A stretch of DNA of 64,000 bases, taken from assembly GCA_963711655.1 (NCBI GenBank), contig CAVQEW010000006.1, positions 66,662-130,661 of the forward strand. The letters are read 5' to 3'. Numbering within the stretch: the first letter of the stretch is position 1; each line of letters opens with the position of its first letter. Shown here piece by piece: positions 1 through 64,000 of the stretch. The position numbers and the translations under genes were made by a program. Source of the stretch: an uncultured Actinomycetota bacterium (GTDB lineage: Bacteria > Actinomycetota > UBA4738 > HRBIN12). The notes beneath the pieces were generated by a model. It had not been told where the DNA came from. It worked only from the letters and a program-made list of their open reading frames with translations, and searched no databases.

Positions 1-1
1 G

Positions 2-412
2 TTCCGGGCAGGGCACTGGTACCTCGTCGGACACGACCGCGCACGTGACGACGTCCGCGCGTTCCGCCTCTCCCGGATGGTGGGGGAGATCGCCGACACG
101 GGGCCGGGATCGAGGCCGCCGGAGGACTTCCGGGCGGCGGATCACGTGAACGCCGGTCCGTGGGTCGCCGGGGGGGACGATCGCGCCGTCGTGGTGTTCT
201 CGGCGTCCCGCGCGTGGTTCGCGGCGTCCCAGTTCCCCGGCGCCACCGAGGTCGGCCACGACGAGGAGGGCAGGGTCGTGATGGAGATCCCGATGGCCGA
301 CGAGGAAGCGTTCGCGGCGATGCTCCTCGAGTACGGCCCGGACGCCGTCGTCCGATCCCCGGTCTCGCTCCGCGACGCCGTCGTCAGCCGGCTCGAGGCC
401 CTCCTTGGCTGA
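2..412 (+). CDS. pafB: WYL-domain transcriptional regulator (PafB-like), 5' end cut by window edge
   Basis: The frame is open from base 2. 'GHWYLVGHDRARDDVRAFRLSRM' is a WYL-domain core. A second HTH-WYL gene, tatA, tatC and helY follow, as in the mycobacterial paf-tat-helY locus. Confidence 0.6.
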   Translation, partial: FRAGHWYLVGHDRARDDVRAFRLSRMVGEIADTGPGSRPPEDFRAADHVNAGPWVAGGDDRAVVVFSASRAWFAASQFPGATEVGHDEEGRVVMEIPMADEEAFAAMLLEYGPDAVVRSPVSLRDAVVSRLEALLG

Positions 413-1386
413 ACGCCGGCGCAGCGTGCCGAAGACCTCCGATCGGCTGGGAAGGATGCTCGCGATCGTCCCGTACCTCGTCCAGCACCCCGGGTCTGCG
501 TTGACCGACGTCGCGAACGCGTTCGGGGTGGCACCCGACCAGCTCCGCCGTGACCTCGACCTCCTCTTCATGTCCGGCCTTCCTCCCTACGGGCCCGGCG
601 ACCTGATCGACGTCGACGTGGACGAAGACGGCCACATCTGGATCTCCATGGCCGATCATTTCTCCCGGCCGTTGCAGCTCACGAGGATCGAGGCGCTCGC
701 GGTCTATCTCCGCGGCACCGAGCTCCTCGCGCTCCCGGGGATGCCGGACGCCCCGTCCCTGGCGAAGGCGCTCGAGAAGCTGCGCAGGTCCCTCGGTGCG
801 GAGGCGCTCCACGAAGCCGAGGGACGGATCGAGATCGCGCGGCGCGGGCGAGCGCCGGAGCACCTCGACGTGCTCCGAGACGCCGCGAGGACCCATGTGC
901 GGATCGCAGATCGAGTACTTCGCGGCGTCGACGGGGGAGTGGAGCGATCGCGAGGTCGATCCCGAAGAGGTCTTCTCCGGCATGGGGCATTGGTACGTGG
1001 CGGCGTGGGACGTCGATGCCGATGCGGAGCGCCTCTTCCGCGCCGACCGCGTCCGGAGCGCGACGCCCACCGGCGAGACCTTCGCCCCCCGTGGCCTTCG
1101 CGGGGCGGGACGCGATCTCTACTCGCCGACCGGCGAGGACGTGGCGGTCCGCCTGCGCCTGCGGCCGAGCGCGCGCTGGATCGCGGAGTACTACGCCACC
1201 ACCGAGGTGGAGGAACGCGAGGACGGGGGGATCGAGGCGACGCTCCCGGCGCGACAGCTCGGCTGGGTCGCTCGGCTGCTGTTGCGGGTCGGCGACGACG
1301 CCGAGGTCGTCGAGCCCGCGGAGCTGCGTCTCGAGGTGCAGGAGCTCGCCCGAGAGACGCTCGCGGGATACGGCCACAAGACCTAG
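405..1386 (+). CDS. pafC: HTH/WYL transcriptional regulator (PafC-like), apparent frameshift near 908
   Basis: The N-terminal part 'DRLGRMLAIVPYLVQHPGSALTDVANAFGV' lies in the frame of 405. The WYL part 'GHWYVAAWDVDADAERLFRADRV' lies in the +1 frame (ORF 796..1386). The TTG start overlaps the upstream stop. Confidence 0.6.
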
Positions 1387-1459
1387 TCAGACAGGTCTAG
1401 CCCCGACAACTCGCTCGAGCCTCAAGACCGGTCGAAAGTGGACCGATAGCTGTCGTGAG

Positions 1460-1837
1460 ATGACAACCATCCGGACGACATGCCCCCGCTGCGGAGAGGT
1501 CGACATGGGCCCCGAGGCGATCTCGCTCTCCGTCCGCTCCAGCGGCCGGGAGGGAAGCTACCGCTTCACCTGCCCTCGCTGCGACGACGCGGTCGAGAAG
1601 CGCGCGGACCGCAAGATCGTGGCCCTGCTCGTCTCCGCCGGTGTCGACCTCGAACCCAGAGGCAGCTCCGAGTCGAGCGACACCCTGTTCGACCAGGAGC
1701 CGCTCGAGACCGCCGAACCGCTCGAACACGCGATGGCCGGCCCCGCGTTCACGACCGACGACGTGATCGAGTTCCACTTCCTCCTCGAGGACGACCACTA
1801 CCTGCAGGAGTTCCTCGCCCGTTCCGACGAGTCGTAG
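1460..1837 (+). CDS. hypothetical zinc-ribbon protein with acidic C-terminus
   Basis: An internal ATG of ORF 1016..1837 gives 'MTTIRTTCPRCGEV...FTCPRCDD' with two CxxC pairs. The sequence upstream of this ATG in the same frame is Arg/Ser-rich junk. Confidence 0.5.
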   Translation: MTTIRTTCPRCGEVDMGPEAISLSVRSSGREGSYRFTCPRCDDAVEKRADRKIVALLVSAGVDLEPRGSSESSDTLFDQEPLETAEPLEHAMAGPAFTTDDVIEFHFLLEDDHYLQEFLARSDES

Positions 1838-1876
1838 CGGCGTCCCCCCGTTTCGATCCCCGGTAGCATCCTCCGC

Positions 1877-2152
1877 ATGGAGGCGTGGCTCGTCGTGTGG
1901 CTCGTGGTCGGTCTCGTGACCACCGTGATGCTGCTGGTCATGCTCGGGTTCCTCGTTCGCCACGCCATCCTGCTCGGACGGACGGCGGGGCGGATGCAGG
2001 ACGAGCTCCAACCGATCGCCGACGACCTGGCTGCCACCTCGGCGCAGGCCGCCGACAAGGCGGCACACCTCTCGGACCGGGCATCCCCGAGCCAACGATC
2101 CAGGAGCGGATCTCCGCGAAGCACTCCGGCCCGCGGCAGGGGTCCCCGATAG
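1877..2152 (+). CDS. small membrane protein, hypothetical
   Basis: The N-terminal hydrophobic helix 'AWLVVWLVVGLVTTVMLLVMLGFLV' is followed by an Ala-rich helix. The C-terminus looks low-complexity and may be frame-disturbed. Confidence 0.4.
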   Translation: MEAWLVVWLVVGLVTTVMLLVMLGFLVRHAILLGRTAGRMQDELQPIADDLAATSAQAADKAAHLSDRASPSQRSRSGSPRSTPARGRGPR

Positions 2153-2180
2153 ACTCCCTGCAGGGCGTGTCCCGAATCCG

Positions 2181-2606
2181 ATGCTCAACGTAGGACCCCT
2201 CGAGCTTCTCGTCGTCCTCGCCGTGGCGTTGATCGTGGTGGGGCCGGAGCGGCTGCCCGAGCTCGCCCGCTCCGTGGGACGGGTGATCCGGCAGTTCCGC
2301 GACGTGCAGAACGAGGTCCGCGACATGGTGTCGTCGGAGGTCGACGGCGACGTGCGGCAGGCGGTCGATGAGTTCCGGACGGCGACCGGGGGCGTGCGAC
2401 GGGCCACCGACGTGAAGGGCGCGGTCCGCCGCGCCGGCAAGAGCATCCGGGATGAGACCGCCGCGTTGCGGACACCGCGCGCGACACCGGCGCGGAGCAC
2501 GCCGAACGAGCCGGCGGAGGGTGCCGGACCGCCCGCCGACCGACTCCTCGAGGACGGGGCGGCCAAGCCCGACCCCACCGAGCCCGAGAACCCGTCGCAG
2601 CCATGA
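2181..2606 (+). CDS. tatA: twin-arginine translocase TatA/TatB-family subunit
   Basis: 'MLNVGPLELLVVLAVALIVVGPERLPELARSVGRVIRQFR' is the canonical TatA/B N-terminus. It lies immediately upstream of tatC with an ATGA overlap. Confidence 0.85.
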   Translation: MLNVGPLELLVVLAVALIVVGPERLPELARSVGRVIRQFRDVQNEVRDMVSSEVDGDVRQAVDEFRTATGGVRRATDVKGAVRRAGKSIRDETAALRTPRATPARSTPNEPAEGAGPPADRLLEDGAAKPDPTEPENPSQP

Positions 2607-3386
2607 GGACGCTCCCCAGGTGGCGGCGGAAGAGCCCCGAGGAGCGCGAGGGCGCGATGTCGCTCATCGACCATCTGAAGGAGCTCCGCCACCGACTCAT
2701 CATGTGTCTCTGGGCGTTGATCGCGGGCTCGGCCGTCGGCATCTACCTCTACGACCCGGCGATGCGGCTCATCAAGAGCCCCTACTGCGACTTCCTCCGG
2801 GATCACCCCGAGAAGGCGCCGTTCCAAGGAGGAGGGGTGTTCGCTCATCTTCCTCTCCGCGATCGACGGCTTCCTGATCACCGTGAAGGTGATCGTGTTC
2901 CTCGCCCTCGTCGTGGCGTTGCCCGTGATCCTGTACCAGCTCTGGGGCTTCATCGTGCCCGGTCTCACCCGGCGCGAGCGGAAGTGGGCGATCCCGTTCG
3001 TCCTCGTGTCGTTGCTCCTGTTCCTGTTGGGCGGGCTCGCGGCCTACCTCACGCTCCCCGCGGCGCTCAACTTCCTCCTCGGTGTCGGCGGCGACTTCGT
3101 GAGTCCGTTGCTGACCGTCGACAAGTACATCGGGTTCGTGATCTTCACCATCCTGGCATTCGGGCTGGGCTTCGAGTTCCCGATCCTGCTCGTCTCGCTC
3201 TCGGCTGCCGGCGTGATCACGAACGAGACGATGCGCCGCTATCGGCGCCAGGTGGTCCTCGCGCTCGCGATCTTCGCGGCGGTGATCACGCCGAGCCCGG
3301 ATCCCATCTCGATGCTCGCACTGCTCATCCCGCTCTACCTCTTCTACGAGGGCGCTATCATCGTCAGCCGTTTGCTCAAGCGATAG
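2603..3386 (+). CDS. tatC: twin-arginine translocase subunit TatC, apparent +1 frameshift near 2835
   Basis: 'MSLIDHLKELRHRLI' lies in the frame of 2603. The remainder 'CSLIFLSAIDGFLITVKVIVFLALVVALPVILYQLWGFIVPGL...' lies in the frame of ORF 2883..3386. Confidence 0.85.
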
Positions 3387-3395
3387 GACGAAGAC

Positions 3396-4112
3396 GTGGC
3401 GATCAAGGGCAAGAAGCGCACGAAGACGAGGCAGCCGGTGCGCGCGCCGAGACGCGGTCCGGTCCCCGTGCCGGTTCCCTTCGCGAAGCGGAGGGGCGTG
3501 CAGGCCCTCGCGGCGTTCATCGCCGGGTTACTCGTCTTCTGGGGCGGGATCTGGCTGACCAACGGCCTCCGGGAGCAAGACCGGACCACCCGCACGGAAG
3601 CGCAGGACCTCCTCCGTCGCCGCGCGGCGTCCTCCTGGAAGACGTTGGTCGAAACCGAGGTGGGCACGATCGGCCAGGTGCAGGAGGGGACACCCCCGGT
3701 GATCCTCCCGCAGCTCCCCGCGATCCTGACCGGACTGAAGGACCGCACCCCGAAGGACGTCGTCGCGACGCTGCAGGATGCCGCGCGCCGGCGCGAAAGA
3801 GGTCTCGGGAACGATCGCGTCCTACGACCTCTCGGGCTTCGATCAGGGACAAGGGATTCGACCAGGCCGCGGTGCTGCAGTTCCTGGGGGCCAGAGACGA
3901 GCTGGTCCGCGCGCTCGACCTCACTCGGGAGGCGGCGCTCCTCGGTGTCGCCGCCGCGCGCCTCGACGTCGCCGATCGGGGCGCCGTCCTCGCACGGGCG
4001 GAGTCGCTGCTCGCGCAGGCCTCGGTCGCGATCGGCTCGTTTCCAGATCCATCACTCCCAAGCGCTCAGCGCCGCCGGGATCAACGTGCAACCCACCCTC
4101 CCGGGCGCCTAA
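3396..4112 (+). CDS. hypothetical membrane-anchored protein, at least 3 frame changes
   Basis: It has a basic N-terminus and a TM helix 'ALAAFIAGLLVFWGGIWL'. Protein-like sequence hops frames near 3790, 3845 and 4045 ('KEVSGTIASYDLSGFDQ', 'KGFDQAAVLQFLGARDELVRALDL...'). The stop is at 4110-4112. Confidence 0.4.
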   Translation: MAIKGKKRTKTRQPVRAPRRGPVPVPVPFAKRRGVQALAAFIAGLLVFWGGIWLTNGLREQDRTTRTEAQDLLRRRAASSWKTLVETEVGTIGQVQEGTPPVILPQLPAILTGLKDRTPKDVVATLQDAARRRERGLGNDRVLRPLGLRSGTRDSTRPRCCSSWGPETSWSARSTSLGRRRSSVSPPRASTSPIGAPSSHGRSRCSRRPRSRSARFQIHHSQALSAAGINVQPTLPGA

Positions 4113-4118
4113 GGCCGC

Positions 4119-5033
4119 ATGGGGGACGCCGCCGACCTCGTCGTGGTCGCGAACCCGGCGGCCGGGCACGGGAGAGCGGGACGGTTGATCGGCAAGGTCA
4201 CCACCGCGCTGCACCGGCTCCGGGTGCCGCACGAGATCCGCGTCTCGGAGTCGGGTCCGGACGTCGAACGGCTCGCTCGGGTCGCGGCCGAGGAGGGGAC
4301 GAGGATCGTGGCCGCCCTCGGCGGCGACGGGACCGTCTCGCTCGCCGCGAACGGCATCCTCGGCACGGGCGCCGCGCTCGCGGCGTTGCCGGCCGGCACC
4401 GGAGACGACTTCGCGAAGGCGATCGGGGTCGGGAAGCTCGACTCCGCGGTCGAGCTGCTCGCCAACCCGAAGACCACCGACCTCGACGTCATCGAGATCA
4501 CCACGGGTGCCGTACGCCGGAGCTTCATCAACATCGCGGGGGCGGGCTTCGACTCGGAGGTGAACGAGACCGCGAACGGCATGACGATCAAGCTCGGCGC
4601 CACCGGCACGTACGTGGCCGCCCTGCTGAAGACCCTGTCGAGGTTCTCGCCCGCCGCCTTCACGATCCAGGTCGACGACGAACGGATGGAGCTCGACGCG
4701 ATGCTCGTCGAGGTCGGCAGCGGCCGTTGGACCGGGGGAGGGATGCGGGTCCTCCCGAACGCGGTGATGAACGACGGACTCCTCGACGTCTGCATCGTCG
4801 AGGCGTTGTCCAAGCCCGCCTTCCTCCGAGCGTTCCCACGCGTCTTCTCCGGCTCCCACACCACGCACCCGAAGGTGCGGATGCGCACCGGCACGAGGGT
4901 GCAGGTCGAAGCGAACCGCCGGGTGCTCGTGTACGCCGACGGAGAGCTGGTCGGACCCTTGCCGGCGATCTTCGAGATCCGCCCGGGCGCGCTCCCCGTC
5001 GTGGTCGGACCGGACGCCAAAGGCGTACGGTGA
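4119..5033 (+). CDS. diacylglycerol/lipid kinase family protein (YegS/DagK-like)
   Basis: 'VVVANPAAGHGRA', 'AALGGDGTVSLAANG' and 'LPAGTGDDFAKAIG' are DAGK catalytic-domain motifs. The ORF is intact at 304 aa. Confidence 0.8.
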   Translation: MGDAADLVVVANPAAGHGRAGRLIGKVTTALHRLRVPHEIRVSESGPDVERLARVAAEEGTRIVAALGGDGTVSLAANGILGTGAALAALPAGTGDDFAKAIGVGKLDSAVELLANPKTTDLDVIEITTGAVRRSFINIAGAGFDSEVNETANGMTIKLGATGTYVAALLKTLSRFSPAAFTIQVDDERMELDAMLVEVGSGRWTGGGMRVLPNAVMNDGLLDVCIVEALSKPAFLRAFPRVFSGSHTTHPKVRMRTGTRVQVEANRRVLVYADGELVGPLPAIFEIRPGALPVVVGPDAKGVR

Positions 5034-5037
5034 GCCC

Positions 5038-5769
5038 ATGAGCACAGGACTCCTGTTGATCCACGCCTTCCCGCTCGACGCCCGGATGTGGGAACCGCAG
5101 CTCGCGTCGCTCGGCGCCCGATTGCCGCTCGTGGTCCCGCACCTTCCCGGCTTCGGCGCCACGGAGGGCCCGGAGGTCCTCACGATGGCCGCCGCGGCGG
5201 AGCACTGCACCCGAGCGATGGACGAAGCCGGTGTGGACACCGCCGTCGTCTGTGGGCTCTCGATGGGCGGCTACGTGGCCTTCGAGCTCTGGAGGTCCGC
5301 TCGGTCACGGGTGGCGGCCCTGGTGCTCGCGAACACCAAGGCGGAGGGCGACACGCCCGAGGCCGCGGCCGCTCGGCGAGCCCTGGCGGAACGGTTGGGG
5401 ACCGAGGGGCACGGGTTCCTGGTCGACCAGCCACCGCCACTCCTGCGGGAGGACGCGCCCCCCGAGCTCCGTGACCGCGTCAAGACGTGGATCGCCGAGC
5501 AGACGCCGGGCGCGATCGCCGCGGCCGCGCTCGGGATGGCCGAGCGGCCGGACTCGGTGTCGGACCTCCCCACGATCGACGTGCCCACGCTGGTGATCAC
5601 CGGCGCGGAGGATCGCCTGATCCCGCCCGACGTCACGGCGGGCATCGCCGACGGCGTCGACGGCGCGGAACTCCTGCGGATCGAGGGCGCCGGCCACCTG
5701 TCGAACCTCGAAGCGCCGGAGGCCTTCGACACCGCGCTCGGCGGCGTGCTCACGGGTCTCGGTCTCTAG
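5038..5769 (+). CDS. alpha/beta hydrolase
   Basis: It has the nucleophile elbow 'GLSMGG' and a C-terminal 'GAGHLSNLE' His motif. The ORF is intact at 243 aa. Confidence 0.75.
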   Translation: MSTGLLLIHAFPLDARMWEPQLASLGARLPLVVPHLPGFGATEGPEVLTMAAAAEHCTRAMDEAGVDTAVVCGLSMGGYVAFELWRSARSRVAALVLANTKAEGDTPEAAAARRALAERLGTEGHGFLVDQPPPLLREDAPPELRDRVKTWIAEQTPGAIAAAALGMAERPDSVSDLPTIDVPTLVITGAEDRLIPPDVTAGIADGVDGAELLRIEGAGHLSNLEAPEAFDTALGGVLTGLGL

Positions 5770-5829
5770 GCTCCGGGCCGGGGCGCCTGCATCGGGCCCA
5801 CGCAGGGCCGCCCGTAGACTGGCCTCACC

Positions 5830-8487
5830 GTGACCACGCCAGACGATTTCGCGCGGCAGTTCCCCTTCGAGCTCGACGCGTTCCAACAGGACGCGATCGA
5901 CGCCGTCCATCGAGGGATGTCGACCCTCGTGGCGGCGCCGACCGGATCCGGCAAGACGGTCGTCGCCGAGTTCGCGATCGAGCGCGCGCTCGACCGGGGT
6001 GGGAAAGCCTTCTACACGACACCGCTGAAGGCGCTGTCCAACCAGAAGTTCGGCGATCTCGTGGCCAAGCACGGAGTCGGCACGGTCGGACTGCTCACGG
6101 GCGACAACGCGATCAACCCGGAGGCATCCGTGGTCGTGATGACCACGGAGGTCCTCCGCAACATGCTCTACGAACGCTCGTCCACGCTCACGGGGCTGCT
6201 CTCGGTCGTCATGGACGAGGTCCACTACCTGCAGGACCCGTACCGCGGCGCCGTGTGGGAGGAGGTCCTGATCCACCTCCCTCCCTCGGTCAGCGTGGTC
6301 GCGCTCTCGGCCACGATCTCGAACGCGGAGGAGTTCGGCGACTGGATCACCACCCTCCGCGGCGACACGAGGGTCGTGATCGAGGAGCGCCGGCCCGTGC
6401 CGCTCGAGCATCACTACCTCGTGGGCCCCCGCCTGCATCCGATGCACATCGAGCAGGACGGGATCCTGATGCCGAACCCGTACGTCGTCTCGCTCGACCA
6501 GCACGAGCTGAAGACGAAGACCTACTACCGCCGCGGCTCGGGGCTCCCGCAGCATCAGCGGATCTCCCGTCCACGGGAGGGATACCGCCGGGTCTACGTG
6601 CCCCGCCGCGAGGAGGTCGTCGAGGTCCTCGCGCAGGAGGGGATGCTCCCGGCGATCTACTTCGTCTTCAGCCGGTCGGGCTGCGAGAAGAGCGTGCGCT
6701 GGCTACGCGACGCGGGGGTCCGCCTCACGACCAGGGAGGAGGCCGCCACGATCCGTGATCGAGCCGAGACACGTGCGGCGTGGGTGGACGAGGAGGACCT
6801 CACGAGCCTCGGCTTCTCCGAGTTCCTCGAGTCGCTGACGACCGGGGTCGCGGCCCACCACGCCGGCATGCTCCCGTTGTTCAAGGAGACGGTCGAAGAG
6901 CTCTTCCAGGAGGGACTCGTCAAGGTGGTGTTCGCCACGGAGACCCTCTCGCTCGGGATCAACATGCCGGCCAAGAGCGTCGTGATCGAAGACCTCTGGA
7001 AGTTCCAGGGCGAGCGGCACGAGCTCGTCACCCCGGGGGAGTACACGCAGCTCACGGGGAGAGCCGGACGCCGAGGGATCGACGCGCTGGGCCACGCCGT
7101 CGTCGTCTACCAGCGGCAGGTGCCGTTCGAGCGCGTGGCGGGCCTCGCCGCCACCCGCACCTACGACCTGGCGTCCTCGTTCCGACCTTCGTACAACATG
7201 GCGGTGAACCTCGTCCGCAACTACACACCCGAGCAGACGCATCACCTCCTGAATTCGTCCTTCGCGCAGTTCCTCGCCGACCGGGGCGTGGTGGTGCTCG
7301 AGCGGTCCCGGCAGCAGGACCTGGCCACGCTGGAGGGCTACCGGAAGAACATGGTGTGTGACCTCGGGGACTTCGAGGAGTACTGGGAACTGCTCGAGAA
7401 GGCTCGGAGGCTCCGCGACGACGACCGGCGGGCCCGCGATCAGGGGCGGCGCGACGATGTCCGTTCCGGCGTCGCCGGACTGCGACCTGGCGACGTCGTC
7501 TGGGTGCCCCGCGCCCGGCGACGCGGCATCGCCGTGGTCGTGTCCTCGCGTGACGGGAAACCCACGGTGCTCGCGCAGGATCGGCAGTTCTTCCGGCTGA
7601 GCGCCAGGGACTTCGAGGACCCGCCTCTGGTCTTGACGAAGATCCCGCTGCCCCGGTCCGGCAGCGTTCGCAACCCGCGGTTCCGCCGGGACGTCGCGGC
7701 CCGGCTCGTCGCGCTCGACGTCAAGACCGCCGGCGGCCGGCGGCGCGGGCAGACGACGCCGAAGGTCGAACGCGAGGCGGCGCGGCTGGAGGCGCTGGCC
7801 GAGGCACACCCCTGCCGAGGGTGTCCGGAGCGCGGGAAGCACGAGCGCTGGGCGGCGAGGTCGGCGGAGCTGCAGCGCCGGCTGGGCGGCGTCGAACGCA
7901 GGATCCGGGTCCGTACCGAGACGCTCGCGCGACAGTTCGACCGTGTCCTGTCGGTGCTCCGCGCCTTGCGGTACGTCGATGACTGGGAGCTCACCCCGAA
8001 GGGCCAGATGCTGACCCGCATCTACGGCGAAGGCGACCTGCTCGTGGGCGAAGCCCTCCAGGCCGGGCTCCTGGACGACCTTCGCCCCTCCGAGGTCGTC
8101 GCCCTGCTGTCCGCGGTGATCTACGAGGGGCGCGAGCGCATCCCGCTCTCGGGAGAGATGCCCACCGCCGAGACCAAGGAACGGTACGAGCGACTCCAGC
8201 GACTGTGGCGGAAGGTGCGCCGCACCGAAGACGAGCATCAGGTCCAGCTGTGCCGCGAGCTCGAAGCGGGCTTCGCCAGGCCGATCCATCAGTGGGCCGA
8301 GGGGGAGACGCTCGACGAGATCCTCGCCGAGACCGAGATGGCGCCCGGCGACTTCATCCGGAACTGCAAGCAGCTCGTGGACCTGCTCCGCCAGATCGAG
8401 GACGTCGCCGCCCCCGAGACGGCTGCCCAGGTGCGAGCCGGACGCGAGGCCATCCTCCGGGGCGTCGTCGCCTACACGGGGGTGTAG
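5830..8487 (+). CDS. helY: Ski2-like DEAD/DEAH-box RNA helicase HelY
   Basis: 'AAPTGSGKT', 'MDEVHYL' and 'SATISN' motifs in an intact 885-aa ORF. It sits downstream of tatC as in mycobacteria. Confidence 0.85.
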   Translation: MTTPDDFARQFPFELDAFQQDAIDAVHRGMSTLVAAPTGSGKTVVAEFAIERALDRGGKAFYTTPLKALSNQKFGDLVAKHGVGTVGLLTGDNAINPEASVVVMTTEVLRNMLYERSSTLTGLLSVVMDEVHYLQDPYRGAVWEEVLIHLPPSVSVVALSATISNAEEFGDWITTLRGDTRVVIEERRPVPLEHHYLVGPRLHPMHIEQDGILMPNPYVVSLDQHELKTKTYYRRGSGLPQHQRISRPREGYRRVYVPRREEVVEVLAQEGMLPAIYFVFSRSGCEKSVRWLRDAGVRLTTREEAATIRDRAETRAAWVDEEDLTSLGFSEFLESLTTGVAAHHAGMLPLFKETVEELFQEGLVKVVFATETLSLGINMPAKSVVIEDLWKFQGERHELVTPGEYTQLTGRAGRRGIDALGHAVVVYQRQVPFERVAGLAATRTYDLASSFRPSYNMAVNLVRNYTPEQTHHLLNSSFAQFLADRGVVVLERSRQQDLATLEGYRKNMVCDLGDFEEYWELLEKARRLRDDDRRARDQGRRDDVRSGVAGLRPGDVVWVPRARRRGIAVVVSSRDGKPTVLAQDRQFFRLSARDFEDPPLVLTKIPLPRSGSVRNPRFRRDVAARLVALDVKTAGGRRRGQTTPKVEREAARLEALAEAHPCRGCPERGKHERWAARSAELQRRLGGVERRIRVRTETLARQFDRVLSVLRALRYVDDWELTPKGQMLTRIYGEGDLLVGEALQAGLLDDLRPSEVVALLSAVIYEGRERIPLSGEMPTAETKERYERLQRLWRKVRRTEDEHQVQLCRELEAGFARPIHQWAEGETLDEILAETEMAPGDFIRNCKQLVDLLRQIEDVAAPETAAQVRAGREAILRGVVAYTGV

Positions 8488-8515
8488 CTACGATCCGGCC
8501 CGTGGGATCTCGCCG

Positions 8516-9433
8516 ATGACCAGCCCGTTCGGCACGATCGCGGTGATCGCGGACCCGCGGGCGGGCATCCTGGATCAGGTGCCGGTGCTCGAGCGCGCGC
8601 TCGACGAGCGTGGGCTCGAGCACCGGACGATGGTGGCGAACGGGTCGGATCCTTCCTCGCTCGCGGCGAGCGCCCTCGACGAAGGCTTCCGGTTCCTCGT
8701 CGCGATGGGCAACGACGCGACCGTGCAGGACGTGGTGAACGGGATGTTCCGCGACGGCAGCCCGATCCGGGAGGAGCCGGTCCTAGGCGTGATCGGGGCC
8801 GGGAGCGGATGTGACCTCGTGCGGAGCTTCGGCGTCCCGGGCGACACGGAGTCGGCCGCGGCCCACCTCGCGGGAGACAACACGTATGGCCTCGATCTCA
8901 TGAAGATCACCGCGACGGGCCCCGCGGGGGAGCGTCACACGCGGTACGGGCACAACCTGGCACAGGTGGGGATGGGCGCCCAACAGGTCGCGTGCGCCGC
9001 GAAGGCTCCGGCCTGGTTGGGGGGCTCGCGGCGCTTCTACGGCTTCTGGTGCGGCTACCTGAAGACGAAGGCGTCGAAGGTGACGGTGGAACACGACACA
9101 CGCACGTGGCAGGGCCGGGCCTGGAACATCGTGGTCGCCAACGCCCAGTTCACCGGCGGCGGACTGCGACTGTCCCCGCGGTCCTTCCCGGGGGACGGCG
9201 TGCTGGACGCCCTCGTCTTCACCGGACCGAGATCGGGCGCCTACACGCAGCTCCCGCGCCTCTTCCGCCACGGCGACCACGTCCCCGATCCGAACATCAA
9301 GGAGCTGAAGGCGAAGATCCGGTTCGAGATCCGCTCGGAACGGCCGCTGCCGGTCCTCATGGACGGTGTGCCGCTCGGCACGACCCCGGTCACGTTCCAG
9401 GTCATGCCCCGGCAGATACTCTTCAAGCTGTGA
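8516..9433 (+). CDS. diacylglycerol kinase family protein (second paralog)
   Basis: 'FLVAMGNDATVQDVVNG' and 'GVIGAGSGCDLVRSFG' are DAGK-like motifs. The ORF is intact at 305 aa. Confidence 0.7.
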   Translation: MTSPFGTIAVIADPRAGILDQVPVLERALDERGLEHRTMVANGSDPSSLAASALDEGFRFLVAMGNDATVQDVVNGMFRDGSPIREEPVLGVIGAGSGCDLVRSFGVPGDTESAAAHLAGDNTYGLDLMKITATGPAGERHTRYGHNLAQVGMGAQQVACAAKAPAWLGGSRRFYGFWCGYLKTKASKVTVEHDTRTWQGRAWNIVVANAQFTGGGLRLSPRSFPGDGVLDALVFTGPRSGAYTQLPRLFRHGDHVPDPNIKELKAKIRFEIRSERPLPVLMDGVPLGTTPVTFQVMPRQILFKL

Positions 9434-10528
9434 GCGGCTCGCACCTCGAACGGATCGGCCGAGCGTCCGCCGAGGTCTCGTCCCGAGAGCTGGACGCGCT
9501 GGTCGTCTCTCCTTCCCCCGACCTCGTCTACCTGACCGGCTACGATCCGAAGCCGCTGCCACGCCCGACGCTGCTCGTCCTCAGGCCGGGCCATGACCCC
9601 GCGGTCCTCGTCCCGGAGCTGGAGCGGGCGCTCGCGGCCGCCTCGCCGCTGCATGAGCACCTCGAGCTGGTCACCTGGCGGGACGGGTCCGATCCCTACG
9701 AGGCCGCCGCGAGCCTGCTGGCCGGGGCCACCCGGATCGCCGTGGCGGACCGTCTGTGGGGGATCCACCTCCTCGGCCTCCAACGGGAGTTGCCCGGCGC
9801 CGCCTTCTCGCCGGCGTCTCCGGTGATGGCTCGCCTCCGGGCAGTGAAGGACGAGCAGGAGCTCGGGGCGCTCCGACGCGCCGCGCGCGCCGCCGACGAG
9901 ACCTTCCGGGAGGTCGTCTCCCGGCCGTTCCAGGGCCGGAAGGAGGAGGACGTCGCCCACGACCTCGCGGAGCTGCTCGTCCGCAACGGGCACGCGCGCG
10001 CCGACTTCACCATCGTGGCGAGCGGCCCCAACGCCGCGTCGCCGCACCACGAACCGGGGGGACGCACGATCCTGCCTCGCGACGCGGTCGTGATGGACTT
10101 CGGCGGAGAGCTCGGAGGATATTTCAGCGACACGACGCGCACCGTGGTGGTGACCGAACCGCCGGAGGGCTTCGAGCAGGCGTACGCGGCCGTCCAGGAG
10201 GCGCAGGCGGCCGCGGTGGACGTCGTCCGGCCCGGGCTGGAGGCTCAGGAGGTCGACAGGACGGCACGGGCGATCATCGACGCCGCGGGCTACGGCGAGC
10301 GGTTCATCCACCGGACCGGCCACAGCATCGGCCTCGAGCTGCACGAGCCTCCCTACATGGTGGAGGGGGACGAGACCCTCCTCGAGGAAGGGCATGACGT
10401 TCTCGGTGGAACCCGGCGTCTACCTCGAGGGGCGCTTCGGGATCAGGATCGAGGACATCGTGGCGGTCACCTCGGACGGCGTCGAGCGGCTGAACCGCAG
10501 CACGCGCGACCTCCAGGTCGTGGCTTGA
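9430..10528 (+). CDS. M24-family Xaa-Pro aminopeptidase/dipeptidase, frameshift near 10391
   Basis: The creatinase-like N-domain is followed by '[16 protein letters not shown]' and '[15 protein letters not shown]'. The C-terminus '[26 protein letters not shown]' is in another frame. The GTG start overlaps the upstream stop. Confidence 0.8.
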
Positions 10529-10628
10529 CCGACCCCGCTCGACTCGGGTAATCCTCTTGCCCGCGGGGTGCGAACACCCGTCGGAACTGTCCGCGAACGG
10601 AGGTCGGGCTGCGGTGCGAGACCAGATC

Positions 10629-11501
10629 ATGACGATGGACACGTCGGAGTTCGACCTGGACAAGTACCTGCGGGCGTCCACGCGGGTGGACCTCTCGACC
10701 GTCGAGTGGGATCGGATCCGGGAGCATCCGGTCACGACGGACGAGGCGCGCTGCCTCACGTACATGATGGACATCGAGACCCACACGGTCGTCTTCCTCC
10801 GCGACCTGCTGGCGACGCGAGCCTCGTTCGATCCGGAGGTCACGGCGTTCCTCTCCTGCTGGGTGTACGAGGAGCTCTGGCACGGGGAGGCGTTCAGCCG
10901 CTTCCTGGGTGAGGCCGGCTTCCGGGTCCCGCCCTCGTACGAGGGTGTGACCGGAGACGCGCCGTTCCCCACCCGCTTCGACCGCAACCAGTGGATCCGG
11001 CGGAGGTTCGGGACGAAGGGGTACTTCTCGCACATGGGGACGCTGCTCGGCTCGGCGGTGTTCCGCGACTTCGTCGCCGTGCACATGACGTGGGGTGCGG
11101 TGAACGAGCTGGGCACGTTGACCGGCTACCACCGCATCATCGCGAAGACCGAGCATCCCGTCCTGATCCAGCTGCTCCAGGCGATCATCAAGGACGAGCG
11201 CCGGCACTTCGCCTTCTACCGCGCCCAGGCCAGGATGCGACTCGCCCGGTCGAGGCAGGCGCGGACGATCACCCGGTGGGCGCTGGAGCACCTCTGGGCG
11301 CCGGTGGGAACCGGGGTCCGGCCGCAGTCGGAGACCGACTTCGTGATCCACTCCCTGTTCGGCGACGCGGACGGGATGGTCGCCGTCAAGGAGATGGAGC
11401 ACACCCTGGGGGAGCTGCCGGGGTTGCGCGGGAGCCACTTCCTCTCCGACGCGCTCGAGGGAGCGGCCGCCCGGCTCGGCCAGCCGCTCGGGGTGGGCTG
11501 A
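10629..11501 (+). CDS. ferritin-like di-iron protein (acyl-ACP desaturase-like fold)
   Basis: 'ETHTVVFLRDL', 'WVYEELWHGEAF' and 'IIKDERRHFAFY' resemble paired ExxH di-iron motifs. The start is uncertain, either TTG 10557 or ATG 10629. Confidence 0.55.
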   Translation: MTMDTSEFDLDKYLRASTRVDLSTVEWDRIREHPVTTDEARCLTYMMDIETHTVVFLRDLLATRASFDPEVTAFLSCWVYEELWHGEAFSRFLGEAGFRVPPSYEGVTGDAPFPTRFDRNQWIRRRFGTKGYFSHMGTLLGSAVFRDFVAVHMTWGAVNELGTLTGYHRIIAKTEHPVLIQLLQAIIKDERRHFAFYRAQARMRLARSRQARTITRWALEHLWAPVGTGVRPQSETDFVIHSLFGDADGMVAVKEMEHTLGELPGLRGSHFLSDALEGAAARLGQPLGVG

Positions 11502-11507
11502 GCGCCC

Positions 11508-12899
11508 TCAGTCCCGCGGGCGGACCCTCGTGCCCTCGGCCGTGTCCATGACCTCGAGCCCCATCGCCTGGAGCTCATCGCGGAGCTCGTCCGAGCGCGC
11601 GTAGTCCTTCGTCGTCCGAGCCGCGTCGCGTTCGGCCACCAACCGCCGGATGTCCTCCGTGGGCTCCCACGCCGCCCGCGCTTCCCGTTCGAGGTCGAGG
11701 CCGAGGACGCGATCCCAGGTCGCGAGGAGGCTCCGCTTCTCGCCGGACGAGACGTCGCTCGAGTGATCGAGGTCGTTCACCACACGGACGGCGGCCGGCA
11801 TGTCGAGGTCGTTCGCGACGGCCTCGCGGAACTGGGAATCGAGCTCCTTCGCGGCCGGACCGAGATCGTCGGTGGACGGACCCCATTCCGCGACATGGCG
11901 ACGGAGCTGCTTCACCCGATGGTCGGCCGTCTCCAGCGCCTCCCAGGTGAAGTCCATCTCGGATCGATACCGGGTCTGGAACGTGAACCAGCGGAAGGCG
12001 AGCGGGTCGATGCCCTCGTCGGCGAGATCGGTCACCCGCTTGATGTTCTTCGCGGACTTGGCCATCTTCTGCCCGCCCATCTGCAGGAACCCGCCGTGCG
12101 CCCAGATCGACACCACCGGATGACCGACGGCCCCCTCCGACTGCGCGATCTCGTCCTCGTGATGCGGGAACTTGTTGTCGTTGCCACCGGTGTGCACGTC
12201 GAAGCGGTCCCCGAGGTGCTTGATCGACATCGCGGAGCACTCGATGTGCCACCCGGGGTAGCCCTCGCCCCACGGGCTCGGCCACTTCAGGAGACGGCTC
12301 GCTCCCGCCTTCTTCCACAGGGCGAAGTCCTCCGGATGGCGCTTGGCAGGGTCCACCGCCAACTCCTGGCGATGCCCCGCCCGCAGCTGGTCGAGCGTGT
12401 TCCCGGAGAGCTTGCCGTAGCCGGGGAACGTCATGACGTCGTAGTAGACCGTCCCGTCCACCTCGTAGGCGTGGCCCTTCTCGATGAGTGTCTCGATCAT
12501 CGAGAGCATCTCGGCGATGTGGTCCGTCGCCCGCGGGTAGAGGTCGGCCCGTTCGATGCCCACCAGGTCCGCGTCCTCGAGGAACGCCTGCGTGTACTTC
12601 TCGGCGATCTCGGCCGCCGAGAGGCCCTCGTCGGACTCGGCGAGCTCCATCTTGTCCCTGCCCGAGTCGCTCACCTCGTCGGTCATGTGGCCGACGTCGG
12701 TGATGTTCATGATCCAGCGGACGTCGTATCCCTCGAAGCGGAGCGCCCTGCGGATCAGGTCTCCGAGCATGAACGAGCGCATGTTCCCGATATGGATGTA
12801 GCGGTACACGGTGGGGCCGCACGAGTAGATCCGGACCTGCCGGCCGTCGACCGGCACGATCTCCTCGACCTCACGCGAGAGGGTGTTGTACAGGCGCAC
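11508..12899 (-). CDS. cysS: cysteine--tRNA ligase
   Basis: 'CGPTVYRYIHIGNMRSF' (HIGH-type) and 'KMAKSAKN' (KMSKS-type) motifs in an intact 463-aa ORF. Confidence 0.9.
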   Translation of the reverse strand: MRLYNTLSREVEEIVPVDGRQVRIYSCGPTVYRYIHIGNMRSFMLGDLIRRALRFEGYDVRWIMNITDVGHMTDEVSDSGRDKMELAESDEGLSAAEIAEKYTQAFLEDADLVGIERADLYPRATDHIAEMLSMIETLIEKGHAYEVDGTVYYDVMTFPGYGKLSGNTLDQLRAGHRQELAVDPAKRHPEDFALWKKAGASRLLKWPSPWGEGYPGWHIECSAMSIKHLGDRFDVHTGGNDNKFPHHEDEIAQSEGAVGHPVVSIWAHGGFLQMGGQKMAKSAKNIKRVTDLADEGIDPLAFRWFTFQTRYRSEMDFTWEALETADHRVKQLRRHVAEWGPSTDDLGPAAKELDSQFREAVANDLDMPAAVRVVNDLDHSSDVSSGEKRSLLATWDRVLGLDLEREARAAWEPTEDIRRLVAERDAARTTKDYARSDELRDELQAMGLEVMDTAEGTRVRPRD

Positions 12900-12909
12900 G
12901 GCCCAATGT

Positions 12910-12943
12910 TACTGAGGGCCCTGGCCTACTGAGGGCTCTGGCC
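12910..12943. repeat. 17-bp direct tandem duplication TACTGAGGGC(C/T)CTGGCC x2
   Basis: Read directly in the 54-bp gap between the lrp stop and the cysS start. The two copies differ at one base. Confidence 0.7.
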
Positions 12944-12953
12944 TCCCGAGGGG

Positions 12954-13436
12954 TCACGGACGCAGCGGGCGGCCTTCGAACGGGATCGAGAGCGCGATGG
13001 TGGTGTTCGTGGTCACCGCCGCCTTCTCACGGAGCCGGCGGATCAGGTCTTCGAGGTCGCCGGTCGTCCTCGTGCGGACCTTGAGCACGTAGTTGGCCTC
13101 GCCCGCGACGGAGTAGCAGTCCTCGACCTCCGGGAACTCCTTCACCCGGGCGGGCAGGTCGTCGGGTTGGTGGGGGTCGAGCGGGATCGCGGCGATCAAC
13201 GCCGTCACGAAGAGGCCGACCGCCTCCGGATCCACGACGGCGCGATACCCGTGGATCACGCCCTGCTGTTCGAGCTTGCGGACCCGCTCGTGCACCGCGG
13301 AGGCGGACAGACCGACCGCCGCGCCGACGTCGGCGTAGGTGGCTCGTGCGTCGTCCTGCAGCGTCGTGAGGATGGCGAGGTCGCGGTCGTCCAGCACCGC
13401 GGCATCGTCCCACACGGGGGAGAGGGATATCCCCAC
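12954..13436 (-). CDS. Lrp/AsnC family transcriptional regulator
   Basis: 'LDDRDLAILTTLQDDARATYADVGAAVGLSASAVHERVRKLEQQGVI' is an HTH_AsnC domain, followed by a RAM-like C-domain. It is divergent from the RT gene. Confidence 0.85.
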   Translation of the reverse strand: MGISLSPVWDDAAVLDDRDLAILTTLQDDARATYADVGAAVGLSASAVHERVRKLEQQGVIHGYRAVVDPEAVGLFVTALIAAIPLDPHQPDDLPARVKEFPEVEDCYSVAGEANYVLKVRTRTTGDLEDLIRRLREKAAVTTNTTIALSIPFEGRPLRP

Positions 13437-13483
13437 GACGACCGATTGCCCCCTCCCTCGGTCGAGGGATACGGTCGGCGTCT

Positions 13484-13507
13484 CCTCCTCCCGTTCGCCC
13501 GAGGAGG
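13484..13507 (+). promoter_or_regulatory. hairpin pairing CCTCCTC with the GAGGAGG Shine-Dalgarno of the RT gene
   Basis: CCTCCTC (13484-13490), a 10-nt loop, then GAGGAGG (13501-13507), which sits 6 nt upstream of the GTG at 13514. Confidence 0.4.
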
Positions 13508-13513
13508 TGCTCC

Positions 13514-14335
13514 GTGGATCCGCGCTCGACCCGACCCCCCGGCAGATCCGACGCCCCCGGTCCTCGATTCGAACCGATCCCGAAGCCCGGCGGCGGGATC
13601 CGACGGCTGACCCTGCTCGATCCGGCCGCCGACGCCGAGTATCGCGATGCGGTCAGCCCGCTCGCGGGCCGGATCGAGCGCTCGCTCGGCGCGGAGGTCT
13701 TCGCGATCAGGTCCAGACCACGGGACGCCGGATGGCGGCTCGACCCGTGGGCGCCTGCCCGCGTCGCGTGGCGGAGGACCCTCCGCCGGGCGATCCGCGA
13801 AGCGGCCCGTGGGACCGTCTTCGCCGTCGCCGACGTCCGCGACTGCTACGGCTCGATCTCGCCGGAGACGATCCGCGCGCTCCTGGGGCCGGAGGCCGCG
13901 CACGCGGTCGCCGTCCTCCGGCAGCTCAGCCAGCATGGCGTGCGCGGCCTCCCCGTCGGCCCGGACCCGTCCGCGATGCTCGCGAACGCCGCCCTCTCGC
14001 GCCTGGACCGCGCGATCCGACCCCACGGCGCCCGATTCGTCCGATGGGTCGACGATCTCGTCCTCTGGGGCGACCGCGACGACGTGCGACGTGGCTTGGC
14101 AGCGCTCGGACCGGCCGCCGCCGGCGTGGGGTTGGATCTCCATCGCGACAAGACGCGGATCCTCGCGGATCGGGTGGAGGCGCGGACGGTCATGCTCGGC
14201 GATCGAGACTCCTCTATCATCGCGGCGCGTGAGGACCCTCTATCGCGCCTCCCGCATCGTGACGCTGTCCCATCCGACGATGGGGGAGTGGATCCTCGTG
14301 GACGACCGACACGTCCAACGCGTGGGCACGGGTGA
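13514..14335 (+). CDS. reverse transcriptase (RNA-directed DNA polymerase), compact, unclassified
   Basis: The RT motifs occur in the expected order: 'IPKPGGGIRRL', 'VFAVADVRDCYGSI', 'GLPVGPDPSAMLANAAL', 'VRWVDDLVLWG', 'GLDLHRDKTRIL'. The last ~35 codons look like out-of-frame junk and overlap the next gene. Confidence 0.8.
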   Translation: MDPRSTRPPGRSDAPGPRFEPIPKPGGGIRRLTLLDPAADAEYRDAVSPLAGRIERSLGAEVFAIRSRPRDAGWRLDPWAPARVAWRRTLRRAIREAARGTVFAVADVRDCYGSISPETIRALLGPEAAHAVAVLRQLSQHGVRGLPVGPDPSAMLANAALSRLDRAIRPHGARFVRWVDDLVLWGDRDDVRRGLAALGPAAAGVGLDLHRDKTRILADRVEARTVMLGDRDSSIIAAREDPLSRLPHRDAVPSDDGGVDPRGRPTRPTRGHG

Positions 14336-15728
14336 GCCTCCGGAAGCCGAGCTCACGATCGATCTCCCCGGCACGACGATCGTCCCCGGGTTCATCGACA
14401 GCCACGTCCATCTCACCGCGACGGGCCGCTCGCTCGCCAACGCCGACATCCGGGAGACCGGATCGAAGGAGGAGCTCCTGGCCCTGATCGGCGGGCGCGT
14501 GACCGACGAGATCCCCGTCGTGCACGTCGAGGGGTTCGACGAGACCCGATGGGACGTCCGCGAGCTCCCGACCGCAGCCGAACTCGACGCGATCACCCCC
14601 ACACCCGTCGTCGCCACGCGAGCGGACGGCCACATCTCGGTCGTGAGCGCCTCGACCCTCGCCGCGATCGACCTGGCCGACGCCGATGGGATCGAGCTCG
14701 ACGGCGACCGGCGTCCCACCGGCCGCCTCACCAAAGAGGCGAACCGCCGTGCCATCGCGTGGGTCGAGGCCTCGTACGACACCCAGCGCGTGGAAGGCTT
14801 CCAGCTCCAGGCCGCGGGACTGGCCGCCTCCCGCGGCGTGACGGCCGTCCACGAGATGTCCCTGGACCTCGCCGACCTCGAGGTGCTCCTCGGCCACCGG
14901 GATCGGCTCCCGGTCGACGTGGCTCCCGTCCCCGCCTCGATGTCCCTGCCGGACGCGATGGAGCGGCACTTCCGTTCGATCGGAGGCGACCTCCCCGTCG
15001 ACGGCTCGATCGGCGCTCGGACCGCGGCCCTGTCCCATCCGTACGAGGACGGCACCGATCGAGGCGAGCTCTATCACGACGACGACGCGATGGCGGAGTT
15101 CTTCCACGCGGCACACAACGCCGGCCTCCAGGTCGGCGTCCACGCGATCGGGGATCGCGCGATCGAGCAGGTCCTCGCTACCTGGGAACGGGTCTACCTC
15201 GCCCTGGACTCGCGCGAGCGTCGACACTTCCGCGCCCGTCGGCACCGCATCGAGCACTTCGTCCTTCCCTCGGCGGGCCAGATCGAACGGACCGCGATGC
15301 TCGGGCTCGCCGTCTCGGTGCAACCCTCCTTCGACAGGCTCTGGGGGCAGGGTGGCGGGATGTACGAGGAGCGACTCGGACCCGCCCGCGCGATGGCCTC
15401 ACACCCGATCCGCACGATGATCGAACGAGGGATCGAGGTCGGCGTCGGTTCCGACTCACCGGTCGCGCCGCTCGATCCGATGCTCGCGATCGCCGCTCTC
15501 GAGAGTCATCACGAGCCGACGCAGCGACTCACGAGGCTCGAGGCGCTCAAGCTCCACCGGGTGGGGAGCGCTCGTCTCGGTCGGCAGGAGGGGAAGAAGG
15601 GAGTCCTGGAGCCGGGGTGGCACGCGGACTTCGCCGCCTACGACGCCGACCCGCTCGACGTGGCATCGGTGGAGGGGCTCCGTCCGGTCCTGACGGTCTC
15701 TCTCGGCCGCGAGGTCTTCCGAGCCTGA
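14229..15728 (+). CDS. metal-dependent amidohydrolase (Amidohydro_3-like)
   Basis: 'GFIDSHVHLTATG' is an HxH motif, with 'VGVHAIGDRA', 'RIEHF' and a 'VGSDSP' C-terminal motif. The start is GTG 14229 or ATG 14280, and both lie inside the RT ORF. Confidence 0.8.
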   Translation: MRTLYRASRIVTLSHPTMGEWILVDDRHVQRVGTGEPPEAELTIDLPGTTIVPGFIDSHVHLTATGRSLANADIRETGSKEELLALIGGRVTDEIPVVHVEGFDETRWDVRELPTAAELDAITPTPVVATRADGHISVVSASTLAAIDLADADGIELDGDRRPTGRLTKEANRRAIAWVEASYDTQRVEGFQLQAAGLAASRGVTAVHEMSLDLADLEVLLGHRDRLPVDVAPVPASMSLPDAMERHFRSIGGDLPVDGSIGARTAALSHPYEDGTDRGELYHDDDAMAEFFHAAHNAGLQVGVHAIGDRAIEQVLATWERVYLALDSRERRHFRARRHRIEHFVLPSAGQIERTAMLGLAVSVQPSFDRLWGQGGGMYEERLGPARAMASHPIRTMIERGIEVGVGSDSPVAPLDPMLAIAALESHHEPTQRLTRLEALKLHRVGSARLGRQEGKKGVLEPGWHADFAAYDADPLDVASVEGLRPVLTVSLGREVFRA

Positions 15729-15843
15729 TCGGAGAGCCCGCAGCGGTGGTCTTGTCACTGTTTCTCCTCCCTCGGGTTGCCCTCGCGGCCGCCCGTCGCT
15801 AACGTCCTGCCTTGCGTCGCCGCCCCGGCGGAGGCGCGAAGCG

Positions 15844-15909
15844 GAGCCCGAGAGGCTGAGTAGAGAACGCGGCGCCCCGGCGTTGCGGCCCCAAAGGTCT
15901 CTCGGGCTC
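15844..15909. other. strong inverted repeat GAGCCCGAGAG / CTCTCGGGCTC (11 bp perfect, extendable)
   Basis: Read directly. The arms are separated by 44 nt, in a 378-bp non-coding gap downstream of the amidohydrolase gene. It may be a terminator or a structured RNA. Confidence 0.5.
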
Positions 15910-15962
15910 TCGCCTTTCCACCTTCCCTCGTCGGGAACATCCTGGGCCCGCTCGGTGTCCTT

Positions 15963-16011
15963 CCCTGAGCGACAAGCTAGACCGCCCTGAGCGGCAAGCG
16001 GGCCCTGAGCG
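15963..16011. repeat. three spaced copies of CCCTGAGCG
   Basis: Copies start at 15963, 15985 and 16003. Each is followed by an (A/G)(A/C)(A/G)AG-like tail. They lie upstream of the DUF4193 gene. Confidence 0.6.
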
Positions 16012-16106
16012 AAGAGACGGGCCTCGAGCTCGGAGGCGCCCAAGGCAAGAGGGGGAGTGAACGCTAGAATCCGCGGCCGGATCGAGGACGGAACCCGGAG
16101 GCACAG

Positions 16107-16472
16107 GTGGCCGAGCGCACGGAAGAGCGCGAAGACGACGAGGTCGGGACGGATCAGGAGCTCGACGATCTCGAGCCGACCGAAGAGGACATCGAGGATG
16201 CCGCGACGACGGTGGACCCACCGACCGCGGACGTCGAATCCATCCACGAGGTGCTCGAGAAACAAGAGGCTCGTGATGACGAGGACGAGGCCGAAGAGGA
16301 CGAGCCCGTGGTGCCGATCGCGACGACGAAGGTGGACGATCGCCTCGAGCCGATCGAGACACGCGTCGTCCCGATCCAGTCGACCGAGTTCGTATGCAAG
16401 AACTGCTATCTCGTGAAGCACCGCAGCCAGCTCGCCGACAAACGGCGGATGTTCTGCCGCGACTGCGCCTGA
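16107..16472 (+). CDS. DUF4193-like acidic protein with C-terminal CxxC...CxxC
   Basis: A long Asp/Glu-rich N-terminus is followed by 'FVCKNCYLVKHRSQLADKRRMFCRDCA'. This matches my recollection of the actinobacterial DUF4193 family. Confidence 0.6.
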   Translation: MAERTEEREDDEVGTDQELDDLEPTEEDIEDAATTVDPPTADVESIHEVLEKQEARDDEDEAEEDEPVVPIATTKVDDRLEPIETRVVPIQSTEFVCKNCYLVKHRSQLADKRRMFCRDCA

Positions 16473-18719
16473 CCGACCGCGGGCTGCCGGTCGCACTCGC
16501 CCTCGCCCTGATCGGAGGCGTGCTCTCGGCGCTCGCCTTCCCACCCGTCGCCGCCTGGCCGCTCGCGATCGTCGCTCCCGCGGTGCTGATCGTTGCCCTG
16601 CGAGCGGCGACACCCGCGCGCGGCTTCGCCCTCGGGCTCATCTATGGACTGGTCGGCTTCGGCCTCACGCTCTCGTGGGTGCTGCTCTTCGGCACGCTGG
16701 CATGGAGCGCGCTGACGCTCCTCGCCGCCCTGTCGGTCGCGCTGTTCGGTGCGGCGTTCCCGCTCGTGCGTCGTGCCGGTCGCCCGATCCTGACCGCGGT
16801 CGGAGCCGCCGCGCTCTGGACCTCGCTCGACTGGCTCCGCGGGCTCTGGCCGCTCGGCGGGTTCACGTGGGGTTCCCTGGGTGTCTCGCAGGTGGCGAAC
16901 CCGATCACCGTTCGGGTCGCCGTCGTGGCGGGCGTGTTCGGTGTGACGTTCGTCGTGGCGTTCGCGGCGGCCCTCCTCGCCGGAAGTGCCACCGGCGGAC
17001 GTCCGCGTGCTCGGCTCGCGTGCGTCGCGCTCGCCGCGGCAGCCCTCCTCGCTCCCGGGGTCATCCCGTTCGCGACCGCCACCGGACGTGCCATCGACGT
17101 CGCGGCGATCCAGGTGGACTTCCGCGAAGGTGTTCGCGGTGCCTCCAGGCAAGAGGGCGACGTCGCCGTGACGAGACTCAACCTGGACCTTCACAGGAGC
17201 TTGCAAGGCAGACCCACCCGACCTGGCCGTCTGGGGGGAGAGCGCCCTCGACCCCGGATCCCTCGCCATCATCGACGAGGTTCGGGCCACGATCGCGGAC
17301 GTCGGGGTGCCGGTGGTGGCCGGGGCGACGTCGACCGACATCCGGCCGAACGCGAGCGATGACGTCTCCTTGTTCAATCAGGCCGTCGTGTTCGACGGCG
17401 GGGGAGCGGTGGTCGACGTCTACCGCAAGACCCACCTGGTCCCGTACGGGGAGTACATCCCCTGGAAGCCGATCGTGGGGTGGATCTCCGCCCTCGAGCA
17501 GATCGCGTACGAGCTCACGCCGGGGGAGCGGCTGCACACACTTTCTGCCCCGGGGCTCCCCGTGTTCGCCGCACCCATCTGCTTCGAGAACAGCTTCCCC
17601 GCGCTGGACCGGGAGCTCGTGCGGCAGGGCGCGGAGTTCCTCGTGGTCCTGACGAACAACGCGGCCTACGACGAGACCGCCGCTTCGCCGCAGCATCTGC
17701 AGATGTCGCGGATGCGGGCGATCGAGGACGGACGATGGATCGTCCACGCCGCCGTGTCGGGGATCAGCGCCTTCATCGATCCCCGCGGCCGCGTGTACGA
17801 CGAGACGGCATTGTTCGCGCCGGGCGTGATCAGGCGGACGATCCAGGCCTCGACCGATCGCACGTGGTCCGTCCGACTGGGCGACGCGCTGCCGATCGTC
17901 TCGCTCGCGATCTTCCTCGGGCTCGCGCTCCTCCCGCGGGGTCGCGGCGAGCAGCGACCGCGACCCGAACCTCTCGCCCCGGGCGCCCGCACCTTGGTGA
18001 TCCTCCCGACCTACGACGAGGCCAAGACGATCCGCGACGTCGTCGACGGCGTCCTCGGCTATCCGGATGTCGAGGTCCTCGTCGTCGACGACTCATCGCC
18101 CGATGGAACGGCCGGCATCGTTCGCGAGCTGATGGCAGGGGAGCCGCGACTCCGCCTCCTCGAGCGCCCGATCAGATCGGGGCTCGCGAGCGCCTACGAG
18201 GAGGGATTCGGCCGCGCGCTCGAGGAGGGCTACGACCTGATCGTCGAGATGGACTCCGATCTCTCGCACGACCCCGCCGAACTGGGCGCCCTGCTCGAGG
18301 CCGCCCGCGACCGCTTCGACCTCGTCGTCGGGAGCCGGTACGTGCCGGGTGGTTCGGTGACGAACTGGAGCCGGCTCCGCCTGACGTTGTCGAGGACCGG
18401 CAACACCTACGCCCGCATGATGCTCGGGGTCCCACTCCAGGATGCGACGAGCGGCTTCCGGGCCTATCGACGAGCGGTGCTGCAGGACCTCGTCGCGCAG
18501 CCCTTCCACGCCGACGGCTACGGCTTCCAGGTCGAGCTCGTGATGCGAGCCTGGCTCCATGGGTGGACGATCGGAGAGGTGCCGATCACGTTCCGCGAAC
18601 GGGAGCACGGGCACTCGAAGCTTTCGAGACGCATCGTGTTCGAGGCGTTGTGGCTCGTGACCCGGTGGGGCCTGGCGCTCAGAGCCCTGGGAAGGCCGTA
18701 CCCCGAGCACACCGCCTAG
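16394..18719 (+). CDS. ppm1: apolipoprotein N-acyltransferase fused to polyprenol-phosphate mannose synthase, frameshift near 17203
   Basis: The N-terminal half has multi-TM Lnt sequence and a CN-hydrolase part ('DLAVWGESAL', 'APICFENSFP'). The C-terminal half is GT2 ('LVILPTYDE', 'VVDDSSPDGT', 'MDSDLSHDP'). The start is not resolved. Confidence 0.75.
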
Positions 18720-19048
18720 GGCCGGCGTGATCCTCGCGAGGAACCCAGGGCGTCCCGACTCGATTCCCGATAACGTCCATTATGTCACCTTGTCCGGGAT
18801 GGCTCCTCCGAGAGCGGTTTCGGCCCCTCTTCTGCGGTCCGTCCCGCGGGTCAGAGCCGGGGTTGTGGGATCCCAGAAGGCCTTCCTTGCTTCGAGACCG
18901 AGTGGGTGCGAAGCTCCGCTCCGGCGGTTGGTACCGGATGGACTGCGACTTCTGGCCGATGGACCCGGTCCCCCGCCTGCCCGTAGGGTGTGGGCCGACC
19001 GGCCGACAGACCGAAGTACCAACGCATCGTGAACGACCAGGAGGAGAC

Positions 19049-21138
19049 ATGACCGGACCGAAGCATCAGGCCCCCAAGCGTGGGGTCTTCCTTGCCCCGG
19101 TCCTCATGATCGCCTTCGCTCTGGGGCAGACCGGCATCCTCGGCGCCCAGGCAGCTCCACCCGTCGACTCCCCCGGTCCCCCCTCGTCGGACGGGGTCCA
19201 GCCGATGATCGCCGACACCCAGTCCTCGAACGACGACTGCGGACAGCTCGGGTTCGATCACGGGATCTCGATCGCGAGCAACGGTCAGGTCTCGGGCGGC
19301 GATCTGACCGTCACGGTCACCGACTACAACAGCCCGACGGGATACGTGGATTGGTCCTCGAACCTCCCGATCCACGGCGTCTACGCCAAGGGCGGACCGA
19401 GCGGCGGCAACCTCTTCAACTACCCGGCCGGCGACACCGGCGACCACGACCTCCATACGCCACAGAAGCCCGACGGTGGCTACTACGCGGTTGAGCCATC
19501 TCGCCTTCTGCTGGAACGACGTCGCGGCCGAGCCCGACGTGTCGATCACCAAGGCGAACGAACCCGCGGGTCCGGTCCTGAACGGCGCCTCGATCACGTA
19601 CACGCTCACGGTCACGAACGGAGGAACCGCCACCGCGACGCAGGTGGAGGTCACCGACGAGCTCCCCGCGGGGGTCACGTTCGTCTCCGCCACCGCGGGA
19701 TGCGACGAGGCCGAGGGTCTCGTCACCTGCGCGCTGGGCGACATCGGCGCCGGTGCCGTCCCTGGGCGTCGACATCACGGTCACCGTCGACGAGGTCTTC
19801 TGCGGCCCGATCGTCAACGCGGCGCATGTCTCGGCGTCGAACGAGACGGGCGGGGCGACCGAGAACAACGACTCGAACGACGTCAGCAACTCCGTCGAGT
19901 GCTCCGAGCCCACTCCGCCCGATCTTCAGGTGACGAAGAGCTCCGACGCCGACGGGATCCTCCACGACGGCGACGACTTCCGCTACACGATCACGGTGAC
20001 CAACGTCGGCGACGAGGAAGCCACCGATGTGGAGCTCGACGACGTCCTGCCGCCCGGAGCCCTGAACGTCGCGATCCCGCCGTTCCCCACGTTCGGCGGC
20101 GAGGCGCTGCACCGTCACGAGCTCCGTCCTCCCCGGCGGCATCCCCCACGCGACGGTGCAGTGCGGTCCGATCGACCTCGGCGCCCGGTGCATCGGCCTC
20201 GGTCACCGTCAGGGTCATCGTCACGGGCGATGTCTGCGGTTCGATCACGAACATCGTGGACGTCGAGGGCTCCAACGAGCCTGCCGAGAACGTCGGCTCC
20301 GACAACCACGCCGAGGCGACCGACCAGGTCGCGTGCGTCCCGCGCATCCGCCTGACGAAGAGCGGGCCCTCACTCGCACACGTCGGTGACACCGTCACCT
20401 ACGTCTTCACGGCCACCAACACCGGTGGCGTGGCCCTGTCGAACATCGACCTCACCGATCCGAAGTGCGACTCGGCGCCGACGCTCACCGCCGACGGGAA
20501 CGGCGACGCCGTCCTCGCGGTGAACGAGCATTGGACCTTCCGCTGCGACCACACGATCACCGCGGGTGACGGCGATCCCGTCCACAACGTGGCGACCGTC
20601 ACGGGCGATCACGAAGGCGGCACCGTCTCGGACACGGACACGCACGACGTCGACGTGATCCATCCGGACATCGAACTCGAGAAGACGGCGAGTCCCACCT
20701 CGGGCCCGGCCGGCACGACCATCGTCTACACCTACGCGGTGACGAACACCGGCGATACGACGCTGTTCGACATCTCGATCGACGACGACACGCTCGGCCA
20801 CGTCGGGGACATCCCTTCGCTCGCAGCCGGACAGACCGCCGAACGCACGTTCGAGATCACCCTGGGCTCCTCCCCCATCACGAACGTCGCCACCGCGAGA
20901 GGTGCCGACGTCCTCGGCGGATCCGTGAGTGACGTCGACGACGCCACCGTCACGGTGGTCGCGGGTGGAGGCGGACGGAGACGGGGACGGCACGGGCGGC
21001 GGCAGCCCCTTCACCGGATCCGACACGGGTCGCCTCTCCGGCTGGATCGGGCTCCTCGTGGCCCTCGGCTCGGTGCTGATCGTGGCCTCCCGGAAGCGTC
21101 CGGAGGCCCGCCCGGAGGGCACGCAGATCGAGGGTTGA
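19049..21138 (+). CDS. DUF11-repeat surface protein 1 with C-terminal SPFTGSD sorting signal, at least 4 frameshifts
   Basis: It has an RBS GGAGGAG and the signal peptide 'VFLAPVLMIAFALGQTGILGAQA'. Repeated 'TYTLTVTNGG/TITVTNVGD/VFTATNTGG/TYAVTNTGD' modules follow. The end is 'SPFTGSDTGRLSGWIGLLVALGSVLIVASRKR'. Frames change near 19485, 19745, 20100-20170 and 20960. Confidence 0.7.
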
Positions 21139-21159
21139 CCGGCCGCGCGAGAGGAGCAC

Positions 21160-21189
21160 GTCCCCTCGGGGACCTGCCTCGTGATTTTT
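21160..21189 (+). terminator. possible terminator after surface gene 1
   Basis: GTCCC-CTCG-GGGAC hairpin, with a TTTTT run (21185-21189) about 12 nt downstream. Confidence 0.35.
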
Positions 21190-21249
21190 CGACCTGTTCC
21201 ATGTTTCTGTCTTGCGCAATCAGCCCATTTCCACCACAATCGGTCCCCT

Positions 21250-21417
21250 CCGAACGGACTACTGCTTCGTCCGGATGGATGTAGGGCCATTCGCCCGATG
21301 GTGTCCCCCGGCTGAGGGGAATACCGTCCGGGCAGCGGACCACGGTCTCCGCCGTAAGGCGCGGCCCGGGTCCATCGGTCGATGGGGGAACCACAACACC
21401 AGTTGGGGAGGTTGAGG
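21250..21417 (+). promoter_or_regulatory. conserved 168-nt 5' leader, copy A (candidate structured RNA)
   Basis: It aligns along its full length with 24031-24198. Shared elements are CCGAT...ATCGG enclosing the hairpins GGTGTCCCC/GGGGAATACC and GGACC...GGTCC. Confidence 0.45.
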
Positions 21418-23953
21418 ATGGGTACCAGGAACTCTCGGCTTCGCCGGCGCGCAACCAAGCGCGGGCTCGCCTCGTTCGTATCGTTCTTGCTGCTGTTCGC
21501 GTTCGCACTCGGACAGAGCTCACTGAGCGCACTGGCGGATGACGCCGGAACCGATCCCGTCGCCGCCGAGGAAGTCCTCTCGGATGGCGGCACGGATGAG
21601 GGCACGCTCCCGGTGGTGGAGGCTCCCGCGGAGCAGGCTCCGGTCGCGAGGAAGCTCCCGCCGAGGAAGCTCCGGCCGAGGAAGCTCCGGCTGCCGAAGC
21701 GGATGGTGAGGCAGACGTCGACGTGAACGCCGGGGCTGCCTCCACGGAGGCGGGCGGAGCCCGCACGCGCCAGATCAATGTCGCCCGCATCGCCCGGACG
21801 ACCTCGATCGCGGCCCCGGCCGCGCCCCCGGGTCCGGACACGCCAGGCGCTCCGTCGGGGCAGGGTCCGCCGATCCTGTTGACGGGCAACCAGAACTGCG
21901 CCCGGTGCTCGGCGACGACCTCCTGTTCGAGTACCGGGACGACCCCCCGCACAGCCACACCGTCGACCTGAGTGCGCGTCCGAGGTGACGTCGAGGGGAC
22001 CCTCGAGATCACGTGCACGGGTCCACGTTCGACTTCAGATCACCGCGGCGATCTGTGGGCCGTCGTCGTGAAGGGCGGACCGAACGCGAACCTGTTCGAC
22101 TACCGGCCGGCCGGAGAGGACGCGGATACCCTCCTGCACGCTCCTGTGAACTCGCAGAACGGTCAGTTCACACCACACTCGATCGCTGGGCAACGAGATC
22201 GCTCGACGGCGACGAGGTCGTGCCCCTGCCGTTCGGCGAGGGACATCGAATACCGTCAGCATCACCGACACGGGCGACCGGAACCGTCGATCGGCGTCAA
22301 CGCGAAAGAGACCCAGGTGACGTGATCACCGGCGACTTCGATCTTCGACTTCTCGTGCCGTTCCCCGTTGGCGGGTCGCCACAGCGGTCGTCACGACATC
22401 CCGCAGCGCGGGTGACCCCGACCCGATCCCACGTCGTGCACTGAAGCTTCGATGCGAGCGCGGGTGGGACCAAGGTCACCGTTCCACATCCTGCACCACC
22501 GACATCACCCGCGAGCCCGGGCATCGACGTCACGAAGTCCTGCCCGGCGGAGGTGCCGTTCGGCGAGGACATCGAGTACACGATCACCGTCACGAACACG
22601 GGCAACGAGGCGCTCGAGACGTCACCGTGAACGACACGCTGCTGGGTGACATCACGGGCGACTTCGACGTCGACTTCGCCAACCCGTTCGCTGTGGGCGC
22701 CACCGCGACCGCGGTCAGTCACGCTACACGCCGCAGGCCGGCGACCCCGACCCGCTCACCAACACGGTGACCGCTCGGGCAGACGGCGCGGACTCGGGTG
22801 TGCAGGCCTCCGACGACGGACATCCTGCACCACCGACATCACGCACGAGCCGGGCATCGACGTCACCAAGTCCTGCCCGGAGTCGGTTCCGTTCGGCGAG
22901 GAGATCGAGTACACGATCACCGTCACCAACACGGGCAACGAGGCGCTCGTCGGCGTCACCGTGAACGACACCCTGCTGGGTGACATCACGGGCGACTTCG
23001 ACGTCGACTTCGCCAACCCGTTCCCTGTGGGTGCCACCGCGACCGCGGTCGTCACCTACACGCCGCAGGCCGGTGACCCCGACCCGCTCACCAACACGGT
23101 GACCGCTTCGGGCAACGGCGCGGACTCGGGTGTGGAGGCCTCCGACGAGGCATCCTGCACCACCGACATCGGCAACCCGAACCCGGCCATCGACGTGGCG
23201 AAGGAGTGCACCGAGCTCGCCCACGTCGGCGACACGGTCACCTACAGGATCACGGTCACCAACACCGGTGACGAAGTCCTCGACGGCGTGACCGTCATGG
23301 ACACCGTGCTCGGAGATCTCTCGGCGTCATTCCCGGACAGCCTCGCGGTCGGTGCCTCCGAGTCCCACGAGTTCGACTACGAGGTGCTCGGCAGTGACCC
23401 CGACCCGCTGGTGAACGAAGTGACGGCGGCGGGGATCGGGACCCAGTCCCAGACCCCGGTGGACGACACGGAGCTCTGTGCCACCGACATCATCCACCCG
23501 GCCATCGAGATCGTGAAGACGGTGGACGAGGACACGGTGCCGATCGGCACGACCGTGACCTTCACCTACGTCGTCACGAACACCGGCGACACCACGCTGT
23601 ACGACATCAGCGTCGACGACGACATCATGGGGCACATCGGGGACATCGAGGTCCTCGAGCCCGGGCAGTCCGTCACGCTGACGAAGGACTTCGTGGTGGG
23701 TGACGTGCCCGTCACCAACGTCGGGACGGCAACCGGTGAGGACATCCTGGGTCACTCGGTGAGCTCCAACGACGATGCCACCGTGACCCCGATCGCCGGC
23801 GAGAACCCCCCGGAGAACCCGGAGAACCCGACGACCCCGTTCACGGGTTCGGACGCGGCACGGCTGGGGGTCATCTCGATGGTCCTGTTCGGGATCGGCG
23901 TGATCGCGGTCGCGACGACCCGCAGGCGCAGGTCGGAGCGCGAGGCCGCGTAA
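21418..23953 (+). pseudogene. DUF11-repeat surface protein 2, heavily frame-disrupted in its 5' half
   Basis: The signal peptide is near-identical in DNA to gene 3. The N-domain is related to gene 1 ('VVVKGGPNANLFDYRPAGEDADTLLHAP'). At least 9 frame breaks lie between 21640 and 22830. From ~22840 to the stop it is an intact frame ending 'TTPFTGSDAARLGVISMVLFGIGVIAVATTRRRR'. Confidence 0.65.
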
Positions 23954-23976
23954 CCGTCGGGCATACGGAACGGAAC

Positions 23977-24003
23977 GGGCGGGGTCCCATCGGGACCCCG
24001 CCC
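23977..24003 (+). terminator. GC-rich hairpin terminator after surface gene 2
   Basis: GGGCGGGGTCCC / GGGACCCCGCCC perfect 12-bp arms, 24 nt after the stop. It is homologous to the hairpin after gene 3. Confidence 0.6.
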
Positions 24004-24030
24004 GGCTTCACTGTTGACGCTCCGAGAAGT

Positions 24031-24198
24031 CCGAACGGACTACTCCATCCGGTCGGAGCCGGACGGGCCATTCGCCCGATGGTGTCCCCCGGATGGAGGG
24101 GTTACCTTTCAAGGCAGCGGACCACAGTCTTCACCGTAGGGCGTGGACCGGGTCCATCGGTCAATCGAAGAACCACAACACCAGTTGGGGGGTGGAAG
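24031..24198 (+). promoter_or_regulatory. conserved 168-nt 5' leader, copy B (candidate structured RNA)
   Basis: This is the paralog of 21250-21417. It carries a compensatory change in the inner stem: CGC..GCG in A versus CAC..GTG in B. Confidence 0.45.
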
Positions 24199-27100
24199 AT
24201 GGGTACCAGGAACTCTCGGCTTCGCCGGCGCGCAACCAAGCGCGGGCTCGCCTCGTTCGTATCGTTCTTGCTGCTGTTCGCGTTCGCACTCGGACAGAGC
24301 TCACTGAGCGCACTGGCGGATGACGCCGGAACCGATCCCGTCGCCGCCGAGGAAGTCCTCTCGGATGGCGGTACGGGTGAGGGCACGCTCCCGGTTGCGG
24401 AGGCTCCCGGCGAGCAGGCTCCGGTTGCGGAAGCTCCCGCCGAGGAAGCTCCCGCCGAGGAAGCTCCGGCACCTGCTGTCGGCAGCGGCGGCGCGGCATC
24501 GACGGATGACGGATCCGCGACGTCCTCGCACCGCGCCCGCAGGGGCACGCGCAACCTCGCGCGAACGAGCCGGGAAGCCGCGATCGCGGCACCGCTCGCG
24601 GCGGACATCGTCGGAGGCGACGTCAACCTCGACTTCGTGGCTGCCGGGCCCTTCACCTACGACCACTCCACCGGCCTCGGTCCGCGCCCGCAGTTCGGCT
24701 ACGACAACCGGACCATCAGCAAGACGAACGGCGTCGTGGAGTCGCTCGAAGGCGGCGACTTCGCCTGCAACGACCTCGTCACGTTCTTCGTGCAGGTCGA
24801 GGTCGAGTCCGGAGCCAGCGGCACCGGCTCGGTGCAGCTCGACATGTCCTTCGGCGCCGAGACGACGGGCCAGCCCGGCCTCGGCTTCGACGACATCGTG
24901 AGCTGGGGCATCAACTCCCCCGACGACGGCAACGTCGGCCTCGACGGGAACGAGACCGTCGTCCAGAACAACGAGACCCTCGACACCTCGGGCTACGACG
25001 AGATCAAGAGCCAGTTCACGGTCTCGAACCTCAGCGCCGGGGAGACGGCGATCGTCCGCATCACCGTCCATCTCGCATGCGAGGTGGGAGCGGACCCGAC
25101 CGGGAACATCCTGAACTCGATCGACGCCGCCCGCGTCGTGGGTGGCAACACGATCAGCGTCGGTCAGCAGACCGTGCCGATGAAGCAGGTCGGCGGGGTC
25201 GCTCCCCTGCCTGGCATCACGGTCACCAAGTCCTGCCCGGAGTCGGTTCCCTTCGGTGAGGAGATCAGCTACGAGATCACGGTCTCGAACACGGGAACGA
25301 GGCGCTGACGGGCCTCTCCGTGACGGACACCTTGCTCGGGAACATCACCGCTGAGTTCCCGAACACGACGCTCGACGTCGGGAGAGGTCAACACCGTGAC
25401 CGTCGGCTACACGCCGCAGGCCGGTGACCCCGACCCGCTCACCAACACGGTGACGGCTGAGGCGGACGGAGGCATCTCCGCCGCTCACGTCTCCGCGACA
25501 GACGACTGCACCACCGACATCACGCACCAGCCGGGCATCGACGTCACCAAGTCCTGCCCGGAGTCGGTTCCGTTCGGCGCGGAGATCGAGTACACGATCA
25601 CCGTCGAGAACACGGGCAACGAGGCGCTCGTCGGCGTCACCGTGAACGACACCCTGCTGGGTGACATCACGGGCGACTTCGACGTCGACTTCGCCAACCC
25701 GTTCCCGGTGGGTGCGACCGCGACCGCGGTCGTCACCTACACGCCGCAGGCCGGTGACCCCGACCCGCTCACCAACACGGTGACCGCTTCGGGCAACGGC
25801 GCGGACTCGGGTGTGGAGGCCTCCGACGAGGCGTCCTGCACCACCGACATCACGCACCAGCCGGGCATCGACGTCACCAAGTCCTGCCCGGAGTCGGTTC
25901 CGTTCGGCGCGGAGATCGAGTACACGATCACCGTGGAGAACACGGGCAACGAGGCGCTCGTCGGCGTCACCGTGAACGACACCCTGCTGGGTGACATCAC
26001 GGGCGACTTCGACGTCGACTTCGCCAACCCGTTCCCGGTGGGTGCGACCGCGACCGCGGTCGTCACCTACACGCCGCAGGCCGGTGACCCCGACCCGCTC
26101 ACCAACACGGTGACCGCTTCGGGCAACGGCGCGGACTCGGGTGTGGAGGCCTCCGACGAGGCGTCCTGCACCACCGACATCAGCACGAGCCGGGCATCGA
26201 CGTCACCAAGTCCTGCCCGGAGTCGGTTCCGTTCGGCGCGGAGATCGAGTACACGATCACCGTCGAGAACACGGGCAACGAGGCGCTCGTCGGCGTCACC
26301 GTGAACGACACCCTGCTGGGTGACATCACGGGCGACTTCGACGTCGACTTCGCCAACCCGTTCCCTGTGGGTGCGACCGCGACCGCGGTCGTCACCTACA
26401 CGCCGCAGGCCGGTGACCCCGACCCGCTCACCAACACGGTGACCGCTTCGGGCAACGGCGCGGACTCGGGTGTGGAGGCCTCCGACGAGGCGTCCTGCAC
26501 CACCGACATCACGCACCAGCCGGGCATCGACGTCACCAAGTCCTGCCCGGAGTCGGTTCCGTTCGGCGCGGAGATCGAGTACACGATCACCGTCGACGAA
26601 CACGGGCAACGAGGCGCTCGTCGGCGTCACCGTGAACGACACCCTGCTGGGTGACATCACGGGCGACTTCGACGTCGACTTCGCCAACCCGTTCCCGGTG
26701 GGTGCGACCGCGACCGCGGTCGTCACCTACACGCCGCAGGCCGGTGACCCCGACCCGCTCACCAACACGGTGACCGCTTCGGGCAACGGCGCGGACTCGG
26801 GTGTGGAGGCCTCCGACGAGGCGTCCTGCACCACCGACATCACGCACCAGCCGGGCATCGACGTCACCAAGTCCTGCCCGGAGGCCGCCGGTGTCGGCGA
26901 CGTGATCACCTACGAGATCACGATCACCAACACGGGCAACGAGGCCCTGGTGGACATCACGGTGAACGACTCGATCCTCGGGGACGTCTCCGACGAGTTC
27001 CCGAGCACGCTCGAGGTCGGTGAGAGCTTCACGGCCTTCATCGACTACACGGTCACCGAGCAGAGCCCCGACCCGATCCACAACGTGGTGACGGCATCGG

Positions 27101-27948
27101 GTCTCGGTGCGGACTCCGAGGTCGAGGCCTCGGACGAGGCGTCCTGCGACACGGACGTCGAGCACCCGGCCATCCAGATCGTCAAGGACGGGCCGGCACT
27201 GGTGCACCGCGGCGACACGATCACCTACCTCTTCGAGGTGACCAACATCGGTGACGTCGACCTGTTCGACGTCGAGCTGACCGACCCGATCTGCGACGAG
27301 GGCACCATCACGCTCGTCGACGACGGCGATGGCGACTCGATGCTCGCGGTCGACGAGGTGTGGCACTTCACGTGCACGCACCTCGTGACCGACGACGACC
27401 CGGACCCGATCCCGAACACGGGCACCGTTACCGGTGACACCGATGAGGGCGAGGGTGGCGACGAGGTCACCGACAGCGATGACCACGTGGTGGACATCAT
27501 CCACCCGGCCATCGATGTCGTGAAGACGGTGGATGAGGACACGGTGCCGATCGGCACGACGGTGACCTTCACCTACGTCGTGACGAACACCGGAGACACC
27601 ACGCTGTACGACATCAGCGTCGACGACGACATCATGGGGCACATCGGGGACATCGAGGTCCTCGAGCCCGGGCAGTCCGTCACGCTGACGAAGGACTTCG
27701 TGGTGGGCGACGAGCCCGTGACGAACGTGGTCACGGTCGAGGGCGAAGACATCCTCGGCCACTCGGTGAGCGCCGATGACGACGCCACCGTGACCCCGAT
27801 CGCCGACGTGAACCCGCCGGAGCCGCCGACCCCGTTCACGGGTTCGGATGCGGGACGGCTGGGGCTCATCTCGGTGGTCCTGTTCGGGATCGGCGTGACC
27901 GTGGTCGCGACGACCCGCAGGCGCCGGCCGGAGCGCGAGGCGGCGTAA
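24199..27948 (+). CDS. DUF11-repeat surface protein 3 with tandem 110-aa modules and TPFTGSD sorting signal, 4 frameshifts
   Basis: The signal peptide is 'RGLASFVSFLLLFAFALGQSSLSALA'. A unique N-domain spans 24600-25200. Repeated 'IDVTKSCPESVPFGAEIEYTITVENTGNEALVGVTVNDTLLGDITGDFDVDF...' modules follow. Frame breaks lie near 25297, 25380, 26176 and 26588. The end is 'PTPFTGSDAGRLGLISVVLFGIGVTVVATTRRRR'. Confidence 0.75.
25408..26882 (+). repeat. tandem array of 330-bp coding repeats (about 4.5 units)
   Basis: The landmark 'TACACGCCGCAGGCCGG' recurs at 25408, 25738, 26068, 26397 and 26728. The periods are 330, 330, 329 and 331 bp. Units are almost identical from ~25507 onward. Confidence 0.9.
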
Positions 27949-27971
27949 CCCTCGAGAGCACGGAAAGGAAC

Positions 27972-27999
27972 GGGGCGGGGTCCGATCGGACCCCGCCCC
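27972..27999 (+). terminator. GC-rich hairpin terminator after surface gene 3
   Basis: GGGGCGGGGTCCGA / TCGGACCCCGCCCC palindrome, 24 nt after the stop. Confidence 0.6.
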
Positions 28000-28039
28000 T
28001 TCCACGTCCGGCCCTGGTTCTCAGGCCGCGATCAGCACC

Positions 28040-28492
28040 TCACCCGACGAAGACCATCGTCACCCACAGGAACCCGTCGTGGGCGTAGACACCGATCCCG
28101 ACACGCCGGAACCGGCGCTCGAGGATGTTGTCGCGATGCCCCTCGCTGTCCATGAACGCCTCGTACAGCGTTCGCATGCTCAGGCCGGCTCCCACGTTCT
28201 CTCCCGCCACGCTCCACGACACGAACGTGAGACTGGAGCTCAGGGACGCCGTGTGGAAGATCCGCCCGGCGTCCGCCATCTGCCGGCTGTGCGCGTCCGC
28301 CATCGCCCGGAGTCGCCATCCCCGATCCAGGACCACCGCGCCGTGCACGCTGCGGGCGTTGTTCATCCATCCGAGCATGTCGCGCCGTGGGGTCCAGGCC
28401 GCACGGGCGCTGGGCGCGACCGCGCTGAGCACGACGGTGAGGGCGAGGGTGAATCCCAAGACCTTGACGGTCCTGACCAGACCTCGTCTCAT
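28040..28492 (-). CDS. secreted CAP/SCP (PR-1-like) domain protein
   Basis: The internal ATG is preceded by AAGGAGG. The signal peptide is 'VKVLGFTLALTVVLSAVAPSARA'. 'GENVG', 'FMDSEGHRDNIL' and 'FRRVGIGV' are CAP-domain motifs. Confidence 0.75.
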   Translation of the reverse strand: MRRGLVRTVKVLGFTLALTVVLSAVAPSARAAWTPRRDMLGWMNNARSVHGAVVLDRGWRLRAMADAHSRQMADAGRIFHTASLSSSLTFVSWSVAGENVGAGLSMRTLYEAFMDSEGHRDNILERRFRRVGIGVYAHDGFLWVTMVFVG

Positions 28493-28633
28493 CGGTTTCG
28501 CCTCCTTCGCCACGGGCGGCACCTTCGGCCGCCCCTGCCACCCGAACATCGGCATGGAGACGAGCAGCCTTGAGACGGAACTGGTCGAAGATGACTAGAC
28601 GGAGCTACTCGCGATGAGGTAGTGGAGAGCGCG

Positions 28634-30109
28634 CTACCAGCGCAGTTTGAGCGCACGCGCGGCCCGTGCCTCGTCGAGGCGACGCACCGGGGTGGTGACC
28701 GGCGCCTCACGGAGGAGCGCCGGCGTCTTCGCGTGCTTCGCGGGCCGCATGCCTGAGGGCCTCGCCGAAGGCGTCGAGGGTGGCCTTCGACTCGGTCTCG
28801 GTGGGCTCGACCATCATCGCCTCCTCGACGACGAGTGGGAAATAGACCGTCGAGGGGTGGAACCCGAGGTCGATCACGCGTTTGGCGACGTCCATCGCCT
28901 TGATGCCGGTGGCGTCCCGGAGGCGCTTCGCGGACGCCACGAACTCGTGCATCGGCCGCATGTCGGGGTGGGCGAGCGGGAACTCCTCCCGACGAGGCGA
29001 GCGAGGTAGTTCGCGTTCAACGCCGCGAGCTCGCTCACCTCCTTCAGCCCGTCGGCCCCGTGGAGGAACACGTAGGCATACGCTCGGACCAGGATCCCGA
29101 TGTTGCCGTGGAAGCCGTGCATGCGGCCGATGGAGCGCTCGCCACCGGGCTCGAGGGAGAACGCACCGTCGTCGCTCCGCTGCACCCTCGGCCCGGGAAG
29201 GTACGGGACGAGCTCCTCGTTGACGCCGACCGGACCCGCGCCGGGCCCCCCTCCCCCGTGCGGGGTCGCGAACGTCTTGTGGGTGTTGATGTGCACGATG
29301 TCGAACCCCATGTCGCCGGGTCGACAGCGGCCGAGGATCGCGTTCAGGTTCGCGCCGTCGTAGTACAGGAGGCCGCCGACGCCGTGGATGATCTCCGCGA
29401 TCTGTTCGATCTCCTCCTCGAAGAGCCCGAGCGTGTTCGGGTTCGTCAGCATGAGACCGGCGACCGATCCGTCCACCAGCTTCGCGAGCGCACCGACATC
29501 GACCAGACCCCGGGCATCCGAGCGCACGGGCACGGCGTCGAACCCGGCCAATCGCACGCTCGCCGGGTTCGTCCCGTGCGCCGAATCCGGGATGATCACG
29601 CGCCGCCTCGGGTCGTCCCGGTCGTCGTGGAACGCTCGCATCAGGAGCAAGCCCGTCATCTCTCCGCACGCACCCGCGGGCGGCTGCAGCGTCGCCCGTG
29701 ACATCCCCGTGATCTCACAGAGCGCGAGCTCCAGTCGCCACAGGACCTCCAGGATGCCTTGCGTCGTCGAGTCCGGCTGCAGCGGGTGCAGACGCTGGAA
29801 CCCGGGCGATGCGGCGACGGTCTCGGCGACCTTCGGGTTGTACTTCATCGTGCAGGAGCCCAAGGGGTACATGCCGGTGTCCAGGCCGTAGTTCATCTGC
29901 GCCAGGCCCGTGTAGTGCCGGACGAGGTCGACCTCCGCCACCTCGGGCAGCGACGGAGGCGCGGCGCGGGCGTGGTCGGCCGACACCGGTGCCTCGGGGA
30001 CGTCGAGGGCGGGGAAGCTCCAGGCCCGGCGCCCCGGCACGGAACGATCGAGGATCGTGCCGCCCTCGCCCGGCCCCTGCCGGCGGATCGGTGCCCCCAC
30101 CGCCTTCAC
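28634..30109 (-). CDS. gcvPB: glycine dehydrogenase (decarboxylating) subunit 2, two frameshifts
   Basis: 'LGSCTMKYNP' and 'HINTHKTFATPHGGGGPG' (PLP lysine region) are present. Frames change near 28988 and 28718. The C-terminus 'TTPVRRLDEARAARALKLRW' ends at a TAG at 28634. Confidence 0.85.
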
Positions 30110-31428
30110 GCGAGCATCTCCCCCATCGCATCGGCGAGGCCGTCGATCTGCTCCTTGGTCCTCCGCTCCGTGACGGCCACGAGCAGCACGTCGTCACCGG
30201 CCCCGGCGAACGGCACACCGGCCAGGTACCCGGACTCCACCAGGCCCTCCACCAGCTCGTCGGCGCGGCCCGGCACGCGGAGCGCGAACTCCTTGAAGAA
30301 CGGGGCCTGGGGATGCAGGAGCGACACCCCGGGGATCTCCGTGAGACGCGCCGCCGCGTAGGAGGCCTTCGCCGCGCTGAGGCGCCCGACCTCGGCGAGG
30401 CCGTCGGGGCCGAGCCACCCGAGGTAGATCGTCGCCGCGACCGCCATCAGCGTCTGGTTCGTGCAGATGTTCGAGTTGGCCTTCTCCCTGCGGATGTGCT
30501 GCTCCCGCGCCTGCAGGGTCAGCACGTACCCCGGCGCACCGTCCAGGTCCACGGTCTCGCCCACGATCCGGCCCGGCATCCGGCGCACGTCCCCCATCCT
30601 CGCGGCGATGAGCCCCAGGTACGGCCCGCCGAACGCGAGATGGTTCCCGAGGGACTGTCCCTCGGCCACGGCGATGTCCGCGCCGAGCTCGCCCGGCGGC
30701 GCCAACACACCCAAGGAGAGGGGATCGAACACCTGGATGGCCTTCGCACCGGCCTCCCGTGCCGACGCGAAGAGATCCGACGCGGGCTCGAGGATCCCGA
30801 GCACGTTGGGGTGCTGGACGACGACGGCCGCGACGTCGCTCCCCACGACCGGCGTCCCGCCGCGGCCTCCCTCGGCATCGAAGACCTCGGGCTCGTAGCC
30901 CGACCCCCGCCCGTACGTCCGGAGGGTGTCGACCAGCCTCGGATCCACGCCGGCGGAGACCAGGACCCGCGTCCGATCGCCGCTCCTCGCCATGTTCACC
31001 GCCTCCACGAGTGCCGTCGCACCGTCGTAGAGGGATGCGTTGGACACATCCATGCCGGTGAGCTCGCAGACCATCGACTGGAACTCGAAGAGCGTCTGCA
31101 GCACGCCCTGCGAGAGCTCCGGCTGGTACGGCGTGTACGAGGTCGCGAACTCCGACCGGGAGGCGAGCGCCCAGACGACCGCCGGGACGTAGTGGTCGTA
31201 CGCACCCGCTCCCGCGAAGCACACCAGGTCGTCGAGATGCCGGTCGCGGCCGGCGAGCCGGCGGAGATCGTCGACGATCTCCAGCTCGGAGACACCGTCC
31301 GGCAGCCCGAGGGGCCCGTCGAGACGCACGGATCGGGGGATCTGGTCGAACAGCGAATCGAGGGACTCGAGACCGATCGCCGAGAGCATCTCGCCGATCT
31401 CGACCTCCGTGTGCGGAGCGAACTTCAC
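30106..31428 (-). CDS. gcvPA: glycine dehydrogenase (decarboxylating) subunit 1
   Basis: 'FAGAGAYDHYVPA' and 'YTPYQPELSQGVLQ' in an intact 440-aa ORF. It has a 4-nt overlap with gcvPB. Confidence 0.9.
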   Translation of the reverse strand: MKFAPHTEVEIGEMLSAIGLESLDSLFDQIPRSVRLDGPLGLPDGVSELEIVDDLRRLAGRDRHLDDLVCFAGAGAYDHYVPAVVWALASRSEFATSYTPYQPELSQGVLQTLFEFQSMVCELTGMDVSNASLYDGATALVEAVNMARSGDRTRVLVSAGVDPRLVDTLRTYGRGSGYEPEVFDAEGGRGGTPVVGSDVAAVVVQHPNVLGILEPASDLFASAREAGAKAIQVFDPLSLGVLAPPGELGADIAVAEGQSLGNHLAFGGPYLGLIAARMGDVRRMPGRIVGETVDLDGAPGYVLTLQAREQHIRREKANSNICTNQTLMAVAATIYLGWLGPDGLAEVGRLSAAKASYAAARLTEIPGVSLLHPQAPFFKEFALRVPGRADELVEGLVESGYLAGVPFAGAGDDVLLVAVTERRTKEQIDGLADAMGEMLA

Positions 31429-31456
31429 GCCGGGCAGTGTACGGGCAGCCGGCCGT

Positions 31457-31798
31457 TCAGCCGGAGCGGTCCTCGAGCCCGTACTTCGTGACGAGCGAGA
31501 GGTAGTCCCGCTGGTAGAAGACCTTGCACCGGATCTCCGGGTATCGCTCCCGGAGCTGCCGGACCTTCCGGTTCTTCCTGGTCACGAGCTTCTGATTGAG
31601 CGTGGTGATCTCGATGTAGAGGTCGAACTCCGGCAGGAAGAAGTCCGGCGTGAATCGCCGCACGACGTTCCCCTCCCGGTCCCACTCGATGTCGAAGGAC
31701 GTCGGCTCGTAGTCCCAGACGATGCCGTAGAAGTCGAGGAGCTGCGCGAACTGGCGCTCGGAAGCGTGGGCGAAGCGGACGGTGTCGCTCTTGGGCAT
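31457..31798 (-). CDS. hypothetical protein, possible PD-(D/E)XK nuclease fold
   Basis: 'FTPDFFLPEFDLYIEITTLNQK' resembles a D...(D/E)xK core. The ORF is intact at 113 aa, between merR and gcvPA. Confidence 0.45.
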   Translation of the reverse strand: MPKSDTVRFAHASERQFAQLLDFYGIVWDYEPTSFDIEWDREGNVVRRFTPDFFLPEFDLYIEITTLNQKLVTRKNRKVRQLRERYPEIRCKVFYQRDYLSLVTKYGLEDRSG

Positions 31799-31841
31799 CG
31801 ATGCTCCAGTGGCGGTGCGACCGGGGTCTCCGCTCGTGCGC

Positions 31842-32276
31842 TCACGACCCCGCTGCGGCCGCCCGTCTGCGTTTCGAGATGGTTCCTTCCAGGTCGCTCC
31901 ATACCTGGTCGAGGGCGATGGCGAACACGCCCTGTCCCTTCTGCAGGAGGTCGATCACGGCCTCCGGCGAATGCGCCTCGTAGACACCCCGGCCGTCGGA
32001 CATCAGCGTCACCCGATGCGTGGGGCGCTTCATGGAATGGAGGTGCTCGACCGCCTTCCGAACGCGCTGGAGGGACACGCCGGTGTCGAGGAGCTTCTTG
32101 ATGACCTTCAGGGAGACGAGGTCCTGGAAGGAGTACAACCGCTGGGTCCCGGACCCGCGAGCGTCGCGGATCGAGGGCGTCACCAGCTCCGTCCTGGCCC
32201 AATAGTCGAGCTGCCGGTAGCTGATACCGACGATCCGGCAGACGTCGGGAACCCGGAAACCCTCTTCGCTCACCAC
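31842..32276 (-). CDS. MerR family transcriptional regulator
   Basis: 'FRVPDVCRIVGISYRQLDYWARTELVTPS...RLYSFQDLVSLKVIKKLLDTGVSLQ' is a MerR HTH. Confidence 0.85.
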   Translation of the reverse strand: MVSEEGFRVPDVCRIVGISYRQLDYWARTELVTPSIRDARGSGTQRLYSFQDLVSLKVIKKLLDTGVSLQRVRKAVEHLHSMKRPTHRVTLMSDGRGVYEAHSPEAVIDLLQKGQGVFAIALDQVWSDLEGTISKRRRAAAAGS

Positions 32277-32465
32277 ATGACCCGCCCTCAGCTCATGACA
32301 ACTCGGTAATTACGACCGTGTGACCGCAGCGTATGCCCGTAGCAACTACGTGTCAACGGAAGCCGGTGGTCATCCGTCCGGCCCAGGCTCAAGTTCCTCA
32401 CGGCGGACGGTCGATGAAAAGGCTGTATACCCGGAATGAGGCACGACACGAGAAGGAACCCCCCG

Positions 32466-32929
32466 ATGACGCGCAACCGAAGCTCACTCACCAAGATCGC
32501 CCTCGTCGCTGTGCTCGTGACGGGCCTCATCTCGCTCGCGCCCTCGGCTTCCGCCTCGACGCTCACGCCTCGGGCGCGGATGTACTAGAGCCACGAACAC
32601 CAGCCGCTTGAACAACGATGTCCAGCCGCGTGAACATCCACTGGACGATGTCGAGACTCGCTCGCCGGCACAGCATCGCGATGGCGAACAAGGGCTACAT
32701 CTTCCACACCGCGAATCCGTCTGCGTTCTACCTCGACGGTGTCAACTGGTCCACGTGGGGCGAGAACGTCGGGGTCACGGGAGGCACGGTCGCCAGCATC
32801 CAGAACGCCTTCATGGAGTCGACCGGTCACCGAGCGAACATCCTCAACCAACGCTTCCGGCGTGTGGCGCTCGGTACCTATCGAGACGACGACGGCCTGC
32901 TCTGGGTGACCGTCTTCTTCTACGGCTGA
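32466..32929 (+). CDS. secreted CAP/SCP domain protein (paralog), two frameshifts
   Basis: The signal peptide 'KIALVAVLVTGLISLAPSASA' is in the frame of 32466. Frame shifts lie near 32585 and 32615. The CAP core is 'GENVG...FMESTGHRANILNQRFRRVALG' (ORF 32618..32929). Confidence 0.6.
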
Positions 32930-32996
32930 TCTCTTCGGAACCGAACGTGGGCCCGCGGGTCGACGCTCGGTTCGCCCCAACCTCGGCCCGTCGGGC

Positions 32997-33485
32997 TCAG
33001 TCTGGCGGGCCTTCGGGTTTGAAGTCCTCCGGCGTGACCTGGTCGAGGAACTCGCGGAACTTCTCGACCTCCTCCTCCTCCTCGCCGGGGATCAGGATCG
33101 ACGCTTCGTCCAGCACGTCCTCGCTGGCGAAGATCGGCACGGCGAGCCGTACCGCCAGGGCGATCGCATCCGACGGACGGGAGCTCACCTCGTAGTGGTC
33201 GCCGTTCCGCTGGAGCTCGATCGTGGCGTAGAACGTCGAGTCGCGGAGCTCGGTGACGACGATCTTCTGCACGGCAACCGAGAGATCCTCCAGGATGTTC
33301 TTCATCAGGTCGTGCGTCATGGGCCTGGGCGTCTGGACACCTTGGAGAGAGAGCGCGATCGCCGCGGCTTCGGAAGCCCCGATCCAGATCGGGAGGTACC
33401 GCTCCCCGTCCCGCTCGCGGAGCAACACGATCGGCTGGTTGGTCGGGAGCTCCACGCGAACGCCTTCCAGCTGCATCTCGATCAT
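32997..33485 (-). CDS. bifunctional nuclease family protein (DUF151)
   Basis: 'PIVLLRERDGERYLPIWIGASEAAAIALSLQGVQTPRPMTHDL' is the typical BFN core. Its position matches Rv1829 (from memory). Confidence 0.75.
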   Translation of the reverse strand: MIEMQLEGVRVELPTNQPIVLLRERDGERYLPIWIGASEAAAIALSLQGVQTPRPMTHDLMKNILEDLSVAVQKIVVTELRDSTFYATIELQRNGDHYEVSSRPSDAIALAVRLAVPIFASEDVLDEASILIPGEEEEEVEKFREFLDQVTPEDFKPEGPPD

Positions 33486-33528
33486 GGTCGTGCTGGCACT
33501 GTACGAGGGGCCCGCGACCGAGCGCAAC

Positions 33529-34107
33529 TCACGCGGGGACGGCCAGATGCGGCAGCAGCGCGTTCGGGTCGGACTTGAGCGCCGTCATGTCGGAGATCTC
33601 CAGGATGTCGGCCAGGTTCCGGTAGCGCTGCTCGAAATCGAGCCCGTAGCCGACGACGAAGCTGTCCGGACAGTCGAACCCGACATAGCGCGGGTTGAGA
33701 GGCACGATCCGCCGGATCGACCGGTCGAGGAGCGTGCACACCTCGAGCGACGCGGGATGGCGCGATCGCAGGATCGAGAGCAGGTAGGACAGCGTCAATC
33801 CGGTATCGACGATGTCCTCGACGAGCAGCACGTCCCGGTCGGTCAGATCGATCTCGACGTCGAGGAGGATCCGGACCCGCCCCATCGACTCCTCGTTCGC
33901 CCCATAGGGACTGATGGCCATCAGGTGGGTCTCCAGCGGCAGGGGGATCTGCCGGATCAGGTCCGCGAGGAACACCGTGCCGCCTTTGAGCACCGAGATC
34001 AGGACGGGCTCACGCCCCACGTAGTCCCCGGTGATCGTGCGGCCGAGCTCGTCCACGCGGCGGTGGATGTCCTCGCGCCCGAACAACACGCGAGCGAGCT
34101 CCGTCAT
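33529..34107 (-). CDS. hpt: hypoxanthine phosphoribosyltransferase
   Basis: 'VLLVEDIVDTGLTLSYL' is the PRPP-binding motif, with 'VGFDCPDSFVVGYGLD'. The ORF is intact at 192 aa. Confidence 0.9.
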   Translation of the reverse strand: MTELARVLFGREDIHRRVDELGRTITGDYVGREPVLISVLKGGTVFLADLIRQIPLPLETHLMAISPYGANEESMGRVRILLDVEIDLTDRDVLLVEDIVDTGLTLSYLLSILRSRHPASLEVCTLLDRSIRRIVPLNPRYVGFDCPDSFVVGYGLDFEQRYRNLADILEISDMTALKSDPNALLPHLAVPA

Positions 34108-34184
34108 CGGGTTCGGAGCCTAGCACCCGTTCGGCCGGCGGCGATGGAACCGATGGTCCCGACCCCGCCTCCCTCCTCGGCCGA

Positions 34185-35456
34185 CTACCGGAGGAGGCCC
34201 GCGACAACGGTCCGGACCGCGCCGGCGAGCGCACCGGCGGTCCGGCCCCACCAGGAACCTCCGGGCTCGTGCGGCGCCGGAAGGTCCGCCGCGAGGACCG
34301 GGATCATCCCCAGGGTCTCGCCGCCGAGGCTCAGGCGAAGGGTCCCCACGTCCGACCCGCTCGGCGTCGGATAGGCCGCGTCCGGCGACGTCGCCAGCGT
34401 CCGCTCGACCTCGCCGCTCTCACCGACCCGGACGAGCGCCTCCAGCCGCGCGCCCGCCACGACGGGCACCTGGCCACCGCGGACGCGCACGCTCCCGAGC
34501 GACGTTCCCTCTTCCACGAGGGTCCTGCGCTCGTACGCCGCGAACCCGTGGTTCAGGAGCGCGGCGGCGTCCGAGAAGACCTCGTCGCCGCCACCGAGGA
34601 CGACGACGGCCAGCTCTCGATCCCCGCGGCGAGCGGTCGCGAGGAGGCAGAAGCCCGCGCCGGCCGTGGAGCCGGTCTTCACACCGGTTGCGCCCGCGTA
34701 GAGCCAGAGCATGACGTTCCGGTTCTGTATCCGTCGCGGACGCACGGTATCCGAGCGGACCATCGCGAACGTGCTCGCGGCGAGCCTCCGGAAGATCGTG
34801 TGCTCCCGCGCCGCTCGGAGGAGGACGAGGAGGTCGGTTGCCGATGACACCCCCCGGTCGTCGAGCCCGTGCGGGGACGCGAATCTCGTCTGCGACATCC
34901 CGAGCGCTCGCGCACGCGCGTTCATCGCGTCCACGAACGCTCCGACGCTCCCCTCCTCCTCGATCGCCAGCGCCTCCGCGGCATCGTTCGCCGAGCCGAG
35001 GAGCAGCCCGGCCAACAGACCCCGCACCGAGACCCGCTCACCGGGTCGGAGCCCGAGCGTGGAGCTCGCGCCGTAGTCGCCGCGATCGAAGACGGCGTCC
35101 GGATGGACCCGGACGGTCCGGTCGAGCTGTCCCCGTTCGTCTTCCAGGACCAGGAGCGCGGTCATCAGCTTGGTCAAGCTGGCGACCGGTCGCGCCTCGC
35201 CCGGCGACTCCTGGTAGATGATCTGCCCGGCGCCGAGATCCATCAGCACCGCCGCCGACGCCTCGATCCGAGGGACGGGGATGGGATCGGCGGGGACCGA
35301 CAGGCGGGACAGGAACGGGGACGGCGACCCGTTCGGGGGAACAGGCGTCGGCGGCGGCGCGACCGCGGGGCCGAGCGCCCGGAGCGCCGTGACCTGCGCC
35401 AGCAGGATCAGCAGCGGCAGGACGGCGGCCGCGCTCGCGGCGGCCGTCCGCCTCAC
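34185..35456 (-). CDS. D-alanyl-D-alanine carboxypeptidase (S11 family)
   Basis: It has a signal peptide, the 'SLTKLMTA' SxxK motif, 'SANDAA' (SxN) and 'KTGST' (KTG). Confidence 0.8.
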   Translation of the reverse strand: MRRTAAASAAAVLPLLILLAQVTALRALGPAVAPPPTPVPPNGSPSPFLSRLSVPADPIPVPRIEASAAVLMDLGAGQIIYQESPGEARPVASLTKLMTALLVLEDERGQLDRTVRVHPDAVFDRGDYGASSTLGLRPGERVSVRGLLAGLLLGSANDAAEALAIEEEGSVGAFVDAMNARARALGMSQTRFASPHGLDDRGVSSATDLLVLLRAAREHTIFRRLAASTFAMVRSDTVRPRRIQNRNVMLWLYAGATGVKTGSTAGAGFCLLATARRGDRELAVVVLGGGDEVFSDAAALLNHGFAAYERRTLVEEGTSLGSVRVRGGQVPVVAGARLEALVRVGESGEVERTLATSPDAAYPTPSGSDVGTLRLSLGGETLGMIPVLAADLPAPHEPGGSWWGRTAGALAGAVRTVVAGLLR

Positions 35457-36181
35457 GCGCTCCGCAGGTGGTCGCGCAGGTTCGTTCGGAGGAGAGCCTG
35501 CTTGAACTTCCGAGACGTGGCCGACAGGTTGGCCAGCGTCTGCGCCGCGGTCCGGCGGGCGTCGGGGTTCTTCTGACGGAGCGTGGGCGCGACGATCTGA
35601 TCGAAGAACGAGGATTCGCGATCCGCGAAGTGCTTGTACATCGTGAGGTGTCGGGCCTCGATCCCGTAGCGGAAGAAGTCCTTCACGATCGACAGGATGA
35701 TGAAGTCGTCGCCGTCGTAGTACCGCGCGCCTTCCGGACCATGCGTCGAGATGATCCCGAAGGACTCGAGCTCCTTGATCTTTTCGCGGTCGATGCCCGT
35801 CGCCGTCGACATCTCCTCGAGCGACATCTGGAGCCCGGTCGGAGCCTCGGCGATCTCGTCGACCGGGGACACGTCATCGTCCTTGGCGGCCTCGCCGTCC
35901 GGCGAGAGCCCGTCCTCGAGCCCTTCGTCCTGATGGAGCAGACGTTCCTTGATCACCTTCAGGGGCAGGTACTCGTCCCGCTGCATCCGCAGGATCGACT
36001 TCAACCGCTCGACGTCGTGGCTGTAGAACTTGCGGTAGCCCGACGGCGTGCGCTCCGGCTCGATCAGGCCCTCGGCTTCGAGGAAACGGATCTTCGAGAT
36101 GGTGATGTCCGGGAACTCCGTCTTCACGGACACGAGGACCTCACCGATCGATTGGTAGTTGCGCGTGCCGGCCATCTGCAC
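35453..36181 (-). CDS. MerR family transcriptional regulator (FtsR/Rv1828-like)
   Basis: 'YQSIGEVLVSVKTEFPDITISKIRFLEAEGLIEPERTPSGYRKFY' is a MerR HTH, with a second MerR-like C-domain. Confidence 0.8.
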   Translation of the reverse strand: MQMAGTRNYQSIGEVLVSVKTEFPDITISKIRFLEAEGLIEPERTPSGYRKFYSHDVERLKSILRMQRDEYLPLKVIKERLLHQDEGLEDGLSPDGEAAKDDDVSPVDEIAEAPTGLQMSLEEMSTATGIDREKIKELESFGIISTHGPEGARYYDGDDFIILSIVKDFFRYGIEARHLTMYKHFADRESSFFDQIVAPTLRQKNPDARRTAAQTLANLSATSRKFKQALLRTNLRDHLRSA

Positions 36182-36182
36182 C

Positions 36183-36698
36183 TCACTCCCCTGCCTGGAA
36201 GAACGTCAGCCTGAACCGCCCGATCTGCACCTGGTCGCCGGTCGCCAGCTTGGTCTCGTCGACCTGCTCGCCGTTCACGTAGGTCCCGTTGAGGCTGCCG
36301 GCGTCACGCACGAACCATTCCCCGTCTCTGCGCTCGAACGTGGCATGGGCCCGGGACACCGTGATGTCGTCGAGGAACACCCCGCTGTTCGTGCTCCGGC
36401 CGACGGTCGTCGCGTCGCTCTCGAGGAGGAAGGTCGACCCGGCGTTGGGGCCACGCTTGACCTGAAGGAGCGCCTGCCCGGGCTCGAGCTCATCCTCCGG
36501 GAAAGGGAACTCCGCGGCATCCTCATCCTCGGGTTCGACGGGAGTGAGGGTGACGGTCGAGTCGTCCTGAAGGGGAGCTCCGCACTCCGCGCAGAATCGC
36601 GCATCGTCACGGTTGGGATGTCCACAACGCGTACAGAACACCGTCTGCTTCCCCTCTTGCCGGATGTCCGGTCGACGTTCCACCCCCCGAGGAACCAT
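36183..36698 (-). CDS. FHA-domain protein with N-terminal zinc ribbon
   Basis: The zinc ribbon is 'CTRCGHPNRDDARFCAECG'. The FHA core is 'TTVGRSTNSGVFLDDITVSRAHATF...GSLNGTYVNG'. It sits in the garA position between merR and gcvH. Confidence 0.8.
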   Translation of the reverse strand: MVPRGVERRPDIRQEGKQTVFCTRCGHPNRDDARFCAECGAPLQDDSTVTLTPVEPEDEDAAEFPFPEDELEPGQALLQVKRGPNAGSTFLLESDATTVGRSTNSGVFLDDITVSRAHATFERRDGEWFVRDAGSLNGTYVNGEQVDETKLATGDQVQIGRFRLTFFQAGE

Positions 36699-36762
36699 CG
36701 ACCCTCGACGCGTCGTGGACGTTATCGCAGCAGGTGAGAAGGGTCAACCGAGCCTTGCGCCA

Positions 36763-36824
36763 ACCCTCGACCGTTGTCCGGCATCACCCTCGACCTCGGC
36801 TGCAGCATCGGTCGAGGGTCGAGG
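36763..36824 (-). terminator. nested inverted repeat downstream of gcvH
   Basis: The outer arms are CCCTCGA(36763)/TCGAGGG(36818). The inner arms are CCCTCGACC(36786)/GGTCGAGGG(36809). It lies 13 nt after the gcvH stop on the minus strand. Confidence 0.5.
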
Positions 36825-36836
36825 GATGAGGGTGGC

Positions 36837-37220
36837 TCAGGAGCTCGAGACGTGCTCCGTGTACCCGGCGGCGTCGAGCAGGCCTTCCAGCTCGGCCGGG
36901 TCGGAGGGCTCGATCGCGATGAGCCACCCATCGCCGTACGGGTGCTCGTTCACGAGCTCGGGCTTGTCTTCCAGCGCCCCGTTGCGCTCGACGATGGTCC
37001 CGGAGACGGGAGCGAAGACGTCCGAAACCGACTTCGTGGACTCGACCTCGCCGAACGCCTGGCCGGCGGTGACCTGCGTGCCCGCCTCGGGAAGGTCCAC
37101 GTACACGACGTCGCCCAGCGCGTCCTGCGCGAAGTCGGTGATGCCGACTCGGATGCGCCCGTTCTCCGATCTCGCCCACTCGTGCTCCCGCGAATACCGC
37201 AGGTCGTCCGGGTACTCCAC
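36837..37220 (-). CDS. gcvH: glycine cleavage system protein H
   Basis: 'VESTKSVSDVFAPVSG' is the lipoyl-lysine motif. The ORF is intact at 127 aa. Confidence 0.9.
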   Translation of the reverse strand: MEYPDDLRYSREHEWARSENGRIRVGITDFAQDALGDVVYVDLPEAGTQVTAGQAFGEVESTKSVSDVFAPVSGTIVERNGALEDKPELVNEHPYGDGWLIAIEPSDPAELEGLLDAAGYTEHVSSS

Positions 37221-37319
37221 GTCGATCCTCCTGTTCTCTTCGGCGCTGCCAATTGACCGTTCTCCCGCCGCCCGACCGACCTTCGAGGGTCGTGGCCGAG
37301 GGAAGAGCTCCGCGTGACG

Positions 37320-37922
37320 TTACTCCTCCAGCATCCCTCGTTCCGCGAGCGCGTCGCGAACGTCGATCGCGTACAGCCCGGCTGCGAGGTAGTACTCGAC
37401 GATCCCGACGGCGAAGCCCAGCCAACCGCCGACCAGGAGGACGTCGCCGAGGGGTCCGCCCGCGTTCCCCCAGGCGATCCAGGTGATCGCCGCCATCAGC
37501 GAGAACGTGGCGAGCTTCCCGATCCCTCGCACCTCGACGCGGATCTCACGTCGCCCCCAGAGCAGTGCCGCGCCGCCGAGCAGGATGGCGACGTCACGAA
37601 CGAGGATCAGGAGCGCCGCCCAGAACGGGAAGATCCCGGAGATCGCGAACGTGAGGAGGCCGGCGCCGATCGCGAGTCGGTCGGCCACCGGATCGAGGAT
37701 GCGCCCGAGCTCGGTCACCTGACCGGTTCGCCTCGCCACGTAGCCGTCGACCCAATCGGTGCTGACCACCACCGCGAACAGGAGGATGCCCCACAACCTC
37801 GTCCGCTCGTTCGCCGACAACCAGCAGAAGACCGGGATCGAGGCGATACGGGCGAACGACAGGATGTTGGGGACGGTGATCACGGCGGAGGATGCCGGCA
37901 TCGTCTCCGTCGTCCCTCTCAT
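37320..37922 (-). CDS. pgsA: CDP-alcohol phosphatidyltransferase
   Basis: 'DWVDGYVARRTGQVTELGRILDPVADR' is the DG(x2)AR...G(x3)D(x3)D motif in a multi-TM protein. Confidence 0.8.
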   Translation of the reverse strand: MRGTTETMPASSAVITVPNILSFARIASIPVFCWLSANERTRLWGILLFAVVVSTDWVDGYVARRTGQVTELGRILDPVADRLAIGAGLLTFAISGIFPFWAALLILVRDVAILLGGAALLWGRREIRVEVRGIGKLATFSLMAAITWIAWGNAGGPLGDVLLVGGWLGFAVGIVEYYLAAGLYAIDVRDALAERGMLEE

Positions 37923-37925
37923 CCG

Positions 37926-38000
37926 TCGGGCCGGCCGGATTCGAACCGGCGACCTTCTGACCCCCAGTCAGACGCGCTAACCAAGCTGCGCCACGGCCCG
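37926..38000 (-). tRNA. tRNA-Pro (anticodon GGG)
   Basis: I folded it by hand. Acceptor CGGGCCG/CGGCCCG, D arm GCGC/GCGC, anticodon stem TCTGA/TCAGA with loop CTGGGGG, and T arm GCCGG-TTCGAAT-CCGGC. No CCA is encoded. Confidence 0.85.
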
Positions 38001-38049
38001 TCCGCGGCAGTCTAGCGGGGCGGGGTCAGGAGACCACACCGGCCGTCGG

Positions 38050-39381
38050 TCACCGGCCCCGGGTACGGGGGCGGAACCGCATCCGGATCGGCACGCCGTC
38101 CAGATGGAAGGCCTCTCGGAACCGGTTCTCCAGGTACCTCCGATAGCCGGGCGTGGGAGCCCGGCCACCCCCGAAGAAGACGAACGACGGAGGGCGCGTC
38201 GCGACCTGGGCGGCGTAGTGGAGGGTCCCCGACGATCGGGGAGGTGGCTGCGCGCCCTGGACCTCTTGGAGCACCTGGTTCACCCGCGAGGTCGGCGCGC
38301 GGCCGGCCCAGCGCGTGCGGAGGTCGATCAGCAGCTCCGGGATCTTCATGACCCCCTGGCCGCGCACCGCAGAGCTGCGGACCACGGTCGCGCGCGCGAG
38401 CATCCTCGCATCCTCCGTCAGCTCCTTGAATCGCCGGTCCTTGTCCTCGACGAGGTCCCACTTGTTCGCGACCAGGAGCAGCGCTCGACCGGCTTCGAGC
38501 ACCCGGAAGGCGATCTTCTGGTCCTCGGCCGTGATGCCCTCGACGGCATCGAAGATGACCGCGGCCGCGTCCGCGCGATCGATCGCGTCGCCGGCGCGGA
38601 CGAAGCTGTAGTACTCCACGCCCTTCACGCGGATCGCGCGACGCATCCCCGCGGTGTCGACGAATCGGATCTGCCCCGCACCGGGCCATTCCACGAGCGC
38701 ATCCACGCTGTCGCGGGTGGTCCCCGCCTCCTCGAAGACCACCGACCGCTCGTCCTTCACCAGCTTGTTGAAGAGGCTGGACTTGCCGACGTTGGGTCGA
38801 CCCACCAACGCGAACCTCGGTTCCTCGTGCTTCGTTCGTCCGGCCCTCCATCGGCAGGCCTCGCCACCGAAGGCCTCGTCCGCCGCGTCGGGCAAGAGGT
38901 CGACGAGGCGATCGAGGAGCTCTCCCACGCCGCGCCCATGCTTCGAGGAGACGGCGATCGGATCGCCCAGGCCGAGGGCGAGGAAGGAAGGGACGTCGTT
39001 CTCGTCCTCGGCAGCATCGACCTTGTTCACCACCACGAGCACCGGGGACGTCGCTCGACGCAGGCGACGCGCCAGTTGCGCGTCCTCCTCCGTGATCCCC
39101 GATGCCACGTCGACGATCAGCAGGACGAGCTGGGCCTCCTCGATCGCCCGCATCGACTGCTCGCCGGCGAGCGCTTCCACTCCCCTCGCTCCGTGCAGGT
39201 AGCCGGCAGTGTCGACGAGACCGAAGCGCCTGCCGTTCCATGTCGCCTCGAGCTCCACCCGGTCGCGCGTCACTCCGGGATCGTCGTGGGCGATCGTCTC
39301 CCGCCTGCCGAAGAGCCGGTTGACCAGGGTCGACTTGCCCACGTTCTGTCTCCCGACGACCGCGATCCGGGGCAGTGTCAT
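38050..39381 (-). CDS. der: ribosome biogenesis GTPase Der (EngA)
   Basis: Two GTPase domains ('GRQNVGKSTL', 'GRPNVGKSSL') and a KH-like C-terminus. The ORF is intact at 443 aa. Confidence 0.9.
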   Translation of the reverse strand: MTLPRIAVVGRQNVGKSTLVNRLFGRRETIAHDDPGVTRDRVELEATWNGRRFGLVDTAGYLHGARGVEALAGEQSMRAIEEAQLVLLIVDVASGITEEDAQLARRLRRATSPVLVVVNKVDAAEDENDVPSFLALGLGDPIAVSSKHGRGVGELLDRLVDLLPDAADEAFGGEACRWRAGRTKHEEPRFALVGRPNVGKSSLFNKLVKDERSVVFEEAGTTRDSVDALVEWPGAGQIRFVDTAGMRRAIRVKGVEYYSFVRAGDAIDRADAAAVIFDAVEGITAEDQKIAFRVLEAGRALLLVANKWDLVEDKDRRFKELTEDARMLARATVVRSSAVRGQGVMKIPELLIDLRTRWAGRAPTSRVNQVLQEVQGAQPPPRSSGTLHYAAQVATRPPSFVFFGGGRAPTPGYRRYLENRFREAFHLDGVPIRMRFRPRTRGR

Positions 39382-40046
39382 GGCCGGGAGCCTCCGTGTG
39401 GGAGGAGCGCTGGCGCGCGCTCGGCGACCGCGGCGAGCGCGGCGAGGACGGTCGCGTCGACGTCGAGGTCGCTCGTGTCGATCACGACCGCGTCCGCGGG
39501 AGGGACGTGAGGGTTCACCTTCGCGTCTCGCCGATCGCGCTCGTGGAGTGCGTCGGCCACGTCGCTCGCTCCGCGCTCCTCGACGCGCCGGCCGGCACGC
39601 TCGACGGGCTCCGCGACGAGGAAGAGCTTCACGGGCGCATCCGGGAACACCACCGTGCCGATGTCTCGCCCCTCCATCACGGCGCCGCTCTCGCCGAGCG
39701 ATCGCTGCGCGGCACGCATCGCCGATCGAACGGCAGGGTGCGCCGCGACCGCGCTCACGTTGGACTCGACCTCACTGGTCTCGAGGTCGGCGGAGGGCAT
39801 CTCGTCGTCGATCAACAGCTCCCCGGTCGGTCCAGGGCTCAACGTGAACCGCAGGGTCTCCATCAGCGCGGCGAGAGCCGGACCGTCCTCGACGTCGACC
39901 TCCCGACGACGTGCGGCACGGGTGAGCGCCCGATACATCGAACCGGTGTTGACGTACGGGAGCTGGAGCGCCATCGAGAGCCGCCGGGCGAGCGTGCTCT
40001 TGCCGCTGCCGGCTGCGCCATCGATCGCCACCACGCGGAGCATCAC
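39378..40046 (-). CDS. cmk: cytidylate kinase
   Basis: 'IDGAAGSGKSTLARRL' is a P-loop. It has 4-nt overlaps with der and aroA. Confidence 0.85.
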   Translation of the reverse strand: MMLRVVAIDGAAGSGKSTLARRLSMALQLPYVNTGSMYRALTRAARRREVDVEDGPALAALMETLRFTLSPGPTGELLIDDEMPSADLETSEVESNVSAVAAHPAVRSAMRAAQRSLGESGAVMEGRDIGTVVFPDAPVKLFLVAEPVERAGRRVEERGASDVADALHERDRRDAKVNPHVPPADAVVIDTSDLDVDATVLAALAAVAERAPALLPHGGSRP

Positions 40047-41416
40047 GCAGACACCTCGACGTCGGCGCCGAGCGAAGCGAGGAGACCGAAGAAGCCGGGG
40101 AAGGACACGGCAGCCGACTCGATCCCGTCGATCTGCGAGGGCGTCCGGGCCGCGACCGCCGCCACCGTCAGCGCCATCGCCATCCGGTGGTCGCCCGCGG
40201 ATCGAGCGGATCCGCCCACGAGGCCGCCGCCGCCGACCACGAGGTCGTCGCCGTCGTCGGCTGCTTGACCTCCCAGGGCTCGGAGGCCCTCGGCGAGGAC
40301 GGAAAGACGATCGCTCTCCTTCACTCGCAGCTCCGAGGCTCCTTCGAAGGTGGAGGGGCCGTCCGCATGGGCGGCGAGGGCCGCGAGGATCGGCACCTCG
40401 TCGATCACGGACGGCACCTCGGCCGCGGCCACGCGCACCGGGCGGAGGGTCCCGCTCGGCGCGAGCCGCATCGTTCCCACCGGTTCCCCGAGCTCCTCGT
40501 CTTCCGGCTCGACGTCCACCACGACGCCCATCCTCCGCAGCACCTCCACGAAGGCGAGACGGGTCGGATTGAGGCCGACGCCGAGGAGGGTGAGGGCGCC
40601 ACCGGTGAGCGCGGCGGCGCCGAGGAGGAACGCGGCCGAGGACGGGTCCCCCGGCACCGTCCCGCGGAACCCCTCGTGCTGGAACGGTCCGTCGAGGAGC
40701 ACCGCCGCGTCATCCCGACGGAGCGGCGCCCCGAGCGCGCCGAGCGCTCGCTCCGTGTGGTCCCGCGTCGGGACGGGCTCGACGACGGTCGTCAGGCCGT
40801 CGGCCGCGAGCGCGGCCAGGAGGACGGCGCTCTTCACCTGGGCGCTCGGGACCTCCGCCTCGAATCGGATCCCCCGGAGGTCCCCGCCCTGGATCGTCAG
40901 CGGCGCGTGGCCATCCTCCGTCGTCACGTCCGCCCCCATGGCCCGGAGCGGCTGGGCCACCCGCTCCATCGGTCTCGTCGACAGGCTGGCGTCGCCCCGG
41001 AGGACCGTGGCGAACGGTGCCGATGCCACGAGACCGGCGAGCAACCTCATCGAAGTGCCCGAGTTCCCGCAGGAGAGATCGCGACCAGGCGGTCGGAGCG
41101 ATCCGCGTCCTTCACCGTGAAGGTCGAGCACCTCGAGGTCGAGGGTCGAGGCCTCGCGGTTCCACGTGGAACCATGGCGTTCATCGGTCGCCCCAGGGCT
41201 CGAGCCCCAAGCCTCGAGTGCAGGTCGAACCGGCGGAGCGAGCAGGGCGAGGCAGCCGGCCGTCGAGGACGTGTCGAGGGATCGGGGCAGGCCTTCCAGC
41301 CGGCTCCGCCCGTTCGCGGTCGCCGCCAGGAGGAGCCATCGATGGGAGATCGACTTGTCGCCCGGCACCCTCGCCTCGCCCGCGACCGTGCCCCCGGGTG
41401 TCACGCGCACCTTCAT
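40043..41416 (-). CDS. aroA: 3-phosphoshikimate 1-carboxyvinyltransferase
   Basis: 'PGDKSISHRWLLLAA' and 'CGNSGTSMRLLAG' are present. The real start is ATG 41416 inside the longer ORF 40043..42424. Confidence 0.85.
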   Translation of the reverse strand: MKVRVTPGGTVAGEARVPGDKSISHRWLLLAATANGRSRLEGLPRSLDTSSTAGCLALLAPPVRPALEAWGSSPGATDERHGSTWNREASTLDLEVLDLHGEGRGSLRPPGRDLSCGNSGTSMRLLAGLVASAPFATVLRGDASLSTRPMERVAQPLRAMGADVTTEDGHAPLTIQGGDLRGIRFEAEVPSAQVKSAVLLAALAADGLTTVVEPVPTRDHTERALGALGAPLRRDDAAVLLDGPFQHEGFRGTVPGDPSSAAFLLGAAALTGGALTLLGVGLNPTRLAFVEVLRRMGVVVDVEPEDEELGEPVGTMRLAPSGTLRPVRVAAAEVPSVIDEVPILAALAAHADGPSTFEGASELRVKESDRLSVLAEGLRALGGQAADDGDDLVVGGGGLVGGSARSAGDHRMAMALTVAAVAARTPSQIDGIESAAVSFPGFFGLLASLGADVEVSA

Positions 41417-41424
41417 CGGATCCG

Positions 41425-42543
41425 TCACGCCAGCCGGATCGGGTCGAGGCCGGCGCCCACCAGCACCTGCGTGGCATGGTCCGCCGCCGCCGCGGCGACC
41501 GTGAGGTGCACGGTCCCTCGTCCGCCCTCCGGCGAGTGCACGATCTGGAGGTCCTCGATGTTGACGCTTCCCTCCGCGAGGATCGACGTGAGCTCGGCGA
41601 GGGCGCCGGGACGGTCGGGCACCCCCACCTGCAATACGGCGACCCCGGACTTCACGTGCGGTTTCGTCGCGAGGCGGAGTCTCGCCTCCTTCGCCTGGGC
41701 GAACGTCGAGCGGACCGCGTCGCCCCTGCCCTGCCGCACGTCGTCCTGCAGGCTGCGGAGTCGGTCCACGTAGAGGTCGATCGCCTCGACGATCCGATCG
41801 CGGTTCGCGAGCAGGATCGATGACCACAGCCCGGCGTCCGAGGATGCCAGGCGCGTGAGGTCGCGGAACCCGCCGGCGGCCAGGAGGAGGATCTCGGGCT
41901 CGTCGGCTTCCTCGGTCGCCGCCAGGCTCATCAGGGCGGTCGAGGCAAGCTGCGGCAGATGGCTGACGAAGGCCACCAGGCGGTCGTGGCGGTCGGCGGA
42001 CATGCGGACGGGCCTCGCCCCCAGGCCGGCGATCCAGCCTTCGAGCGCCTCGATCGCCAGGGGATCGGAGGCGTCCGTCGCCGAGACGACCCACACGATC
42101 CCGTCGAGGACCGACGGGGACGCGTGCTCGGGGCCGGATCGCTCGCTCCCGCCCATCGGGTGGCCCGGGACGTAGCGCGGGAGCTCGGCGCGATCCGCTC
42201 GGTCGGCCACCTGCCGGGCGACCGGATCCATGATGCTGCCGACCTCGGTCACGACCGCGTCCGTCGTCGCCGCCAGCGCCGCCGCGACGGAGGCCGCGAT
42301 CGTCTGGATCGGCGTGCACACCACGACCAGGTTCGCGAGCTCCACGGCTTCCTCCAGCGACGCGGACGGCGTGAAGCCGCCGATGGCGGCGGCGCGCTCC
42401 GTCGTCGAGGGATCGGCGTCCCACCCGGTCACGGCGGCGCCGGCCCGCGCCGCCGCCATCGCGACCGAGGTGCCCATCAGGCCGGTGCCGACGACGGCCA
42501 CACGCGTGAGCGGTCCGCGCGAGGATCCGGAGTCGGCCATCAA
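41425..42543 (-). CDS. tyrA: prephenate dehydrogenase with C-terminal ACT domain
   Basis: 'VAVVGTGLMGTSVA' is a Rossmann motif, with 'GHPMGGSE' and an ACT-like end 'VLQVGVPDRPGALAELTSIL'. Confidence 0.8.
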   Translation of the reverse strand: MMADSGSSRGPLTRVAVVGTGLMGTSVAMAAARAGAAVTGWDADPSTTERAAAIGGFTPSASLEEAVELANLVVVCTPIQTIAASVAAALAATTDAVVTEVGSIMDPVARQVADRADRAELPRYVPGHPMGGSERSGPEHASPSVLDGIVWVVSATDASDPLAIEALEGWIAGLGARPVRMSADRHDRLVAFVSHLPQLASTALMSLAATEEADEPEILLLAAGGFRDLTRLASSDAGLWSSILLANRDRIVEAIDLYVDRLRSLQDDVRQGRGDAVRSTFAQAKEARLRLATKPHVKSGVAVLQVGVPDRPGALAELTSILAEGSVNIEDLQIVHSPEGGRGTVHLTVAAAAADHATQVLVGAGLDPIRLA

Positions 42544-42555
42544 CGGACGGACCCC

Positions 42556-42915
42556 TCAGTCCACGTCGTCACGAAGCGACTCCGCCCCGTCGAGATACAC
42601 GTGGACGATCTCGTCGAGCGACCGATCCGAGTGGAAGTGGACGAGGATCCGGATCACCGACGCCATGGCGCCTTCGACCGGGATCTCGAGGGCGCAGAGC
42701 AGCGGCACGCGCGCGAGGCCCATCCGGCGAGCGGCTTCGGCCGGGAAGACCGAACGCAGATCCTCGGTCGCCGTGAACATGATGCTCACGAGGTCGTCGG
42801 TGTCGATCTCGTTGCGCTGCAGCATCGACGAGAGGAGCCGCTCGGTGGATCCGAGCAGCACGTCACCCTCGTCCGATGGCACGCGGATGGCCCCGCGCGC
42901 CGCACGAAGCCTCAT
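42556..42915 (-). CDS. aroH: chorismate mutase, AroH class
   Basis: 'MRLRAARGAIRV' and 'IMFTATEDLRSVFPAEAAR'. The length of ~119 aa is typical of AroH. Confidence 0.7.
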   Translation of the reverse strand: MRLRAARGAIRVPSDEGDVLLGSTERLLSSMLQRNEIDTDDLVSIMFTATEDLRSVFPAEAARRMGLARVPLLCALEIPVEGAMASVIRILVHFHSDRSLDEIVHVYLDGAESLRDDVD

Positions 42916-42969
42916 GGGACACCTCTCTCCGTTCTTTGGCCCCGGGCGCGGCGCCCCGAGGTCCAAAGG

Positions 42970-43692
42970 CTACCCGTCGACGGCGCGCCTGAGCGCGATC
43001 ACCTCGTCGTGGGTGAGTTCACGACGCTCCCCCGGACCGAGCGAACCCAGCCGCACGGGTCCGATCCGCACCCGAACGAGGCGAGAGACCGGAAGCCCGA
43101 CGGCGGCGAGCAGGCGACGAACCTCACGCTTCCGGCCTTCCGTCATCACGAGGCGAACGGCCCCGCGCTCCCCCGACCGGCCGGCGACGCGCGCGTCCGT
43201 CGCGCGGGCGAAGCCGTCGTCCAGCTCGACCCCCCGTCGCAGACGCCCGACGTGCTTCGGGGTCGGCACGCCCTCGACCTCCGCCAGGTACTCCTTCTCG
43301 ACTCCGAACCGCGGGTGCGTCAGGCCGTTCGCGAGATCGCCGTCGTTCATCAGCAGGAGCAATCCCTCGCTCTCCCGGTCGAGCCGACCCACGGGGAACA
43401 CCCGCGGTCCGTCGGGAGGCAGGTAGGCGCGGATATCGGGGCGACCCTGCGGATCGTGCATCGTGGTCACCACCCCGGGAGGCTTGTGCAACGCGTAGTA
43501 CTTCACGTTGGGGTCGAGGTTGACCTCCAGACCGTCGACCCGAACCTCATCCTCGAGCGGATCCCCCTTGTCGCCGAGCGTCGCGACGGTCCCGTTCAGG
43601 GTGACCCGTCCCTCGACGATCAGCTGCTCGCAGGCTCGCCGGGAGCCGTAGCCTGCACGCGCGAGCAGGCGCTGCAGGCGCTCGGCCGGCAA
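42970..43692 (-). CDS. rluB: pseudouridine synthase (RluB/RsuA family)
   Basis: The S4 domain is 'RLQRLLARAGYGSRRACEQLI' and the catalytic motif is 'GRLDRESEGLLLL'. I inferred a TTG start at 43692. Confidence 0.8.
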   Translation of the reverse strand: MPAERLQRLLARAGYGSRRACEQLIVEGRVTLNGTVATLGDKGDPLEDEVRVDGLEVNLDPNVKYYALHKPPGVVTTMHDPQGRPDIRAYLPPDGPRVFPVGRLDRESEGLLLLMNDGDLANGLTHPRFGVEKEYLAEVEGVPTPKHVGRLRRGVELDDGFARATDARVAGRSGERGAVRLVMTEGRKREVRRLLAAVGLPVSRLVRVRIGPVRLGSLGPGERRELTHDEVIALRRAVDG

Positions 43693-43694
43693 CG

Positions 43695-44334
43695 CTAGGC
43701 GCCGGACCCGGCCGGCTCCGACGTGGGGGGCTCTTCGTCCGGCTCCGGCTCGTCCTGCTCCGGCTCGTCTGGCTCGTCCGCATCCGCGCCGAGGAGAGGG
43801 GCGAGCGAGGGCAGCGAGGCGAGGGACGGCAGCCCGAGTCGCTCGAGGAACGACGGCGTGGTCGCGAACAGGATCGGCCTCCCGGGGGTCTCCTCGCGGC
43901 CCGCTTCCTCGACGATGCCCTTGTCCTGGAGCGCGCGCAGCACGCCGTCGGAGTTGACTCCCCGGATCGAGGTGATCTGGTGGCGGGTGACCGGCTGCTT
44001 GTACGCGACGATCGCGAGCGTTTCCAGTGCCGCCTTCGTCAGCCGCGCTTGCCGGGAAGAGAGCACGAATCGCTCGACCTCCGGGGCGGTATCCGGATGG
44101 GTGAAGAGCCGCCACCCGCCGGCGACGTTGCGGAGCACCACTCCGGCGCCTCGGCTCTCCAGCTCCTCCTGGAGCCGATCGCAGAGCTCCTCGGCGGTCC
44201 GGCGTTCGACCTCGAGCGCCTGGGCGATCACCGACGGGGTGAGTGGCTCGTCGGACACGAAGAGCAGCGCCTCGAGGGCGCGCGTGTCCGTGGTACTCGT
44301 CGTCTCCGTTTCCGTCCGGCTTCGGCATCGTCAT
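43695..44334 (-). CDS. scpB: segregation and condensation protein B, frameshift near 44285
   Basis: 'RALEALLFVSDEPL' continues upstream of the listed GTG, but the only ATG (an ATGA overlap with the scpA stop) is in another frame. Confidence 0.75.
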
Positions 44335-45068
44335 CCTTGCCACTCGACATGGATCTCGCCGAACGTCGCCCCCTGCACCAGCTCCACCCGGCCGTCACGG
44401 TACAGCTCGAGGAGTGCGAGGAATCGAACCACCACCTGGATCCGCTCGTCGCAGTCGGCCACGAGGTCGCGGAAGGACGCCGCGCGCCCGAAGTCCTCGA
44501 TCCGTCGCTCGACCGCCGTCATCGCCTCCGCCATCGTGTAGCGGATCGGGGTCACGTGGCTCAGGTCGAGCGTCGGGGGCGGCCGGAGGAGCTGCGCCGC
44601 GAGGCGGGAGAGCGACTCCGCGTCCACCTTCGTCATCGGGTCCGGGTAGAGGTGCGAGAACTCGGGTCCGGGGCCGATGTCGCGGGTGAAGAATCCCGCC
44701 TCGTCCTCGAGCCGCCGGGCGAGCTCGACCGCCACCTTCCGGAAGGCCGTCAGCTCCAGCGAGCGGGCGTAGGCGAGATCGGGAGAGGCACCGAGGAGAT
44801 CGTCCTCGTCCGTCTCGGTGTGCCTGGGCATCAGCCGTCCGACCTTCAGCTCCAGCAGCACCGCGCACATCGCCAGGAACCACGTGACCTCTTCGAGGTC
44901 CCAGCGCTCGGCGTCCTTCGCGTAGTCGAGGAACCCGTCGGTCACCGCGGCGACCGACACGTCGCAGACGTCGACCTTCTGCTCGAGGATCAACTCCGCG
45001 AGCAGCCGGAAGGGACCGGTGAACGCCGGCAGCTCGACCGCGAAGGCGCCGGCTCCCTCGGGGCTCAC
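44331..45068 (-). CDS. scpA: segregation and condensation protein A
   Basis: 'FTGPFRLLAELILEQKVDVCDVSVAAVTDGFL' is the typical ScpA N-terminus. The ORF is intact at 245 aa. Confidence 0.85.
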   Translation of the reverse strand: MSPEGAGAFAVELPAFTGPFRLLAELILEQKVDVCDVSVAAVTDGFLDYAKDAERWDLEEVTWFLAMCAVLLELKVGRLMPRHTETDEDDLLGASPDLAYARSLELTAFRKVAVELARRLEDEAGFFTRDIGPGPEFSHLYPDPMTKVDAESLSRLAAQLLRPPPTLDLSHVTPIRYTMAEAMTAVERRIEDFGRAASFRDLVADCDERIQVVVRFLALLELYRDGRVELVQGATFGEIHVEWQG

Positions 45069-46103
45069 GGTCGGGAGAACCCCATCGCGTCGCGGACGGC
45101 ATCCAGGGTGTCGCGGACCACCGGCCGCACCCGTTCGCGTCCTTCATCCAGGACCTTCGCCACCAGCCCGGGTTCTCCGGCGAGCTCGAGCCGCCGTTCG
45201 CGGATCGGCCGGAGCTCCTCGATCAGGCGGTCGGCGAGGTTCGTCTTGCAGTCGACGCAACCGAGCTCCCCGGTGCGGCAGTGGTCGCGCGTCCAATCGA
45301 CGATGTCGGGTGAGAACCGTGTGTGCAACGCGAAGATCGGACAGATCTCCGGCCGGCCGGGGTCGCCCAGGCGAACCTTCTGCGGATCGGTGATGAACGA
45401 GCGAACCTTGGCGCGGATCGTGTCGGGGTCGTCCGCGAGCCCGATCGCGTTGTCGAGCGACTTCGACATCTTGCGACCGTCCGATCCGGGAACGAGCGGG
45501 AAGTCCGACAGCAGCGGCTGCGGCTCGAGCAACACCTCGCCGAACAACCGGTTGAATCGCCGCACGATCTCGCGGGAGATCTCGAGGTGCGAGACCTGAT
45601 CCTCCCCCACCGGCACGAGCTCTCCTCGCACGATCGAGATGTCCACGGTCTGGAGCACCGGGTAGCCGAGCAGAGCCGAAGTTCGCGACGTCACGCTCCG
45701 CCATGTCGCGCAGCCGCTCCTTGTACGTGGGCACGCGCTCCAGCCAGCCGAGGGGCGTGATCATCCCGAGGAGGATCGCCATCTCCGCCACCTCGGGCAG
45801 GTCGGACTGGAGGTAGAGGATCGATCGGGAGGGATCGATGCCGCACGCCAGGAGATCGAGCACGATGGTCTCGACCAGCGACGGGAGCTCGGCGGTGCGG
45901 TCGTAGTGCGTCGTGAGCATGTGCCAGTTCGCGACGAAGTAGTAGCACTCGTAGCCCTCGTCCTGGAGGCGGACGGCGTTCCCGACATTGCCCGCCCAAT
46001 GACCGATGTGGAGGTCACCGGTCGGTCGGAAGCCCGTGAGGACGCGCCCGCGCTTGGCGGGCGTTCCGTCCGTCGCCGGAGCCTCGGTCCGTGGTCGTGG
46101 TCA
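45065..46103 (-). CDS. trpS: tryptophan--tRNA ligase, at least 2 frameshifts
   Basis: 'FRPTGDLHIGHWAGN' (HIGH) and 'KMSKS' are present. The pieces lie in three frames, joined near 46085 and 45673. Confidence 0.85.
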
Positions 46104-46155
46104 CGTTGCGGGCGATGATACCCCTCGCCTCCCGAGCCCCCGGGACGCGGCGGGC

Positions 46156-46830
46156 TCACGCCAGGCGCAGCAGGGTCAGGCAGTCGCTGCCGGACGCCGC
46201 GTCGCAGATCGCGCCCGTGATCAGCTGGATGAACTCGAAGAGCACCGAGAACAGGACGAACAGGACCACCAGCACGAAGAGCGGCAGGTAGCGATCCGCG
46301 TTGCGGAACGTCTCGCGCGCCTGCGGCGGCAGGAGCATCGTGAGGAGTCGGCCGCCGTCGAGCCCCGGGATCGGGAGGAGGTGGAACACGAAGAGGGACG
46401 CGTTCGTGTACGCGAACGTCGTGACCACACGCAGGGCTTCGCCCTCGAGACCACCCAACCGGACGACGAGGCCCGCTGCGATCGCGAGCGCCAGCGACGC
46501 CAGCGGCCCGGCCATCGAGGCCACGATCACGTCGCGCGGATACCTCCGGAAGTTGGTGGGGTCGATCGGGGCCGGCTTCGCGTACGCGGCCGGCATCAGC
46601 AGCCGCTGGACGGTCCACAGGATCGCGATCAGCGCCGGAACGAAGCCGCTCCCGAACGGCTCGAACCACTGCTTCGGCCGGAACGAGATCCTTCCCCACA
46701 GGCGCGGGGTGGGGTCGCCGAGGCCGGCGATCACCCTCGCGCGCGTGTATTCACGCAGCGTCATCCCGACGAACAGCGAGGCGAGCATGTAGGCCGCGAG
46801 CTTGAGCCCGAGGACCGAGAAATTCCCCAT
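46156..46830 (-). CDS. site-2 protease (M50)-like membrane protein lacking the HExxH histidines
   Basis: The family pattern 'GDPT...GR.S..P' and 'FHLLPIPGLDGGRLL' is present. At the HExxH position the sequence reads 'LREYTRA' (RExxR). Confidence 0.65.
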   Translation of the reverse strand: MGNFSVLGLKLAAYMLASLFVGMTLREYTRARVIAGLGDPTPRLWGRISFRPKQWFEPFGSGFVPALIAILWTVQRLLMPAAYAKPAPIDPTNFRRYPRDVIVASMAGPLASLALAIAAGLVVRLGGLEGEALRVVTTFAYTNASLFVFHLLPIPGLDGGRLLTMLLPPQARETFRNADRYLPLFVLVVLFVLFSVLFEFIQLITGAICDAASGSDCLTLLRLA

Positions 46831-46848
46831 GCCATCACCTCCCGACCG

Positions 46849-48168
46849 TCACAACCACGCGTGGACGAGCGGCGGAGGCTCGACCGGACCGTCGACGACG
46901 TCCATCGCCGCGAGGACGCGGCGCCCGGCCTCCGCCGCGGCCTCGCGATCTCGCGCGTGGACCTCCCCGATGGGCGTCCCGGCCTCCAGCCGGTCGCCGA
47001 TCTTCGGATGCACCACGATACCGACGGCCGGGTCGATCGGATCGCCCTTCCGCAGCCGACCGGCTCCCAGGTCCACGCTCGCCAGGCCGATCTCCTCGGC
47101 TTCGAAGGCCGCCACGATGCCGCTCCGATCGGCGAGCAGCGGCTCGCGAACGGGAGCGGCCGGCAGGACGCCCGCGGGGTCGTCGACCACCCGAGGATCG
47201 CCGCCCTGCGCCTGGACCATCGCCCGGAACCGCTCCAGCGCTTCTCCCGACTCGATGGCGGCGGCCGCCTGCGCGAGCGCCTGCTCGTGGTCGGTCCCGT
47301 GCGTGAGCTCCAGCGCCCGCGCGGCGAACAGCAACGCCGCCTCGCGCAGGCGGCCGCCGGTCTCCCCCCGCAGGAGCGCGACCGTTTCCGCGACATCCAG
47401 CGCGTTGCCGACCGCGTCCCCGAGCGGCTGCGACATGTCCGTCACGGCGGCGCTCGCCTTCCGGCCCCAGCCGGAGGCGAGCGCGAGGCAGCGTTCCGCG
47501 AGCGCACGCGCGTCCTCCGGGGACTTCATGAATGCCCCGGAGCCCGCCTTCACGTCCAGGAGGATCAGATCGGTCTCGACCGCGAGCTTCTTGGACATCA
47601 CGCTCGCTGCGATCAGGGGGATCGACGGGACCGTGGCCGTCGCATCCCGGAGCGCGTAGAGGGCGCCGTCGGCCGGCACCAGGGTGGCCGTCTGTGCCGC
47701 GACGGCGCACCCGACGTCGGCGACCTGCCTCCGGATCTCCTCGGGAGACAGATCCGTCCGGAACCCGGGGATCGATTCGAGCTTGTCGAGTGTCCCGCCC
47801 GTGTGCCCCAGTCCGCGACCCGAGAGCTTCGCGACCGCCAGTCCGAGGGCGGCGGCGAGCGGGGCGAAGACGAGCGTGACGCCGTCGGCCACCCCGCCGG
47901 TGGAGTGCTTGTCCACCGTGGGCGGCAGCGCCGCATCCGACGCGTCCCCCGAGAACCGAAGGGTGTCGCCGGAGTCGACCATCGCCTTCGTGAGCGCGAG
48001 GGTCTCGTCGTCGTCGAGTCCCCGGAGCAGGCACGCCATCAGGAACGCGGCGGCGAGGGCGTCGGAGACCTCGCCCTTGGTGTAACCCTCGACGAACGCG
48101 CGGACGTCTGCCTGAGAGAGCGACCTGCCGTCACGCTTCGCGGCGACGATCGAGCGGAGATCCATCAC
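46849..48168 (-). CDS. deoA: thymidine/pyrimidine-nucleoside phosphorylase
   Basis: 'IVAAKRDGRSLS', 'VDKHSTGGVADG' and 'SGRGLGHTGGTLDKLE' in an intact 439-aa ORF. Confidence 0.9.
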   Translation of the reverse strand: MMDLRSIVAAKRDGRSLSQADVRAFVEGYTKGEVSDALAAAFLMACLLRGLDDDETLALTKAMVDSGDTLRFSGDASDAALPPTVDKHSTGGVADGVTLVFAPLAAALGLAVAKLSGRGLGHTGGTLDKLESIPGFRTDLSPEEIRRQVADVGCAVAAQTATLVPADGALYALRDATATVPSIPLIAASVMSKKLAVETDLILLDVKAGSGAFMKSPEDARALAERCLALASGWGRKASAAVTDMSQPLGDAVGNALDVAETVALLRGETGGRLREAALLFAARALELTHGTDHEQALAQAAAAIESGEALERFRAMVQAQGGDPRVVDDPAGVLPAAPVREPLLADRSGIVAAFEAEEIGLASVDLGAGRLRKGDPIDPAVGIVVHPKIGDRLEAGTPIGEVHARDREAAAEAGRRVLAAMDVVDGPVEPPPLVHAWL

Positions 48169-48288
48169 GTTCGACGCTCACTCCGGGTCGAGGTGGATGC
48201 GACGCCGCCATCGACCTCTCGTCGAGCTCTCGTCTCGAAGGGTCCGCCGAGACAAGACCCTCCACCCCCGCGACCATGCACCTCGACG

Positions 48289-49483
48289 TCACCTCGACCC
48301 CTCGATCCCCAAGAGGTCGACGAAGCTCTCCCCCTCGAGACCCGTCCCGTCGGCCCCGAGCAGCTCGAGCACGGTCTGTCCGAGATCGCTGAACGATCCC
48401 CTCGTGCCGATGTCGTGCGGCCCGCCCTCGAGGCCCGCGGCGAGCAACGGCGTCCGCTCGCGAGAGTGGTCCGTGGGTGGAGTCGTCGGGTCGCACCCGT
48501 GATCGCCCGTGATCAGCAACACGCCCCCGTCCAGCGCCGCGATCAGCTCCGGCAGCCTCCTGTCGAACGCCTCGACGCACGCGGCGTAGCCCTGAGGGTC
48601 GTTCCGGTGGCCGTACTTCGAGTCGAAGTCGACCAGGTTGGTGAAGACGAACGCGGGCGGAGGCCTCCGCAGGTACTCGAGCGTCAGATCGACCCCGTGA
48701 TCGTTGGAGTCCGAGTAGCGCCCCTCCGTGATGCCCTGGCCGGAGAAGATGTCCTGGATCTTGCCGACCCCGAGGACGGCGACGCCGGCACCCTGCAGCG
48801 TGTCGAGCACGGTGGGGCCCGGCGGTGGCACCGAGAAGTCCCGACGCTCCGGGCTCCTCACGAACGCGCCGGGTTCCCCCTCGAACGGTCGGGCGATCAC
48901 GCGTCCGACGTTGTGCGGGCCGGTGAGGAGCCGGCGGGCGGCGCGCGACCACTCGTAGAGGAGCGGCAGGTCGACGACCGACTTGTGCGTCGCGATCTGG
49001 AACACGGAATCGCCGGACGTGTAGACGATCGGGCTCCCCGTCCGCAGATGTTCCTCGCCGAGCTCGGCGATGATCTCCGTACCCGAAGCCGGCCGGTTCC
49101 CGAGCACCGTCCGGCCGATGTCCCGCTCGAAGGCACCGATGAGGTCCGAGGGGAACCCGTCCGGGTACAGGGGGAACGGCTCGTCGAGACGGATCCCCAT
49201 CATCTCCCAGTGGCCGGTGGTGGTGTCCTTGCCGGCCGAGCGCTCGGTGGCGCGGCCGTGCGCGGAACCCGGCGCCGGCGCGGCGTCGACCCCTCGGATG
49301 GTGGTCAGCAACCCGAGACCGAGCGAGGCGAGGTTCGGTGCCTCGGATGCCGCCGACCGCCTCGGCCGTGTTCGCCAGCGTGTCGGAGCCCGCGTCCCCG
49401 TACGCGTCGGCATCCGGCGCATCGCCGACCCCCCACGAATCGCACACGACGACCAGCACCCGCGGGACCAGCGCCGCCGTCAT
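48289..49483 (-). CDS. deoB: phosphopentomutase, frameshift near 49343
   Basis: The N-terminus 'VLVVVCDSWGVGDAPDADAYGDAGSDTL' is in one frame. 'GKDTTTGHWEMMG' and 'ITGDHGCDPT' are in the frame of ORF 48289..49422. Confidence 0.85.
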
Positions 49484-49851
49484 CGCCGGCCCGCCTGCTG
49501 CTTGCAGTCGATGCAGAGCACGGCCCACGGCAGCGCCTCGAGGCGCTCGAGCGAGATCGGTTGCCCGCAGCGTTCGCAGATCCCGTACGTACCGGCATCC
49601 ATCTTCGCCACGGCCCGCTCGACGTCGAGGAGGTTCGAACGGAGGGCGCGCAGGACCGCGATCACCTGCGAGCGCTCCCCCGTGCTGTGGCCCCGATCCG
49701 CGAAGCCGGCGTCCGCCACGAACTCGACGTCGTCGGAGTCCGGATCGGCGCCCTGCGACTCGATCTCGCTCCGCAGGAACGCCCGATGCCGCAGCAGCTC
49801 CTCCCGGAGCCCGGAGCGGGCCGCCTCGTCGAGAAGACCTCCTCCCATCAC
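49480..49851 (-). CDS. DksA/TraR-family C4 zinc-finger protein
   Basis: '[31 protein letters not shown]'. Confidence 0.75.
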
Positions 49852-50786
49852 GCGCGCACGGGCCGGCGGGCGCGGGGATGCGATCCCTCGTAGACCTCCC
49901 GGAGGTGCCGGGTGGTGACGAGGGTGTAGATCTGCGTCGTCGCGACGCTCGCGTGACCGAGCAGCTCCTGCACCACCCGCACGTCGGCTCCGCCTTCGAG
50001 GAGGTGCGTGGCGAAGGAATGACGCAGCGTGTGGAGGGTGACGCGCCGATCGATCCCGGCGAGCCGCACGTAGCGGCCGAGGAGCCTGGCGCAGCTCTGG
50101 CGCGACAGACGGCCGCCGCGCGCGTTCAGGAACAGCGCGCCTCGGCTGAGGGTGGTGGCCAGCGCGGGCCGGCCGCGGGACAGGTACGCCCCCACCGCCT
50201 CACGTCCGAACGAGCCGAGGGGAACCTCGCGTTCCTTGCCACCCTTGCCGAGCACGCGGAGGCTCCCCTCATCGAGCTCGAGGTCGTCGACGTCCATCCC
50301 CGTGAGCTCCGAGATCCGCAGCCCGGCCCCGTAGAGCAGCTCGAGGATCGCCCGGTCGCGTACGCCGGTGGGCGTCGCGTCGTCCGGCGCTTCGAGCAGA
50401 CGCCGCACGTCGTCGACGGGCAGCGGGCGCGGCAGCGACCGGGGCAGCCGAGGCAGCGGGATCGCGGCGGCGGGATCGCGATCCGTCACACCCTCCCGCA
50501 GCAGGAACCGGTGGAACGAACGAACGGCGGAGAGCGTCCGGGCGACCGAGGTGGCACGGTACGGTGCGTCGTCCGGCCCGTGGGTGGAGGCCGAGAGCGA
50601 CGCGACGAACGACCGGATGGCTCCCTCGTCGACCGCCCGGGGATCGTCCACATCTCGGTGGCCGAGGAACCCCACGTATCGGCGCAGGTCGCGGCGGTAG
50701 GCATCCAGGGTGTTCTCCGACAGCCCCCGCTCCACGGCCAGGTGGCCGAGGTAGCGCTCCGCTTCCGCCGCGAGGCCGTCCGCCAA
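49848..50786 (-). CDS. xerD: site-specific tyrosine recombinase XerD
   Basis: The SAM-like N-domain is '[23 protein letters not shown]'. The catalytic motifs are 'GLRISEL', '[12 protein letters not shown]' and '[13 protein letters not shown]'. The flanks are housekeeping. Confidence 0.8.
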
Positions 50787-50797
50787 CGCCGCGCTCC

Positions 50798-51923
50798 TCA
50801 GCCCGCCCCGGCGATCAGGTCATGGAGCGGCACGTACGCCAGCCCGTGAGCTTCCGCGACGCCCTCGTTCGTCAGCGAGCCGTCGTAGACGTTCACGCCG
50901 CCCGCGAGGACGGGGTCCGCGCGGACGGCGCCTTCCAACCCCTCTTCCGCGATGGCCAGGGCGTACGGCAGCGTGACGTTCGTCAGCGCGTAGGTCGAGG
51001 TGTTGGGCACGGCCCCGGGCATGTTGCCGACGCAGTAGTGCACGACGCCGTGGACCGTGAACGTGGGGTCGGAATGGGTCGTCATCCGCGACGTCGCGAC
51101 ACAGCCACCCTGATCGATCGCGATGTCGACGATCACCGATCCGGGCTTGCATCGACGCCACCATCTCCTCGGACACGATCACCGGCGCCTTGGCACCCGG
51201 GAGCAGCACGCTGCCGATCACGGCGTCCGCCTCGCGCACGCGTTGCTCGAGGGTGAGCCGGTCCGACATCAGCGTGATGATCCGGCCCTGGTGGATCTGG
51301 TCGATGAAGCGGAGCTTGTCGAGGTTCTTGTCGACCACGATCACCTCCGCCTCCATCCCCGCCGCGATCCCCGCGGCGTTCGCGCCGGCCATCCCGGCAC
51401 CGAGGACGAGGACGCGCGCCGGCCGCACGCCCGAGACGCCACCGAGCAGCACGCCGCGGCCGCCCGCCTCCTTCTCGAGGAATCGAGCGGCCACGTGCGG
51501 GGCCATCCTGCCGGCGATCTCGCTCATCGGCGCGAGGAGCGGGAGGCGGCCGTCGACGAGCTGGACCGTCTCGTAGGCGACCGCCTGGACCTTCCGACGG
51601 ATCAGCTCATCCGTGAGCGCGGGGTTCGCCGCGAGGTGGAGATAGGTGAAGAGGATCTGCCCTTCCCGCATCGAGGAGTACTCCGACGCGATCGGTTCCT
51701 TGACCTTCAGGATCATGTCGGCGCCGCGCCAGACGTCCTCGGCGGACGACACGAACTGCGCTCCCGACCGCTTGTAGCGCTCCTCGGAGAGGCTCGAGCC
51801 GAGCGCCGCTCCTTCCTCGATCAGGACCGTGTGTCCGGCGTCGACGAGCTCGCGCACCCCTTCCGGGGTGGCCGCGATCCGGAACTCGTTGTCCTTGACC
51901 TCTTTGGGGATGCCGACGATCAC
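50798..51923 (-). CDS. ald: alanine dehydrogenase, frameshift near 51150
   Basis: '[23 protein letters not shown]' and '[14 protein letters not shown]' are in one frame. '[11 protein letters not shown]' and '[12 protein letters not shown]' are in the frame of ORF 50798..51136. Confidence 0.85.
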
Positions 51924-51996
51924 GCCCGCCCCTCTCCCTGGCCGTCTCGGCCTTGGCCAGACCTTGGCCTTGGCCTGGCCGGACCTCCGGGTCAGC

Positions 51997-52512
51997 CTAC
52001 CCCGCGACCCTTCGGGCGTCGGTGAGGAGCAGCGCGAGGGCGGTCTTGGCGTCGTCGATCCGACCGGCGCGGGCATCGGCCACCGCAGCGTCCAACGGCC
52101 GCCGGACGACCTCGATGCCCTCCTCCTGTGCGCGTTCCGGTTCCGCCTCGGTCCGGGCGACGAACAGGTGCACCAGCTCGCTCGAGGATCCCGGCGACGT
52201 GTGGAAGGTCGCGAGCGGTTCGAGGGAGGTGTGCCGGAACCCGGTCTCCTCGAACAACTCCCGCGCCGCGCAGCTCGCCGGGTCCTCGCCCTCGACGTCG
52301 AGCAGTCCGGCGGGGATCTCCTCGATCGGCCGACGGGCGCCCGCTCGGAACTGGCGGACCAGGAGCACGTCGCCGTCCGGTGTCAGCGGCAGGACCGCGG
52401 CCGCGTCCTTCGGCCGGACCACCTCCCACGTCCCGATGCCGGGCCACTCCTCCTCGTCGACGCGGATCCAGCGCCCGCGGAAGACGGCCCGCGACCCGGA
52501 TGGCTCGGCCAA
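51997..52512 (-). CDS. NUDIX hydrolase (ADP-ribose pyrophosphatase-like)
   Basis: 'GLLDVEGEDPASCAARELFEETG' is the Nudix box. I inferred a TTG start 4 nt after the pyrG stop. Confidence 0.75.
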   Translation of the reverse strand: MAEPSGSRAVFRGRWIRVDEEEWPGIGTWEVVRPKDAAAVLPLTPDGDVLLVRQFRAGARRPIEEIPAGLLDVEGEDPASCAARELFEETGFRHTSLEPLATFHTSPGSSSELVHLFVARTEAEPERAQEEGIEVVRRPLDAAVADARAGRIDDAKTALALLLTDARRVAG

Positions 52513-52516
52513 CGGC

Positions 52517-55027
<2,511 letters not shown>

Positions 55028-55031
<4 letters not shown>

Positions 55032-55720
55032 GCCCTCCTGCGCAGCCTGGGTCGGGAGAACGCGCGTGCGACGACCGCCCCGACGATGTCCACGCCCTGT
55101 CGGGCGCGGTGCGCGAACCCGCGCGGTCCGCGCCCGGTCGGCCGGTGCGTCAGTCCCTCGATCGGGATCTCGACCACCCGGAGGCCTGCCCGGACCGCGT
55201 CGATCGTCATCCCCACCTCCAGGCCGAACCCGGGCGCCAGCGGGCGCACCGCCGCCAGCGCGGAGGCGGTGAGCGCTCGCTGCCCCGAGAGCGGCTCACG
55301 GGGATCGAAGCCGCAGGTGACTCGGATCGACCGCGCGGCGGCCCTCTTGATGATCCCGAACCCGCCGCCGGTGAGTTTCGGGAAGGCGGCGATCGCGATG
55401 TCGGCGCGGCCCTGTTGGACCGCTTCGACCAGGGGCCCCAGGAGCGCCGCGCTGTCGGCGAGATCGGCATCGGCCAGCAGCCACGTCGTCGCGGAGGGCA
55501 GCCGCTCCAGCGCTTCCTCGATCGCCCGACCCTTGCCTCGGCGGCGGGAGGCTCGCAGGACGGTGGCGCCCGCGAGCAGGGCTGCCGAGCTCGTGGCGTC
55601 CTCCGAGCCGTCGTCCACGACCACGACCTCGTCCACGAGGGCGTGCAGCGCCGAGACCGTGCTGGCGATCCGGTCCGACTCCTCGTGCGCGGCAACCAGG
55701 GCGACGACGTTCCGGTCCAT
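55028..55720 (-). CDS. glycosyltransferase family 2
   Basis: 'VALVAAHEESDRI' and 'VVVVDDGSEDAT' resemble the DxD-containing GT-A fold. The internal ATG 55720 overlaps the stop of the upstream gene (TGATG). Confidence 0.7.
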
Positions 55721-56667
55721 CACGTGCGACAGGATTGCGGCGGCTCGTCGGCACCCGCGACGAGCATCATCGAATCTCCCCGGACGCCGTAGTCCGCTCC
55801 CGGCCGGAACGCGGGGTCGTCGTCCGCCAGGAGCCGGTCGATCCCCAACACCATCGTGATCCCGCCCACCCCTTCGAGGTCGAGGTCGTCGACGGTCACC
55901 AACGAGCAATCCGGGATCTCGGGAGCTCCGCGGACGGCGGTGACGAAGCCGTACGCGTCCTCGCTCGGACCCGCGGCGGTGGTGGGGACACCGAGCCGAA
56001 CGAGCCGGTCCGTGAGCGGGACGAGCAATCGCCTCGGGGGTCGGGAAGCCCTCCGGCGCCACCCCCCCGGCGACGATCACGACGAGCTGGCCGGCGCCGC
56101 CGATGCCGAGCAGCCCGGCCGGGTCCAGATCCCGATCCGCCGTCACGAAGCCTTCCTCGAGGAACCGACCGAGCACGTCGTCATCGCCCTTGGAACACGC
56201 CCTCCGCCAGACGGGTGGCGAGCGCCCCCGTGATCGCCAGCCGGAGGTCCTCCGGATCGGCGGCCGGCAGGCCGAGGATCTCCTCGAGGACGGGCGCGTT
56301 CTCTTCGTTCTCGGTCTCCGCCAGGCTCCGCGTCAGCGAGAGGGTGGCCAGGACCTCGACCCCCGCCGCGCCGAGTTCCTGCACCGCCCGCGGCGCGGGA
56401 CCGTCGACGCCGTCCAGCGTGATCACGACCGCTTCCTCACCGAAGAGCGCGTCGTCTCGGAGGGTCGGCTGCAACGACCGGATGAACTGCTCCGTGAACG
56501 CCGCGTCGGCTCGCGCCGCATCCCGCTGCTGGACCGCATCGGTGTAGTTCCTTCTGGATCTGTTCCACGAGCCCTTCGTTGATCACGGACGTGCCCGCGA
56601 GGATGCCGAGGCCGAAGGCCAGGACGACGGCGACGAGCGACACGACGTGATAGCGCCAGGAGATCAC
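55720..56667 (-). CDS. copper-transporter-like membrane protein (MctB position), at least 3 frameshifts
   Basis: The N-terminus 'MISWRYHVVSLVAVVLAFGLGILAG' matches the family. The remainder is split over ORFs 56181..56474, the 56025-56176 segment and 55720..56028. Confidence 0.55.
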
Positions 56668-57854
56668 GGGAGCGACCGGATCCAGTCCACGATCCCGTCG
56701 AGGGTCTGACGGAGATAGAGCTGGAGCGCGTCCGAGGCCGCCAGCATCAGGCCGAGAGCGACGAGCACCGCGCCCACCAGCAGCACGATGTCACGCGGCT
56801 TCGCCCGACCCGGGTAGATCCGTGCCACCCCCTTCGCGTCCATCAGGATCTCGCCGACGCGCAGACGCACGAGGAAGGTCGACGACATCCCCAGCCGCCC
56901 CTTGTCGAGGAACTCTCGGAGGTTCCCGTGCGTGCCGACCGCCACGATCAGCTCGGCGCGACGCTCGTGCGCGAGGAGGAAGGCGACGTCCTCGCTCGTG
57001 CCCGCCGAGCGCACCTCGACGTAGGGGATCTCGAGTCGTTCGAGGCGGGCCCGCCCCGGAGCCCGGCCGTCGGGATAGGCGTGGAGCACGATCTCGGTCG
57101 AGATGCGGTGCCTCCCGTGGATCAGCGACAACGCGCGGTCGGAGATGCTGTCCATGTCGCCGATCACGACGTCGGGAACGTAGCCCGCGTCGAGCAGGGC
57201 GTCGGCACCTCCGTCCACGCCCAGGAGCACAGGCTTCACATCCCGGATGTAGGAGCGAAGGGCAGCCAGGTCCTCCCGGTACCCGTAGCCGCGCACCACC
57301 ACGAGGACGTGCCGACCCGCGATCGGGTGACGGAGCTCGGGGAGCCCCGCCCCGCCGAACAGCAGGTCGCGCTCCTCCCGCATGTACTCCAGCGTGTTCC
57401 GCGCGAACCCTTCGAAGCGCTCGTCCACGGCTTCCCGGGCCGACTCCATCGCCTGGAGGATCGATCCCCGATCCTGCCGGACCCCGACGGCGACGAGCCG
57501 GTCCCCGGAGAAGAGTCGATCGTGCTCCAGCCGGAGAGGATCGCCCTCCCGGATCTTCTGGAGCACCAGCGTGCCGACCTGGTCGACGAGCGGCACGCCG
57601 GCCTCCTCCAGGATCATGGGTCCGAGGTTGGGGTAGCGACCGCTGATCGACGGGGCCGCGTTCACCACGGCCGCGACGCCGGCGCGCACGAGCGCCTCGG
57701 CCGCGACCCGGTCGAGGTCCTCGTGGTCGATGACGGCGACGTCGCCCGGCTCGATCCGGGAGACGAGCTCCTTCGTACGACGGTCGATCCGAGCCTTCCC
57801 ACCCGGCTGGATCCGGGTTCGGGCCGTTCGGAGCCGAAGCAGCTTGGCGGCCAG
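56664..57854 (-). CDS. steA: SteA-like cytokinetic ring protein, start unresolved
   Basis: 'AAVVNAAPSISGRYPNLGP' and 'DVVIGDMDS' are present. In-frame upstream sequence 'GKARIDRRTKELVSRIEPGDVAVIDHEDLDR' belongs to the family, but no canonical start codon precedes it. Confidence 0.7.
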   Translation of the reverse strand: MAAKLLRLRTARTRIQPGGKARIDRRTKELVSRIEPGDVAVIDHEDLDRVAAEALVRAGVAAVVNAAPSISGRYPNLGPMILEEAGVPLVDQVGTLVLQKIREGDPLRLEHDRLFSGDRLVAVGVRQDRGSILQAMESAREAVDERFEGFARNTLEYMREERDLLFGGAGLPELRHPIAGRHVLVVVRGYGYREDLAALRSYIRDVKPVLLGVDGGADALLDAGYVPDVVIGDMDSISDRALSLIHGRHRISTEIVLHAYPDGRAPGRARLERLEIPYVEVRSAGTSEDVAFLLAHERRAELIVAVGTHGNLREFLDKGRLGMSSTFLVRLRVGEILMDAKGVARIYPGRAKPRDIVLLVGAVLVALGLMLAASDALQLYLRQTLDGIVDWIRSLP

Positions 57855-57927
57855 TGCGTCCCTTCCCCGACCGAGAACCGTCCCCCGGCCGTTCCTCGAG
57901 TGGGACGAGGGTAGCCGAGAGCGCCCC

Positions 57928-59634
57928 TCAGGTGACGGCGGCCGCCTTCCCGAGAGGCGCGGACGCCTCTCGGAGCCGCTCGGCCTCGGCGAGGAGCTCC
58001 TCGGCGTGGGTGACGGCGCTCTCGCTGCCCGCGAGGCCCGCCAGCATCCGGGAGAGCTCCTCCGTCCGGCCCGGCCCCTCCAGGAGATCCACCGACGCCG
58101 TACCGGCGTGCTTCGTGACGCGGAGGTGCCGATCCGCGAAGCACGCGATCTGCGGCAGGTGCGTGACGACCAGCACCTGGCGCCCCGACGCGAGACGGGC
58201 GAGCCGCCGTCCCACCGCGAGACCGGCCTGACCGCCGATGCCCGCGTCGACCTCGTCGAACACCAGCGTGCCGATCTCGTCGAGGTCCGCGAGGACGCTC
58301 CGGCACGCGAGCATCACGCGGGAGAGCTCGCCGCCGGAGGCGGCCTTGGCGAGCGGCCGCGCGGGCTGGCCCGGGGACGCGGAGAACCAGAGCTCCGCGC
58401 GCTCCGCGCCGCCCGGCCCCGGCTCCTCGAGGGTCGACGAGGCGGATCTCGAACACGGCGCCCGGCATCCCGAGCTCCTCGAGCTCGTTCCGGACCGCCT
58501 CCTGGAGGGAACCGCCGCCCTCGAGCGCCCGGCGGTCACGATGGCGGCGCGGTCGCGCACCTGCTCGGATGCGGTCTCGAGGGCCGCCTCGAGCTCCAGG
58601 ATGCGATCGTCGGCGCCGGCCAGCAGCCGGAGCCGTTCGGCCGCTTCGGTCAGGAACGCCGCGACGTCGGCGTCGGTCGGACCGTACTTCCGATGCAGCT
58701 GCTTCAGGTCGGCGATCCGCTGGCGGACGGCCTCGAGGCGCTCGGGGTCGGGAAGGAGCGCCTCCCCGTAGGCGCGCACGTCCCGGGCGAGCTCCGCGAT
58801 CTCGGTGGCGAGCCCCCGAGCCCGCTCGGACACCTCCGTCGCCGACGGATCGAGCTCCGCCGCGCTCTCCAGGACCGACGCCAGACCGGCCGCGGCGTCC
58901 GCGATGCCCTCCTCCCCGGTGAGAGCGTGCTCGGCAGCGGAGGACTGTTCCAGGAGTCGCTCGACGTGCGCGAGCCGTCCCTCCTCGGCTTCCAGTTCGG
59001 CGGTCTCGCCGTCGCGGGGACCGACGGTTTCGATCTCGTGCACCTGGTACGCGAGGAGGTCGAGCTCCCGCTCCCGGCCACGCGCCACCTCCTGCAGCTC
59101 GTCGAGCTCCGCTCGGGTGGCGCGCAACCGATCGAACGCCTCGCGATACGTCCCGAGCGCGACGAGATGGGCGTCGCCGGCGGAGCGGTCCAGGAAGCCG
59201 GTCTGCACGGCGGGCGCGAGCAAGCGCTGCGTCTGCCCCTGCCCGTGGTGTTCGACCAGCCCGGCGCCGAGCTCGGCCAGCGCCGAGGCCGTCGCGAGCT
59301 GACCCCCGATGCGCGCGGTCGATCGCCCGTCCCGCGCGATCGATCGCGCGAGGATCACCTCGCCGTCCTCCGCCCAGTCGCCGGCCGCGTCGGTGGCGTC
59401 GAACCGAGCCTGCACGCGAGCCGCGGAAGCTCCCTCCCGAACGAGCGAGGCCGACCCCCGCTCGCCGAGCGCCAGCAGGAGTCCCACGGTGACCATCGTC
59501 TTGCCGGCGCCCGTTTCGCCGGTGAGCACGTTCAACCCGGGCGCGAGCTCGAGCTCGAGGTCGTCGATCACCCCGAGGCCACTGATGTGGAGCTCGCGCA
59601 GCACGGCGAGGATGCTAGTGACCTCCCCTGACAT
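57928..59634 (-). CDS. recN: DNA repair protein RecN, with an internal ~97-nt out-of-frame segment
   Basis: 'LNVLTGETGAGKT' and 'ASGGELSRVMLA' are present. Between ~58537 and ~58440 the family-like sequence 'RRALEGGGSLQEAVRNELEELGMPGAVFEIRLV' lies in a different frame. The start is ATG 59634 or GTG 59604. Confidence 0.85.
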   Translation of the reverse strand: MSGEVTSILAVLRELHISGLGVIDDLELELAPGLNVLTGETGAGKTMVTVGLLLALGERGSASLVREGASAARVQARFDATDAAGDWAEDGEVILARSIARDGRSTARIGGQLATASALAELGAGLVEHHGQGQTQRLLAPAVQTGFLDRSAGDAHLVALGTYREAFDRLRATRAELDELQEVARGRERELDLLAYQVHEIETVGPRDGETAELEAEEGRLAHVERLLEQSSAAEHALTGEEGIADAAAGLASVLESAAELDPSATEVSERARGLATEIAELARDVRAYGEALLPDPERLEAVRQRIADLKQLHRKYGPTDADVAAFLTEAAERLRLLAGADDRILELEAALETASEQVRDRAAIVTAGRSRAAVPSRRRSGTSSRSSGCRAPCSRSASSTLEEPGPGGAERAELWFSASPGQPARPLAKAASGGELSRVMLACRSVLADLDEIGTLVFDEVDAGIGGQAGLAVGRRLARLASGRQVLVVTHLPQIACFADRHLRVTKHAGTASVDLLEGPGRTEELSRMLAGLAGSESAVTHAEELLAEAERLREASAPLGKAAAVT

Positions 59635-60469
59635 CTCGCCCCCCGGGTGGATCGCCGGGGAGGTCGAACTTGTCGCGGACACGCGTCAGGAACCCCGGGC
59701 GGTCGTCCTTCGCCACGAGCCGCGCGGGGCGAGGTGCGGCGAGGATCCGGATCCTCGAACCGACCGGGAGCTCGATCCCCTCGCGTCCGTCGGCCGAGAC
59801 CACGCCGGGCTCGTCCCCGACGACCTCGAGCACCACCTCCTGCCCCGCCCCGAGCACGAAGGATCGGTCGAAGACCATGTGGGCGGCGATGGGGGTCACG
59901 ACCAGGCACGGAACGCTCGGGCTCACGATCGGCCCGCGGGCCGAGAACGAGTACGCCGTCGAACCGGTGGGCGTCGCCACGACGACGCCGTCCGCCGAGA
60001 ACGTCGTGACGTACTCGTCTCCGACGTGGACCGCGAGGCGCACCAACCGGTGGCGGGTCCACTTCTCGACCATGATCTCGTTCATCGCCCACTGGACGGG
60101 GAACGGGTTCCCGTCCGCGGGCTCGGCCATCACCGCGAGCCGCTCCTCGACACGGGCTCGGCCGTCGAGGGCCGCCCGGACGAGCGCGATCGCCTCGGGC
60201 CCGGGCTCGATCTCCGTGAGGAAGCCGAGACGACCCACCTTGACGCCGAGCACGGGACAGTCCGCCTCGGCCGCGACGCGCGCGGCCCGGAGGAACGTCC
60301 CGTCCCCGCCCACCGAGACGACCAGATCGGGCCGTTCGTCGCGCACGTCTTCGGGATCCCTGGCGATCCGCGTCGTCACCGCTTCCGCTTCCAGATCTCG
60401 CCGCAGGTCCTCGGCCGTCTCGACGGCGGATGCGCGACCTTCGTGCACGACGAACGCGACGAGGCTCAT
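59615..60469 (-). CDS. nadK: NAD kinase
   Basis: '[16 protein letters not shown]', 'NEIMVEK' and '[16 protein letters not shown]' are present. The internal ATG 60469 overlaps an upstream TGA (ATGA). Confidence 0.85.
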
Positions 60470-61277
60470 CCGGCCGCCGCTCCCTCTGCGCGCGCCGATC
60501 GCGGCGTCGATGTCGAGCGGACCGGCTGCTCGCTTGACCTCGGCTCCGATCCGTCGCGTGGAGGAGGAACTCGGCGTTGCCGGCGGGCCCTCTGATCGGC
60601 GAGGCGATGACGCCCGCCGGGTCGGCTCCACCCCGTTCCGCGGCCGCAGCGACGTCCTCGATCGCTCGGCGCCACACGGCCGGATCCCTGACCACGCCGC
60701 CCGCCTCCACGTGCTCCCGGCCGGCCTCGAACTGCGGCTTGACCAGCAGGACGAGGTCCGCGACAGGGTCGGCCGCCTGGATCAGCGGCTCGACCACCGA
60801 GCGGAGCGAGATGAACGAGAGGTCGGCAGTCACGAGCGAAGGGCGGTACGGCAGCGTCTGTCAGGGCGAGCGCTCGGACGTCCGTCTTCTCGAGGACCGT
60901 CACGCGCGGATCGGTTCGGAGCTCCCAGGCGAGCTGAGCGGCCCCGACGTCCACTGCCACCACATGACGCGCGCCTCGCTGCAGCAGGCAGTCGGTGAAA
61001 CCGCCGGTGGAGGCTCCCGCATCGAGGCAGTCTCGGCCGGTCGGGTCGATCGCGAACGCGTCGAGCGCGGCGGCGAGCTTCTGCCCTCCCCGAGAGACGA
61101 AGGGGCTCTTCGGCCCGAGACGGCGAGCGCCTCGTCTCCCGCCACGAGCGTCGTGATCTTGGTGGCCGGCGCGCCCCGAACCGTCACGTGACCGTTCCGG
61201 ATCGCTTCGTGCGCCTCCTCCTGGCTCCCCGCGAGCCCACGTCGCACGAGCTCGACATCGAGGCGTCGGCGGGGCAC
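60466..61277 (-). CDS. tlyA: TlyA-family rRNA 2'-O-methyltransferase, at least 3 frameshifts, 3' end ambiguous
   Basis: The S4 N-terminus is '[24 protein letters not shown]'. '[13 protein letters not shown]', '[15 protein letters not shown]', 'DLSFISL' and 'LVKPQFE' are spread over three frames, joined near 61125, 60845 and 60565. Confidence 0.75.
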
Positions 61278-61290
61278 GTGGCCGTACCCG

Positions 61291-61728
61291 TCAGGAACCG
61301 CTCGAGGGCTTCCGACGAGCGCTCGTCGTCTTCTTTCTGGCGCCGGACTTCTTGCGCGTGCTCGGCGTTCGGGCGCTCGGCGTTCGGGCGCTCGGCTTGG
61401 TGGCCGCCGTCTTCCGTCCCGCCGACGAGCGGCCGGACGCGGTCATCCCGGCCGCGCGCTCGAGGTCCCGCACGCGTTTGCGAAGCGCGTCGAGCTCCTC
61501 CTGGGTCGCCGCACCCATCGAATGGAGCTGTTGGGAGACCTCCTTGCGGACCGTGTCACGCATCCGCTGCGAGAGCTGGATCAGCTCTCCGGCCGTCTTG
61601 GCGACCTGCTCCTTCGCGGCGCCGGGCTCCAGGTATCGCTTGGCGAGCTCCTGCGCCTTGGCGGGAGTGAGCTGCCCGATCACGGCGTCGAAGGTCTTCC
61701 GGATGTCGTCGATGACCATCGTGTGCAT
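61291..61728 (-). CDS. hypothetical coiled-coil protein with basic Lys/Arg/Ser/Thr tail (phasin-like)
   Basis: The internal ATG is preceded by AGGAGG. 'TPAKAQELAKRYLEPGAAKEQVAKTAGELIQLS' is followed by a basic tail. Confidence 0.5.
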   Translation of the reverse strand: MHTMVIDDIRKTFDAVIGQLTPAKAQELAKRYLEPGAAKEQVAKTAGELIQLSQRMRDTVRKEVSQQLHSMGAATQEELDALRKRVRDLERAAGMTASGRSSAGRKTAATKPSARTPSARTPSTRKKSGARKKTTSARRKPSSGS

Positions 61729-61742
61729 CCTCCTATTTGTTC

Positions 61743-61778
61743 TTTCGTTGGCTGTTTCGTTGGCTGTTTCGTTCGGTG
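61743..61778. repeat. 12-bp tandem repeat TTTCGTTGGCTG x2 plus the variant TTTCGTTCGGTG
   Basis: Read directly. The patch is AT-richer than its surroundings and lies 15-50 nt upstream of the 61728 start (minus strand). Confidence 0.75.
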
Positions 61779-61831
61779 CAGGGTTGGGAACGTCCTCGGG
61801 CAGGATACTCCGGGCTCCGCAGGCCGAGACC

Positions 61832-62602
61832 TCAGACCAGACCGGAGAGGTCGTCGAGGACGATCGTGGGGCGCCACGGAGACCCCTCCACCTCGTCGCG
61901 CCGGGTGGCTCCGGTGAGCACGAGGGCGGAATCCCACCCCAGCCGGACCGCGCCTGCGATGTCGGTGTCGAGCCGATCCCCCACCACGATGGGTCGGCCA
62001 CCTCCGGCCGAGGCGAGCGCTCGCTCGAACAGGGGGGCCTCGGGTTTGCCGAAGACCTCGCCGCGCGCTCCCGTCGTGGTCTCGATCGCGGCGAGCAGCG
62101 CGCCGGCGCCCGGCCAGGACTCTCCCCCCGGAGCCGGGAACGAGGGGTCCGCGTTCGACGCCACGAGCGGGATGCCGCGTTCGACGAGGACCGAGGCATC
62201 CTTGAGCTTCGTGTAGTCGGCGCCGCGATCGAAACCCGACCACCACGACGTCGGGTCGTCGCCGAGCCCGTGCACGGCCTCGATGCCGGCTGCGGCGAGC
62301 GCCTCCACGAGGCCCTCCTCGCCGACCACGAAGGCCGAACGGACGCCCCGCTCGCTGAGGATCGTCGCCGTCACGAGCGCCGAGGTCACCACCTCTTCGG
62401 ACGAGGCGGTCACGCCGACGGAGCGCAGGCGCTCCGCGACCTGCGCGGGCGTCCGACTGGAGTTGTTGGTGACGAACGCCAGCCGCTTGCCGGCTTCGCG
62501 CAGCGCCGCCACGGCGTCCGCCGCCCCCGGGATGGGGTCGGGCCACCGGTAGAGCACCCCGTCCAGATCGAGCAGGATGACGTCGTACGGATCGGCGAGC
62601 AC
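61832..62602 (-). CDS. HAD-IIA family hydrolase
   Basis: 'ILLDLDGVLY', 'FVTNNSS' and 'VGDRLDTDI' in an intact 256-aa ORF. Confidence 0.8.
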   Translation of the reverse strand: MLADPYDVILLDLDGVLYRWPDPIPGAADAVAALREAGKRLAFVTNNSSRTPAQVAERLRSVGVTASSEEVVTSALVTATILSERGVRSAFVVGEEGLVEALAAAGIEAVHGLGDDPTSWWSGFDRGADYTKLKDASVLVERGIPLVASNADPSFPAPGGESWPGAGALLAAIETTTGARGEVFGKPEAPLFERALASAGGGRPIVVGDRLDTDIAGAVRLGWDSALVLTGATRRDEVEGSPWRPTIVLDDLSGLV

Positions 62603-62605
62603 GCC

Positions 62606-62977
62606 TCAGGCCGACAGGCGTTCGAGCACCCGAACGTAGTCGGGCACGTCGGGCCGCAGGACGACCGCGAGCTTCGCGTGGCCTCGCGCCCGCGAGCGCT
62701 GACCCGTGCGTTCGCAGGCAAGGGCGAGCGCGAAGTGCGCGTAGTCGTCGGACGGGTTGAGCTGCACCGCCTTCGCGAACTCGCGCCGGGCGCGCGAGGC
62801 TCGGCCGCACGCGTACAGCGCGCGCCCGAGCGCCTCACGGATCGATGCCTTCTCGGGCTCCAGCAGCTTGGCCTGCGAGAGCAGCATCACCGCCTGATGC
62901 GGATGGCCTCCCGCGAGCATCGACCGGCCGCGTTCGTACAGGTCGTACACCGAGCGCTCCTCGCGTTCCGCCTGCAC
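62606..62977 (-). CDS. tetratricopeptide repeat protein
   Basis: The TPR-like helices are 'ALGRALYACGRASRARREFAKAVQLNPSDDYAHFALALA'. Confidence 0.65.
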   Translation of the reverse strand: MQAEREERSVYDLYERGRSMLAGGHPHQAVMLLSQAKLLEPEKASIREALGRALYACGRASRARREFAKAVQLNPSDDYAHFALALACERTGQRSRARGHAKLAVVLRPDVPDYVRVLERLSA

Positions 62978-63204
62978 GGTCCTCGACCTCCGGGCGTTCG
63001 ATCTGATCCGTCGGCGGCATCCGCCGCGTCGGTTCGACGTTAGCAGCGGAGACGCGGAGCGTGTGCAGGCGAGGCCGCCGTCAGGCTGCGTTTATCTGAC
63101 CGGATCGGTCAACCGCCCCAGGGTTGAGTTCGTCACGCCATGCGATGGATGATGCAGAGCGCAACATCCCCTCGGCACCAGAGCCGACCCAGAAGGAGGC
63201 CTCG

Positions 63205-63946
63205 ATGGCTGCGCCTGACTCAGCGACCAGCTCGATGCTTCGTACACGACGCGCATTCCTCTTCGGTGGCATCGCTGCAGCGACCGGCCTGGTGACCCAG
63301 GCGATCCGCTCCGATCCCGCGCTCGCGGCCGACGACGACCCTGTGATCCTGGGGAATGAGAACCACGCTGAGAGGGTCACGGAGGTGAAGGGTGACGGGA
63401 ACAACACTTTCGCCTTCATCGGTGAAGCGACGGGGGTCACCGGCCTCGGAGTCGGGGTGATGGGGATGAGCCGGGCCGACGAAGGGACCGGCCTCTGGGG
63501 GGTGGCGACACAGCCGACCGGATCCAACCAAGGTGTGTTGGCGCGATCCCACTCGAGCGCCGGGACGGGCCTCTTCGCCCATGCGTCTGCACCGAGCGGG
63601 CCGGCCATCGCGGTCGATGCACGCGCCGACTCTCCCGAAGGCATCGCGAGTCCTTGCGCGCAATCCGCACACCGTCCCGCTCGCCACCGCACTCAAGGTC
63701 GAGGGCAACGTACGCTTCTCGACGGCCGGGATCGCGATCGTCCCGAAGGGCGCCGACCGAGTCTCCGTCGAGACGGGGCTCCAGCTCACGAGTGCATCGA
63801 AGATCCTCTGCACGCTCCAGTCCGATCCGGGCGGGAGGACCTCCCTACAACGCGTCGCGAAGAACGCAACCAACGACCTCTTCACGATCGTCCTGACGGC
63901 GGATGCGACGGCGCCGACCAGGGTCGCATGGTTCGTGATCGCCTAG
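63205..63946 (+). CDS. Tat-signal secreted hypothetical protein, frameshift near 63645
   Basis: The RBS GAAGGAGG is followed by 'RTRRAFLFGGIAAATGLV...ALAADD' (twin-arginine signal). The C-terminal half 'ALKVEGNVRFSTAGIAIVPKGADRV...' lies in the frame of ORF 63533..63946. Confidence 0.55.
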
Positions 63947-64000
63947 GATGTGGCCTCGTTGGTGATTGGCGGGATGACGAACACCGCGTCCGCACAAGGT

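What the first reader, a model, noticed from the sequence alone, without database searches (positions are those of the whole stretch)
18720..28010. Island of three mosaic DUF11-repeat surface-protein genes inserted between ppm1 and gcvP
Three same-strand genes (19049-21138, 21418-23953, 24199-27948) encode signal-peptide proteins built from Ig-like 'conserved repeat domain' (DUF11-type) modules, for example '...TYTITVTNTGNEAL..VTVNDTLLGDI...'. Each ends in a sorting signal.

The genes are mosaics of one another:
- Genes 2 and 3 share a near-identical leader and signal-peptide segment (21250-~21650 versus 24031-~24430).
- Genes 2 and 3 also share a near-identical 3' end plus terminator (~23478-24003 versus ~27496-27999).
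- The N-terminal domain of gene 2 ('KGGPNANLFDYRPAGEDADTLLHAP') is the type found in gene 1 ('KGGPSGGNLFNYPAGDTGDHDLHTP').
- Gene 3 has an unrelated N-domain (24600-25200).

This pattern suggests cassette exchange or gene conversion among paralogs, that is, a variable adhesin or S-layer-like repertoire. The block has no counterpart in the mycobacterial gene orders I recall.
Basis: partly seen in the sequence, partly recalled or inferred. Interest (0 to 1): 0.6.

Follow-up and report, generated by a model that had tools for sequence, protein, structure and literature searches.

The report
Wall-anchored adhesin gene trio, error-riddled assembly
Three neighbouring genes of an uncultured soil actinobacterium encode long, stalk-like surface adhesins with interchangeable tip domains; this is an ordinary kind of locus, conserved across the genus, and its many broken reading frames are most likely long-read assembly errors.

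Summary
The three same-strand DUF11/DUF7507 (CLIPPER-type) surface-protein genes are real. Each has a signal peptide, an N-terminal tip domain, a stalk of Ig-like modules and a [ST]PFTG + helix + Arg-rich sorting signal.

None is an intact ORF. Gene 1 has 5 one-base indels, gene 2 at least 11, gene 3 has 4. The flanking housekeeping genes lnt-ppm1 and gcvPB are broken too. The genome carries about 6 frameshift-like events per 10 kb, against 1 or fewer in short-read relatives. Intact orthologues exist, so the breaks are mostly assembly errors.

The "island" is not strain-specific. The order ppm1 > adhesins > CAP < gcvPB holds across the genus with 2-4 genes. In other families of the order the ppm1|gcvPB junction is empty.

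Mosaicism is partly supported:
- The signal-peptide/linker block (97%) and the 330-nt module (97-99.7%) exceed between-species identity (86-90%).
- The leader (81%) and 3' end (89%) are only as conserved as between species.
- Gene 2's tip is a separate "A2" type, with an intact orthologue in another species.

Gene 3's tip belongs to an uncatalogued family that sits at the N-terminus on several stalk and anchor types in three phyla.

Verdict: ordinary sortase-anchored fibrillar adhesins evolving by duplication, module amplification and local gene conversion.

The parts
16394..18719 (+). Left flank: fused lnt-ppm1 gene (apolipoprotein N-acyltransferase + polyprenol-phosphate-mannose synthase). 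It is broken by a 1-nt insertion near 17204.
   Evidence: Three-frame reading. An intact 776-aa fused orthologue exists in G006. The indel was located by alignment.
19049..21138 (+). Gene 1 ('A' type): signal peptide, NA tip domain (~19193-19530), DUF11/DUF7507 stalk, and GSPFTGSD + helix + basic tail (21004-21138). It is broken by five 1-nt insertions (~19488, 19767, 20107, 20183, 20976).
   Evidence: The intact 718-aa orthologue is L016:9446-11602. dN/dS is 0.32 after removing the insertions.
21250..21417 (+). 5' leader of gene 2. Its counterpart before gene 3 is 24031-24198. It is conserved non-coding DNA, not homogenised between the two genes.
   Evidence: 81% identity between the two copies; 77-81% to leaders of other species. 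No Rfam family matches.
21418..23953 (+). Gene 2 ('A2' type): signal peptide + (EAPA)n linker (21418-21700), A2 tip domain (~21855-22180), 4-5 DUF11/DUF7507 modules, and TPFTGSD + helix + RRRR tail. The ORF is intact only from about 22830 onward.
   Evidence: An intact orthologue with the same architecture lies in the short-read MAG L040:~1200-2740.
21650..22830 (+). Indel hotspot within gene 2: at least 11 frame changes in 1.2 kb. This is the part of gene 2 with no near-identical paralogue.
   Evidence: Poisson P is about 3e-10 against the genome-wide rate. Substitutions against L040 are third-position biased at 0.14/0.12/0.31.
24199..27948 (+). Gene 3 ('B' type): signal peptide + (EAPA)n linker, NB tip domain (24580-25224), about 8 DUF11/DUF7507 modules, and TPFTGSD + helix + RRRR tail. 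It has four 1-nt indels (~25293 deletion, 25382 insertion, 26181 deletion, 26597 insertion).
25407..26883 (+). Tandem array of 4.5 nearly identical 330-nt (110-codon) stalk modules. A related 2.1-copy array lies in gene 2 at 22486-23170.
   Evidence: TRF: period 330, 4.5 copies, 97% matches. Copies are 99.3-99.7% identical. Repeat families D1-D6.
27972..27999 (.). Perfect 12-bp G+C-rich hairpin between the convergent stops of gene 3 and the CAP gene. It is a likely bidirectional terminator.
28040..28555 (-). Secreted CAP/SCP-like protein gene. It is part of the conserved right flank in the genus.
   Evidence: ORF list. Syntenic CAP hits occur in 13 of the 15 same-genus relatives' loci.
28707..30109 (-). 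Right flank: gcvPB (glycine dehydrogenase subunit 2). It is broken by a 1-nt deletion in a homopolymer at about 28988 and an insertion near 28725. gcvPA follows at 30106-31428 and is intact.
   Evidence: An intact orthologue exists in G006.

Best explanation
The block is a chromosomal locus, conserved across the genus, of two to four tandem paralogous genes for cell-wall-anchored fibrillar-adhesin-like proteins.

Each protein is probably built and handled as follows:
- It is exported by a Sec-type signal peptide.
- It carries a distal N-terminal tip domain. In this genome the types are NA, A2 and NB.
- The tip sits on a stalk of CnaA-like DUF11/DUF7507 (CLIPPER/CLIPPER_2) modules.
- A sortase cleaves it at a variant sorting signal, [S/T]-[P/A]-F-T-G, and links it to peptidoglycan. 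The genome encodes a class-E-like housekeeping sortase elsewhere.

The family evolves in four ways: tandem gene duplication, amplification of nearly identical 330-nt stalk modules, local gene conversion between paralogues (here the signal-peptide/linker block and one module), and replacement or loss of tip domains between species.

The roughly 20 frameshifts in this copy are mainly uncorrected indel errors of a low-coverage long-read metagenome assembly. They are not biology.

Shown here: domain content, synteny, copy-number and tip variation, the block-wise identity pattern, presence of a sortase, and a genome-wide indel load that is absent from short-read relatives.

Inferred, not shown: adhesion as the function, sortase processing of the variant motif, and error (rather than mutation) as the cause of each individual frameshift.
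For: Domains:
- PF01345 scores up to 133 bits and PF24346 up to 184 bits, both far above cut-off. TIGR01451 scores up to 131 bits.
- All three proteins carry a tripartite C-terminal signal, and they are the only [ST]PFTG-signal ORFs in the assembly.
- A sortase (PF04203, 100 bits) lies at C4:73948-74599, and one is present in 28 of 31 relatives searched.

Synteny:
- lnt-ppm1 > A gene > 1-3 further genes > CAP(-) gcvPB(-) gcvPA(-) in 13 of the 15 same-genus loci examined (11 showing the whole arrangement, 2 cut at the ppm1 end). The exceptions are L028, which has no CAP hit at that position, and L032, whose right end is an inverted repeat. One other genus (L041) has the same order.
- Intact A-A2-B genes occur in a short-read MAG.
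- The ppm1|gcvPB junction is empty, 316 and 784 nt, in two other families.

Block-wise conversion:
- The signal-peptide/linker block is 97% identical within this genome against 86-87% between species. The module is 97-99.7% against 87-90%.
- G006 has two C-termini 98.9% alike against about 90% between species.

Tip domain behaves like an adhesive module:
- The NB profile finds 755 representative clusters, nearly always at residues ~30-260.
- It occurs on DUF11, SpaA_4, Ig_7, I-set and PKD stalks, with LPKTG, [ST]PFTG or T9SS anchors.
- The model is a beta-sandwich with pLDDT 75.

Errors:
- 1396 frameshift-like events, 6.0 per 10 kb, spread over all 15 contigs, against 0-1 per 10 kb in most same-genus loci.
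- Housekeeping genes are broken here but intact in G006.
- Gene 1 dN/dS is 0.32.
- Inside the adhesin genes, Nanopore MAGs show 3.7 events per 10 kb and short-read MAGs 0.39.
- Completeness is only 73% for a 15-contig genome.
- 13 of the 20 related loci (10 of the 15 same-genus ones) come from Nanopore-only MAGs assembled with Flye and polished with one round of Medaka (PMC12313526).

Literature: DUF11 is the CLIPPER isopeptide stalk domain of fibrillar adhesins (bioRxiv 10.1101/2025.04.25.650565; PMC9210967).
Against: - No single indel is therefore proven to be an error.
- The gene 2 hotspot is about 15 times denser than the genome average, and it coincides exactly with the segment that has no near-identical donor. 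That is also what a real pseudogene patched by gene conversion would look like.
- A conserved motif of the tip (LSH[IL]xFC) cannot be found in any frame of gene 2.
- Indels are 78% insertion-type, which is not the usual Nanopore bias (own knowledge).
- Adhesion is inferred from architecture only. Neither tip has a significant structural or sequence match to a characterised binding domain.
- The sorting motif lacks the canonical Leu, and no enzyme-substrate link was tested.
- My frameshift scanner is home-made and produces some false calls in low-complexity linkers.
Confidence: 0.72

Rival explanations
1. At least gene 2 (and perhaps gene 1) is a genuine pseudogene. On this reading the adhesin locus is decaying in this lineage. 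Only the parts of gene 2 that can be overwritten by gene conversion from the functional gene 3 stay clean.
For: - The hotspot of at least 11 frame changes lies exactly in the 1.2 kb of gene 2 that has no near-identical paralogue. The converted signal-peptide block and the 3' modules are clean.
- The density is about 15 times the genome rate, P about 3e-10.
- The nearly invariant LSH[IL]xFC motif of the tip is not recoverable.
- Gene 1's five breaks are also above expectation, P about 0.009.
- Gene A has lost its tip domain in other species (L027, L028, L033), so loss of function parts does occur in this family.
Against: - Substitutions between gene 2's tip and the intact L040 orthologue are third-position biased (0.14/0.12/0.31). 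This matches functional gene 1 against its orthologue (0.16/0.14/0.33). An old pseudogene should not show this.
- Gene 1 dN/dS is 0.32.
- Frame breaks inside these genes appear only in Nanopore MAGs, above all the low-quality ones, and not in short-read MAGs.
- Housekeeping genes in the same window are broken too.
Confidence: 0.2
2. The mosaic pattern is an assembly artefact. Reads from several co-existing strains or from paralogous repeats were merged into a chimeric consensus, so gene 2 as written does not exist in any one cell.
For: - The assembly is demonstrably error-rich.
- The hotspot could mark a stretch with very low or mixed coverage.
- A sister MAG (L032) ends in an inverted copy of B-type genes, which looks like a misjoin.
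- Reads could not be checked.
Against: - The same A-A2-B gene order, with an intact A2 gene, is present in an independent short-read MAG of another species.
- Multi-gene versions of the locus recur in more than 15 assemblies made with two technologies.
- The shared blocks (0.23-0.5 kb) are much shorter than long reads, so collapse is unlikely (inference).
Confidence: 0.07
3. The frameshifts are functional. They would represent either phase-variable on/off switching of surface proteins by slipped-strand mispairing, or programmed +1 frameshifting / quadruplet decoding.
For: - All five breaks in gene 1 are +1 insertions, and 78% of genome-wide events are insertion-type.
- Surface adhesins are classic contingency genes (established knowledge).
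Against: - The sites have no homopolymer or short-repeat tract beyond 2-4 bases and share no motif. Contexts are GCG[C]TGC, GGC[G]CCC, GGA[C]GGA, TTG[C]AAG and GGC[G]TCT.
- Deletions occur as well.
- Orthologues in cleaner assemblies are simple open frames at the same positions.
- About 1400 sites per 2.3 Mb, including metabolic genes, is not a regulatory pattern.
Confidence: 0.02
4. The proteins are not adhesins. They would instead be subunits of a sortase-assembled pilus or of an S-layer-like coat.
For: - DUF11/CnaA-like modules also build Gram-positive pilins. Foldseek lists pilins (EbpB, RrgB, SpaD) among weak matches of the NB model.
- TIGR04226 (pilin isopeptide domain) scores 32.5 bits in the G006 orthologue.
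- The three proteins are the only obvious sortase substrates of this type in the genome.
Against: - There is no sortase gene in or next to the locus in any of the genomes. The sortases lie on other contigs.
- No pilin-motif or class-C sortase evidence was found.
- The sizes (700-1250 aa), with a distinct distal tip and a variable-length stalk, fit fibrillar adhesins (PMC9210967).
- No S-layer homology domain was hit.
Confidence: 0.05

Closest known systems
Fibrillar adhesins with CLIPPER (DUF11, PF01345) / CLIPPER_2 (DUF7507, PF24346) stalks (bioRxiv 10.1101/2025.04.25.650565, PDB 9IFR; Monzon et al., PMC9210967)
   Same: The layout is the same: signal peptide, distal N-terminal non-stalk domain, tandem CnaA-like DUF11/DUF7507 modules, and a C-terminal sorting signal. 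Pfam hits are far above threshold. The modules keep a Cys-Thr-Thr motif near their end and conserved Lys/Asp/Asn positions, as seen directly in the sequence.
   Different: - The tip domains (NA, A2, NB) match no Pfam, NCBIfam or PDB entry.
- The isopeptide triad was not verified; a single module gave no sequence match to 9IFR.
- The anchor motif is [ST]PFTG, not one of the motifs listed for the class.
- The host is an uncultured soil actinobacterium rather than a host-associated organism.
Sortase substrates with LPXTG / LAXTG cell-wall sorting signals (class E housekeeping sortases of Actinomycetota, e.g. Streptomyces SrtE; PMC5148588)
   Same: The signal is tripartite: pentapeptide ending in TG, hydrophobic helix, Arg-rich tail. 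The genome has a class-E-like sortase with a TLxTC-type active-site motif (LVLTTCHP). There are weak NCBIfam matches to LAXTG/LAETG signal models.
   Different: Position 1 is Ser/Thr (Val in another genus) instead of Leu, and position 3 is always Phe. No experiment links this motif to a sortase. A class F sortase with its own xPQTG substrate is also present.
Periscope proteins (variable-length surface proteins with highly identical tandem repeats, e.g. SasG; mentioned in PMC9210967; the rest from own knowledge)
   Same: Gene 3 has 4.5 tandem 330-nt modules at 99.3-99.7% identity. G006 has three nearly identical modules in its B gene. Module number differs between species.
   Different: Length variation within a species or population was not observable here. 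A distinct tip domain is present.
Concerted evolution / gene conversion among tandem adhesin paralogues (general phenomenon, own knowledge)
   Same: Selected blocks are more alike within a genome than between orthologues.
   Different: The conversion is patchy and species-specific. In most genomes the paralogues keep orthologous relationships. There is no evidence for a programmed cassette-switching mechanism and no recombinase in the locus.

Membership tests
DUF11/CLIPPER and DUF7507/CLIPPER_2 repeat proteins | Pfam PF01345 / PF24346 (and TIGR01451) match above the curated cut-off, in several tandem copies | tested here: met
   Gene 2 C-terminal part scores 119.7 bits for PF24346 and 67.7 bits for PF01345. 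Gene 3 C-terminal part scores 150 and 50.8 bits. The G006 orthologue of gene 1 scores 141 and 133 bits. Cut-offs are 27 and 24.6 bits. TIGR01451 scores 65-131 bits.
DUF11/CLIPPER and DUF7507/CLIPPER_2 repeat proteins | Intramolecular Lys-Asn isopeptide bond with a catalytic Asp/Glu | tested here: inconclusive
   TIGR04226 (isopeptide-forming domain) scores 32.5 bits in the G006 orthologue, just above its 30-bit cut-off, and is below cut-off in this window's pieces. A single module did not align to PDB 9IFR. No stalk module was modelled.
Fibrillar adhesins (Monzon/Bateman definition) | Stalk of repeated domains plus a cell-surface anchor and a signal peptide | tested here: met
Fibrillar adhesins (Monzon/Bateman definition) | A recognised adhesive (ligand-binding) domain distal to the anchor | tested here: inconclusive
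   - N-terminal domains are present but uncatalogued. There is no Pfam/NCBIfam hit and no PDB sequence hit.
- The NB model is a beta-sandwich with only weak Foldseek matches, TM 0.35-0.45. The NA model has no match.
- The position of NB and its shuffling across stalks are suggestive.
Sortase-dependent (LPXTG/LAXTG) wall-anchored proteins | Canonical pentapeptide LPXTG or LAXTG | tested here: not met
   The motif reads SPFTG (gene 1) and TPFTG (genes 2 and 3). Relatives have TAFTG, VAFTG, TPFTG and SAFTG.
Sortase-dependent (LPXTG/LAXTG) wall-anchored proteins | Hydrophobic segment and positively charged tail after the motif, and a sortase encoded in the genome | tested here: met
   Tails are shown. 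PF04203 scores 100.4 bits at C4, and a second, frameshifted class-F-like copy lies on C14.
Sortase-dependent (LPXTG/LAXTG) wall-anchored proteins | Cleavage at T/G and covalent linkage to peptidoglycan | not testable with these tools
   Needs biochemistry.
Genomic island (recent horizontal acquisition) | Deviant composition, mobility genes, and patchy presence among close relatives | tested here: not met
   G+C is 0.65-0.72 inside and 0.66-0.73 outside. There is no integrase, transposase or tRNA in the block. At least one of the two tip-domain types was found in 22 of the 24 same-genus genomes searched. The locus lies next to ppm1/gcvP wherever contigs are long enough, including all 15 same-genus loci examined in detail.
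Genomic island (recent horizontal acquisition) | Empty target site in outgroups | tested here: met
   The ppm1 and gcvPB stops are 316 nt apart in G035 and 784 nt apart in G039. By coordinates the gap is at most about 0.9 kb in G026, G033 and G037. The insertion is therefore old, at genus/family level.
Phase-variable contingency genes | Frameshifts located in homopolymer or short tandem-repeat tracts | tested here: not met
   Contexts of the located indels show no such tracts, apart from one CCCC run in gcvPB.
Sortase-assembled pili | Dedicated (class C) sortase gene within the pilin cluster | tested here: not met
   There is no sortase hit within any of the 20-kb loci. The sortases are on other contigs.
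Periscope-type variable-length surface proteins | Long tandem DNA repeats of very high identity that encode whole stalk domains | tested here: met
   4.5 x 330 nt, 97% by TRF and 99.3-99.7% pairwise.
Periscope-type variable-length surface proteins | Repeat-number variation between strains of one species | not testable with these tools
   Only one genome per species is available and no reads could be used. Between species, module numbers differ.

The most novel reading that the evidence does not exclude
The locus could be a population-level cassette site. On this reading, the conserved signal-peptide/linker block at the 5' end and the conserved stalk/C-terminal blocks at the 3' end act as recombination arms. 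These arms would swap whole tip domains (NA, A2, NB, types C/D, or none) between paralogues and between co-existing strains. The extreme indel hotspot in gene 2 would then mark a segment where several alleles co-occur in the sampled population and the consensus broke down. This would make it a recombination-driven adhesin 'tip shuffling' system in soil Actinomycetota. It would be coupled to a lineage-specific sortase specificity ([S/T/V]-[P/A]-F-T-G).
Probability: 0.15. Interest if true: 0.5.

Novelty: new member of a known kind. Interest (0 to 1): 0.3.

Why it matters
Practical lessons:
- The broken frames in this genome, about 1 per 1.7 kb, are an assembly property. Any 'pseudogene', 'split gene' or 'recoding' call in its windows should be discounted.
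- In Nanopore MAGs of this genus the repeat-rich adhesin genes are the worst affected.

Biological lessons:
- The locus gives a clean comparative picture of how an uncultured soil actinobacterial genus diversifies its surface. One fixed chromosomal site holds 2-4 sortase-type adhesins, and their tips are replaced, duplicated or lost between species.
- It also flags an uncatalogued N-terminal domain family (NB, about 750 clusters at 50% identity). This family sits at the tip of surface proteins on at least five stalk types and three anchoring systems in three phyla. It is a reasonable candidate for a new adhesive-domain entry and for binding studies.

None of this changes current concepts.

Tried and rejected
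Read support, coverage and strain heterogeneity could not be examined.
- Rfam on 18000-29000 gave only chance-level hits: 5S rRNA at 23.7 bits against a 38-bit cut-off, and a miRNA. No known riboswitch or leader family was found.
- PDB sequence searches gave nothing meaningful for the NB profile, the NA profile or a stalk module.
- Foldseek on the NB model gave only generic beta-sandwich matches, TM 0.35-0.45: integrin alpha Ig-like domains, pilins, CLIPPER 9IFR and cohesins.
- Foldseek on the NA model gave no match with E < 0.5, and only 1 of 5 models was confident. No ligand could be inferred.
- My first codon-model Viterbi made spurious shifts in the (EAPA)n linker and at gene ends. Frameshift positions were therefore fixed by alignment to orthologues where possible.
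- Counting gap runs in nucleotide alignments of diverged paralogues was uninformative, because an intact control also gave many gaps.
- The promoter scan found nothing.
I switched to the search for related loci for offline work.
- A DGR-type link between the nearby reverse transcriptase (13437-15728) and the variable genes was considered but not pursued. The variation consists of indels and domain swaps, not A-to-N substitutions.

Full report
**What is in the sequence**

The three same-strand coding regions exist at the stated coordinates. Conceptually, gene 1 runs 19049-21138, gene 2 runs 21418-23953 and gene 3 runs 24199-27948.

Each starts with a Sec-type signal peptide. Each ends with a short motif (GSPFTGSD or TPFTGSD), a hydrophobic helix and a basic tail. 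The bodies are built from DUF11 (PF01345), DUF7507 (PF24346) and TIGR01451 modules, all far above the curated thresholds.

Gene 3 contains a tandem array of 4.5 copies of a 330-nt module that are 99.3-99.7% identical.

None of the three is a continuous ORF:
- Gene 1 needs five frame changes.
- Gene 2 needs at least eleven, all between 21650 and 22830.
- Gene 3 needs four.

**Are the frameshifts real?**

The same problem affects the flanking housekeeping genes.
- The fused lnt-ppm1 gene changes frame near 17204.
- gcvPB changes frame near 28988 (a G/C homopolymer) and near 28725.

In the same-genus genome G006 the orthologues are plain open frames. These are a 776-aa Lnt-Ppm1, gcvPB, and a 718-aa orthologue of gene 1.

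A nucleotide alignment of gene 1 with that orthologue (87% identity) shows five single-base insertions in the window. These are mostly C or G outside homopolymers, plus in-frame indels. After removing the five bases, differences fall 0.16/0.14/0.33 on codon positions 1/2/3 and dN/dS is 0.32. This is the pattern of a gene under purifying selection.

I wrote a codon-usage Viterbi scanner that allows +1/-1 jumps. Its results:
- 1396 frameshift-like events in the 2.34-Mb assembly, 6.0 per 10 kb, spread evenly over all 15 contigs. Of these, 78% are insertion-type.
- 0-1 per 10 kb in most same-genus loci, including nearly all the short-read MAG loci (one more distant short-read locus reaches 2.7). 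Two other poor long-read MAGs give 6-7 per 10 kb.
- Inside the adhesin genes of relatives, 3.7 per 10 kb in Nanopore MAGs and 0.39 in short-read MAGs. Outside these genes both are 1 or fewer.

Five of the ten Nanopore MAGs of the genus have completely open adhesin genes.

Thirteen of the 20 related loci (10 of the 15 same-genus ones) come from 'MFD...' MAGs. Those MAGs are Nanopore-only Flye assemblies polished with one round of Medaka (PMC12313526). The window's genome is 73% 'complete' despite only 15 contigs, which is typical of frame-broken marker genes.

The indel sites share no motif and lie in no repeat tract. That argues against phase variation and against programmed frameshifting.

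I conclude that most breaks are assembly errors.

**The gene 2 hotspot**

The 1.2 kb at 21650-22830 carries about 15 times the genome's indel density, P about 3e-10. It is exactly the part of gene 2 that has no near-identical paralogue.

Evidence pointing to real decay:
- The position of the hotspot fits a pseudogene that is patched elsewhere by gene conversion.
- The nearly invariant LSH[IL]xFC motif of the tip is not recoverable in any frame.

Evidence pointing to a recent or artefactual cause:
- Substitutions against the intact orthologue in L040 are third-position biased at 0.14/0.12/0.31. This argues against an old pseudogene.

A local collapse of consensus quality, from low coverage or mixed alleles, and a recent true pseudogene both remain possible. 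I put the real-pseudogene reading at about 0.2.

**Comparative anatomy**

Searches with the two tip domains and with ppm1/gcvPA were run in 40 relatives. In addition, 20 fetched loci were analysed offline.

The order lnt-ppm1 > 'A' gene > one to three further adhesin genes > CAP(-) > gcvPB(-) > gcvPA(-) is conserved in 13 of the 15 same-genus loci examined (11 showing the whole arrangement, 2 cut at the ppm1 end). L028 has no CAP hit there, and L032 ends in an inverted copy of B-type genes. One more distant genus (L041; ppm1 57%, gcvPA 71% identical) has the same order.

Copy number is 2-4. The tip types seen are:
- NA, the gene-1 type.
- A2, the gene-2 type. It is intact in the short-read MAG L040, in the same second position, with its own signal peptide.
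- NB, the gene-3 type, often in two diverged copies.
- No tip at all: gene A of L027, L028 and L033.
- Further types: the fourth gene of L031, and genes 1-2 of L041.

In three species an unrelated block (AraC-like, VOC, UvrA-like) lies between ppm1 and gene A.

In other families of the same order the convergent ppm1 and gcvPB genes abut. The gap is 316 nt in G035 and 784 nt in G039, and similar by coordinates in G026, G033 and G037.

The block is therefore an old insertion into a conserved junction, fixed at genus level or above. It is not a recent island. Its G+C equals the flanks, and no mobility genes are present.

**Mosaicism**

Block-wise identities between genes 2 and 3, compared with their orthologues in other species:

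| Block | Within this genome | Between species |
|---|---|---|
| Signal peptide + linker (231 nt) | 97% | 86-87% |
| 330-nt module, gene 2 vs gene 3 | 97-98% | 87-90% |
| 330-nt module, copies within gene 3 | 99.3-99.7% | 87-90% |
| 168-nt leader | 81% | 77-81% |
| C-terminal 468 nt | 89% | 88.7% |

Two blocks are thus homogenised within the genome, by gene conversion or by recent amplification. The leader and the 3' end are simply conserved features of the family.

Elsewhere in the genus the pattern is sporadic. G006 has two C-termini 98.9% alike against about 90% between species. Most genomes keep orthologous relationships.

Gene 1 shares no nucleotide block of 78% identity or more with genes 2 or 3.

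The 'cassette exchange' idea is therefore partly right for the 5' block and the stalk modules. It is wrong for gene 2's tip, which is an orthologous A2 type rather than a copy of gene 1's.

**Function**

The architecture is that of fibrillar adhesins: signal peptide, distal domain, repeated stalk, anchor (PMC9210967).

DUF11 and DUF7507 were recently renamed CLIPPER and CLIPPER_2. They were shown to be CnaA-like isopeptide-stabilised stalk domains (bioRxiv 10.1101/2025.04.25.650565, PDB 9IFR). I did not verify the isopeptide triad here.

The NB tip:
- It is a roughly 200-residue beta-sandwich (AF2 pLDDT 75) with only generic fold matches.
- A profile search finds 755 representative clusters, and the domain almost always sits at residues ~30-260.
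- In eight sampled homologues the tip region has no Pfam match. The downstream stalks are DUF11/DUF7507, SpaA_4, Ig_7, I-set or PKD, with sortase or T9SS anchors.
- This shuffling is what adhesive tip domains do, but no ligand can be named.

The NA tip gave a low-confidence model with no match.

**Anchoring**

The genome encodes a class-E-like sortase at C4:73948-74599, with an LVLTTCHP active-site motif. It also encodes a frameshifted class-F-like sortase on C14, next to its own xPQTG substrate.

The three island proteins are the only ORFs with the [ST]PFTG signal. They are also the only members of this family in the assembly. Relatives use TAFTG, VAFTG or SAFTG.

Processing by the housekeeping sortase is the most likely mechanism, but it is inferred.

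**Earlier notes of this scan**

Notes on sister genomes (e1-1476615, e1-751010) reached the same general reading. They also pointed me to the CLIPPER literature, which I then read.

**Verdict**

This is a real but ordinary locus of sortase-type fibrillar adhesins. It is conserved in the genus and diversifies by duplication, module amplification, patchy gene conversion and tip replacement. It was read here from an indel-rich long-read MAG.

The novelty is limited to uncatalogued tip domains and a variant sorting motif.

Noticed in passing
whole genome G000 (all 15 contigs); window examples at 905, 2824, 3797-4039, 5018, 10386, 14236, 40052, 45673, 55058-56549, 58431-61396: There are about 1400 frameshift-like events genome-wide, 6 per 10 kb, and 78% are insertion-type. 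This is an indel-rich assembly. Any split-gene, pseudogene or recoding finding in this genome needs that caveat.
   Followed up: yes
G000 C14:~229000-230200 (outside the window): A class-F-like sortase, itself frameshifted, lies directly downstream of a Ser/Pro-rich repeat protein that ends in GGPQTGS...helix...RRRVVRRG. This is a second sortase/substrate pair with a different motif.
   Followed up: partly
window 24580-25224 (NB domain); L045:10001-10615, L046:5767-6414, L042/L043: The NB tip domain belongs to an uncatalogued family of 755 clusters at 50% identity, with no Pfam match. It sits at the N-terminus of surface proteins in Actinomycetota, Bacteroidota (Nibribacter koreensis, with a T9SS tail) and Planctomycetota, on at least five stalk types.
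   Followed up: partly
window 21250-21417 and 24031-24198; L034:9413, L034:5072, L027:7011, L033:12238: The roughly 168-nt leader upstream of B/A2-type genes is conserved at 77-81% across species, although it is non-coding. No Rfam family matches. It may be a regulatory RNA or a promoter region.
   Followed up: partly
L027:1100-5270, L033:3493-7300, L044:2443-6806: In three species a block of unrelated genes (AraC-type regulator, VOC/glyoxalase, a DUF1801-like protein and a UvrA-like ABC ATPase) lies between ppm1 and the first adhesin gene. The ppm1 junction is a recurrent insertion site.
   Followed up: no
L031:12850-15072 and L041:4974-8048: A further tip type is shared by two genera. It has a conserved 'ICH...GDH/LDHTGP...WGDIIPPF...NW...QAI...GC' region and precedes DUF11 modules.
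   Followed up: no
L032:15309-18985: The sister MAG (G001, 58% complete) ends in an inverted copy of B-type adhesin genes with many frame breaks. This is probably a misassembly at the repeat-rich locus.
   Followed up: no
L028:7013-7369, L027:5273-6886, L033:7585-9300: The gene-A orthologues of three species have lost the NA tip domain. It is replaced by a short acidic linker, while the signal peptide, stalk and anchor are kept.
   Followed up: partly
window 28040-28555 (-) and ~32466-32929 (+): Two diverged CAP/SCP-like secreted protein genes bracket the gcvPB-gcvPA block. Both copies are syntenic in most loci of the genus. The CAP gene next to the adhesins is absent from the 'empty' junction of G035.
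   Followed up: partly
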